Assembly (NCBI GenBank): GCA_010909165.1
Contig: MU008170.1
Coordinates: forward strand, 1,426,001 to 1,490,000
DNA: 64,000 nucleotides
Direction of reading: 5' to 3'
Source: Anthoceros angustus
Lineage: Eukaryota; Plantae; Anthocerotophyta
The translations under genes and the position numbers were made by a program. A model generated the notes under the pieces. It was not told where the DNA came from and searched no databases. It saw only the letters and a list, made by a program, of their open reading frames with translations. Below are positions 1 through 64,000 of this stretch, piece by piece. Position 1 is the first letter of the stretch; every line of letters starts with the position of its first letter.

Positions 1-912
1 GCATGTGGGACATTCGTTTGCTCAGCTTATGGGATGGACAACAAACAGCATAAGGACGTGGGATGGACGGTGTGGTGGGTCCCACATGCTTGAGGAAGCG
101 TCCCACATGCGATGTTAGTTTGAGTGGAGATTTGTGTGGCTCAGCTTTGCTTGGCTAACAAGGCCACAGCAGTGCGATGTTAGTTTGTTGGAGATTTCTG
201 TGGCTCAGCTTCTGTTGGCAAGCAAGGACATCATTGTGTGTTTGCGCATCAGCGGAATGCGTTTCCTCCTTGTTACTGCGGCTTCTCTCCAGTTGATTGG
301 GCATCTGATAGGTGCTACAATTCGGGCATGATCAATTTTGCTCTGAAGTTGGGCCAACAGCTGACGCGCAGGTTCCAGCGGCAAGGGAAAGGAAGCTATC
401 ACTGGCCGCGCATTTCTGCATGATCGAAGCGTCGCGATTCAGGGATGCCGCAGACCTACACTCCGAGCTTCCAGATATGGTGTTGTGCTTACAGGCCCAG
501 GCCGATTCTCATCATCTGTCGCATGTCTGGCCTGTCACTTCAGCGGAGCAAACCCTCTCGTTCTGGGGGACGCTTTGTTGTGTGAGAGTACGGGGCTGAT
601 AGAGCTGTGAAAGGGAAGTTTAGCATTCGCATGAGAGTGATGTGAACGCGGCATGCAAGAATGCAATCTTCGGCTTCACCGTACTACTGCTACGGGCTAG
701 GTCAGGGACGGTGTTGAGGAGGATGTTCTTCACGCTCCTGATGCTTTTGCAGTCCCTCCTGAATTCTGGCCTGGGGAAATGTCTGTACTCGGAGGTTTGG
801 TTCTCTGCGTCAACGCCAGTCTGTGAAGGAAAGTGGGTCGCCATGTGGAGTTTGTCTTGCTGCGGACTGCAATGCTTCTGAGCTTCACTCTCCCCAGACG
901 ACAAGGGCCAAG

Positions 913-3900
913 ATGGAAGCTCCTGAAGGAGCTGCTAAGGACAACTTATTTCTGTCCCTGGTGGAAAGAATTGTGCCTGGCTTGGTTCTGTCCGGTCCTT
1001 CATCCTCCCTTAAAGCGGACACGCCTGGAACAGCTCAACAGCCTTCGTCAAAGGACACCAGTGTAGATGTGGAAGCAGCGAAACTTGAAGAGCCCATGGA
1101 AGACCGTCCCCGTGTTCGTTTTTTAGGAGGTGCGTGTACTCCGGCTTGAGTCGCTTGGTCCTGCTGGTGGCTGTGATGGGCAAGCAGGCTTGAGCATGGC
1201 ACGTGCAAGGTCAAGAATTCTCAATTGACGTCTACAAGAGAGCTAGCTGCATATCTGACCTGTCAATACTTGTAGGACCACTCGACAAATGGGCGTTCTC
1301 ATTGTTGTGTGCCTAATGTATTTCCTTTTCTTGTCTACGACCTAACAGTGGAGGCTTCTGAAAGTAAGACTTCGCCCAGTTCTACAAAGGGGGGTGTCGA
1401 AACGAGGCCCATGAGCAAACTGCGGAGATCACTGTCAGATGAGCTTTTCAACGAACGCATGGAGCAAACGTACAGGGAGACGAAGGTAACTAGGTGATGT
1501 CTCATGAGGCAGTGTCAATGCACTGTTTCTGGCAATTTTCTCACTGGTGTGTTTGGCATATCAGGAGCTGTCCCATTGGAAAACTCTTTTGTATGCATAC
1601 CAGACTCTTGGAGTGGTGTATGGTGATCTTGGAACTTCGCCACTGTATGTTTACCCTACTATAACCTTCAAGCATCCTCCCAACGAAGCAGACTATCTCG
1701 GAATTCTAAGCCTCATCTTCTGGACCCTGACACTGGTCGGAGTTCTCAAGTACACATTCATTGTGCTGGATGCAGATGACCATGGAGAAGGTGTCTTTCA
1801 GCCTCGTTTTGGCTTGTTTCAACAGATTGATCCTCCCCTCCTCCCCACCCACCCCTCCCCACTGGAGGTATCTTCTAACCCGTTCGATGGTTGTGCAGGT
1901 GGAACTTTCGCCCTGTATTCCTTCTTATGTCAGCATGTGGATGTTGGCCGGCAGGTTGATAAGCATTACAAACGACTTGACTCTGATAAGAAGCTTTCCT
2001 ACTTCACGAGGAACCGTCCTATAAACTCGGCAACCCGACGCCTACTTGAAGGCAGCCAGCTAGCACGGAAGATCCTGTTGTTTGTCGTCATGATGGGTAC
2101 CTGTATGATCATCGGGGATGGAATTCTGACTCCGGCAATTTCAGGTTTTCTCACGGAGACCCTTTGGATTTGCTAGATCAGGAACTTAGGCAACCTCGCA
2201 TGAGCCAACTTGTCTTCATACATGAAGCATTTTTAAGTTACGGCTGTTTTGCAACCCTCATGAGGATGCAACCATGTCTGCAGTGCTCTCAGCAATTGAT
2301 GGTATACAAACGAAAGCTGGGATCAGCTCAAGTAAGATGCTATTAATACCTCGTGTCCGTCAACCGTCCATCTCTGTATGCGTTAAACTGCTCTACTTTT
2401 TGTGTCTCGAACGAGGTTACCCTCTTCTGACAAGTTCTGACTGCGTATGTGTAATTCGTGGCTATGAGCTGCTGATGTTTTCCCGTTTGATTGTCTTGGC
2501 AGTTGTTGTACAGGTGATTTCAGCAATTATTCTGGTTGTCATATTCTTGCTGCAAAGGTTTGGTACCAGGAGGGTGGCTTTCTTGTTCTCTCCAGTTATG
2601 CTTGCGTGGCTGATAACCACACCCATCATTGGGATCTACAACATCGCTCGCCACTATCCTGCTGTTTTCAAGGCATTTTCGCCTCATTACATTATCAAGC
2701 TCTTCCACTCCAGAAAGATAGATGCTTGGCGCATGTTGGGTGGGACGGTTTTGTGTATCACCGGTAAGGTCTTGCAACCGCTGTTCTTGCATTTGCTTCC
2801 GTACGGTTGTACTGCGAAGCCTTCATTCTAACCATGTGCCTGCGTGATATGATGGTTTGTAATTTGCCAGGAGCTGAAGCAATGTTTGCTGACATGGGAC
2901 ATTTTAACAAGCGATCGATTCAGGTGAATATGTGAGACAAAATCACCTGTTTCTTGTACATTAGCTCCCTGTCTTCTGCTAATTCGCAAACAGGGACATT
3001 GACAACTCTGCGCCCGTCTGTTGTGTGGAAAAGCTTGCTTTTACAGGTGTAGTTTATCCCTCGGTTCTATTGACATACACGGGGCAAACTGCGTATCTCA
3101 TTAGACACCCCGACCAGCATTCCTATGGCTTTTTTGCCTTCATACCCAATTCTGTATACTGGCCGATGTTCGTTGTCGCAACGTTGGCAGCCATTGTTGC
3201 CAGCCAGGGGCTTATCTCAGCATCCTTTTCTATAATCAAGCAGTCAGTCGCTCTCGACTACTTTCCACGGGTGAAGCTGGTTCATACCTCATCAGAAGAT
3301 GAGGGACAAGTGTACTCTCCTGAGATTAACTACACACTCATGACCCTATGTATAGTTGTCACATTCGGATTTCAAGGTGGGCAGGCTATCGGCAACGCAT
3401 TTGGTAAGAATTCCACCTGTCTATCTCGTGGGTCCGGCTGTGGCTGCTGAGACCTCTATTCCTTGTGCTGAGGAGCTGTTCTAGCACCTAACAGGGCGCG
3501 TAACCTTGTTCCCTTTACCTCTTTGCAGGATTGGCTGCGATAGGGGTAATGGGAATAACCACGGTGCTGATGACTGTAGTGATGCTGACTGTGTGGGAAA
3601 CTCATTGGCTATTTGTGCTCGCATTTTTCCTTTTGTTCTCATTGGTCGAAGGAGTGTACTTGACGGCCTTGCTCAATAAATTTCCCCAAGGTGGGTGGGT
3701 GCCGCTTGGTTTTGCGGGGGTTCTCCTTGTGATTATGCTCACCTGGAGTTATGGCAGACGGAAAAAGCTAGAGTATGAGATCCGGAATAAGATCGATATA
3801 TACAGCTTGGGTGTCCTCCTCGCCAACACAGAGAGCAGACGGGTCCCGGGAATCTGTTTCTTCTACAGCGACTTGATGCATGGAGTTCCACCTGTAATCA

Positions 3901-4484
3901 GGCATTATGTTAGGCTGGTCCGATCTCTACATCAGGTGATCGTTTTCACCACCATCAGGTTTCTACCCATCAAGACTGTTCTACCTTCGGAGCGTTTCCT
4001 GGTGGGAAGCCTGGGGTACAAAGGGGTGTACCGCTGCGTGGCTCAGTACGGCTACAAAGACATTCTCAGTGCTGAGAGCGATGAGTTTGTGGGCCAGGTT
4101 GTTGCCAGCTTGATGGAATATTTGGAGTCTGCGGAAGCGTACAACTTAAAGCGCGCCACCAAGGCAAGATCCTCAGAAGATGGCCTGACAGCCGGAAAAG
4201 TGTGGGCGTCGTTGACAGGCGAGGGAACTTCAGATGCGGACGATGCCCAGCATAAAATATGGATCGCTGAAGACATGGGGGAGCTCAGAAAGGCGGCAGC
4301 ACATGGCTCCATCTTTGTTCTGGGACAGTCGCGAATGAAAGTGACCAGCGACAGTGGCTGGTTGGAACGGATTGTGTTGGGTAAAATGTACTCCTTCTTG
4401 AAGAAGAACTGTCGCTCGACCATGGCCACATGGAAGATCCCGCCGGGCCAGTCCCTTCAGATTGGCATGCTGTACGAAGTGTGA
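913..4484 (+). CDS. HAK: HAK/KUP/KT family potassium transporter, multi-exon
   Basis: Signature [13 protein letters not shown], plus [54 protein letters not shown] and C-terminal LQIGMLYEV, across ORFs 1547-2176, 2274-2831, 3025-3450 and 3531-4484 joined by GT-AG introns. ATG at 913 is inferred from exon phase (donor at 1130). Confidence 0.95.
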
Positions 4485-5863
4485 CAGAGCTCTTCCCTTG
4501 AAGACCAAAGCAGCGTCCCTAACTAACTAACTAGACTAAGTACTGTGCGGGAGGGAGAACGAGGCAGTGTGAAACAGGGTTTGCGTGCTTAGATTGAAGC
4601 TTCCTACATTAGGGCGGATGGCTCTTGCAGCAACGGTACCCAGAGTCTACAGGCGCCTAGGATCCCAGCGGGCTTCAGGGATGCAAAGCAGCGCCAACTG
4701 TAGCAGCAGGCTCCCGCTACATATAGCGGTCTTCGCTATTTTGTTCAGGACATTCAGCAACGAACAAAGCCGTGCCTCTCTGCTCCTCAAGGCGACGCTT
4801 CTAAGCTCCTCAAGACCTTTCAAGCATTTGCCATTGTGCATGTGTGTCGTGTGCTTGATAACTTAGGCTGGATGAAACCATTACCGAGAGAAGTCGCTGA
4901 ACAGCACACAGCTACAAAAATTGTATCGAGGCCATTCACGTGTTTTGAGAGAACTTGTGGTGACAATTAGGGCACTCGTAGAAGACTGTTTGCCCCTCGT
5001 CCGCAGATCGCAGCTGCAGCAGTCGAAATTATGAATGAGAAGGCGGACGAGGGAAGGTTAAGCTAAGTGGTCTGCAGCGGGATTCACGGACTGAACGCAC
5101 CTGTCTGGTGTAGTACTCCAGGTGAGGATGCCCGCATTTAGGACATTCGTCGTTCACCTGCGTTCAATCCATTCAGCACACAGAAATCATTGATGCGGAC
5201 GAGCTGGACTTGAGCTGAGCTCCAAGCAAACCCGGTGCTCGTTTGTTTGCTTGCTTGCTTACCACAGCTCGCTGCTGGACCTCCTCGGAATCGTTTCCGG
5301 CAGCCTGTTCATCAATTGGTTGTATGAGGGGTTCGATCCCCCATCTCCGAAGAAAATCCTGCACAAATTCACTAGATTTTCAGGCCTTCCGCAATCACGC
5401 ATCACGCGTTCCGCAGAAGGGAGGTCTCTACCTCAGCCCCGATGGTGCACTTCATTTCCTTGCCCTGAAAATCTGCCAATTTGTTCCGTCAGACACTGTG
5501 TGGTGAGCCGGCAGGACTCGCGTGAATTTGCAAGACTTACCCTTCACATCACGCTGGCTCCCGCAGAGCGAGCAGGACGCGTAGGTTGCCGTGTCGAAGG
5601 TAAGCAGGGAGCCGCAAAAGTTGCAGAAGAGACATTCGTACGCCGTGAACTCACCCGCCATCGCTGCGGACGAATGGTGTCCGAGGACCACTAACCCTAG
5701 CAGTATAAATGTCACCTCCGATGTATATTTTCACGGTATATACTATTTATTCTACCAGAAGGTATATATACATAGCAGGTGCTGGACAGGGTGCGGTGTT
5801 GCGGATACATGCTGCAGGAGCGGCGTCGAGAGCTAGCGGCCGTGGAACTGGTTTGCGGGCAGG

Positions 5864-7861
5864 ATGAATTCCACTCTTGCCGACTCCTTCCTTGCCGACC
5901 TCGAAGATCTGTCTGACAATGAAGCCCCGTTGGAGGTGAGCTTCAAGTCCGCCCACTTCGTCCCCATGTTGCTGGCTTGTCTGGATCTAACATCCTCTAA
6001 TCAGGCTGTGTGTGCTCACAGGAGGCGGTGGACGGCGGAGGCCAGGATGAAGATGAAGATGAGAGGATGCTGGATGTGGCTTTGAATTATGATGATTTGG
6101 ATGCCGTTGCTAAGCTTCAGAAAAGCCAACGCTACCGCGACATGATGAAGGTATGCTTCGTTGCTTTTGGATTAGTTACCTGGTACTCCAACGGCAGGGC
6201 TTGACTGTGTGTCTGACCCTGCAGAAAGTTGATGAGGCCATGAACAGTGACACTCAAAGTTCTCGGACGGGGCTTGTGTCTGAGGATGATCCCGAGTATC
6301 AGCTTATAGTGGACTGCAATACTCTGTCTGCAGACATTGATAACGAGATAATTGTGATACACAACTACATCAGGGATAAGTACCGCTCTAAGTTTCCGGA
6401 GTTGGAGTCGTTGGTGCTTCATCCGATTGATTACTCCCGCTTGGTGAAGAGAATTGGCAACGTGACGGATCTGCCGTTGGTAGAGCTGGAAGGGTTGCTT
6501 CCTTCGGCCACTATCATGGTTGTCTCTGTTACTGCCTCAACCACTAGTGGGAAACCCTTGTCTGAGGAGGACCTGAAGAAGACATTGGATGCGTGCGATA
6601 GGGCATTGGCACTAGATGAGGCGAAGAAGAAAGTGCTGGAGTTCGTGGAGAGCAGGATGGGCTACATTGCTCCGAATCTGTCTGCCATAGTTGGCAGCGC
6701 CACGGCAGCAAAGCTGATGGGAGCAGCTGGGGGCCTCTCTTCTCTTGCCAAGATGCCGGCCTGTAATGTGCACGTTCTTGGTGCCAAGAAGAAAAGTCTG
6801 GCTGGCTTTTCCACTGCCACGGCACTTCCTCATACAGGATTTTTGTATCATACAGAGCTTGTGCAGAGCACACCACCACCTCTACGGCTGAGAGCATGCC
6901 GACTGGTGGCAGGCAAGTCCACTTTGGCAGCTCGTATAGATGCTACCAGAGGGGATCCATCAGGGCACAATGGCAGGGAGTTGAGAGAGGAGATTGCAAA
7001 AAAGATTGAGAAGTGGCAAGAGCCTCCTCCTGCCAAGCAGCCAAAGCCATTGCCCGTCCCGGATTCAGAGCCCAAAAAAAAAAGGGGTGGCAGACGGCTA
7101 CGGAAAATGAAGGAGAGGTATGGTGGATTGGTGTTTTCCTTCTCATTTTGTCATTGCCCTCCTATAGGCACCCTGCCCATGGTTAATGGTGCATTCACCG
7201 TCTTAACTGTGCAGATACGCCCTGACAGACATGAGAAAGCTTGCAAATCGCATGCACTTCGGGATTCCTGAGGAGAGCTCTTTAGGTGTGTAACCTGCGC
7301 TGCAGCATCATGGCTCTGTGTTTGAGCTTTGGGTATAGCTTTCTTCAATGAGTTGTGTACCAACGCGTCATGTGGATGCGCAGGGGATGGGCTTGGTGAG
7401 GGTTATGGTATGCTGGGACAGGCAGGAAGTGGGAAACTACGGGTCACTATTGGGCAGAACAAGCTTGCCGCTAAAGTGGCAAAGAAGTGGGCGCTTCTCT
7501 TCTTCGATCTGGCTGGTCATAAACTTGTGGTTGCTCTATGGCTATGGCTGATGCGATTCTCCTTTCGCTTTGTGGCTTAACAGATTCAAGGAGAAACACT
7601 ATGGCAGCAGTGGAGCCACTTCAGGACTCACTTCCAGTCTGGCGTTCACACCCGTTCAGGTTTTGATGAGACTCGTGCTTTTGTCAACTTACCCTGACTG
7701 TGTTGATAGTTCTTTTTACTTGGTATCTGAGGAGAAAATTGTTGCGACTGTAGGGTATCGAGTTGTCCAATCCACAGGCCCATGCAGCTCAACTTGCAGC
7801 TGGGACACAGAGCACATACTTTTCCAAGACTAGCAGCTTTTCCAAAATCAAGAGGATGTAG
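5864..7861 (+). CDS. PRP31: U4/U6 snRNP protein PRP31 (Nop domain), multi-exon
   Basis: N-terminus STLADSFLADLEDL; Nop domain IRDKYRSKFPELESLV...IAPNLSAIVG...LAKMPACN; KKKRGGRRLRKMKERY; SGLTSSLAFTPVQGIEL; last exon ends at TAG 7859-7861. Confidence 0.96.
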
Positions 7862-9342
7862 GGAGGGTACTTCAGAGGTGGTTGCCGGAATCAATAACTA
7901 ATTGCGGAGTATTCTCACGTGTCACTTGTAAAGAAAGCGCCTGCATGTGGGCAAGTATATTCTGAGTGGTGTTTCCTTTTTTTTCCAGGCTATGACCTCC
8001 TTTGACAAAGCATGATCAGTGTGTAAGGTAGCTATTCACAAGATTCTCCACAGTGGCGAATGCTGTATCAAATTTGAGTTCGTCCATGCCCGTTCGAATT
8101 TCTGGTGCAGGTATGCTTTGGAGGAGTGCATGGTGACAGCAGGGGGATGGCTGGCAGTTGCTGAGCAAGCTCATGGCTATTTCATGCTTCCCGAAGTGGG
8201 TGGGATGATAAGCTGCAGCAAAGCATCTCTGCTGCAGAGCCCGTGTTGGTAGTACCGAGCCCGAGGCACAATTCTGCGAATTGTCCTTCGCGTTGGTGTT
8301 CTTTCCCCCGCAGGCGGGGTGGTGGCGTCGACTGCATCGGCCACGGCGGGGGCAAGGCCATTGGTTGCCCGGGGCGACCTCGTACAGATGAAATTGGGGA
8401 TCGCACGGTTGGAACAGGGGCGGGGACGTTGACGGGGTACGGATGTCCCGTCCGACAACCGGAGGGGGTTGTCCTTCCTGATGACGTGGCCTTACGGGCC
8501 GTACCCGTGGCCTTGATGGCCATAGGAAAGCGATGGGCATAGGGACCGAGTTCAGAGGATATCACATTATTTACGACTGTGGAATTCAGGATAATATATA
8601 TATTATATAAAATTATAGAATACAAATAATTGGTAATGATCTTGTATTTTTTAAATATTCACATCCATGGTGAAGACTTGTCTTATAAAATCGGAAAACC
8701 TACTTGCCCTGCCCTAACGGCATTGGCCCTAACGGCATTGGCGTGTTCAGGATGGCGACAAGAGTAGGGCAGGCGGCCACCGCAGTCAGGACGGCGACTA
8801 GCGTAGGGGAGGTGGCTTCTTCGGCGGCGGTGGCAGGTAGGCCCTCTTATCCCCGATCACAAGATTTTAAGGGAGGTAAGTAGTTTTGAGAAAAGCGATC
8901 AGGGGAGTTAGTACCCCTTGGCCTAATGCCCTTTGTTGGGTTGACCCTTTTTTCTTTCAGTGTACCTGGTATTTTTTCCATCTCTTTTCTTTTTACATAA
9001 AGTCTCTTCATTTTTCCTAGAAAACCTACTCAAAGGGCCTTCTGCAATTTGGGGTTGAGGCAATGTTTCACCCAAGATATTCACCCATTCCTATCAGCAG
9101 CATTACAATGCAAATAATCCTCAAAGGTTAGGCTAGTTAAAAGGTTGATTAGATTCATACAACTATTGTATCGAACATAGCTTTCAATTTATGATCCTAA
9201 GTTAATGGGCTCTACCATTCAAATTAGATTATTCAATTATTTAATAAGTATTTAAATGTGCTTCAACTTCATGTTAGCGTTTTTTACTCAGCCTATATTG
9301 CCAACAAGGTGTGATGAAGCAGGGGCGTACCTACACATGTGG

Positions 9343-10932
9343 CTATACCCACATGTCTTCGAAAAAAGAGTCTCTCTCAATCTCCACTATTGTGTTGTAT
9401 GTTGTCACTCGTTTAGCAAAGTTAAGTAATTGTTGAAAGTCACATTGTGGCAATTTTTTATCTTCAATATGTCGTTCAAAAATAACTTGGACTAGATAAG
9501 TCAACCAGATTGCATTAACACTATGAAAATTTTGATCCCAATGTGATTCAATAACTTGGTGCACACGATTCCAAGTGCGATTCAAATGATGATCCACAAG
9601 CTTTTGTTTTAGCACCTTGGAGAACACTACATTAGTGCCACATTGAATACGTGACAGTCCAAAATCTATGATAGATACTTTTAATCCATATGTTTTGATT
9701 GTTTGTTTTTTGTTGTCTATTATGTATAACTCATGACTTCGTTGATGTCCAGTATCAACTAGAAGAATATTTCCTGTATGGAGATCACGATGTTCAAACC
9801 CATACGCCCTTTCAGCTACATGTAAGGCAAGAGTTACTTGTAATAACACACTTTTGACTTCTTGCAAGGTTTCAAGTTTGATCTTTGCTAAAGAAATCCC
9901 GCCATCCTTTTGTGCAATCATTATGAACTTTTGACAAGGTGGATACTCAAGAGGAAATCTCGAGTTGTTCAACATTGCCCATTGTAACTTAGCACCAAAA
10001 AAAAGAAGGGAGCTTAGAAATGGTCCTCCCGAGATTTCATTCCATTCATTACAAATAAAGTTGGTGCAAAAAAAAGGAGCCTTTGGATCTTGCAAAGTAG
10101 CCAAAATGCTCGCAATCAATAATTCATTCAAATCAAGATCACAATCATCTTTAATAGGTATCACTTTAATTATTTGATTATCAACCTTGAATACTTCTCC
10201 ATTACAGCCTTCATCTATCTTTGCCACATATGGTGCACCAAAATAATAATAAGAATAATAATAATAGTAATAATAGTAATAATAAAGTGCTTCAAAACCC
10301 GGAGGAGGAGCAATATGAGAAACCAAAAGGGGGGCAACATCAAAACCCGGAGGACGAGCAACATTGAAACCTAGTAGAGGAGTCATTTCAAAGCCCGGAG
10401 GAGGGGCAAGATCCAAAGCCGAAAGAGGGGCAACATCAAAACCCGGAGGAGGAGCAATATTAAAACACGGAGGAGGGGCAAGATCCAAAGGCGAAGGAGG
10501 GGCAGCATCAAAACCCGGAGGAGGGGCAAGATCCAAAGCTGAAAGAGGGGCAACATTAAAATCCGGAGGAGGGGCAAGATCAAAAACTGAAAGAGGGGTA
10601 ACATCAAAACCCCGAGGAGGAGCAACATCAAAACCCCGAGGAGGGGCAAGATGAAAAACTGAAGGAGGGGCAACATCAAAACTCGGAGGAGGAGCAACTT
10701 CAAAACCTAATGGAGGGGCAACATCAAAACCCGAAGGAGGGGCAACATCAAAACCCGGATGAGGGGCAACATCAAAACCTGGAGGAGGGGCAACATTAAA
10801 CCCCAGAGGAAGGGCTACATCAAAACCCATAGGAAAGGCTACATCAACACACGAAGGAAGGGCAACTTCAAATCCCCCATGAGGTTGTTGAAGAAAACGA
10901 ATGTCCAGAGGGTCAACATTATTTATGCTCAT
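9343..10932 (-). CDS. Intronless haspin-like Ser/Thr kinase with N-terminal (PPPGFDVA)n repeat and poly-Tyr linker
   Basis: 529-aa ORF with KIDEGCNGEVFK, IIKVIP, SVLLQVTLALHVAERAYGFEHRDLHTGNILL and TYGLKVSIIDFGLSRI, matching haspin motifs (FEHRDLHWGN, IIDFTLSR). AT-rich, no introns. Confidence 0.85.
   Translation of the reverse strand: MSINNVDPLDIRFLQQPHGGFEVALPSCVDVAFPMGFDVALPLGFNVAPPPGFDVAPHPGFDVAPPSGFDVAPPLGFEVAPPPSFDVAPPSVFHLAPPRGFDVAPPRGFDVTPLSVFDLAPPPDFNVAPLSALDLAPPPGFDAAPPSPLDLAPPPCFNIAPPPGFDVAPLSALDLAPPPGFEMTPLLGFNVARPPGFDVAPLLVSHIAPPPGFEALYYYYYYYYYYSYYYFGAPYVAKIDEGCNGEVFKVDNQIIKVIPIKDDCDLDLNELLIASILATLQDPKAPFFCTNFICNEWNEISGGPFLSSLLFFGAKLQWAMLNNSRFPLEYPPCQKFIMIAQKDGGISLAKIKLETLQEVKSVLLQVTLALHVAERAYGFEHRDLHTGNILLVDTGHQRSHELYIIDNKKQTIKTYGLKVSIIDFGLSRIQCGTNVVFSKVLKQKLVDHHLNRTWNRVHQVIESHWDQNFHSVNAIWLTYLVQVIFERHIEDKKLPQCDFQQLLNFAKRVTTYNTIVEIERDSFFEDMWV
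10292..10880 (-). repeat. Coding minisatellite, 24-bp unit (~24 copies) encoding PPPGFDVA-like octapeptides
   Basis: Plus strand repeats AAAACCCGGAGGAGGGGCAACATC and variants. An adjacent (ATA/GTA)n microsatellite at ~10241-10284 encodes the Tyr run. Confidence 0.9.
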
Positions 10933-11261
10933 AGTTTTTAGAAAAACGAAAAGGTCTACTTATTCGTCTACAATATAATTATCAAATTAGTCTTTTCTTA
11001 AGGTCACCAATACTACATCTCTACTTAGGAGCTAACCTTATTTATATGCAGGTACTCCATATACTTTCCCAATTAACTTCGATACAAAATTGAGGGCACT
11101 TTCCTTTTTAAGTGTATTTCAATCTCAATTTCCATTTTGAGTAAGATGCAAGTCACATTCTCTTACATGCAAGAAGTACCTCCGAGGGCAAGTTTACTCC
11201 AGCACCATAGAAGACATAGAGAAGTATCCATACCAGGCTGGATTGTTTGGTAACTACCTTG

Positions 11262-12720
11262 TCACAGGCTCTTAGCTCTTTGCATGCAAAATGCGTCGGT
11301 CAGAAAGCATTGAAAGTAAAATTGGGGGAGACCATATCTTTCCGGAACACTTTGGCCGAAGGATTTCTTCCATTTTGTCACGGTGTTTGCTAATATCTTG
11401 TACATGTGTGTACATATAGGATGCACTACCAACCAGCACTTGCCAATTTGGCGAGAGTTTATCATTTTGAGAATACACTCCGTGAGGGGAGGAATGGTTT
11501 TAGTTTGAAATTTGGGTTTCCAATCATGTTGGGTGATAAAAGGAGTCTTACTCCTATCAGCAGACCTGCTATTGGGCAGCGTGTCAATGAGTGATCAAAG
11601 CAGTCGTGTTTCAGAAACTCGGTAGGTATCCCATCACCTACATCCGCATAAGATGCTTTAAAATCACAGCAACGACACAGAGAAGAAGAAGTTGATTTCA
11701 GTCCGCTTGGACACACAGCATGAAAACGTCTCATTGTTTTGAAATTAACAACTGGTGAGTAAAATTTTACCAGAGCTGCCAACTCATTTCTAATCTTCTG
11801 GCATCGCTTATCAGGTCCATCTGAAGCAGCATCTCCTCTCCTCTAATTGTACATCATCCAAGGGAGCATCAGTACTACGAAACATGGGATATGAGGTGCC
11901 ACAACGTTAATGCACAATATTCAACGGCCTGGATGCCACAGAATTCTGCTCCTGCAGAATGATATAACATGCACTTGGGTGACTCCAGCAACAAACCTAC
12001 ATCCTCATGATATGATGGACACAGATTCGATGGTTCCAGCTCAAAGTGGAGGATAGAGCACAACTGCTCTGTCCGACCCCTCACACTGAATTCTGGTGCA
12101 GCTGAAAGAGAACTCCTCTTGATTTGCATCGTGAGTTCATCAGTAGCTGCTCCAGAGTTCACTGACCCTTTCTTGAAATCTACACGGAGCTCTTCAATCC
12201 TTGCTCTGGCCAGTTTCTCAAGACCCTGAAACGAAAGGGGACCCCGACGGCTTCTTACAACCTCACTAACCCAAAATTCTGAGGGGGAAGAGAGACGTAC
12301 CTAACCACCGATTCAGCAGGCTGCATAGCTCCCTCGTGATATCGGACGTCCTCAAGAGTACATCATCAGAGTCAGCTTTTCGCTGAATGCGCCGTTGTAA
12401 ATCAGCCACAGCTGCGAAAACAAGTAAGTCTTGGGACTTGAAACAAGTGCTTATACTCGTTCTTCGGATTTGACCCTGCAAAGTTTTTGCCCAAACACAG
12501 CAGCAGGTTGCAAGATTAAGTTTAAACAATGGGATGTTCGTGAGAAAGCTATACAGCTTCATCCTCACATGCAGGCAGAGGGAATTATGCCCGTTGCCCA
12601 CGTCGGAGGCCACATTTGTAGAAGTACATCCTTAACCTAATTGCAGCAACGTAGCAGTTTTACGGATGCGTACCCCGATGTAGCTACCCACACAGATGCA
12701 TAGATGGACATAACTGGACT
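11262..12720 (-). pseudogene. Possible spliced gene or pseudogene of unknown family
   Basis: Phase-compatible exons AVADLQRRIQRKADSDDVLLRTSDITRELCSLLNRWL|GLEKLARARIEELRVDFKKG... flank a GTACGT...TTTCAG intron (~12226-12300). Downstream frames are broken and no domain was recognised. Confidence 0.3.
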
Positions 12721-12932
12721 GTGAATGTGGGAAATGCTCCCAATCACGCTTATGCAGATTTTGGAACATGATGAGCCGGCATGTGTTTGACACGTTGCCC
12801 TGGTAAGACGTAGTGTCATGGATGGAATTCCTTGATAGCTGGAGATGCTCTGCAGTGTTACGAAGAAAATGTGAGGATCTGAGCTGCGCAAATGTTCACA
12901 GGGGTTCACAAAGGCATCCCTGGAAAACATTT

Positions 12933-12943
12933 ACCCCATATTG
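12933..12943 (+). promoter_or_regulatory. USE-like snRNA upstream sequence element
   Basis: ACCCCATATTG about 70 bp upstream of the U2 start resembles the plant USE (RTCCCACATCG) at the expected position. Confidence 0.55.
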
Positions 12944-13003
12944 CTTGTGAAACGATGAAGATCAAAACCTGCCGTAAGTAGCGGACTCCATCACGTGTTC
13001 CGT

Positions 13004-13199
13004 ATACCTTTCTCGGCCTTTTGGCTAAGATCAAGTGTAGTATCTGTTCTTATCAGTTTAATATCTGATACGTGAGTCATTGACTCACATGATATTAATA
13101 TTATTTTTATAGGGGGCAGGACCGCACGGGTAGCTTGCTACTCGGTTCTGCGCGCGTCGCTTTGGTATCGCACTATTTCCATCGCTAGGCGCACCCAAT
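13004..13199 (+). ncRNA. U2: U2 spliceosomal snRNA
   Basis: ATACCTTTCTCGGCCTTTTGGCTAAGATCAAGTGTAGTATCTGTTCTTATCAGTTTAATATCTGATA is the conserved plant U2 5' end, including the branch-site pairing GTAGTA. Ends near GCACCCAA; 3'-box-like AGTCAAA at ~13224. Confidence 0.97.
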
Positions 13200-14354
13200 C
13201 TATCCCCCACCCGGGGGAACACGAGTCAAAACCAAAACGGAATTCCGCCCTGACCTGCTGCTCAAAAGTGCAAGGCCCTTTGGCCTGTCAATCTGTTGCC
13301 TCCTTGATTGAGCCTGTGAAACATCCAACGCCCCTTCTCCTCTCGGGCCTCCTCTATAGTCTTCCAGCTCCCGGATTGCCATTGCCCCTGCGTTCCCGAA
13401 TTTCCATTGCCCCTGCGTTGCCTCCTCCGCAGCGCCACTGGCGACGGATACCTTTGGTCTGAATACCCGCAATCTGTGCACCACGAGGGCGTCCGTTTGT
13501 GACCCAGAAACTCAATGCAAACTCAGCCGAGCGCGGGTCAAGAGGTGAGAGGGTCAGACCGTTGGTCGATTTCCTTTTCTTGGAAGACAATGACCAGGCC
13601 AAAGGTAGCCCACCTGAATGGGATGAGTGCTCCACCCGGAATGGGATGATACCTGGGCATTCGAGTCTGGAAGAACATTTCTTTTCCCCATGGAAACTGA
13701 CCAACACTAGTCCCCGTTGTTGCAAAATTGGAATAAGAGTAAAAAGCCATCCGTATAAAGAAGGTAATTATGAATTATTTTAGATCAAAGTTAATAAATT
13801 AAAAGGTTAGTATTTGTGAGATTTTATTTAGGGCTTAAAAAATTTAGCATGTTTAAGGCTCAAATTCGAGGCCCAATACAAGATGACATACATGCCATGG
13901 TGTGGAAAGCAATTTAGGAACAATTGAGAAGGCAATTTGGGAAAAAAGAAGCTTGTAGAAGAAGGGGCGAGAGAGAAGCAAGCAATTAAGAGGAAGCATT
14001 GTATCTTGTCTCTTTTGCACCATACGCTAAGGCACTTGGATCCAATGACATGCCACCATTATTGGAATCAAGTTTTTATAAGTAAACTTCCTCCTCTTCC
14101 CTCCTTCCACTTGAACCCAATGATGTGTCAGCATCATTCGATTCAACTCAAGTTTCTACAAGTAAACTTGCTCCTCTTCCCCCTGCAGTTGAATCCATTG
14201 CATTTTTTTTAATTGTAATATGTTATTTTTGTCAAATATCTCATTCCTTGACATGACTCACCGGATGCTTCTACAATTGTTTTTGATCTGTCAAAAACTA
14301 ACTTATGCCCTGGCAAGACTCTACTCTTGCAAGATTAGATGACACGTTAAACTC

Positions 14355-14900
14355 CAGACAAAAGGAAGGAGAGTCAACTGCTCTTGCAATAGGCCCAAAC
14401 GAAAGCAGGGCCAACTCCAAAAAAAAAGGAAGGAGAGCCCAAGTGCTCTTGGAGGACGCTCAAAATAAAGCAAGACCAACTCCAAAAACAAGGAAGGAGA
14501 GGCAACTGCTCTTGGAGGAGGCTCAAAATAAAGCAGGGCCAACTCCAAAAAAAAGGAAGGAGAGAAGGAGAGCCAACTGCTCTTGGAGGAGGCTCAAAAA
14601 AAGCAGAGCCAAATGCTCTTGAAGGAGACCTTGGGCTAGAGTAGGCCTCGGGAAGCGTCCATGTACCCAGAGAAGGAGTCGCCAATATGTTCTTATACTC
14701 ATAGAAGGATTCCCCAACCTATTCTTCTGGATGCTTTTCAAGCGAAGAAACTCCCCAACCTACTCAGAGAAGGACTCCCCAACCTATTCTTCCGCATGCT
14801 ATTCGAGAGAAGGATTGCCCAAGTTGTTCTTCCGTATGCTTTTCGAGAGAAGGACTCCCTAACCTGTTCTTTCGCATGCTTCTTGAGACTCAAATGCTCT
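14355..14900. repeat. Two adjacent degenerate minisatellites (~60-bp and ~40-bp units)
   Basis: CAACTGCTCTTGGAGGAGGCTCAAAATAAAGCAGGGCCAACTCCAAAAAAAAGGAAGGAGAG x~4 (14370-14620) and GAGAAGGACTCCCCAACCTATTCTTCCGCATGCT x~5 (14670-14890). Confidence 0.8.
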
Positions 14901-15323
14901 TACACATCCATTGTTCGTTTTAAGGACTCCTGCATCTCCATCTCTTCTCAATTTATCAAGAACTAACTCCAATGTTTCACCTTCTTCAACTAGAGCTCTG
15001 CATGATGGGAACGCTAGCAATATTCAAGTTTCTGCAAGTAATATTCTTCCTCCTCTTTCCTCCTTGCTTTTCTAAAGTTCTCTGAAGATTGACCAAATCC
15101 GGCTAGAGATACGGATATATGCAATACAATCACACAAATTCTTTCGGGAAAATTCATAGTTGACTTTCAAATTGACGGCCCACATAGTGTGTGTTCAGGG
15201 CTTTCTCAAGTACAGGTGCGTTTATGGTTGGTGCATCCTAACCTCCATTGAACAACTGTTGCCAACATCATTCCAACATCATTGGCACTTGCTAAGGAAA
15301 AAAACATGCAGGGCAATAATAAT

Positions 15324-15475
15324 TTATGAAAACAAAACTCAAAATTCTTAATAAAGTAGACTAAACCAAGTTCCCTTATGAAAACATAACTCAAAATTCT
15401 TAATAAAGTAGACTAAACCAAGTTCGCTTATGAAAACAAAACTCAAAATTCTCAATAAAATAAACTAAATCAACT
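15324..15475. repeat. 52-bp tandem repeat x3
   Basis: TTATGAAAACAAAACTCAAAATTCTTAATAAAGTAGACTAAACCAAGTTC repeated three times, the third degenerate. Confidence 0.85.
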
Positions 15476-16296
15476 TGGCTGGGTTGGTCCTATAAATGTT
15501 GTGTGTAGGTTTCTTTTGTGCAAGACCGTACAAAATGGTACGTTTTATATGTAAGTCAACAAGTGCAATTAAATATTTAAATCGTTATGCTCCTGTCGAG
15601 CCGCCGCTGTGTCTCTCGAGCCCTCTCACTGGCCTTCTTCGTCCAACTCTTTTCACCGCCTCTACGCAAATAATTAATATCTATATCTTATTTAAATATT
15701 AGTTAGATATATTATAAAGCTAATCATTTAGAAAAAATAGTTATAACTAAGTTTCAAATAGTTATTTATTGAGATATAGTTAAATTATTATTAGGTTTTA
15801 TGAGTCAACTAATTAAACACTTAGCTAGGCTCCCCATATGGGGTTACCAAGGCCACATGGGATATGTTAGAGACAGGAACCAAGAAGCGTATTCAAAGCT
15901 GTCCCCACGTATTTGTAAGCTGGGGCCCATGACTGAGTAGTGGGCAATAATATGTGTGTGTTGTGTTGGAGCTTTGATAAAATTGTAATAGTCCTTTTCC
16001 AAAGACATAGCAATTGCTCTTCTGCCTCTATTTGTTTTCCTTGTGCGCAGTGTGATGATAACGGCTGGTTAACAAGTGGGCTTAGAAGCCCGATACTCCC
16101 TCTGGTTTTTGGGTTTATATATAACTCTAAAATTTGGATTGCATTTTGGTATTGTTGTTTGCTTATATAATATACTCTAATATTATGTTAATAAGTTTCT
16201 TAATGTTAGATTGGTCAGTATTCTCAAATTTATTTAGTTCAAAAGTGGATTTAAATTATATAGGTACTTATTATATATAGGTATTGAGACCTAAAT

Positions 16297-17269
16297 TATG
16301 GCATACCAAAGAGGACAGAGGGGACGGGGCTTTTTTTTTCACGCGCAAAACTTTTGTTCACACCACACGTCTTTTTGGTGTCCGGTTTGGTAACCCGACC
16401 AAAGCGGACGCACCAAAGGGGCTTTTTTTTTCACGCGCAAAACTTTTGTTCACACCACACGTCTTTTTGGTGTCCGGTTTGGTAACCCGACCAAAGCGGA
16501 CGCACCAAAGTGGCCACTTCGCGCTCGCCGGTACACAAAAAGAGAATTTATTTTTTTTCACCCCAGTCATTGTGGTTTTTTCGCGCGCGCGGAAAAAAAA
16601 CCAAGAAGTTTTTTTTCTGCGTGTGCTCTCTTCCACTTTAGGGTGCGCCAGGTGGCTTAGGCTTAGGCAAGCCACCTGCCCGTTTTTAGGGTTCATCTCT
16701 TAGGAGGGTGGAGCAGAGTTTAGGAAGAGGAACACCGGCTTGGCCTGCTTTGGCAACGCACGCTGTTCGGGCAATCAGCAGGGCAGTACACGGGCGGGGT
16801 GAAGGAGGGGAATTGAGGCAAATGCAGGCCGTGCTGGGGGCCGTGGCCGTCATTGCCTTGCAAGACCATGGCCGGGGCTGAGATAGGGTTTGGCAACCAG
16901 ATTGGTGCGGCCAATGCGGCAGGCGGGTTAGAGTTTGGCGGGCATGGGATAGCATCGAAGAAAACTTAATTGCATAAGGAAATGTGGAAAACTTGAAAAC
17001 ATAGTGTCGGGACCCGGCTCTTTGTTTTCAAAGTTGGAAGGACACAAAAAATTTGAAGCCAAACTTAGGGTTTCGAGGAGGAAAAGTGTGTGTCCCCTTT
17101 GGTGCTTGGCCGCTTTTGGTTAAGGCGCCAAAGCGGACATAACACCATGTGCTGTGAGAAAACAATATGTACTGGAATCTAGGGTATATTCTTGTAGATG
17201 CCTACGCCTTGCGTGCGTTTCGCGAGAAAAAAAAAGCCCCATCCCGTCTGTCCTCTTTGGTATGCCATA
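16297..17269. mobile_element. Non-autonomous TIR element (MITE) with TATGG...CCATA ends
   Basis: ~49-bp TIR TATGGCATACCAAAGAGGACAGAGGGGACGGGGCTTTTTTTTTCACGCG matches the reverse complement of 17221-17269. Flanked by TAAAT (16292-16296 and 17270-17274). Internal ~91-bp tandem duplication at 16327-16510. Confidence 0.88.
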
Positions 17270-20200
17270 TAAATACTATTTCTTAATAAGATATAATAGA
17301 TAAAATTTTAATAAGATCTATTTTTCTATATTGTCCATAGTGAAAAACAGCTCGTCAATGTTATTGAATGAAATGCACGAAGAAGAAGAAGAAGAATTTT
17401 ATTTAAGTCTACTAAGGACAAATTTCCGTCATGGGACTTGGTACTTAACAACTTGTACCATGGTGTGCCTAAGCTACTTGCACCAAGGGCATCCACTCCC
17501 TTTAAGCACCCCATCTAAGATTCCCTTTAGGCACCCTATCTAAGACTCCCTTTAGGCACCCCATCTAAGTACCGATCCAAGCGCAGGATGCTTAATCACA
17601 CGGCGTTCTTATAAATGTGTGTCATTTGGCCCTGGCCATTTGGACACATCCATTGAAGGTTGAAGCGTTGAAGGTTGAAGCGTTCTCATTCACTTAGTCC
17701 CCAGTGGTTTCAGCGTTTTGAGCTAGGTTTGAAGCGAGGAAGCTAGCGGGTTGTACCTGGGCTGGCAGAGTGCGAAGATGGTGGCGGTAGTGAGCAGGGG
17801 AACTGCTCAGGCCGTGGTGGCAGTGTGCGTGGCGCTGCCGGCGGCCGCCCTTACGCTCAGGTTTTTGACTGCAAAACCGCCTGCTCCGCAAGGTGTAGAT
17901 GATAACACACTCCCTCCGCATGCTCCTCCACCTGTGCATGCACGATGAGGTTCTTGGAGCATCGAAGGAGAGATGAGTGACGTTTGGTCCGACTTAAAAG
18001 AGGTCTGTGTTGGTGTAACACACTTCTTTATGTGTTGCAGGCTTGACTTTGCCTGGGGAGCTTCTGACAGTGCCGTTTGGTCATTTAGGCTCGCAAATTT
18101 CTGTCTGGGAAAGCGCTACATCTGTCTCACGGTGGAGTAATGTATGCCCTTTTCAGGTAAATGGAAATGTCTCACAGACTCACAGAGGCCGTTTGTCACC
18201 ATGCGAATTTCAGTGGCTAGCTGAGGTAACTTGTGCTGCAAGGCCATATCATGGGTTCGGTTACCTATGTCAAGACTTGTGCTTCCACGAGGCGAGGAAA
18301 TTGATTTGTCTCTAGTCATCAGCGATGTCCTTGGGATTCTGGTACTTCTTGCCGTGCGGGGTGCACATATTTCCTGTACAGTGTGCCAAATTGGAGCCAG
18401 TCTCCAAACCCTTTGGGGCATATTTCTTGGCATGTGGTGTATGGAGTTAAGAGTCTCGCAACCACTGTGGTATGACAATCTCCGTTACTGGCGTCTGGAA
18501 GTTCCCTTGACTTAGATGTCTTTCGGAGGTTAGGTATGTAGTTGATAAGCCATCTCTTTGGTGATAAGCATTTTTTGGTGCTTGACGTTGTAGGTTAAGT
18601 GGTGCTTCTGACTCGAATCGTTTGCATGACAGGACCCGATACGTCTGCATACATCCATAGGTCCATCTGCGGTGTCGCACAGACCGATTATTATCTCCTT
18701 TACTCGCAACCGTCCCGTCAGCGGGCTTTACGTGCTCAAGGTCTCTTTTGCGAGTGCCGTTGGAATGAACTGGCCAAGGACACCAACTAGAGCTGACTTG
18801 AAGCAGACCTGACTTGTCCGATCCTAGGACCCGTGAGTGTTGCAGAGATACGTTGTACACATCTGTGTAATTACCCCTATGGATGCATCCGTTCCCAAGC
18901 AGACTCTGTAGAGTTCAAGTCACAGTTGTTAGACAATGTCAGGACTTCACATCGGCAACTAACTGTAGTGTACATGTGGCCAGGCCCATTCCCACACACT
19001 CTCTCTACGTCATATCTAACCTACCTCGAAGTCCTTAGTCCTTCGACACAACTGTCTACAAGGAAATGCGCCATTGCTGCTAAACTTACTTTTCCGAAAG
19101 TACTTCGTAAGCCAAGAGCAGTCTAGGACTCTGTAGAAGTGGTCGTGGATTGAGTTCCTTGAGCTCATCCCAAGGGCGAGGCACAAAAACGACCGATATT
19201 CTAAGGGTTGCGGCAAGGCAATTCTACTCATGGGGAACGGGCCTTCCTGCCACATAAAACGGTCGCGACTGAAAACCTCCCGTCAATCTTCATCAAGTGA
19301 AGTGCCTGTATACAGATCAGGAATTCTGTCGTCTGAGCCAAAAAGCGGCTCGTCTTGATAACCTGGGAACTTCCCGGTCCTGCAAAACGTGTAACAGAGA
19401 ATATGAGTGTGACAAATCTGAAGTCGATGAATCACATGAGCAATCAACAAGAGATCGGAGGTTGAAGACGTATAGCTGCCCAAGAAACAAGAACATCAAC
19501 AGCGAAAAATTGACGGAAACTACCTGGACTCGCTGAGTCTCCACCCCAGGGGAAATAAAACTAGCGAAGGCATGAGGAAACAGTCCTTACCTGAATCTTA
19601 CTGTGAATGTGTTCGGATGAAGATCATTCACCTCGAACGAAAATGCGCTCAAGGTGTTGTAAGAAGTATTGACCAAGGAAGGATATGGCAAGCCAGCTTC
19701 ATGAAGACCATTCTGGTAGGTAATCCAGTTCCCCTTCTCGCCAATAACAGAAGTCCAGCCAAGGCAACTCATCAAAGGGCGCAAGAGGTCGTGATCCTTC
19801 AACCTGATGCCGTTGTAGGAGAGCAGCAGACAAGCTTTTGATCTCTTCACTTTCCCGATCCTCATCCGAAGTTTTTTCAACAGCAACTTCCACCAGCCTC
19901 CCTTTAACCTCATCGCATCCCCCTTCATTGGCTGGGGAAAGCTGACTCTCGATACGCTGACAGTGCGCCGCGACAAAATTTACGAGCTGCCAGCCTGCCA
20001 CACATCAGTGCACTCTTGTGAGTGGTGATCGGCACCTGAGACGAGTCCTCCAAGCTTCACCGCTCCACACTAGATTTCAAACGTTGGAGGAAATTGCCAC
20101 TTCCGGTGTGAATCCTAGCCAATTGCATATTTCCTACCAAACATGGTTGACAGCGCAGGAAGCCCGGTAGAATTCCAATTCTGGAGCCTGGACCACAACC

Positions 20201-22983
20201 AAACTCGCAATGTGCTTGCTACCTATGGGCCTAGGAAGGAGTTGGAGGCTCTCGCCGCACCTGCAATCCACAGACGCGGTGCGCGCGCGCCTTGCCTGCC
20301 GGCCTCCAGCTCGTCAGCAAACCGCTTCAAAGAGATAGCCAAGAATTCCTGCACACGAGAGGTACCGTGTCGCATCGGCCGCCTGGATTCCGCATGCAGG
20401 TGAAGGAAGTACATCTGTTTGCGACGAGCGATGTGGAAACGAACAATGAGTGCATGGAAGGGACGGAAAGCATGAAAGCGACGAGCCGTCAAGTCGCGCC
20501 AGACCACTAGTCTGCCCGTTTCACGACCCATTCGTATCTTACCAGAGATGAAATGTGACGACATTGGCAAATACCGTCCCTTACAGAGCAAGCAGTTTAC
20601 ACCTGAGATGAGGAACCAGCATCGCCAAACTACCGGGACACAGTGTAAAGCATGAACGATGCTGGAAAATGCCCCGTCTGATTTCATTTTTCTCCGTAAA
20701 TGAGAAAAATAGAATTTCTTATCTTTCACGGTTATCGAATTGAGCTGAGTATGGAATACCGATCTCGTCAGGAAGCCCTTTAGGGTTTTTTTCGATGGTG
20801 ACAAAAGAAGTTTTCCCGCCACATACGGCAGGAAAACCTCTGGTGTCACACACTTGACGACATCGGGCCAGTCCGCCTGTGGTCCGATCTCAATCACTGT
20901 TATGTGTGTGAAGAATCTTGTTGTGACACATGTTGTAGATGCCATGGATAGATGGCAAAAGAACACATCCAAAAGGACGGTAAGTGGTAGGTTGACTACA
21001 CAACGATCGTCCTGGACTCAAGCAAACAAGCCAGCTTAGAAGGTCGAATTGTAATAAACTGAAACCAACAGTGGCAACATGCAAACCATGCTCGCCAATG
21101 GAGTTGTGACATCTGAAGAGTGCAGTTAGCCTGATTGGCGCATGCGGCCATTACCGGCTACTGTGCCAACGAAGTGATGCATTGGGGGTGCCAATTGCCT
21201 GAAAAGTGTAGCAGGCGGCTTCCTTGAGTTTGGGGCGGTTGGGGCGCTCTTCACTCATCAACCTCAAGTGCTTAAAGTGGAAGCTCATGAAAAAGGTGTT
21301 TTGAGATGGGCGGCGGCGAGGTGGACGACATGGAGCTCTCGACACACCCATGTGGTAGGGCGGAGGAGGGGAGGCACTAGAAGGCATGGCGGCCGGGAGG
21401 AGGCGCTGAGCGCACCGCCGTGTGGCGGGGCGACGGAAAATGGCTGGCGCATGGTGGGCAATCGCCTCCCAACTCCGACAACGGCGCCAGAGCGTGAGCG
21501 GAGGCGGTGGTGGCGTGAGGGGCGCACTTACGTAAGGCGCCGCACGCGCAGCCATGGTTGAAGAGAGCGCTTCCACCGCCGAGCATGCAACATGCGAGGG
21601 TTGGCCGGTCAGAAGCTGGCGCTTGTAGGGCACAGCCTCCTATGCTGCCGCTTTGTGGAGCCTCCGCAGCTTCGTGGCGTACACTGGGGCGCCCCTCATC
21701 AGCGGCGGCGTAGAGGTGCCGCCTGCTTGCAATCTACCAAGGGTCGCCAGCTTGCGTACCACCGAAACCGGAGTGTAGAGGGGCCCGTGATGCATACCGC
21801 AAGACCGGACCGCGCAGGAGGGGCTTGGCAAAGACACCGAGGGCGGCAACAGTGATGGGTTGTCGCATGCAGCCCGCCAGTGCGAAGTGGAGGCGGAGGG
21901 CTAGCAAAGACGTCACCACACCGGGCAAGTGGGGTGGGCCGCATGCGTACCCGCCAATGGTCAGCAGCGTGGGATGGCCTGGCTGCAGATGAGGGTCAGA
22001 GGTGTGAGTCGCCTCGAGCCGAACAGTGGTTGCACTCCACCACCAAGAAGGCGAAGCCCAAGGAGTGCATCCCAGTGGTTCATGCAAGGCGATGGCCGAA
22101 CGATGAGGCTCATGCCGGACGGAGGACGAGCTTGCGCCTTTCTCGTGGCGTGTCCGGGGCGAGGGCTGAGGAGGTGGGGACTGAGGCACGGTGAGGATGG
22201 TGGCATGCTGGCCCAGTGCCGGAAGGAGCCTTCAGGCGCCCTGGACAAGTGAGGCCAACGAAACCGAGGAGGGAGAGGAGGCCGCGACGGACGATGGCGG
22301 AGACGCCGATCAAGGCGAACAAGGGGGCGAGAGCGCCTGACGACAACAATCGCGACCCGGTGGTGAACGCGCGACAATCCACCACCACGCAATGGCACGC
22401 CGGGTGGCTTCCGGGCCTTATCATTGTAATGGCTCCTAATGATGGTTGCAAGTGAACTTTGCCATGCCGGTACTCATGTTTGGCGAGTTGGGTTTGCAAG
22501 TGTGGATTGAGGATGAGACCAGACCTGCTGTGGTCACGATAAAACGGAACTTGGCCCGCATCCGCTATACGGACGTGAGCCGCCAAGATCGAACGAAGAT
22601 CGCGCGTGTTGCCAGGAGGCGGAAGGCACGAGGGAAGAGTCGGCCGAGCTCATCGCTGAGTTTCGAGGGCGGGCACCCGAAGAGGAAGAGGGTGTAGCAG
22701 GTGGGGGTGGCGACCTAGCAGGCACGGGCGATACATGGGGCGAGAGTGCCGGAGGGGCGAACTCGTGCCGCCGAGAGGCGTGAACCCAATGACCATGGGG
22801 AGGGGCCACCGCCCAAGGCCGCAACAGCAGGAGCTCCATTCCAATGGAGCTCAGCACGATTTAAGTCGACTGGCTGGTAATCGACGCAGCCATGACGGGC
22901 GCACCGCTCCTTCTGAAGTGTGGAGAAGGTGCGCAACACGAGGGTCCACCGACCGACATGGAGGGAGGATGATGGTGACACCA

Positions 22984-25900
22984 TCACGACAACGCAGCCT
23001 GAAATGCCAAAGCCAAGGCTCATAGAATACATGAACGAAAGGCAATGGCCGTGATCTCCATGCCATCGGGCCAATGTGGCGCGTTGCTGGTGGTGGGCAA
23101 CACCCTCTCCGCACGCCCCTCTGCCACGCCTTTCCAGCTCGGGTCCCCTTCCCATTGGTGCCGGGATGAACTCGCCTCGTGGAGTGCCAATCCGGTGTCA
23201 TGACCGGCGCTTTGTTTTGGGTCGCATTTGTTTTTGGTTGTTACTTAGCGTGATAGGCGAGTTAGCCATTAAGGTTATTTTGGCCGATTGCACTTAGTGT
23301 GCAATCCCTTAGACCCTAGGTCCGTCGGCGGGACCGAGCAAGTCCGGTCTGGGTCCGACGGAGTGGTCCGCCCGGCAGGGTCCGATAGCAAGTCCGTCTG
23401 GCGGGTCCGATGGAGTAAGTCCGCCGGGCGGGTCTGACGGAGTAAGTCCGTCCGGCGGGTCCGACGGAGTGGTTCGTCCCGGCGGCGTCGGCGGAGTAAG
23501 TCCGCCGCCGGGCGCCTTAGTCCGAATGGCATAACTGGAATGATCTGGCCGTCATGGGAACAAATGGTGGAAGAAGTCCGCGGAACGATGAGCTACGCCT
23601 TGCTAAGCAGTTAGCGATATAAGGAAGATGGGGGTTAGACTAGGATGAGGGGAGTATAAGGAGGCCTAGGCGCCCTAGACCGAGGAGACTATCCCGGGTA
23701 CCATCTTCAAGGCCTGCAGTTTGCCTTCCGTGCTCGAGGAGGCGAGCGAGTTCCCACGCCACCGTAAGGATTAATTGGTAGAGGGATGTGTTTAGAGCTC
23801 GTGACGAGCTCCGCCAACACGCTTGATGGGTGCAGATCGGGTCGGACCGAGCTCGGAGGTGCTCGGTGATTCTCGGGTGCAGACCCAACCTTGGAGGTCA
23901 GGAACGAGGTCAGGGGTTGCGGTCATAGCCATTCGTAACGGAAGTGTACCAAGGGGTTAAGAGGCGCTTGGGGATGACCTTGCTGGGCGGAAGCCATCCC
24001 TGGAGGCTGCTGGAACGGAGGCTGTGGGATTGCAGGCTGCAAAGCCACTTCTCCGCAGAACGTGAAGCAGCAGGAAGGAGCAAGGGAGGTCTGGTGTGAA
24101 TACGTCGGCGTGCCGGTGCCGCGAATACGAGCTATGGGTGGATCAGGAGGAGGCCCGCGTTGCGGCGTGGGTGTTGCGGTGGAGTTGTTGCCGGACAGAG
24201 TTGAGAAGGTAGGAGCGCTGGGGTGCTAGGGTACGTAGACTCACGGAGGAACGCGTCGCTAAACTTGTTCGTGATGAATACCGGTTTCTCCAGATCGAGA
24301 AACCCGAGCGGAGTTTGTGAGAGGTCCGTGGTTTGGCTGTCCGCCGGGTGCGGAGGGGCACACGCTAGGTTGCGGATCCGCCGACCCAACATGATGAAGT
24401 CCGATTCGAGGCGATAGGTTGGAGTTTGTGTGTATTAAGCCACGAGTCCATTCCTCGTGGAACGAACCCTGATTACATCGACATTGGGCCAGTGTGCGCC
24501 CGGCTAGTCCGCTAGCAAAAGTTGCTTCACTTCAACCCCAGGATAGAGACAGAGCTCACACTCGGCGATGGCACAACCGGTGCACTTTTCCTATGTCTGG
24601 ATGTTGGCCCCTCCAGGCCGATGGCGAATAGAGTCTCATGGGAGGAGGAGCCAAGTTCGAGCACAAGAGGATGAGGGCCTCCGAGGCTCTTCCGGACCGA
24701 TCGGGGTGTAGGGAGATGTTTTGTTTAGGAGCGCCTCCCACCATGAGGTGTGAGCGGACTATGTTAGGATGTTTTTGGTTGAATGGCGACATGCGATTCG
24801 GCAGTGTCCGGCAGGACTGAAGTGGATTTGTCACGACAACGCAGCCGAATGCTGATAGAAATGCCAAGGCTCATAGAATACATGAACGTAACAATGGCAT
24901 CCTCCATGCCATCGGCCAATGTGCAAGTCTCTTGTTGAGTGGTGGGCAGCCACCTCTCCCGCACCGGCCCCTCGCCACGCCTTCCATTCGGGTCCCCTTC
25001 CCATTGGTGCCGGGATGAACACCGCGCCACGTGGAGTGCCAATCCGTGTCATGACCGGGCGGCTTGTTTTGGGCTGCATTTGTTTTTTGGTTACTTTAGC
25101 GTGGATAGAGGCGGGGTTAATGGCCGGGTATTTTTGGCCGATTGCACTTAGTGTGTAATCCCTTGTGACCCTAGGTCCGTCAAGGCGGGGCCGACGAGCA
25201 AGTCCGGTCTGGGGTCCGACGGAGTAAGTCCGCCGCAGGTCCGATAGCAAGTCCGTCTGGCGGGTCCGATGGAGTAAGTCCGCCCGGGTCTGACGGCGAG
25301 TAAGTCCGGCCCGGGCGGGTCCGACGGAGTGGTTCGTCCGGGCGTTCGACGGGTAAGTCCGGCCGGGCGCTTAGTCCGAATGGCATGAATGCAGGAATGA
25401 TCTGGCACATGGGAAACAATAATGGTGGAAGAAGTCCGCGGAATGACGAGCTACGTCTTGCGTGGCTGACAGGGGTTAAGGACATGCGAAGGGGTTAGAC
25501 TAGGATGAGGGGAGTATAAGGAGGCCTAGGCGCCCTAGACCGAGGGAGACTATCCCGGTACCATCTTCGCCGTGCAGTTTGCCGTGCTCGAGGAGCGGAG
25601 CGAGTTCCCTACGCCACTGCAAGGATTAATTGGTGGTAGAGGGATGTGTTTAGAGCTCGTGACGAGCTCGCCAACACGCTTGATGGGTGCGGGGTCGGAT
25701 CGACTCGAGCTCGTGGAGGTGCTCGGTGATTCTCGGGTGCAGACTAACCTTGGAGGCGGACGGAGGCAGGTTGCAGGTCATAAGCCATTTCTCCATGAGC
25801 GGAAGCGGTAAGGGTTAAGAGGCGCTTGGGGATGACCTTGGCTGGGCGGAAGCCATCCTCGAGGCTGGCCGGAACGAGGTCTGATTGCAGGCCGCAGCCA

Positions 25901-26672
25901 CTTCTCCAGTGACGTGAAGCAAAGCAGGAAGGAGCAAGGGAGGTCTCAGCGTGAATACGCCGGCGTGCGTGCCGCGAATCTGAGCTATGGGTGGATCGAG
26001 GAGGAGGTTGCGGCGTGGGTGTTGCGTGGAGTTGTTGCCGAGACGGGTTGAGAAGGTAGAGCGGTGCTAGGTGCGTGAACTCACGCAGGAACGCTGGCCG
26101 CTAAACTTGTTCGTGATGAAACTGGCTTCGGTTTCTCCAGATCGAGAAACCCGAGCGAGAGGGTCCGGTGTGGTTGCTGGCCCGTCCGGGGCTGCGGAGG
26201 GGCACACGCAGGGTTGCGGATCCGCCGGACCCAACATGATGAAGTCCGCTCAAAGCGATAGGTTGTAGAATCGGTATTCGCACGAGTCCATTCCACAATG
26301 GAACGAACCCGTTACTACATCGACATTGGGCCAGTGTGCGCCTGCTAGTCCGCTAGCAAAAGTTGCTTCACACCCAACCTCAAGGACGGTGGTACACTGC
26401 CTCGCCATGCTGGCAGGTGCACTTCCCATGTCCGGCTGGTGATGGATATTCGCCTCCACGCCGATGGCGGCCACAGGTCTCATGAGAGGAGGAGCCAAGT
26501 TCGAGCACAAGAGGATGGAGGGCCCGCCCGAGGCTCTTCCGGACCGATCGGTGTAGATGTTTTTTTGAGTTAGGAGCGCCCACCATGAGGTGGAGCGCAC
26601 TATGTTAGGATGTTTTTGGTTGAATGGCGACATACGCGATTCGGCAGTGTCTCAGGATCGGAAGTGGATTTG
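22984..26672. repeat. ~1.85-kb direct tandem duplication (22984-24830 / 24831-26672)
   Basis: Both copies start TCACGACAACGCAGCC and end AAGTGGATTTG; they differ by many small indels. Confidence 0.9.
25024..26370. mobile_element. ~1.35-kb nested insertion (solo-LTR-like or other), second copy at ~23175-24529
   Basis: Absent at the homologous site of element B (~28185-28195). Flanked by CACC on both sides (25020-25023, 26371-26374). One end reads TGAAGC on the minus strand. Contains a ~27-bp GGGTCCGACGGAGTAAGTCCG array. Confidence 0.6.
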
Positions 26673-29600
26673 TAGGACGCAGTGACATTGCGCTGTTTGA
26701 TGAGGTTGATGAGGGGGAGAGTGTGAAGCATTTTCAAATCTATAATACCTGCTTTGCACGGGTTTCCTTCCCGCAGTCGTGTTCGGTTTGAAACGACAAG
26801 TGGCGAGAGGGAGAAAGCTTTGCACGATTAGCATCTGTAGATATCACCTTCGATGGCCACCTTGTTTGGCACGCACACCAGATGCACGATGGGGAAATCA
26901 CCGGATCGAACATGTTCGAGGCTAACATCCGGGGCCACGCGATGGTGAAAGGGAAACGTAGTCTTCAACGACTACCATGCCCACAGTCGGGGGCTTCCAC
27001 CGGGGCCGAGACATGTCCGATCCGATATATATGTCCATGTGTGGTGCAGGAAAACCCTAAACGTGAGTATATATGTTTGACAAAAACCCTAAATGGCAGA
27101 AAGAAAAGTAGATAACGAGATCGGAACACTAGGGGGCAAGTTCCGAGACAAAAAAACTTTGTGGCGCCTACGGCCGTCGTCACCGATGTGGCGTACATGT
27201 CGGGAAGGAATCTTGAAGATGCGCAGCATCTTCATGTAGAAACAAAGAAAAACTTGTTACACACATCCGAAAAGAAAAACTTGTCACACATCAGCGAGAT
27301 CGACGAGATCGGTATTCATAATGAGATTTGGCAAGATGCTCACAAACATACGAGGAGTATGGAATACCGATCCACACCCGGAGTCCTGTGTGACTTTTCT
27401 TTTCTTTGCACGCCACGAGGATATGCCACGGAATCTTTTCGATACTCACGATAATACACGAGCAATGCCACATCGCCTTCACGGGTTCAGACGGGGAAAA
27501 ACATTCTATCACACGCTCATCGGCCCGGTGTTCCATGGTGTCATACATGTTTTTTGATGACGGTGTTAGGGTTTTCATCCCACACACAAACATGGCGGGC
27601 AACACATACACACGTGAACTTTTGTTCGCAGTATGGCGCTCACGAGAAACCGCCCGCAAATCCTCCGCTTACACATGCCGCTATATATGCAGGAAGGATG
27701 ATGGGAGCCCCACGCTTTGTGCTTGCCTACTAACATGCTGTGCTTGTTGGATGTATGATGCCTTCGCAAAGATGATCGTAACTTCACCTTTCAAACCGAA
27801 CACGATCAAGGGAAGGAAAGCAATGCATTACAGATCCGAACATGCTTCACACTATCCTCCTCAACCTCATCAAATGGCAATGTCAAGGCCCTACAAATCC
27901 ACTTCCAGCCCTACAGACACTGCCAGAATCACGCATGCCGCTCAACCAAAAACATCCGAATATAGTCTCGGCCACACCTCATGGTGGGAGCGCCAAACAA
28001 AAACACCTCTCACGCTACGCCGGGCGGAAGAGCCTCGAGGTGCCTCCATCCTCTTGTGCTCCGGAACTTGGCCTCCTCTCCGCTCAGGCCGCCTCCGCCG
28101 GAGGGGCCGAATGTCCCTCCGCACCGGACATGGGAGGTGCACCAGGTGCCATGGCAGGCTGTGCACCACCGTCCTCGTGAGGTTGGGGAGGTGTTCATCC
28201 CCGCACTAATGGGAAGGGGGACCCCGAACCGGAAGGCGTGGGGGGCGGAGAGGGTGGTGCCCACCACCAAAGAACCGACTTGCACATTGGCGATGGCATG
28301 GAGGATGCGCCCGCCGCTCATGATTCCATGAACGCCCGCGGCATTTCCCATCGGCCGCGTTGTCGGCCCGGCCGCCGAGCCCATCACTCCTCCATGTCGC
28401 AGCAAGGACCTCGTTGCGCACCTTCTCCACCACTTCAAGAAGGAGGCCGATGGCGCCTGGCCATGGCGGCGCCGATTGCAATCGCATTGACTTCGCTACC
28501 ATACTCCGGAGCTCCATTGAGCCGGATGCCCCACCTTGTTGCTTTGGGCGGTGGCCCCTCCCCACCGTGGCCCCATTCACGCCTCAAGCACCGGGTTCGC
28601 CTCCGCACTCTCGCCTGCATCTTGGCTCGCCCACCGCCCGCCACCGCTAGGTCTGCCGCCTCGCTCGGCACCTCTTCCTCTTCCGGTGTTTCACGCTGCC
28701 GCCGAGCTCAACGATGAGCTCGGCGCTTTCTCACTTTGCCGCCCTCCCGCCTCAGCCCGCCACTCCGCTCGATCTTCCGACGACGCCCACGTCAGATAGC
28801 GGATGCGAAGTTCCTGCTGTGATGACCTAGAGGGCCCGGGTCTCGCCCACTCCGGCCCACACCGCAAACCCAACTCGCAGACATATGAGTACTGTGCATG
28901 GCAAAGTTCACCACTTGCAACCAAAGATTACGAGGCATGACAATGACAATGAACCCACCAGCATTGTCAAACACATTGCGCCACGGCGGATTGTGCGTCA
29001 CTTACCATCGAGTCTTCCGATTGTTGTCCGGCTGGCCGCCCGCCTCCCCTTCGCTCGCAACCCACACGCCTCTCGTCCGGGCGCCTCCTCCTGCTGCTTC
29101 TCCTCCACTCACCGAAGCGCCCGACGGCCTTCCCCCGGAGCCGCTTGCCCCACCATCCTCACGCCTGCCCCACCTCCTCCGCCCGCCCCACGGGCACGCC
29201 CCGAGAAGGAGGCGCAAGGGATGCCCGTCCTCCGTCCCGCATGCGCCTGTTTGCAGCCTCGCTTGGCCGCAACCACATGGGTTGGCCTTGTTTCGCCTGC
29301 ACCGCAGGGTCAGGCGAATGTCCGCAGTCTCGAAGGTCGACGCAGCCTCGGATCGATGCCAGCATCCTCGACTGCAGCCATTGGCGTCGCATGTGCAGCC
29401 ACCCATCGCATTTATCGGCCGCAGCCGCCCCCACCCTAGGCGTCGCGACGCCGGCTCCTCCATCGCAGCCTCGCGGCCGCATGCAGTAACTCAGCCGCGA
29501 GCACTTTGCAGCGCTTTCGCCTCATAGCCCAGACTTCGGCATGCATGCCCGCCGCCTCCGTGTTTGGCGGAAACAGCATCCGCGCAGTTTGTGCCGCAAG

Positions 29601-30309
29601 CAAAGACCGGCCGACGCTTGTTGGGGATCGCCCAAGGTGGCACGCCTGGGCTGGAGGGCCACCAAGGGACGGATGCCACACCTGATCGCAGCTTCGCGAC
29701 CGAGCCCTCCGCCGCATGCTCGCCCGCCGGGGCCGCTGCCTGGCATTGCTCGCGGCCCTCAGCTGGCTGCCTCCACGCCGCCACCGCCTCCGCCGCCGCC
29801 ATTGCCGGAGCAGAAGCATTGCCCGCCCGCCCAGACGCCATTTCCTCATCGTCGCCACCGCCTCGGCCGGTGCGCCCATGCCCCCCCGGCCGCCATGCCT
29901 TCCGGCGCCCTCCGTCTGCCACATGGGTGTGTCGAGCCCATGTCTTCCACCTCGCCGCCCATATCGCAAAACGCCTATGCTCGTGAGCTTCCACTTTGAA
30001 AAGTGGCACTTGGAGTTGCCGAGTGAAGAGCGCCCAACTTGCGCCAAATCAAGAAAGCCGCCCTGTCCAGATTTCACCGGCATTTGGCACCCCAATGCAT
30101 CACTACCAGCGCACTGCTTTGGCCGCGCCAACCGCAGCTGCAATTTATTCGCCAACACCACTGCGATTGATTCGCATGTTGCCACCGCTTCAGCTTGCAG
30201 TAGCTCCAACCTTCTAACCGCTTACCTTGCTTGAGTCCGGACGCTGACCGCTAGTCAACCTACCACTTCCCTTTTTCCGATGTGTTCTCGCCATCTATCC
30301 ATGGCATCT

Positions 30310-31500
30310 ACAGACTTGCCTTTTCCCCGCCTTGCCCTATAAATAGGAAGAAAAGTCCTTCGATTTGGACCAATGTCACATGTGCATTGCCTATGGATGG
30401 CATCCACATGGTATGTATGCATGATGGCTGGTTGACATGTGATGCATGTGAACATTTCTACCTAGATGCTGTGCCATGGCACAATCCATGTATGTGCACC
30501 GTCATGCATGTGAGGAAGGGTACCATGACACATATAAAGGTCAGCGACTGTATATAGAGAATACATAAAAATCAAAACCCAAGGAAAAGGTGCCCATGAC
30601 ACAAGATCTGAGACATGGTCACATGCATCAGTCAACCACCCATCATGCATACATACCATGTGCATGTGCATCGTGATATATGTTCGACGCAGACTCGACA
30701 CATACATACGCCAACGAATCTATATACAAAAGACCTAAAAATCAAAACCCAAGGAAAATGTGCACATGGAAAGCACATGGTATGCATGCATGGATGGATG
30801 GTTGACATGTGAAGTATGTGAACATGTATACCTAGATGATGTGTCATGGGCACCTTTTCCATCTATGTGCATCGTGATGCATGTTCGCGGTGGTACTATG
30901 ACACATATATAGGTCGATCTATATTCAAAATACTAAACACCATAACCCAAGGAAAAGGGCAGTACGCTCTTCGGTGCATGAATATCAATTGTTCAAGGCC
31001 AAGGACAAGTGGGATTACAAATAGACCTAACTGCCTACCATCGACTGCGAGGTGGCACTCCATCAACAGTTCCCGGTTTTTTTTGCCTATATATGTGGGC
31101 TACCCAACCATGGACTCCAACTAACACACGCTTGCCTATCCCCGCCCTACCGCCTATATATAGGAAGAAACGTCCTTGGCCTTGGCCTTCCGATGGCATG
31201 CACATGGTATGCATGATGGAAGGTTGATGTCATGTGACCTAGAGATGGTGTCATGGCACAATCAACCTATGTGCATCGCGATGTTTGTAAGGCACAAGAT
31301 TACTACACATATATAGGTCACCGCACCTATATAGAAAATACGAAAATCATAAACCAAGGAAAAGGGCTAGGTTGTTAAGCATAAATATCATTTGTTCAAA
31401 GGCCAAGGAGAAGTAGGACTCTAAATAGATCTCAAGTGCCTACCATCGTGTGAGGTGGTGCTTCATCGAGAGTCCCTGGTTTTGCCTATATATACCCAAC
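30310..31500. repeat. Internal AT-richer repeat array of element B (left)
   Basis: Recurrent CACATGGTATGCATGCATGATGG, AAAACCCAAGGAAAAGG and TTGTTCAAGGCCAAGGA motifs. Confidence 0.7.
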
Positions 31501-33019
31501 CTATGATTCTTCGATTGTACATGTTTGTCTTAAAGGATAGGCAGCCATACTCCCTTCTCTTTTCCCCTCTTCTCACCTTTGGGAACCGCATTGTCTAGTG
31601 GGAGCGCGCGTCTGTCTTTAATGTCGCACCTATGTACAGCGTCATGCCTAAGCGGGTCGCAATGGTCGCATACCTACTTGTTTCATTTGGTGATTCTCGG
31701 TTTGGTCCAAAGGCCAAGGTCTTCTTCCATTCATTGATTGACATATTGGTGCAAAGGCCAAGGAGTTTTGTTCCCTTCATTGCCAATGTGAAAGCTCCAA
31801 AGGCCAATGAGTATTTTCCCTTTCATGACGGCCGATGGTCCAAAGGGAAGGCCTTGTCTTCGATATAGGCGTAAGGTGATAGGCACCGTGTAGTTGGGAA
31901 ATGGATTTTCTTCCTACACATGAATCGGACCATTCGGACCATTCGTCAATCCAGATTACATTTTAGTCCTTGGCCTTTGACGTCAACCGTATGTCATGGT
32001 CTCTTTGCAATGACGAAAACAACTGATGTTGTTCATCAGATTACTTTGACATGATACGACATGAAAACGAAACACCGTCGTGCTTTGGACCACCGACCAC
32101 TACTGTGCAAATTAGGCTTTGGACCGATTACAATTCGGCGATCCGCCTTCCTACCGCCATTCCACAACCACTCTTCCACTCGCGATCGCGCCATTGCTAT
32201 TATGAGCAGCACTGCCGCCATCGCCACCCCAGCAAGTTCACCGCTATGCCTCGGTGATTGCGGCGCCGCAATCAAAATGCACCTCCCTTTGAGGCCATTC
32301 CCCGCCCGCCTCCCCGATCGCCGCCTCCACCGCACATTCAAGGACTTCCTCCCACCGATAAGGCACACACCGACAACGATGATGGCGTGCGAGTGGGCTC
32401 ACCCATACGATGATGCACCAAACCGCCTTCCCTCCGCATCCGCAAAGATCGCTACCGCATCCCGTCTTCCACACGCAGCCCAAACTCCTCCCATGCCCAA
32501 GACCTCACCGGCACTGGAATGCAAGGCCCATACCGCCTGTCATCGCCGAGGAGCACCGGAACCGCAGCCGCCGACTTCCACGCCGCACACTTCTGCGTAG
32601 CTTGTCTCTTCCAGTCTCCTCTGATCCGATGTACAAGAAAAACTTTGAGCTGTCCACCTCGGATTGTCGAATGACAACAACCTTGCTCGCGAGCCGCCAC
32701 CGCAGCCATGCGCATCGTGCACGCCCACGTGGAAGACCTTCCGCCCAAAACCCCACCGTCGCACCTCTTTCCATTGCCCATTGTGATTGTCGCCGCAGCG
32801 ATTGGAACCTCCGCGATCGCATTTCCGCCCGCCATTCGACCGCCGCGAATGCCACCGCCAACCCTACGGTTCATATTGCGCCCGACCTTGTTTCGCCCAT
32901 TCTCAATTGGTGACGAAAGCACCACGCTGAATCGCCGTCTGCTCCACATGGTGTGCTTTTCGCCAGATCCGCCATCGCAAACCAAGAAATGAGTGCGGAC
33001 AGTCAAAGTCTCTTCACAT

Positions 33020-34770
33020 TAGTTTCTTGTGCGGGCCGACAAACACAACTTCGAAAACCACTTGCCGCCTCTAATGAAACGCAGTCCGACTCGAGGCCTG
33101 CCGCTCCCATACACGGAGTTCATGCGGATGGCTTCGCCACCCGCGTGGCCATCACGAGCTTGGAGACATAGAGCGGGAGCAGAGTGCAGAGCACGCCCTC
33201 GATCGAGGCGCCGCCCAAACGCCCGGAGGGGAACTTGCGACCACCATTGGCATCGCCTGCCAAGTAAACTCGCCGTGATGAAGGTGAACAGCGCCTATCG
33301 CCGAATGACATCTCCGACGATTTCACGTAACATTTCTAAACCGCGGCAAGGTGCCTCGAATCTCACTCCGCCAGAACGCACCTGCATCCATGCGTGGCTG
33401 AAGAACTTGGTGACACTCTCAAACGCACTCCCTAGACACTCCAACATGGCCCTCTTGTCCAGTGCACCACATGCCGAACCCTCTCCCACCCACCCGCCAA
33501 CGCGTGCACTCGGTGAATAAAAGCCGGTCCCGCACCTTCTTCCGCGCGCCACCGCCCCAGACATGCGAGGGCTTCAGTCGGCCACATGCTTGAAAAATCC
33601 GGGAGCCTGCTCGCCATCGGACCAACGGCCGATGAAATCGCAGCCGCCGCTTCCTCTTCGCCCGCCGAGGCTTCTTCTTGGAGGATGGCCATCACCGTGG
33701 TGGGTTGTCAACATATCCGCCTTAAAAGCCCTCTTCAACGCCCCTCTCGGCGCATCCTTCCACTCCTTGTGCACGCCATCCTTTTGGCTCCCTAGTGCGC
33801 GGCGAGTGTGGCAAATGTCATGGGACGACTCACCTCAATGCCATTTGCCGAAGATGTACAGTGTGGTCAAGAACATGGCTCGCATAAGGAGGCATCTCGC
33901 CGTGCCAAGACCGCACATTTTGCATCAATTGCCCAAATATCTTACCATGCGAGGGGTCGGATGCACCGTGGTGATGTGGTAATGTAGCACCGCCAACGCG
34001 CTCAACACGCCGCCCACAAATGACGGCGACTCCTGCACTGCTTCCAGCCTCACCGATGCACCGTCACAGAGGCCCGCTCGGCCCATCGCTCCAACCTCGT
34101 GGACTACATCACCGTTGTCCCCTGCACTGTGCAAGATCGCACTCTAAACGGTGGGAAAGGTCCCCCTCGCCGCGGAAATTGTCGAGCTTGTTGGCACTCC
34201 ATGCCCGCCTCAACCGCAATCACCAATGCCGCCGTGTATCAACCCCATCGAGGCACCAGCAAAATAATGGCACGGCCGCTCACCGAGGGTTAGGAGGTCC
34301 TCGAATCGCCGCCTCGCCCGCTCGGACGGCATACGAGCCTTCTGTCATCAAACCGCGATCGCAGCATGTGCGGCATCGCGGCGCCGCTCCGCCGCGAATG
34401 CCATAAGCCGCTCGCGCCGCCCTTTCTCCGCTCCCGCCAGACCGCCTGAAGCGACTGCGGTGGTGCGTGCGCCGGAGCATCTCCTCCTCATCCATCGCGA
34501 ACCTCAAGTTGGTGCTATTCGCTGTTCGCAACTCTTCCGCCATGGATCGAAGGTCCAGCGGTCGTCCATATCCGCGAAGGCGGACCAGCCCGTAGGAGAC
34601 GACCGCGCGAAGAACCCCTCGGATGGTGGCAGTCGAACATTTCCAGGCCCATGCCTTGCACCATCCGGATGCAAAGTAGCCCTTCGCCGAAGTTCGCTCG
34701 CGTCTCCACAAGATGTTGCAGCCTTGCAAGAGCAGCCGCCAGATTTGCTTTCGCACGCCATTCGCCTTCT
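33020..34770 (-). pseudogene. Frameshifted HECT-domain E3 ubiquitin ligase-like ORF inside element B
   Basis: Minus-strand motifs in HECT order: YFAG..GVD.GG (~34225-34268, cf. F.GE.G.D.GG), FVGGVLSALAVLHY..T.HPTP.MVRYL (~33930-34020), ALFTFITAS (~33268-33294, cf. LL.F.TG), CTLLPLYVSKLVMATRV.EAIRMNSVYG (~33103-33188, cf. TC...L.LP.Y.S...L..AI....FG). Boundaries approximate. Confidence 0.65.
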
Positions 34771-35299
34771 CCGCAATCGACCCAAAATTTCAAGAAAGAA
34801 GCTCCTCGATGGCTCAGGATTCACCGCGACGCTCCCTTCCCACCTGCGGTGGTGTGTGCCGGAGCTCTTCCACAACTAAGAAGGTCCGCTGCCATGCCGT
34901 TAGCGAGCCTCTCCCGCCTCCCGCGCGACGCCCATGAACGGCACGCTGCGCTGGCCCGCGCACGCCGGGACTTCGCGCCCGCCCACGCGGGCAGCTCACA
35001 GCGCTCGGCCGGCTGCTGCTGGCCTAGGGGAGGAAATTGTGCCTCCCCACATGTCCCGGGTCGAGGCAGTGGGATGCGGGTGCCTCCAAGGTCGTGGATG
35101 CCGGATACCGACGGGCGTTGAACTCTCCTCCGAGCGCCACCACGACCACCGCCGCCAACGCCCGCTCCATCCCATCACATCCACTTCTTCCTCCTCCCGA
35201 CCCAATCAACCTCCGGCGCGACGCCCGCTCCTCCCCTGCACTCTCCGCAGAGGTGTAAATTGGCTCACCCCATGTACAAGATCGATCACCAAGACTGTG

Positions 35300-36792
35300 A
35301 CGTCGGCTGGGAATTGACAGAATGTCACTGACACCGGACTAAGGCGACGCAATCGCAGACGTGACCACAAAGCAGCCTCGACCTGCACGCCCGGCAGTCG
35401 CCTTGAGCCTCGCACCCTCAACAATGGTCGACAGCGTTTCGCGGCGAATCCGCCCCGCCGCCGCCCACCGCATGCCCCAGGGCACCGTGGCTCCACCCCG
35501 CGAGGTCGCGGATTCCGACAACTCGCGCTCCACTCCCAAGTCGACCTTGGCAAAGCCGCGCCGCATTGTACCGCAATGCGTGCCAACGCCGCCCATCATG
35601 ACGGTGCGCCGCCGGCCCGACGGGCCGCCCGGATCCCGGAGATGGAATGGGATTGTCCCAACGCATGGAGGCGCGGCTCACCTCAAGGCGCTCATCCTCC
35701 CACCCGCCCGCGCGTGCGCGAAGATCCGCCCACCCATTCTCCGCCTATTGTGGAGGTGCACGCCACGTGTCTTCCGAAGACGCCATGGTGCTGTGGTGAA
35801 CACCGCTGCTGCCGCCGCCCGGCATCGCCCGCCAACCAATGCGTGGGCCGCCAACTGTGGACGAGACGCGCGTGGAAGGAGATCGATGGCGTGATGCCCG
35901 CAAGCATTGCGCTGCCGGGTGGGTGCGCCAGGAAAAGCGAAATCATTGTCATATTCCTCCGTGTCCCCGCTCGACATAATGCCGGCATGGGCATGGCATT
36001 CAAGGGCGAGGTGGCCGTCGCGCTGCAGCATAAGTTTTGGCTCACGAGACGCGCATTTGCATGATGTGGCCGCAATGCTTAACTTGCGCCGCCGCCATCT
36101 TGCAGCCGATGGCTGCCAGCCAACACCCTCATCGGCGATCGCCTCCTCGCCTGCTCAGAAGGACATGACATACCGGCGCTTGACTTTCCGCGCTCGCCGC
36201 CAAACATGCCACCGTCCCGATCATGGTTCCTTCCCGCCACACGCGAAGATGTCAGACATATGTCCCAATAACATATTGGGTCCGATATGTTCCAAATAAA
36301 CTATTGGCGGAAGTGCAATGATGCGCTATCGGCGCGCCGACGGTGTCCGGACCGCACACCAATATCCGACGCTAGGAACAATTCATTTGTGCCTTGCTTA
36401 TTCAAATGCCCTTCATCCGATGTCTATGCGCGGGGCATGAGCCGACCACCGTGGTGGGAGGTGCGCTATGCTTTGGAGACGGAGAATGCGGCATGCCCGC
36501 ATGGCCATTGCACAACCATCCGCCGGATCCTTCCTCCAACATGCCTTTTAGGCATCCGCCATAATCTACGCACCATCTCGCTATGCATTAATATCCCTTC
36601 CGTAGTCCGCGCATATTCTCGCAGTTGTACCGGCTCATGAAGTCCATCCCATATGCTTGCCATAAAATCCGCGAACATGGCCCATCTTGGCGCCAACATC
36701 CGCACTTCATTTTCGATGGCATGGCGCCCTTCCGCCTCCGGTTCTGGAGATTTGTCTGTCATCCTCGACCCATCCCGCCGGGTCCTCCCCAC
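35300..36792 (-). pseudogene. Frameshifted IS3EU-type DDE transposase (integrase core)
   Basis: Across frameshifts: LREYARTTEGILMHSEMVRRL (HTH-like N-terminus), ANSL-W-NI-D (~36280-36308, cf. PNSLWHIDG), EEAIADEGVGW..RLQDGGG (~36080-36150, cf. A...G.P.RVR.D.G.EN), LHNRR...WADLR (~35718-35757, cf. S.HN.RIER.W.D). Confidence 0.65.
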
Positions 36793-37399
36793 CTACTGCC
36801 CGCCACGACCGCGGCCCGATCGCCACCGCAGGAGAGAGCCCGCCGGCTGTGTCGAGCCCGCCCCAAGATGCGCCACTCCGCCACCAACAACAGCCTAACC
36901 CACCAATGAACCCCAACCCACACCAATAACCCAAACGCCGCCCCCCAACCCGCCCCCCAACAAAAGAAGCGAAAATGCCACCGATTGCCCAAAATGCCAA
37001 ATACATAAAATTTATAAATGCGAATAGTGCAAAATGCCCAAACGCCTTTTAAATTGCCTAAAATGCCTTAAATTCATCAAATGCAAAATAAGAATAGCCA
37101 TGCATTATGGGAGACAAGTGCAATTGATGGAGTGATGCAATGGAGGCATGGCGCTGATGCGGTATGAGACGACACGGTGCCACACGTTGCCCACACTATG
37201 AAAGACGAGACGCCGCACACGGGTGCCACGCGCTCACTATGGAGCTTGAATGCAGTAAGGAGGAATGACCGCAATCATACAGGCACTTGCGAAACTACAC
37301 GATTGACAATGAATAAAGCATGAGGGTGCATAATCGTTATATATAGACATGAACAATGGTCCCTTGTCGCAGAGCAAAGGAAAAGGTCAAATGTTGGTT

Positions 37400-38350
37400 G
37401 CATGATGCCCCACCGATCCCATATGTCACAAGGAGAAAGAAGGGTTGCACGTATGTATGCCTTCATCGAGAGACATGTATAATGCAAGAATCATTAGAAA
37501 CATATATAGACATGTGGTCTCTCATGAAACACCAATGGTTAAACACGCCACCTCTCACCGATGGTGCTGGATCATTTACGATCCTACTTTTCCTTGGCCT
37601 CAACAAATGATATTTATGTACACAACATGCTCGCCTTTCCAAGACACAAAGAAGAGACGTCAGCGATTTAAGTATGGACCTTTTCCATCCAAAACATCTA
37701 CAATCCAAGAATCAATGGCTAGGTAGGCCACATATAGACATCTGGGTGGTCAAGCCCAGGAAATTAAATCACGTACACCGCACCATGGTAGGCACCGCAA
37801 ATCTATTTATAATCATACTTCCTTGGCCTTGAACAAATGATAATTATGCACCAAACACTTTTCCTTGGGTTTTTGATTTTCGTATTTTCAATATATATCA
37901 CGACCTATATATGTGTCATAGTACTGCGAACATGCATCACGATGTACATAGATTGACATGAGCATGGTAGACATGTTCACACATCGCATGTCAAGCATGC
38001 AACATGACATGCATACATGTGCCATCAATGGGCAATGAATATAGATTTCCAGGTTTTTCCTATGGGTTATAGGGGAGGGATAGGCACCGTATGAATCCAT
38101 GGTTGGGCAGCCCATATATAGGAAAACCATGGGTCTATGTAATCCTACTCTCCTGGCTGAATAAATAATGTATACCACCAACACCATGCCTTTTCCTTGG
38201 GGTGATTTAGGTTTTTCAGACCGATGACCTATATGTGTCATATGTCATAGTACCGCACATATCATCATGCAAAAGACCATGGCATGGTATGTTCACATGA
38301 CTTGGTGAGGTTTACATTAGTGATTGACCACCATATATGTCTCGCAGTAG
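37400..38350. repeat. Internal repeat array of element B (right), inverted relative to 30310-31500
   Basis: CCTACTTTTCCTTGGCCTCAACAAATGATATTT (~37583) is the inverse of ATATCATTTGTTCAAAGGCCAAGGAGAAGTAGG (~31385). TTTTCCTTGGGTTTTTGATTTT (~37860) is the inverse of AAAATCAAAACCCAAGGAAAA (~30570, ~30740). Confidence 0.75.
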
Positions 38351-38899
38351 AAATACCATGCACATGGACGCGAAGATGGATTGCGCAAATGAATGGTAGG
38401 TTCAGTATAATAAAGTGTACGGGTTTGGTCATGGAAATGAATCAGTGAAGTGGTGGGGACACATATGCAAAACTAAGCATTCATTACCGCAAATATTCAT
38501 GTGTTTTCATGCATCATGCATACCTGCATTTTACGGGTTTGTAGCCCTTCTTCGTGAAAGGAGTTCGATCCCATCATCCAAAGATATCAAACCTTCACCA
38601 CGGACGCCGGAAGATGGTGGTGAAATGAAAATTGGGAGGGAATGGGAACGCTGAGGGATGCATCCCACAGGATGTACTGTGCCGCGCATCCCCACCAGTT
38701 AGATGCAGTGAAACGAGGACCGTGCAGTGGGTGGGTTTTTGAATAGGGATTGAGCAGACGATCGCCCACCGCGGTGGATCGCCGCTCCCCAACCGCGGAG
38801 AAGGAATAGGGGACGGCCGCGGTGGGAAGGGAAACGCGGGGCGCATTAGTTTACGGAAGGAAGGCGCGGTGGCGGGTGGTAAAAGGGTGCAACGCGCCC

Positions 38900-41800
38900 G
38901 CCCGTCTGGAGGATGATGAGGAACACAAGATCGCGGCCATGAGCGAGGCGGCGCCCAGTGGGTTGGTGTGTTCGGCCGGCGGTTGCGCTTGAAGAGTGGA
39001 AGCCGGACAACAGTAGTAGGTAGCTCCACACATGTAGATGACCGCGAAATCACGGTGATGGATGCGCAGTCCGCCGGCAAGCACGGCGAGGGCGGGGGAA
39101 GGGCAGGAGGAATGGGAGATGCAAAGCTCGCAGTACATTCTCGCGTGGCCTATGGTTCCCATCAACTATTGGGAGTGTCCGAGTTCTTGCATTTGTGGAG
39201 GACCATCAAAGCCGTGTCTCGCATGGAGGGCTATCCAGAAACTTGCCGCCTCACGACCTGACCGCGAGGGACGGACCGGATGGAGTGGCGGTGGACAAAT
39301 TATCGCGAGAGTGCTACCGACCGGTGGAGTGCCACATTTTCATGCACCAAGTGTTCGACTTGGCCGTCAATGGAAGAGGTACCGGAAAGGAGCGAATGAC
39401 GACCTTAGGATTTGGTTTTCCTGTGCACGACTGCACCGACCTGTGGAGAGGTGGCCTATGAGGTATTGGAATTGATTTCGCGGTATGGAGAAATGGAATG
39501 GAATGAGAATGGAGCGTTGTTCGAGGATATCAACCGCAGACGGAGAACCATGTTATGGCGTACTGGCGGTGGATGCGAGCGCGGGCGGAAGTAACCGCGC
39601 CGTGAAGGCAAAAAATGTGGGGTTGAAGGGTGATGGGCGTGAGGAATTGCGGGGCCATGGTGCGTGGAACGCGCGATGGGCGGGGTTGCGAGGCGCGGCT
39701 GCGATTGCAGCTGGACGCGGGTGCAAGGGGCGGATCGCTGTAAGTGCGCGCGCAGCCTGCACGCGAAATGAGTGTGCGCCGGCATCGCGTGCACGGCGGA
39801 TCGCAAGGAGTGCGCGGCGCGCGCGACGGCATCAATGTTTGCTGAAAATGCACGTGTGGAAATGGCAGGTGCTCGCATCGCATCGCATGACCGACTGGCG
39901 GTGCGGCGACTACATGTTGGCATATGCCCGCAGCTGCCGGCGATGATGCGATGCGATGGGAGGAGGCGAAGGCGGCGCTGCTGGGGATCTCGACGATCCG
40001 AGGCCGCAAGTGGACCTATGATTCCGCACATTCAATGCCCGCCATGATGGTGCTCAAACGGGAGGCGGTGGAGGAGGAGGTGCGGCACGCGCGCCAGAAG
40101 GGAGCCCGCGAGAAAGAGGGGAGGGGAGGGGAGGGGTGGGAGGCCATGGACATCCCGTGCGCCGTCCGGAAGGTGGAGTCAGGGCCGCGGTGGCGATCAA
40201 CCGATCGGGCGCACCCACCTTGGGAGGGGCGCTGACGCCGATCGTGGAGGTGCACCAAGTGGAGAGAGGTCACAGCGCTGGCGTCGATCCGCTGGTACCC
40301 ATGAATTCTCAAACCTCTTGATTGCAGGTGGATTGCACAGCGGCTCCATTGCCCGACCATGCTTGGTACGGCTCAAGGAGGCGACACCCGCCCACAACGA
40401 GACATGTGCAAGGGCGCTATGTGGCCTCCAAAGGTGCATTGCGCGTCGGCCCGTGGGAGCCTCACTCTTGTGTGTGCAGGGTATGATCCATTCGAGTTTG
40501 CGGCTACGACCGTGAGAGCGTGGCGGACGCCGCCACCGAGCACGATCATGCGAGGCGGCGAGGATGGTGGCCCGCCGGGCCGCAGGATGCCGCAGCGAAG
40601 CGGAGGAAGGGCGCGGCGACGGCGATGCCGCGCCGAATTGGAGCCGTGAGGGGCTTGCTGGCGCCGTGACTGCCCCGGCGAACGCCGTCCCGCCGGCGCG
40701 GCGAAGAGGATCCGCATGCGGACGGGCGGTGGCGCGGAGGCCGTGGAAGCGACGCTGGCTCCGACGGTGGAGCCGGTGGGAGAGTCCCGCAAGAATCCAC
40801 TCCCGACCGCGTGAGCGCATGGCACCGGGAGGGGAGAAATGTGGCGGTCCGGGAAATGGGTACTCATGGTATTGGAGGTTCAGATTGTCCGCAATGCACA
40901 AAGATTTCTTTCGCTGTGGAGAGATGATTGTGGCCCACAGCCACCGAGTTGGAGGTGGAGTCAAGGTTGGGCGCCGCCATGCAACGCATGGGCACAATGC
41001 CGGAACGCGCCTAAAGAATCGGCATGGCACGTTGGTGCCGTTGTGGATGCACAAGACCGTGATTGCACCGCGGCTCGACCATCGAGATAGGAGCGCCGGT
41101 GACCATGCTCGTGAGAAGTCAATGGAGGCTTCGTGGGAGGAGAAGAGAAGGACGCCTTTTTCGCAATCACCGCTGCTCAAAGTGGAGGAAAGCAGTTGGA
41201 TGGCACCCTATGGTCGCAGTGGAGGGAATGATAGCGATGGATGTCCCGCAATCGGAGAAGTGGAGTTGGAAGCTAGTGGTGAGGCGGTTGGAATGGGACC
41301 GGTGCATCGGACCGCCACAAAGTGGCATGGAACATGAGGCTCGCTTTCTGTGGGACATTGAGCATCCTCCTGTGGAGTTGGATCAACACAATTTTTGTGG
41401 GCGCTCATTGCTGTACAACAACAGACGAGCATTTCATATGTTACATGGACTTCAATCGAACGAAGAGGAGTATTCCAAACATGGAAGCATGTGACCGATC
41501 ATCGTGGCATGCCACACAATGGGGGTCGACGGATACGCCCGATAGCCGGAAGATCCCATGCCTTTTGTTCGCACCGAGGACCGCTGGAACCGCGCATTGA
41601 GGTAAGGCGCGTTGTCGCTTTGCGGGTTTGCAAGCGCAATCAAGAGTGAAGATAGAGAGGCCATCGACATCGGCGGGGTAGAAATGGGCATGGACGGAAG
41701 TGTTGCACGCCGTGAAGCGCCCATTCTAGATTGTTCAAACGGACAGTGGTGCGTATACTGTTTGAAGTCGGAGTGCGCACTTGTGGTGCACTTCAAACAA

Positions 41801-43900
41801 TGAATGAAACGGAAACCAAAAGTAAACCGTGATAGCTACGGGCGCCACCAGAACTTGCTGCAGGCCTACCTGCAGATGCAGCGCTGTGAAACCCGCCCGC
41901 AAGCGCTAATCGCGGACCGCCCCGTGGAACAAAAATCGGAGTGGCTATACGCTAACATGATCGAGCTCCCCGCCTCAGAAAACCCTTGGCGGACATGCCA
42001 TTACTCGGAAAGTGTTAGGAGGATCGAAATCGGCCTACTGCTCACCGAGAGGTGCATTTGGGGTTTGAACTGGAGGAAGGCGCATGGGCAAGGAAAAAGC
42101 GCCTATCAGGAAGTAGGCGGCGAGGTCCGAGGGTGTTGAGGCCACCAAGTTCCACCTTGGCCATCACGTGGGGCAAAAACGCAGTGAAGGGTGCCCATGG
42201 ACGCGGGGCCTTCCGCAAAGGAGGAAGATGGTGGCGCGCCAAAGACCGCCAAGAGGTCATAAGCCCATCATCACGCGACGGTGAAAACTTGTGCAATTTC
42301 GCGAGGAGCCGGGGGATGAGAAGGTGGAGATGGAGGGATGCATAGGAGACGGGCGGCGCGCCTTACACCGCAAACGTATGATTTGGCGCAAAGACTTGCG
42401 GTGGAGACCATTGAAAGGCCTACCGACGGAGCTAGCTGCAGCCTTGAGCACGGTGACGAGGCTCCCGTGATCGGCACACGGCATGGCGCTGGGTGTATGG
42501 GAGGTTGTCCGTGGAGGAGGTGTGCACGCCGATTGCCACGCACACACCCATCACCCCAAGACGGGAACGCTGAATACGATTCGCGGTGCAGCCGCAATCG
42601 GATGGAATCGAAATCCCAAGGAGGCAGTCACGGAGGCGCGCGCTTGATGCGAGCACATGGCACGATTTGGCCGACAAGGCGCATCCGCTGGCCCAAGACA
42701 CCAATGCGACACCCATGTACATGTGGCATATGGATTGTAAGTGCGTGATGGAGGGGCTCGCGATGTTCGCAGTTCGCGGTGGAAGAAGTGATTGCGTGAG
42801 TTGGATCGCAATGCCTGTGGCCTCGCGGCGCAGCTTATGACAAGATGTACCAATTCTACTTGAGTGCATGGGGCCATAGATGGGGCAACCCATTACGCCC
42901 CGTTGGTACCGGAGGATAACAAGCGGAACGACGATTTTCAACGCCTATGTGGAAGCAAAGTGAGGAAGTTTGGGCATCCGCAGGATCTTGGCGGACAAAG
43001 CAGAGCACAACCTAATAGAGGCGATATGAACCGAGCGAGGCCAAGGGCACATGGAAGCAACTTCATCCGCGCCCCTCCGCACAACTGTAAAAGTTAGGAG
43101 GTTGGTCTGCTTTGTCCGCATGACACGGTGAAGTGTTGAATGCGGATTGTTGGCAGGATTGAGCATTTCGGTCCTTGGGAGAGAAGTGGGCATTCCTCTA
43201 CAAGGGTACATGATGGATATGGTGAGGAGCAGAATCGACATCACCAACCCCTCGGCACATCCATTCCCGCACGCGTGACCTTCATGCCCAATGGCGAGGG
43301 CGAGCTCGAGCGCTGGAGGTGTATGGAATAGGCACCGGTGCGGAAGATGGCAGCCGATGAGACATTCCCGCCATGTGCTCGCAATCGCATTCAAGAAGAA
43401 GGTCGACTACAAGGGTGGGTGCGACCACCCGCATATGGGGTGAGGAGGACGATGGAGGAGTTCGATGTGGGTGGCCTCAAGATGCACAAAACGTGGCCCC
43501 TCGAGATGCCACCACCAGCATAGAATTGCCGAGCGGGTGAGCAATCGCAGTCGCCTGTCATTTATTTTGTCTCAGGTTAAAGATTGTGGAGGCGGGAGGG
43601 CGATCACGCCATTATGCGTGCACGGAATCGAATCGTATGGGCCATGGGTTGTGCAGAACCGCAGATGGCGAGGACAATGCATATGCAAAGGGATTGCGGT
43701 GACATGGACTTCCTCCGGACATGTATCGCGACATGGCACTAACAACACTGCAGGGAGTGCAGAGGGACGATTGCAATACCTCCACCGGATTCGAGGTCAC
43801 CCCGGGCGTGGACGGCCATCACCCGCCGCGGTCTATGGTGCACGAGGTGTGAGGGGCGTGGCCCAGAGCCCTTCCGGAGTGAGCTAGGTGTGGGCCGGAG
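38900..43900 (+). pseudogene. Degenerate GC-rich coding region with Ulp1-like protease and Cys-cluster (SWIM/KDZ-like) motifs
   Basis: TDWRCGDYMLAYAR (39890-39931) resembles the C48 catalytic-Cys motif. DCPQC, WCRCGC, WCVYCLKSECALVVH (~41746-41791), DCKCV (~42733) and LCPH..GEVLNAD (~43110-43147) resemble CxC/KDZ N-terminal motifs. Heavily frameshifted; no His motif or KDZ catalytic core found. Confidence 0.35.
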
Positions 43901-44435
43901 AAAATTGATTTGTGCGCTCACCATGACCGAGCGGTGATGCGCCACCATGACACAGGGCGGTGACAATTTGGATTTGTTTGTCGCGTTTTGAGAGTTGAGC
44001 CCGTGGTGGCTTTGTTGTGGTGGAATGTAAAGGCGGTTGTGAAGATGGTGTGCGCCACCGCGAGGCCCGTATGGCTGGCCTCAGCGCACGACGCTGGATG
44101 GTCGGAGATAGCCAGCGCCGAGGCGCATATGGCGCCGACGCTTATCAGTACAGCCGTATGCCCGCGCGGCAGCATACAGCCCTTGTGCCTCCTCCACGCT
44201 ATCTCCCATAAAGCCCTGGTGACGGCCGTGATGGCAAACTGACGGGCAGATGGGGTCATGCGAATGGATGTCCGATGGCCCATGCCCTCACAGCGAAAAC
44301 ATTGTGTGTCACAACCACAAAAGATTCCTGACAGACACCACATGCTTAGTGACGAGATCGGGACACGAGGGCAGGCCGACGACCGATGTCGTCAAGTGTG
44401 AAGTTTTCCCGCCGTATGCGGCCGAAAAACTTCTT

Positions 44436-46509
44436 TGGTCACAATGGAAAAAAACCCTAAAGGGCTTCCTGACGAGATCGGTATTCCATAGAGGAGTAAT
44501 GTGGGTCCAATAAAATCTTATACACCTACATGTCATCGTCTTCCATAGACCTAGGTGGATGCACAGGCATTGTTTTGATTCCATTCAAGCTGCCGGATCG
44601 GGCTCATCGGAGGCAGCCCCGTATGGTGCGGCCGTACAAGTTTGTGGGCGTCTTGCGATAGTCTGGTGTTACATTCACTCATCCTCGACAGCGGCCCCTC
44701 GATCGATGGCCACAGTATGGCAACCGGACCCGTTAGGACCCAACAAATTGGTGTGTACAGGATTCTACGGAGCTCCTGCTCACCTCATCTTAGGGAGTCA
44801 ACCCTGGCAAACAAAGCCTCCAGGTGCAGCAGTGTAAGGAGCCCAGCACTTCCACTTCCTAGAAAATGTGGTGGGACGGTTTTCCAGCGATGGTCGTTGC
44901 CAGGAGCAGGAGCACTTGTGGCAACAATTTTTCTGGACCCTACCATGTGGTGGGACAACAGACGAGATAAGAAGAGCTCCCGTTCGCCTGACTTCCGGCG
45001 TAAGGGGTCCGGCGAGGTGTGGTTAAACAACATGTTTAAGCCAGCTTGGGTTGATGAGCAGCTCGTTTCCTTGGATATGCAGATGGGGTCATGGTTCCTT
45101 CCAGTCCAGCTCTCGGATAAGCCTGGCAGGCGTGCAGGATCGGAATGGGTACTGCCGTGAGCACGTTATGTCAGCAGGGAAGCTTTCTGAGGCCGTTGGA
45201 GCCCTGGAATCTCTGGCGCAGACAGACTCTGCTTCTCAGTCTCTGTTTACACTGTGCTGAAAACTGTGTACAGCTAAGAAGGATTTGGTTGTGGGGCGAC
45301 GAGTTCATGATCTCACTGTCAAACTTGGGTACGAGTCGAATGCATACTTGGGGAACCATATCTTGCGCATGTATGCATGTGGAGGTAGGCTAGAGGAGGC
45401 CATGGATGTGTTCACCAGGGTGGCAAACCAGATGTTCATGTGGTTTCCATCATCTCTGGTCACAATGGAAAACCCTAAAGGGCTTCCTGACGAGATCGGT
45501 ATTCCATAGAGGAGTAATGTGGGTCCAATAAAATCTTATACACCTACATGTCATCGTCTTCCATAGACCTAGGTGGATGCACAGGCATTGTTTTGATTCC
45601 ATTCAAGCTGCCGGATCGGGCTCATCGGAGGCAGCCCCGTATGGTGCGGCCGTACAAGTTTGTGGGCGTCTTGCGATAGTCTGGTGTTACATTCACTCAT
45701 CCTCGGACAGCGGCCCCTCGATCGATGGCCACAGTATGGCAACCGGACCCTGGGTTTAGGACCCAACAAATTGGTGTTTGTACAGGGATTCTACCTGGAG
45801 TTCCCGCTCACCTCATTGTAGGGAGTCAACCTCTGGCAAACAAATCCTCCAGGTGCTGCAGTGGAAGGAGCTCAGCACTTCCAGTTCCTAGAAAAGGTGT
45901 GGGTGTGGACGGGATTTCCAGCGATGGTCGTTGCCAGGAGCAGGAGCACTTGTGGCAACAATTTTTTCTGGAGCCTACCCTGTGGTGGGACAACAGACGA
46001 GATAAGAAGACCCCCCGTTCGCCTGACTTCCGGCGTAAGGGGTCCGGCGAGGTGCTGTGGTTAAACAGCATGTTTAAGCCAGCTTGGGTTGATGAGGAGC
46101 TCGTTTCCTTGGATATGCAGATGGGTCTTGGTTCCCCTCCCTCCGGATCCAGCTCTCTGGATAAGCCTGGCAGGCGTGCAGAATCGGAGATGGGCTTCAT
46201 AGCCGTGAGCACGTTATGTGAGCAGGGGAAGCTCTCTGAGGCTGTTGGAGCTCTGGAATCTTTGGGGCAAACAGACTCTGCTGTTCCTCAGACTCTGTTT
46301 TGCACTGTTCTGAAATTGTGTACAGCTAAGAAGGATTTGGTTCTGGGGCGACGAGTTCATGAACTCATTGTCAAACTTGGGTACGAGTCGAATGCATATT
46401 TGGGAAATCATATCCTGCGCATGTATGCAGGTGGAGGTAGGCTAGAGGAGGCCATGGATGTGTTCACCAGGGTAGGCAAACCAGATGTTCATGTGGTTTC
46501 CATAATCTC
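44436..46509. repeat. ~1.03-kb tandem duplication covering the element-B right end and the PPR 5' region
   Basis: Copy 1 (44436-45456) is a deletion-rich version of copy 2 (45457-46509); both contain GGTATTCCATAGAGGAGTAATG. Confidence 0.9.
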
Positions 46510-48366
46510 TGCACATGCTAAACATGGGAAGCCTAAAGAGGCCGTACAACTGTACCATGAGATGTGTAGGTCAGGAGTGAAGGCGAATGGTCATGTCTTT
46601 GTAGCTGCCCTTCAAGCTTGTACATTTGCTGCCGACTTGGAATCTGGCAGGAAAGTGCACTTTGATGTGTTGCACAGTGGCATTCCTAATAACTTGTTTG
46701 TTGACAACTGCCTGGTGGACATGTATGCAAAATGTGGCGCACTGAAAGATGCACGCCAGGTCTTTGACAGCATGGCTACAAAGGATGTGGTGACATGGAA
46801 TGCCCTGATATCTGGTTATGTAAAATGTGGTGAACTGAAACATGCACGCCACGTTTTTGACAGCATGAAGGTGAAGAATGTGGTGACATGGACGGCTCTG
46901 ATTGCTGGGTATGCACAGCAAGGTCTGGGCCATGAGGCGCTTGTTGTGTATGAACAAATGGAGGAGGGCCTCATTTTGGCTAACCACTGCTTTCTGAAGG
47001 CCTGCAAGCACTGGTGCCTTACAGAAGGGCAGGCAGCTGCACTCACAGATTGTTGAAAGAGGACTGCTGGATAACGGTGGGCAACTGCCTGGTGGACATG
47101 TATGCAAAATGTGGTGAACTGGAAGATGCACGCCAGGTTTTGACAGCATGGCCACAAAGGATGTGGTGACATGGAATGCCCTGATTGCTGGGTATGCACA
47201 GCAAGGACTCGGCCAAGAGGCGCTTGTTGTGTATGGACAAATGGAGGAGGGCCTCATTTTGGCTGACCATGTTACTTTTGCCTTCTGAAGGCCTGTGCAA
47301 GCACTGGTGCCTTACAGAAGGGCAGGCAGCTGCACTCACAGATTGTGGAAGAGGACTGCTGGATAACGTAGTGTTGGGCACCTGCCTGGTGGACATGTAT
47401 GCAAAATGTGGTGAACTGGAAGATGCACGCCAGGTTTTGACAGCATGAACACAAAGGATGTGGTGACATGGACCGCCCTGATATCTGGGTATGGATGAAG
47501 GTCACAAGGCACTAGCTTGTTTTGAGGAGATGTTAGTTGCCGGCATTCAGCCTGATGGTGCTACTTTTACTTGCATTCTAGTGGCATGCAGTCATCAGGG
47601 CCTGGTCCATGAGGGTCGCAAGCACTTTGATTCCATGGCCGAACAGCATGGCATCAAACCTTCACTTGAGCACTACAATTGCATGATTGATCTTCTTGGG
47701 CGTGCAGGCCAATTAGATGAGGCAGAGAAGATGCTATTATCATGCGAGGACCAAAGTAATGTTGTGGGATTGACGTCTTTGTTGAATGCCTGCAAAAGTC
47801 ATGGGAATATAGAGAAGGCGATGTGGTGTTTTGAAAGCATTGTTAGGCTGGACCCCCAGTGGGCGCCAGCCTATGTGCTCATGGCCAATGCCTATGCAGA
47901 TGCAGGTAGGTGGACCGATGTAGAGAGGGTTGAAACACAGAGAAGGGTAGCAGGAGCTAACAAGAAACCTGCAGTGGCGACCATTGAGGTGAATCAGGAG
48001 GTACATAAATTTATGGTGGGGGAAAGGAGAGAGGATATTGCGCTTAAGGTAGAGAGCACGAATGCACGTGTGAAACAGGAAGGAGGCCACGTACCTCACA
48101 CAAAGCTGGTGTTGAAGCCACTGCCTGAGGAGGAAAAGGAAGATGCGCTTTGTGGGCATGCTGAGAAGCTAGCTCTGGCGTTCGGTCTCTTGAACACTCC
48201 GAGTGGGACACCTCTGGTGGTAACGAAGAATCTACGCATGTGCAGTGACTGCCACAGTTCCACGGAGATCATGTCAAGGCTTGAAGAGAGAGACATTGTT
48301 GTAAGGGATGGGTACCGTGTGCATCGATTCGCAGCTGGGTCTTGCAGTTGTAAGGGTCGACCGTGA
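45577..48366 (+). CDS. PLS-class PPR protein with N-terminal OSB-type PDF motif and GRP-type DYW:KP deaminase domain; frameshifted as assembled
   Basis: PDF motif LWQQFFLEPTLWWDNRRDKKTPRSPDFRRKGSGEVLWL...PAWV (45947-46102); PPR motifs LVDMYAKCG...ARQVFD...DVVTWNALI; E domain; KKPAVATIEV; HAEKLALAFGL; KNLRMCSDCH; C-terminus CSCKGRP. Frameshifts at ~45730 and in near-identical repeats 46970-47500. Confidence 0.92.
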
Positions 48367-49429
48367 GAACTAGCCAGTGTGCACTCAGCAACAAATTCTC
48401 CTGCTGCCCTCTCAACCTTGAGACTGCTGTCGTTCCGTCTTCCCATGGATCAGAGACTAATTGGGTGGTGGATTGTTCCCCCTATTTCAGCTGGCACAAG
48501 ATTGACGAGTGCCTGGCAGGGAAACTTGCTTCAAAGATCCAGTGTTTTGGTGCACCAAACCAACGTAACTCTGTCTCCACTTGAGGATGGCGAATATCTA
48601 CCCCCTTGCGGCAGCTGGAGTCGCTAGTCGTTTGTTTTGCAAGCAGGAAGCTCACAGTTCAGTGGCTGTCACCCCCGTGAAGCGTGTTTGTACTGCTGCG
48701 AACAAGTGATGAGAGTGATCGTAGAATTGTGCAGACTTGCAAGCTAATTAGTTTAACGTGGAGGCATTCAGTTGGAGGCATTCAGTTGGAGGAAGGTAAT
48801 CCAGGATGCTGGACAGCACATGGTGCTACAGCTATGGATGTAAGATTGAACAAGCTCTGCTGAGGATCCTCCTGATGGAGAGAGGTGAGGGCCACATTAG
48901 TGAAGTCCTTTCGGCGACCCTCGACACTTCAGGAGATAAGGAATATGTACACCAATACTCAGTCGAGAGCCATGAGCAGGAAGACACTAACTCGAGCAAG
49001 CACCAAGTGGAGTCCTTTTTGGCTTTGGAAGTAGGAAAACATGTAGCAGATTTAATGGAAACACTTTTGTAACACAGGATCTCAGAGCCTCCGTCCTCCT
49101 ACAATCCACTTCAGACAGCTCTTGTGACTTCATGATTTGATTGGCATGAAAATTATATGCACAAACTATTATGCATATAATTTACCGTCAATCAAGGATC
49201 CTGAAGTCATTCAATCCCACGCCAATCAGCCTAGGCTTACAGCAAGATGACACTTATTTTTCAGTGGAAGGTAGCATAAGTACATTCATGGTTTTGATGT
49301 TGAGAAGTGTAACGCAAGCAGTGTAGGTATTTCGATGCGGAAGTGGTTATCAATCTGATCTGCCAAGTGCACAGATTGCTTGTTCAGAACGGAAATCTGG
49401 TCCAAATCTAGCCGCATGATGGTTGCAGT

Positions 49430-50090
49430 TCTACACGGACCTTGTGATGCTCATAATCCGGAACCCATTTCTTGCAACCAAATCTCGTATTCGCCGTCAA
49501 TCGCCGGGATTGTTCAGCGTCGCTCGAGGTGGTTCCTGCTTCGCAATCTCCATCCATATCCCAGCTGGCAGAATTCCAGAAGTCCAAGAGGTAACAAAAT
49601 TCCTGGGAGGCTACAGTTGAGTCCTTGCCACCTGCGAGGTTCGTCCTCAGCCTGCTCCTCAGCAGGAAGGGCAAAGGGAGACAGTACAACGGACTCTACC
49701 GTACTAATCTCACCTGTGCACTGTTCCAGCATAGGTAGATTCCAACATATCCATGGGCTTTTGTAGTAGATCCACTCTTCGGTCGAGGTTGTCCTGTCTG
49801 TGGTTGTGGGGGAGGGTTGTGATCTCGACGAGACAGGAGTTGGCAACTTGGGATTCGTCTGCAAGGATGTTTAGGGTCGAGGGTACCAGAGAACCAAATC
49901 AAGGAATCGAATGAGCATCAGCGCTAGCTGACAAAGATCGATGTCACCACCTGCAGCCCTAGGCCCCCAATGCCCATCACAATTAGTCACATGCCCAAAC
50001 CTCACATAGCTCAGCCCTTGAACAAACAAAGCTTCAAACCTCTCAACCTCAGCTTTGTAAGGGCGCAAGAGGGCAACTTGCAAGAGGGGA
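49430..50090 (-). other. Possible exons of an unidentified spliced gene
   Basis: TGCAG|ACGAAT...GCACAG|GTGAG and CGCAG|GTGGCAAG...CACAAG|GTCCG join in frame (TNPKLP...EQCTGGKDSTV...DYEHHK). No domain recognised. Confidence 0.25.
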
Positions 50091-50482
50091 GTTAGATCTG
50101 TAAATCCACCCGGACACAGAACAGTGGCACAGCACAGAAAGACAAAAAGGAGAGACACTACTTTATCTTCACCGACAAGAAACTACCATTGTACTACTGG
50201 GAGCACTGCAACTGCCCACATCATGCATGCATGCGCACACCAGCTTAAGATAGCCTCGTCAACCCCGGAATATCTCGCACCCAACCACAGATTCTGTGCG
50301 GCCTAGTCTACAGCAAGCGGGGACGTCCAGACGGAGAGCAAGCTTTGACATCTAGTGCTGCAAGGATGCTACTAATCGCTCGCTTCGAGATCCTGGGAAA
50401 CGCCCACAACGATCCATAAGGCCGTCCTCCACACCCCCGGACTCTCCACCAAGCACCCAGTCCGAGGTCCAACACGTCCACA

Positions 50483-52128
50483 ATGGCCCTCTCCACCAAC
50501 CAATCGTCGCAATTCCATGCGACCTTGCGATGTTGCGCCAAGACGCCACTTGCGGTCGCTGCCTTGCCAGTCGCCCACTGCACCCCGCGGTCTCCAGCCC
50601 GGGCTCTCTCGCCACCTGCTCTGCCAGCGCAGAGCAGGAAATGCCGGCAGCTGGAGCTGCAGCTTCCTCGACATCGATATCGCCACTCCCTCGCCATCGC
50701 CCGAGCTGCACTTTCTGGGCTGGCCGCACAGGAGGATGTGGAGAAGGTGGTGGAAGAGCCCGCGAACTGGACGAAAGCACAGAGGGCGGTGGTGGACAGG
50801 ACCCTGGACCTGGCCAACCTGAAGCCATCTCCAGCCCGGCGGAAGGAGCTGGTCGAACAGGCCCGCGCCGGGGCGGAAATCGGCTTCTTCTACGTGAAGA
50901 ACTTCGGGGTGGATCAGTCCCTCCTGGACGAGGTCCGGGCCGAGTCCGAGCTTTTCTTCGCCCAGTCTTTGGAGGAGAGGGCCAAGACGCGGTCCGTGCT
51001 CGCCGTCCAGGACGACGGGCGGGCGTACGGCTACGCCGCCGACTTCGCCTGCAACAGGGATAACCGCGGGCCAGCCGCAGCCATCTCGGAGCCCAAGATC
51101 CGGGAAACGTTCCGGATCCGAATGTACCCGGAGAACACCCGGATCCCGGAGTCCTGGCCTCCCGCCATGCCCCGTTTGAAGGAAAAGCTCTCCCTGTACG
51201 GGGAACGCGTCCACGCTGCTGCCCACTTCATCGCAGGCCTGCTCCTGGAAGGCCTGGGCCTCCCGGAGTCCTACATCACCGACACGTACGGGCCGCTGCT
51301 GCTCAACTTGCTGGTCGCCAGGCGCCGGTCGGTGGAACGCGGCCTGCCCACGCACGTCGACACCAACCTCTTCAACCTCATCCTCTTCGACGGCGTGAGG
51401 GGCCTGCAGTTCTACGTGGACGGGGAGTGGATCACCACGCCGTCGCTCACGGATCGGGCCCTGTTCAACATCGGGGAGGATTTCGAGGTCGGTGTTGTCA
51501 TGGGAGTTGTTTACACAAGGGTTGAAGGAGAGAATTGGATTGAAGGAAGTTTGAGACGAATGGCCTGGATGTGTGTGTGACCGTAGCATTGCATCCACCC
51601 ATCGAACTCCCACTAGGAAATCCAAAGAGCTAGAGCCCAGAAAGAAAACAGGGAGTGCAGTGCGCCCAGAAAACTGAGACGACCACACTGCATGCATTCA
51701 GATGTTGCAAATGTTTCCCACCGTCAAGCATACAACATGCATGGATGGTATGTGATTGATGAATGTACGTGTCACTGAGTGGATTGCAGACTTTGAGCAA
51801 CGGGAGGTACCACGGCATCTACCACAGAGTTTCGGCGGGACCTCGGATCCGGCAGACGCTGCTCACCACAGTCGATGTTGGGCGGGAGGAGATCATTGCG
51901 CCCGCGCCGCAACTCCTCAACGCCCAGAATCCTGCTCGATACAAGGCCAGAAAGCAGGGGGACAGGACCTCGGACCTGCTTTATGCGCTTCAGAACTCGC
52001 TGAAGCATGACATGACCAAAACCACGATCGTCGTCGATCCCGACCACCACCTCGACTACACCAAGAACGTGTATCATCACGGATCAGAGGAGAAGCTCTA
52101 CATGAATGGTGTGCCGGTGCTGGATTAG
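50483..52128 (+). CDS. 2-oxoglutarate/Fe(II)-dependent dioxygenase (DOXC-like) with probable plastid transit peptide; exons 50483-51487 and 51790-52128
   Basis: A.AEIGFFYVKNFGV (DIOX_N), PTHVD (HxD), GLQFYVDGEW, NIGEDFE|TLSNGRYHGIYHRV (distal His), RQT at the RxS position. Phase-0 GT-AG intron. Ala/Arg/Ser/Pro-rich N-terminus. Confidence 0.9.
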
Positions 52129-52667
52129 CCTATGAATAGGCTACTCACATGTACAGACCAGAGCTTGAAATCTATGTTTTGTTGATTCCCCCACCACTTG
52201 TGTGAGAGGTTAGCTGGAGTGCTAATCCTGATTTCATTCCTGTGAATTATTGCTCAAGTCTATAAATGTTAAGGAATACCATTGTCACCCCTTGTAACAC
52301 GCAGTATGGGCTTTCAATGTCACACTTTTATGTGTGTAACAAAAGATTGTGGTAAAGTGTGTGACAAACCTATTATATTCTAGTAGTGACATATATAAGT
52401 AGCTTATGTAGAAATATTATTATCGATCATTGGCTGCAAGCGAGAATGAAGGGGATGAAGGCTATATATTGGGCACAAGTTAGCAAGAATTGTGACTATA
52501 TATGGATCAACATCGTATACAGATATGTGGATTAGCGGTGTTTGGCTATATGAGATATCAAATGTAAAGAGGGAACCATTCACATCTCGCACCTTGTCTT
52601 TGTCTTTGCAAGCTGGATTTGATTGTGTTCTTGGTCAGGAGACTGGGATGTGCTCTGCGGAACTAGA

Positions 52668-52760
52668 AGTCTGTTTGGGGCACTAGCGAAGTCTGTTTGG
52701 GGCACTAGCGTAGTCTGTTTGAGGCAGTAGCATAGTTTGTTTGTGACACTAGCATAGTTT
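52668..52760. repeat. 22-bp tandem repeat x4
   Basis: AGTCTGTTTGGGGCACTAGCGA and variants upstream of the RING ORF. Confidence 0.8.
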
Positions 52761-52865
52761 ATTTTGTGTTTCTTTTCAAAGCTGAAGCTCGACGCCCTAA
52801 GCTGCCATATTTGGTTTTTTTTTTTTGTGTGTAAGCCATTTTCATCTTAGACTTGGCAATTGGTA

Positions 52866-53552
52866 ATGGACACCTCTACTACTGCTATGCAATGCAACAC
52901 AGACATAGAGCTTGAACAACCGATTGAGGACCTAGTACGGAACATAGAGCTTGAAGAGCCTGTTGAGAACCCACTAAACGTAGAGCTTGAACAACCAATT
53001 GCGGATGGTTCAAGTCACGATAGAGAAAATCAAGCAGCTGGAGTTGCGGAACTTGGTCAATACAAGTATGGCATGTGCATCGTTCGCATAAATTATAACA
53101 AAAAATCTAATACATTGGAGGAATCCAATGACAATTTAAGTGAGTTGGAACTCTATGGATTTCAAAACATTAAGGAAGAATTGTATGAATCAATTTTTCA
53201 ACGAAGATTAGACACAGATAGTAATTATTTGACATTATATGTGTCACCACCAACACCAAATATGCAACCTATACTTTTTATGTCTATACCTCAAACTCTC
53301 TACATGACTACAGATACTGTGGATGATTGTAAGATCATAGTATTGTGTGAAGAAGACATTGTATTAATGCTCATGTCCTCATCAGTTGAAATTTGTTCAA
53401 TTTGTTTAGAATGCCCTCCTCCAAGACATGTTATATATCTGTGCCCTTGCTGTAAACATCCATTTCACATAGAATGTCTCTTGAGATGGTTATATTACAA
53501 TACTTCATGTCCGCTTTGTAGGAAGAAGATTGCTCAACCTATTTACATGTAG
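52866..53552 (+). CDS. Intronless RING-H2 finger protein
   Basis: C-terminal CSICLE...PCCKHPFHIECLLRWLYYNTSCPLCR; N-terminal IELEQP repeat x3; AT-rich; ATG at 52866. Confidence 0.75.
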   Translation: MDTSTTAMQCNTDIELEQPIEDLVRNIELEEPVENPLNVELEQPIADGSSHDRENQAAGVAELGQYKYGMCIVRINYNKKSNTLEESNDNLSELELYGFQNIKEELYESIFQRRLDTDSNYLTLYVSPPTPNMQPILFMSIPQTLYMTTDTVDDCKIIVLCEEDIVLMLMSSSVEICSICLECPPPRHVIYLCPCCKHPFHIECLLRWLYYNTSCPLCRKKIAQPIYM

Positions 53553-54049
53553 TAATGGTGATATGAAAAAAAGTTGTAGGAATTTGTTTAGTAAACCTTT
53601 GGTGTACATAAAAATTGTAGTAAACAAATCTTGCAATAATACACATTGGATAAATGGTTACAGCAAATTCATATCCCTTAAGGAGCCGACATAGATGGCA
53701 TGTGGCGCAATGCATGATGTGTCAGAAAGATCTACTACATAAATGTTTTCATAATGCCATTATAATCTCATAATGATTATAGTAATTTAAAGTAAATATA
53801 AGTATGAACGATTTCTCAATTATCATCCTAATCTGCTTTGTATCATTCCAATTTTATTATGAGATGTCACTAAAAACATATATTATTAATTATGATCTAT
53901 CGAAAAAACCACCCCTTTCAAAATTAACTATTGTTAGGCACGTACGTCGGCTAACCCTATGGCGAGGAAAGTCATCCTACGAGTAAAGGAAAACTAAACT
54001 ATAATCATATGCTGCATCTTGCGTCTTGCGTCTTCTATGCTTGCTCCAC

Positions 54050-55010
54050 ACATCTGGACATCGGAGTGTAAGTTGGACACAACCAATACATCAGTGCTCA
54101 GCATGTGTAGGTTCTGTGTTTCAAAAATTGCTGACATAGCCAGGAGGCAGGAGCCAAATTGCAAATAGCCTGGCAGGCAGGAGAGAGCACAGACGAGCAA
54201 GCTGTCAAGAGTTTTGCAGCCCAGCAGTCCTGCCTGTCCTGGCGTGCCCAATAACCATCCAAGCTACCACAAATAATTCTTACTGGCAAAGCTGTGAAGA
54301 GCCTGGATTGGATCTTTCAGCTCAGAACATTTTGCGTACATGTCCACCAGCTGCAGGCAGGTGGCCACCACAGATGCCATCCAGCAGTCTTTTGTTGAAG
54401 ATCCGTGTGTGGAGTTGCCTGCCCAACTGAAGCGCACTAGACTAGTGCTTACACAGGTGGTGAGAAGACCAGCAAAAGTAACATGGTGAGCCAGGGTGAA
54501 GCCCTCCTGCTCCATATGTCCATGCGGGGCATCCCATGTCATCACATTGCTGTGTTCATGTTGTTAAGACCCGGCGTGCAAGTTAAGAGGAATGGCACTG
54601 TGCAACACAGCGCAGTGGACACTCTTGCTATAAGCATTCGCACCAGGCTATAAGGATTTTTGCCTTTCGTGTCCAGACATCACTCTGCACGCCCCTGGCA
54701 GACTAGGACGAGTGCAAGATAGCAAATCTGTGCTCTCGAATATCAACGACTTCTCTCTCAGGAAGCTTCACAGCTGTTGCAAAGGCCTTCTCGAAAAACA
54801 CCCGTTTGCTCAAAGAAGAGAAGGCCGACTTGGATCTCATCCTCAAACGAATTAGGTCACCACGTTCCCATTCCACAATCCGTCAACTACTTGTCGTGCA
54901 TCTGGAAGGCTCCCACATTTGGCATAGATAGACAGTGCGCCTACAGATCAACCAGACAGTTGGTCACAAAGACATCGTTTCTAAACTTCTGCCGGCTTCA
55001 GCATGACAAG
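54050..55010 (-). pseudogene. Degenerate PPR pseudogene
   Basis: FRNDVFVTNCLVDL*..YAKCGSLPDARQVVDG...VVT*, VHCAVLHSAIPLN and LVDMYAKCSELKD, with stops and frameshifts. Similar to the PPR gene at 46-47 kb. Confidence 0.8.
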
Positions 55011-55487
55011 CCTTCCTCTTCCGTAAATAGCTCAGTTTGAGAGGCCGCCCATCAATCAGCTTCTCCTCTTCATTGGCTGCTACTATCAGTCCTCACCCTG
55101 ATATGTAGACTGATACATGCTTTAGCACGTTCACAAAGGTCCATTTGTCTGGGCATTTGGAAGCAAAGTTAACGGCTGTTTCAGCTGCCACCCGGACGTC
55201 AGGAGGACCGGCCAAAGGAGAAGACGAGGACAGCGACAGAGGCGTTGCCTGCCTCAACAAACTTCGAACCCATCGACGGGATCTGGCTACCTTCTGGTTG
55301 CCCTCTCAGGGCTTGGGGCGAAGCCGCGAGGGTATATATATGCATATAGGTCTACTTACCGTTGGTGTAGGTATCTAGAACAGATATCAAGCAGGTTGAC
55401 GACCTGAAATATTTGAGCCCTGTGAAGCCGCGGTGTCGAGGGTGCTGCGAGCTGGATCCTTTGCGGGTAGAGAAGGAGCTGACGGGC

Positions 55488-57297
55488 ATGGCAACGGTGG
55501 CCGCAGAAGCTGCTGCGCAGCCAGTTGCAGATGACTACCAGATAGACTGCGGCAACCTACTTATCTTCCAGCCAAGAGACGTGGAAATTCCGTCCAGCTC
55601 CACCCAGTAAGCACGTCTTGGGCTGACACTGATCTGCGTGACGGTTCCGGTTGTAGAGCTGATGGCAGGGCTGCCTTCTGGTGCAACATGACCAATTGTT
55701 TGCTGCTGTTCTTGTTTGGGGGAAGGGTAGAGAGGAGTGCGACCGTGCGTGCCTGCAGAGTGCTACGTCGCTGGTGCAGGCTCTAGCCAACAGCTTGTTC
55801 AGTCTCCCCTGTACTGTTGACAGAAGCGGCAGGATTGCGTCCCTGCCTGAGCCAACAACCAGGCTTCCTCGAGAAAAACCGGTGAGATTGGGTCGGCATT
55901 GGGTGCGTGAGGGTGTGTGATGTGCTGACCTTGATTACAGATTTCTGAGGGTTGGAGGATTTGTTTGTGGTTGCAGTTGCCCAAGCCAAGGCCTCCGACG
56001 AAGTGGGAGCTCTTTGCCCAAAAGAAGGGTAGGTTTTATTTTTCCGCCGTCTAGGGTCTAGTTGGTGGACATTTTGAAATTCGTAGCTTATTTCCGGCAT
56101 GGACAGGCATTCAAAAGCGGAAGAGGAGCAAGCTAGAATATGACGATAATTCTCAAGAATGGAGGAGGAGGTACGGGTACAAGAGGGTTGCAGATGAAAA
56201 CGAAATACCCATTATCGAGGCTAAGCCAACCGATGGTACTGTTCTTTTTGCTGACTCTAGAATGTGGGCTTTACTGCTGAGAATCTGGCGCCTCCCTGCA
56301 GTTCAGAAGTATTGAAAGGCCAGTTTCATCTTTTGATTTCAAGATTCTGTCTCTAGTTTCTGCCCTCATTTGAACTTGCCTGCTGATCCTTATCAGATCC
56401 GAATGAGGATCCATTCGCAAAAAACAGAGCTGCCAAGAAACAACGTGTGGCAAAGAACGAAACCAACAGGTTGCAAAATCTGAAGCAGGCTGCCAAGGCT
56501 GGTGGAAAGGGAGCTTTACCAAGGTTTGTCTTCAACACCAACGTCAACAAGTTGCTGTGGAACGTTGCTGCAAGGATTGACTCGTTAGTCGTACCATCCA
56601 TGTGGCAGCACTTTGCAGCTAGCGGCAACTCAGGTACCGATCACAGGTGTTAAGGAGCCTGTGAAGAGACTCAGTAAGGATCAAATAGGTCATGCTGCCG
56701 GTCTTGCTGCCACTGCCACAGCGAGTATTGGCAAGTTTGACAAAAAGCTTCCCGGAGAAAAGGCTGCCAAGCACCAGGGAAAACACAGGAAGGTGAGAAT
56801 CAAAGTGCCTCTTTTCTGTCAACGTTGATGCTTGTGTCTTGCTGTCATTTCATTTTGAGCAAAGCGTGTATTCGGGATTGCAGTTTCTTCCAGTAGCTCC
56901 AGCACGAGGAAATGGAGGTCAAGAGAAGCTCCAGATGCAGAGTGTGCTCGATAAAGTCATTTCTCGCCATGATACAGGGATGCTGGATGTTAACAAGGTA
57001 CCGTTTTGTGAACAGTAGTCCATCACACCTTGTCTCCCTGCTTGCACCGTCTCTGACCGTTGTCTATTGCTTCAACAGGCTGTGAGTGCCTACAAGGTTC
57101 AAGAAGAAGGACAGCGAGCCAAGGAAAATGTGGCCAACGGTGGGAAGAAAAGGAAGTTTTCTTCCAAGGGACGTTCTGGTAAGGGAGCAGGTGGTGGAAA
57201 ACGAGGAGCAGGGGCAGGTTCAGGGAAAGGAAAAGGAAAATTTGCAGCCACTGCCGCCAGTGGCAAAGGCCAGAAGCAGAAAAGGGCTAAACGATAG
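55488..57297 (+). CDS. RRS1: Ribosome biogenesis regulatory protein RRS1, multi-exon
   Basis: [22 protein letters not shown]|[18 protein letters not shown]|IQKRKRSK...[31 protein letters not shown], basic C-terminus; GT-AG introns. Confidence 0.95.
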
Positions 57298-57377
57298 TTG
57301 CACAAATAGTAGGATCTTGCAGGAACAATTTTACCATCTTTGAGTGGTTAGCACATGTGCAGTCTCAAGAGATTGTA

Positions 57378-60300
57378 CAGTCGGGAATGAAAGCACCAAA
57401 GCAGACATGAGTTAGAAAATGAGGTTGAAATGTTCTTAAGATGGTGCCCACGGAAGCTCCGACACATCGCCACAGCTGACTCATGGGTGAAGCTCCAACA
57501 CAGGGGCACAACATATACATTTCTGCACCAATTTCGTGACGGAATCAATGATATGAACTGAAATATCACAAGTCGTGAATTATATTCCGGCACGAGGGGA
57601 ATATAGTCCGTCAACGCAGGCCTATATGCAGTCGTTTGCAACCTGCAAGAGCCAGCTTTTGTGTGCACAGTCTGACTACGCACACTATTAGGCTGACGAC
57701 GAACCGAGACGCCAATTGTTCCGAAGAGTGTGCTGATGTCGCCAGTGCCGCCGACGCGTGGCTACCTCATACTCCTGCCATCGCTTTCCTGCCAGCACGA
57801 GGCGTGAGGCTTAGGTCTGCAAAGCACAAGAGTTGCTTCACCTTGGCCTAAAAGCAGAGGAGGAAGTGACGCCGTGCAAGATCAGCCAGACCGAGACGAC
57901 CCGTAATGGACCGTCTTGGCATCTACCTGACGTTGAAGCATGTCAAAGTCCGGAGTAAGTACAACCGTTCTCCCGTACCGATAGAGATCCCAAGCCATCA
58001 ATTGGTCTCCTGAAGTGGTTGTTAGATGGATATAAGAAATTCTCGCTGCAGAGCCCACAACCTGAAAGTGAATTGTGACAGGTGGGGGACTTCCGTCCTC
58101 AAGCGGTCTCAACTGAACTTGCCCACGGTACTTCCAGGCAGAGCTCCTGGTCCGGCACCCTCCGCACGAGACTTGATGTTGCGTTGTCCATCTCGATCAA
58201 GACAGACGGCCCGTGCACCCGAAGGAGAGCAGCATGGCATCCCCGCGTGAGGGTAGTGAGCTGGTTCGTCACCTCTTGCTTTGAAGCTACTGGTGGCCTG
58301 ATGGTTCACGCCGGCTGCATTCCATTGTAATTCTCCTATCTGCTGCCCACATGAGGAGAAAAAGCTGACGTGTGAGAGATGCCAACACCCCATTATATTG
58401 TGAAGAGCTCCCAGATCTGCCCACATATGCACCCCGTCTACAAAGTGCTCCCTTGGCAGTGTCCCTCACGGAGATTGCATCTCTCACAACCCATTTCTGT
58501 ACCCAGCCTATGCAGTACGGGGTTCCAACCTACGCATGTATGTACTGCTCGCCCAATTAGCCCTGGCTGGCGGTTGCCATCTGCTTTTCACACACATCCA
58601 CAAAAGCAAACTGACTACTTCACGCAAAGTACACCAGACTATCATCCCCTTGTGCATCCAGTAAGTGGAGCTCCCGTCATGCCACCCACCTGGGCTTCAC
58701 TCACAACAAAACAAAACAAACTGTCCAGAAAACGTCAAAATGTGTACCAAGTCTGCAGCATGTGTGAGATCAAGGTTTTAAATCACACTGTTCGTGTCGT
58801 CTGTACTGCACGGCCACCGTACTCATCCATCCATGTGAAATAAATTATACCCTGCGTGTCAGACCAAGCCAAGCCAAGCCAACCTGGCTCCACAACCCGA
58901 TTCCGCCAACCCTAACCCTAACCCTAACCCAACCCACAAACACCTCATCCGGATTCCTTCACACTGTATGTCCGCATGTAAAGCAACATCCTTTGGTGCG
59001 ATGCACAATGCCGAATGCATCCAAATAGCACAGTCGGGAATGAAAGCACCAAAGCAGACATGAGTTAGAAAATGAGGTTGAAATGTTCTTAAGATGGTGC
59101 CCACGGAAGCTCCGACACATCATACAGCTGACTCATGGGTGAAGCTCCAACACAGGGCACAACATATACATTTCTGCACCAATTTCGTGACGGAATCAAT
59201 GATATGAACTGAAAATATCACAAGTCGTGAATTATATTCCGGCACGAGGGAATATAGTCCGTCAACGCAGGCCTATATGCAGTCGTTGCAACCTGCAAGA
59301 GCCAGCTTTTGTGTGCACAGTCTGACTACGCACACTATTAGGCTGACGACGAACCGAGACGCCAATTGTTCCGAAGAGTGTGCTGATGTCGCCAGTGCCG
59401 CCGACGCGTGGCTACCTCATACTCCTGCCATCGCTTTCCTGCCAGCACGAGGCGTGAGGCTTAGGTCTGCAAAGCACAAGAGTTGCTTCACCTTGGCCTA
59501 AAAGCAGAGGAGGAAGTGACGCCGTGCAAGATCAGCCAGACCGAGACGACCCGTAATGGACCGTCTTGGCATCTACCTGACGTTGAAGCATGTCAAAGTC
59601 CGGAGTAAGTACAACCGTTCTCCCGTACCGATAGAGATCCCAAGCCATCAATTGGTCTCCTGAAGTGGTTGTTAGATGGATATAAGAAATTCTCGCTGCA
59701 GAGCCCACAACCTGAAAGTGAATTGTGACAGGTGGGGACTTCCGTCCTCAAGCGGTCTCAACTGAACTTGCCCACGGTACTTCCAGGCAGAGCTCCTGGT
59801 CCGGCACCCTCCGCACGAGACTTGATGTTGCGTTGTCCATCTCGATCAAGACAGACGGCCCGTGCACCCGAAGGAGAGCAGCATGGCATCCCGCGTGAGG
59901 GTAGTGAGCTGGTTCGTCACCTCTTGCTTTGAAGCTACTGGTGGCCTGATGGTTCACGCCGGCTGCATTCCATTGTAATTCTCCTATCTGCTGCCCACAT
60001 GAGGAGAAAAGCTGACGTGTGAGAGATGCCAACACCCCATTATATTGTGAAGAGCTCCCAGATCTGCCCACATATGCACCCCGTCTACAAAGTGCTCCCT
60101 TGGCAGTGTCCCTCACGGAGATTGCATCTCTCACAACCCATTTCTGTACCCAGCCTATGCAGTACGGGGTTCCAACCTACGCATGTATGTACTGCTCGCC
60201 CAATTAGCCCTGGCTGGCGGTTGCCATCTGCTTTTCACACACATCCACAAAAGCAAACTGACTACTTCACGCAAAGTACACCAGACTATCATCCCCTTGT

Positions 60301-60680
60301 GCATCCAGTAAGTGGAGCTCCCGTCATGCCACCCACCTGGGCTTCACTCACAACAAAAACAAAACAAACTGTCCAGAAAACGTCAAAATGTGTACCAAGT
60401 CTGCAGCATGTGTGAGATCAAGGTTTTTAAATCACACTGTTCGTGTCGTCTGTACTGCACGGCCACCGTACTCATCCATCCCATGTGAAATAAATTATAC
60501 CCTGCGTGTCAGACCAAGCCAAGCCAAGCCAACCTGGCTCCACAACCCGATTCCGCCAACCCTAACCCTAACCCTAACACAACCCACAAACACCTCATCC
60601 GGATTCCTTCACACTGTATGTCCGCATGTAAAGCAACATCCTTTGGTGCGATGCACAATGCCGAATGCATCCAAATAGCA
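57378..60680. repeat. ~1.65-kb near-identical tandem duplication (57378-59030 / 59031-60680)
   Basis: Both copies start CAGTCGGGAATGAAAGCACC and end CCAAATAGCA; differences are mostly homopolymer-length indels. Confidence 0.93.
57765..58340 (-). other. Possible 3' exons of an unidentified gene (duplicated at ~59415-59990)
   Basis: TTTCAG|VVGSAARISYIHLTTTSGDQLMAWDLYRYGRTVVLTPDFDMLQRQ|GTAGAT...TTTTAG|AKVKQLLCFADLSL...* is splice- and phase-compatible. Confidence 0.3.
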
Positions 60681-61452
60681 CACCAAGCAAAACGCAAGAG
60701 GACAGTGGCTGCTGTCAGTCACACATGCCTTGTCTCATCAGCTGCACCATCGCTGCTCTACTCCCGAACCCTCTCAAGCTTGATCGGCATCGACAACAAC
60801 GCAAGCGCCTCGAAGGAAGCACGCGGCGCATGTGAGGGCCCGCCTCTCGGATCCATGTCCATGACGCCACCAGATACCTCGAATCTGCGTAGCAAACACT
60901 TGGCATTGTCCAGTTTCTCTAATTTTAGCACGACCACATCTCGGAGACTGCTGCCACTGTGTGCCCCTTTGCTACCTCTAGGGTTTAAAGCAGCACCTGC
61001 ATCAGTCAAATGCACAACCTCGTTCCTTGACCTGGGACTCCGGCACGTGATGATTGACGCCAACTATTCTACAATTTCTACTCTAAACGTGCTAAAATAC
61101 CGTATGCTCGGCTTACATACAGACAGACATACATGTACATACGAAGCATGGCCATCAATACAGGAACTGCAAGCCTCCATGAAATCACCTCGAGGTGCTT
61201 CAAGTATTGGGGTCATGTCACATGTGGGTATTTGGGGCGCAGATTGATCATGTTGAGCTGCCTTGCTTCCTTCCTTACGGATTTGGGCTTTCAAAAGTGT
61301 GAAAAGACATCAAAAGCTCTTTGTTTAATAAGGAAAAAAAACCATGGGAAGAAGCCCATCCAGCATGGGACAACCAAGGAGGACCCCCGAGGGACAAGAT
61401 GAAATAGGAGCAACTAAGCTCTCTACCTAAAGCTACCTACTGCTCTCAAAAG

Positions 61453-64000
61453 TGTGCAACATGACATAGACACACGAATCAAATTTGTAGTCTCGGAACT
61501 ACTACTGAGCGATATGGAATTTAGTTATGCATGTACACTTGATGACTCTATCCAATTCTTAATTTTAGGTATTTAAAATCGAGTAATAACTGAGTAATAT
61601 ATGAAGAATTTTTAAAATATAATTCCTGAAGATATTTAGACTGAAAATACGAAGTAATTTCTTATAAAAATCTTACAACTACGTAGTCTAGATTTACCTG
61701 AATATGGGTGCTTTACTTATGCACGTATGTAGTGAGAAGACGAGGAGACGAGGAGACCCGAGCTGGAACGGGCGTTCGACTGCCCGTCCCGTCACGTCGG
61801 ATCAAACGCGTGTGGAGAGACTTGAGTTCCGACGGACTGGACGAGACTGGCCTAAATCAGAAAGACCGGAGGGATCCAGACGACGAGGTTTCGTTGCAAC
61901 TATGTAACATGCTATGGGATGCCTATCGCCCACAAAGCGCCAAAGCCCTGATGACGCCCAAAGCGCCAAGCTCAGGTGACGCCTGCTGCCATACCACAGG
62001 CCGTAGCACGTTCCGGTTCCGGTCCCGGTTCCGGTTCCGGTTCCGGCTCCCAATTAAGGAATCCTAGAAAAATCGAAAGTACGGGCATCGCCAAAGTCAG
62101 CGCCCAGAAACGAATTTCTTAGAAACGTGTTCGAAGCTGCGGAGCGTGTCTGAGTTGACTCTGAGGCTCAATGGCTCAATGACGCAAGCCAATTCCAGTT
62201 CTTTAGGGATCACAAATTGGAGTGGACAAAACTGTGAATTTGTAGTCCTTAATCCCAAGAAGCTTAGCACCTAGTGCCAGCTCCAAGTCAATTGGAATCG
62301 TTTTTAAGTCAATAACATATAGAAGCTTGTCCTGTTTTTCGAAAAAAAGATTAAATGCATCTATGTTTTACGATTCCCTAGATTCCACACTTGTAGGATT
62401 GATTCTCCATGGTGCTGCATCTACGAAAAATCACAAGAAAGTACTTGGGCGTGTCATGGTTACTATTGTGCCACATGTTATCTCGGAGTTTGAAACAAAT
62501 TGGTTTTGTGTACGTGCAAGAGTGGTATTGGAGCATATTCAAGTGCATGATTCCTTATGAACTTAGGCGCATTGATTTCTTTAATCTTTTGTTTGTTGAT
62601 TGTGCTTTGTCGTGTAAGTTGAGTTTTGGATTTAAAGGGTTTTGATGTCCATTGAGAAAATGGAAGAATAATTCCATGTGCTGCTTCTCTGCTTCTCAGC
62701 TCTATCGTCTTGTCTCGTGAACATGCACTTGTGACCTCATGCAAATCACTTTAATGAATATGAGAGCCCCTTCCTTGTATCACCTGTGCATCATCATGTC
62801 TCGTAAACTTAGGTACCATAAGTTCAAGGAATCCAAAGATTAAACTTCGGAATCAAAATGCATAATATGTAATATGCTTGTATAATAGACGTAAGCTATT
62901 TAACATTGGTATACACAATTGTCATGTAGTGATTAATTATTCCCTAAAATTTGGGCATGTCAACGCGTTGTACGACATCATCTTTTATGAATCTTAAAAG
63001 AGGATGATGTGTAACAACCACGATTTATCTGGAAATTATTTTTCTTAAACTATGATATAATCATTTTGGAGAAAAATATAATTTTCTAATGGGTGTGAGA
63101 AGTTAATGCTTGCACTTCACTCAACATTGCATGTGAACAATCTACGGTTGAAATGCATGTTGTGTAGTATGTGAGTACCTTCAAAAGATTCCTTTCCAGC
63201 CTGCTTTCTAGTAGTATTTAAATGCATAACAGAAACAAAGAGTGAGAGTAACGTGGGTCTTCTTGGGGCAAGGGCTGCCTAAGCATTTGTAGTTTAAAAG
63301 AGTTTACTTTCATATAAGCCTTGTTGTTGACAAGGTGTAAGAATATTTATCTCGATTGATGTCATGTAAGTTTGTGCAACATGACATAGACACACGAATC
63401 AAATTTGTAGTCTCGGAACTACTCTTGGCGATATGGAATTTAGTTATGCATGTACACTTGAAATATAATTGTAATAGTGCCGAGGCATTCGTAATAGTTG
63501 TAGGTACTCGAATATCCCAAAACCAAGAGCAGAGCAAATTGAAAGTTCAGATTAATAATAAAAAATATTACATAAGGTAAAGAACATGGATAATCAATAT
63601 TAATTTTTTTTAATTCAAATAAAACTATTTGACTTGCAAAAGTTGTATAGAACTAGATTCTTAACCATTTCCATTGCCATACAAAGGGTATGTTCGAATC
63701 AGAAGACATTGTGCCCTTTTGAAGTTAATATAGGTATAATATAATTCCTGAAGATATTTAGACTGAAAATACGAAGTAATTTCTTATAAAAATAAAACAT
63801 AAGCGCCAAGCTCAGGTGACGCCTGCTGCCATACCACAGGCCGTAGCACGTTCCGGTTCCGGTCCCGGTTCCGGTTCCGGTTCCGGCTCCCAATTAAGGA
63901 ATCCTAGAAAATCGAAAGTACGGGCATCGCCAAAGTCAGCGCCCAGAAACGAATTTCTTAGAAACGTGTTCGAAGCTGCGGAGCGTGTCTGAGTTGACTC
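61453..64000. repeat. Interrupted direct repeats (61453-62161 vs 63373-64000), probable transposon ends
   Basis: Three collinear shared blocks: GTGCAACATGACATAGACACACGAATC, ATAATTCCTGAAGATATTTAGACTG and AGCGCCAAGCTCAGGTGACG...(TTCCGG)n. The sequences between the blocks differ. Confidence 0.75.

Follow-up and report, generated by a model that had tools for sequence, protein, structure and literature searches.

At positions 27358-44490, a 17-kb interval raises the question of whether a land plant carries a very large DNA transposon of the IS3EU type, equipped with its own transposase and with cargo genes, as a preliminary description had proposed. The analysis covered one window, that is, the whole stretch of 64,000 nucleotides of DNA. 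In the following, B denotes the element at 27358-44490, A the element at 20750-27320 and C the element at 16297-17269. The boundaries of B, consisting of terminal inverted repeats (TIRs) and target-site duplications (TSDs), were located as listed here.

27352-27357, no strand: left TSD GAGGAG, identical to 44491-44496
27358-27372, plus strand: left TIR TATGGAATACCGATC, the 'R-type' end, with subterminal sequence similar to the right end of A
44305-44490, minus strand: 'L-type' subterminal region, a homologue of A's left end (20750-20930)
44476-44490, minus strand: right TIR, the reverse complement of TATGGAATACCGATC
44491-44496, no strand: right TSD GAGGAG, directly outside the right TIR

Both the 15-bp TIR and the exact 6-bp GAGGAG duplication abutting the two ends were present as claimed, the pair 27358/44490 was recovered by an unbiased window-wide scan for pairs of TIRs and TSDs, and a genuine DNA transposon bounded by these features is located at 27358-44490. 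The 15-mer TATGGAATACCGATC was matched four times, against 0.05 matches expected from shuffles. Its extra copies, at the end of A at 20750 and at 45494-45508, where the right junction is repeated in tandem, had been overlooked in the preliminary description, as had a degenerate end at 27302-27320, which is the right end of A. Two relatives of B were found in the window.

16297-17269, no strand: miniature element C, 973 bp, with a 52-nt TIR (92%) starting TATGGCATACC
20750-27320, plus strand: neighbour A, 6.6 kb, in the opposite orientation to B and 37 bp from it

The TIR of A is 20 bp long (TATGGAATACCGATCTCGTC), its right copy has a 1-bp deletion, and A contains an internal tandem duplication of ~1.85 kb. 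The flanks of A, CTGAG and ATGAG, match at four of five positions and fit a duplication of 5 bp better than one of 6 bp, while C is flanked by an exact 5-bp TSD, TAAAT. Taken with the 6-bp TSD of B, these flanks indicate a duplication of 5-6 bp for the local family. A conserved 11-nt terminal motif, TATGGNATACC, is common to the ends of all three elements and was found at six sites in the window, against 0.05 expected; B is a member of a small local family. The 20-nt TIR was also used to scan metagenome contigs and gave two matches, of 20-21 nt only, which is at chance level.

A single 23.7-kb element at 20750-44490, bounded by L-type inverted repeats, was considered as an alternative; 27320 and 27358 would then be internal ends. 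Identity of the L-type region at 44305-44490 with A's left end is 91% for the outermost 91 nt and 76% for 186 nt, so that this inverted repeat (~180 nt in total) far exceeds the 15-bp TIR and has a length typical of GingerRoot elements, whose TIRs measure 100-150 bp. However, the outer flanks of such an element, GCTGAG and GAGGAG, agree at only four of six positions, whereas the TSD of the pair 27358/44490 is 6 bp long and perfect. Furthermore, A and B, which are inverted homologues and collinear, carry one L-type and one R-type end each, as expected of two complete copies, and their inner ends point outward, with 37 bp of unrelated DNA between them. The similarity over 91-180 nt relates same-type ends of A and B and does not lie within a single element, and the 23.7-kb element is highly unlikely.

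The class of B was assessed against the published signature of IS3EU, a Repbase superfamily, and GingerRoot, which are one lineage (PMC10045372) characterized by TA..TA termini and a 6-bp TSD (PMC10045372, PMC6839031); the TSD is usually 6 bp in IS3EU/GingerRoot and 6-8 bp in GingerRoot. The termini of B read TATGG...CCATA at 27358 and 44490, with likewise TA...TA ends in A and C, and the earlier reading of the ends and 6-bp TSD as an IS3EU signature is supported, the ends of B being TAT..ATA. By its termini and TSD, the two features from which its membership is judged, B fits IS3EU/GingerRoot, and its presence in a non-seed land plant is a further likeness to GingerRoot. B differs in its short TIRs, which are of 15-20 bp (15 bp in B and 20 bp in A; 52 nt in C) versus 100-150 bp in Selaginella GingerRoot, in its size of 17.1 kb, which is larger than the range of 3.9-12.9 kb reported for GingerRoot, and in the 5-bp duplications of its relatives in the window. 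No DDE transposase of the IS3-like/integrase-like (rve) clade was found by Pfam and NCBIfam searches among the open reading frames (ORFs) of the block inside B.

GingerRoot was described in 2019 from lycophytes and bryophytes, namely Selaginella lepidophylla and also mosses (Cerbin et al. 2019; PMC6839031). Because this lineage was already published for mosses and clubmosses (PMC6839031), and because it is the IS3EU lineage (PMC10045372), the novelty proposed for the presence of IS3EU in a land plant does not hold. The same record bears on the possibility that B represents a different or undescribed superfamily of TIR elements, merely sharing with IS3EU/GingerRoot the TA..TA ends and a 5-6-bp TSD. 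Such an origin would account for the variable TSDs (6, 5 and ~5 bp), the short TIRs and the lack of a transposase linked to the ends, and short TSDs are also made by other integrase-like superfamilies. It is nevertheless unlikely, as TA..TA ends combined with a 6-bp TSD are described as a specific mark of IS3EU/GingerRoot, a group documented in bryophytes and lycophytes.

Further systems were compared. Ginger1, Ginger2/TDD as well as the integrases from LTR retrotransposons resemble B in integrase-type chemistry, in which the target is cut with a short stagger of 4-6 bp, and in dinucleotide termini of the TG/TA..CA/TA kind, but B lacks long terminal direct repeats, TGTNR termini and domains for RT, RNase H or IN. 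A nested LTR retrotransposon (TG..CA ends, 5-bp TSD), considered as a source of the integrase signal, was rejected, since no long direct repeats were found within 27358-44490 and Pfam detected no RT, IN or gag domain in the ORFs of the block. The hAT and Mutator groups (TSDs of 8 bp and 9-11 bp, respectively) were rejected on the basis of the 6-bp TSD and of searches that found no hAT or MULE domain.

Integrase-core motifs had been reported on the minus strand at 35.3-36.8 kb, and with them the case for a 17-kb IS3EU element that is, or once was, autonomous, encoding an integrase-type transposase there and carrying cargo genes. The termini and TSD are right for such an element. However, none of 254 stop-to-stop frames of at least 38 aa, on both strands of 30300-44300, had a Pfam family match (best E-value 0.02, at noise level), and none of 115 frames of at least 70 aa in the block, both strands, matched NCBIfam models, including those for IS3 and IS481; neither an rve domain nor any other was therefore found in these frames, and scans of this kind would miss exons of fewer than 38 aa or a gene broken by many frameshifts. 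Pfam did find exons of comparable size in host genes of the window (pieces of K_trans, and Prp31), which indicates that the method works here. The two most protein-like minus-strand frames at 35.3-36.8 kb had no real homologues in searches of 5.8 and 1.8 billion proteins; a lone match there, to a TPR-repeat protein, had E=1e-7 as a summed value, and pairwise BLASTP gave an E-value of 0.12. No ORF of B, including those at 35.3-36.8 kb, was longer than expected from composition, a length that host genes do exceed, and GC phase gave no coding signal in the element.

No family was identified by Pfam in ORFs of at least 85 aa of A and of the left part of B, no homologues were found for three test ORFs, and Rfam and tRNA scans detected nothing inside 27358-44490. 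No gene of any kind is thus recognisable inside B, and the term 'cargo-carrying' is not appropriate. Since no remnant of a transposase or integrase was detected, the agreement asserted among termini, TSD and transposase motifs is reduced to that between termini and TSD. The perfect TIR and TSD also speak against heavy decay after insertion, and together these results leave a 17-kb element that is or was autonomous very improbable.

The interior of B consists of two parts of different kinds, as indicated by the following features.

27781-30312, minus strand: family body, an inverted homologue (67-75% identity) of A at 20934-26801, non-coding
30313-44296, no strand: 14-kb block, absent from A, without a recognisable gene
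30313-31493, plus strand: three tandem AT-rich repeat units of ~400 bp each, at the left edge of the 14-kb block
32050-36850, no strand: GC-rich block (55-70% GC), C-rich on the plus strand, spanning the claimed integrase stretch
37548-38037, minus strand: inverted copy of the AT-rich repeat unit
38550-44250, no strand: GC-rich block (53-74% GC), G-rich on the plus strand, without a recognisable gene

Only ~3.1 kb of B, comprising the ends and 27358-30312, is family sequence in common with A by blastn, and A matches only these outer 3.1 kb. The 17-kb element therefore stands as a real TIR/TSD unit but not as a uniform one, the 14 kb being an extra non-coding block. Mismatches in the alignment of A with B showed no codon phase, gaps occupied 10-15% of its columns, and the family body at 27781-30312 had neither a Pfam match nor a homologue. 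The block is made up of non-coding, GC-rich, strand-skewed DNA and AT-rich repeats, and in sensitive blastn and tblastx searches against the rest of the window it matched its own AT-rich repeats only.

At the edges of the 14-kb block there is neither a TIR nor a TSD, and the 3 bp ACA occur at both. The block may be a nested insert acquired later or ancestral internal sequence lost from the sister lineage, and the two are about equally likely; in the latter case, the sister lineage would have lost it by deletion at the ACA microhomology, and microhomology at an internal breakpoint is a likeness to deletion derivatives of TIR transposons. A Helitron (5'-TC...CTRR-3' ends, A/T insertion, no TSD) was considered for the block and rejected, as its edges, GACTTGCC...CAGCGAAA, fit in neither orientation; its insertion site is A|A, versus between A and T in Helitrons, and Pfam found no Rep or helicase domain in the ORFs of the block. 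A perfect 20-bp inverted repeat suggested a nested element at 30897-37920, which was also rejected, because the GTAC on its flanks is palindromic and the sequence upstream belongs to the same repeat unit.

Taken together, B is probably a cut-and-paste DNA transposon of the IS3EU/GingerRoot type that is non-autonomous and encodes nothing recognisable. A transposase encoded elsewhere in the genome would have recognised the TATGGNATACC termini and excised the element, which would then have been joined into a staggered 6-bp cut at GAGGAG, where the 6-bp duplication itself is observed. Since the ends and TSD are still perfect, decay after insertion is not likely to have erased a transposase gene, and B would already have been enzyme-less when it inserted. 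Against this explanation stand the shortness of the TIRs, the 5-bp duplications of C and, by best fit, A, and the fact that no IS3EU/GingerRoot transposase is tied to the TATGGNATACC termini here. Many copies of GingerRoot likewise have no DDE gene, and B resembles non-autonomous derivatives and MITEs (Ds versus Ac) in having kept the recognition ends without an enzyme, for mobilisation in trans. Unlike pairs of the Ds/Ac type, the long copy B is enzyme-less as well, which indicates that neither A nor B is the master element.

With no recognisable transposase or passenger gene, and in a group known since 2019, B is a fairly ordinary find. Its value is mainly for annotation, in that a well-bounded enzyme-less member and two relatives are added to a known group of non-seed plants and the claim of a giant gene-carrying element is corrected; the size of the non-coding payload is of modest interest. 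For genome-wide curation of the family, the conserved terminal motif of 11 nt and the mixture of 5-bp and 6-bp duplications could be of use. It is doubtful that this plant lineage, probably a hornwort, hosts an IS3EU/GingerRoot branch that routinely moves wholly non-coding, strand-skewed, GC-rich payloads of 17-30 kb with short TATGGNATACC ends and a flexible 5-6-bp cut. If it did, gene-less transposons of 17-30 kb would be unusual, and IS3EU/GingerRoot would be extended to a land-plant lineage unnamed in the 2019 description.

The host genes in the window, which encode a PPR-DYW protein, KUP, Prp31 and U2 snRNA, point to a non-seed land plant. A 2OG-oxygenase ORF was seen in one scan, and a later Pfam search for its position gave no match. 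B is located 1.2 kb upstream of the PPR-DYW gene, and part of its right end is repeated nearby.

45453-45508, minus strand: the outermost 56-59 bp of B's right end, in a second copy

This copy is carried in a ~1-kb tandem duplication that spans the junction together with the 5' part of the PPR gene. The duplication, which includes 59 bp of the end of B, postdates the insertion and has diverged by ~8%, indicating that the insertion is not recent, yet far too young for gene loss.

Both the terminal inverted repeats (TIRs) and the target-site duplication (TSD) of element B, the ~17-kb element at 27358-44490, are real. The 15-mer TATGGAATACCGATC, located at 27358-27372 (+) and 44476-44490 (-), forms the two termini exactly as the preliminary description had stated, and the claimed 6-bp TSD, GAGGAG, abuts the element on the outer side of both. 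Four matches to this 15-mer with at most two mismatches were found in the window, compared with 0.05 expected from shuffles, and the same end pair, with its 6-bp duplication, was recovered by an unbiased scan of the whole window for exact inverted 10-mers with flanking direct repeats of 4-10 bp. The TIR and TSD of B, 42 bases together, are without any change.

The 15-mer also opens a second element, A (20750-27320, 6.6 kb), at 20750, and a degenerate right end, gacgagatcggtattcata, was found at 27302-27320. Homology between the two elements was identified by blastn of element B against the window.

Segments of B homologous to A (blastn, 67-75% identity across the three segments)
B 27781-28187, A 26801-26373, inverted
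B 28193-29248, A 23171-22106, inverted
B 29774-30312, A 21517-20934, inverted

In addition, B 44305-44490 is 76% identical to A 20930-20750, with 91% identity over the outer 91 nt. From the collinear inverted segments and the matching ends, A and B are two diverged copies of one family, which lie tail to tail with 37 bp between them. Two kinds of subterminal end, L-type and R-type, occur once each in either copy. The length of the true TIR is 20 bp for A (TATGGAATACCGATCTCGTC) and 15 bp for B. The miniature element C (16297-17269, 973 bp) is a third relative; its 52-nt TIR (92%) begins TATGGCATACC, the first 11 nt being common to the ends of B, and the element also holds a 97-bp direct repeat internally. 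All six occurrences of the motif TATGGNATACC in the window are at ends of A, B or C. Among metagenome contigs, a scan with the 20-nt TIR gave two matches of 20-21 nt, no more than chance would yield.

Sequences flanking the three elements
B: exact 6-bp TSD, GAGGAG
C: exact 5-bp TSD, TAAAT
A: CTGAG/ATGAG, 4/5

A ~1.85-kb tandem duplication lies inside element A (23631-23685, for instance, equals 25491-25545). G-rich minisatellites of 25-27 bp are also located within A, at 23342-23512 and 25187-25369.

The termini of IS3EU families are invariably TA..TA and their TSDs are usually 6 bp, and GingerRoot, whose 2019 description is from Selaginella lepidophylla and which was also detected in mosses, has 6-bp TSDs, mostly TA..TA ends, TIRs of 100-150 bp and a span of 3.9-12.9 kb; the two form one lineage with 99% bootstrap (PMC6839031, PMC10045372). 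Therefore, an IS3EU lineage in land plants, which had been proposed as new, was already published as GingerRoot (PMC6839031, PMC10045372). A literature search for IS3EU in hornworts found no paper making the link. Element B is like IS3EU/GingerRoot in its termini and TSD, but lacks the long TIRs of Selaginella GingerRoot as well as a transposase, and is best filed, by its ends, as a putative non-autonomous IS3EU/GingerRoot-type element.

Integrase-core motifs had been proposed at 35.3-36.8 kb (-), along with cargo. All stop-to-stop frames on both strands of 30300-44300 were searched (115 frames of at least 70 aa and 139 frames of 38-69 aa). No Pfam family matched any of these 254 frames at E ≤ 0.01, and matches up to E = 1 were scattered noise, with nothing like rve, DDE, RT, HECT or any transposase; the 115 larger frames also drew no match in NCBIfam, whose models include IS3 and IS481 transposases. 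Among the frames of at least 85 aa in A and in the left part of B, none matched Pfam either. The same procedure detected the K_trans, Nop/Prp31, Haspin kinase, PPR/E/DYW and RING exons of the host genes in the window. No frame in B is longer than the local stop-codon frequency predicts, while host genes do exceed expectation; the long frames in B are on the C-rich strand, where base composition by itself would place them, and their translations are rich in R, P, A and S. Differences between A and B showed no third-position bias, and gaps occupy 10-15% of aligned columns. Large-database protein searches with 27394-28206 (+) and 35681-36154 (-) found no homologue, and an exhaustive HMMER search with 36469-36792 (-) gave only three weak matches, the best being a summed hit to a TPR-repeat NACHT protein whose BLASTP E-value in pairwise comparison is 0.12. 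On the domain, homology, ORF-length and codon-position tests, the integrase-core motifs are therefore unsupported and no recognisable cargo gene is present.

A further copy of the 15-mer at 45494-45508 was rejected as a separate element, being part of a ~1.02-kb tandem duplication (44432-45458 and 45453-46511) that takes in the outer 59 bp of B as well as the 5' part of the neighbouring PPR gene and the region upstream of it. B was therefore inserted before the duplication arose. Identity between the two units is 91.6% overall, ~100% over the first ~300 bp and 86-95% over the rest, and the identical portion points to either gene conversion or an effect of the assembly. Because the perfect TIR and TSD and the only ~8% divergence of this junction duplication rule out gene loss by later decay, B was already enzyme-less at the time of transposition. 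It is a real and well-bounded but ordinary transposon, enzyme-less and placed in a group that is already known.

A 14-kb block of B, 30313-44296, falls at a single point of A, between 20930 and 20934, where the flanking sequence is complete.

Features of the 14-kb block
30313-31493: three AT-rich units, ~400 bp each
32050-36850: GC-rich stretch, C-rich
37548-38037: inverted copy of the AT-rich unit
38550-44250: GC-rich stretch, G-rich

No TIR or TSD was found at the edges of the block, only ACA on each side, and no likeness to the rest of the window was detected by blastn or tblastx. Either the block was inserted into the lineage of B, or it is ancestral and was lost from the lineage of A by microhomology-mediated deletion.

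The host genes and U2 snRNA show the window to be nuclear DNA of a plant rather than contamination.

Host genes in the window (Pfam, except where stated)
1508-4481 (+): KUP/HAK potassium transporter, exons
6114-7268 (+): Prp31
9346-10959 (-): Haspin-like kinase
13004-13199 (+): U2 spliceosomal snRNA, full-length (Rfam RF00004, 169 bits)
45680-48363 (+): PPR-E-DYW editing-factor gene
52851-53549 (+): RING-H2 protein

The Prp31 exon shares 84% identity with liverwort and moss proteins and 88% with one transcript sequence, its partner in a small tree, where the pair stands separate from the liverworts, mosses, lycophytes, ferns and seed plants; this placement is consistent with a hornwort. An ORF of at least 85 aa outside B matches DIOX_N/2OG-FeII oxygenase. 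The PPR-E-DYW gene carries 93-nt PPR-motif repeats at 46723-46915, and its frame is broken between 47053 and 47482 by a frame change and a stop, which may reflect a pseudogene, an intron or an assembly error. The region at 50311-51697 (59% GC) has long ORFs of up to 441 aa that overlap, on both strands, and that have no Pfam match; its composition is like that of the transposon interiors, and it may be another repeat.
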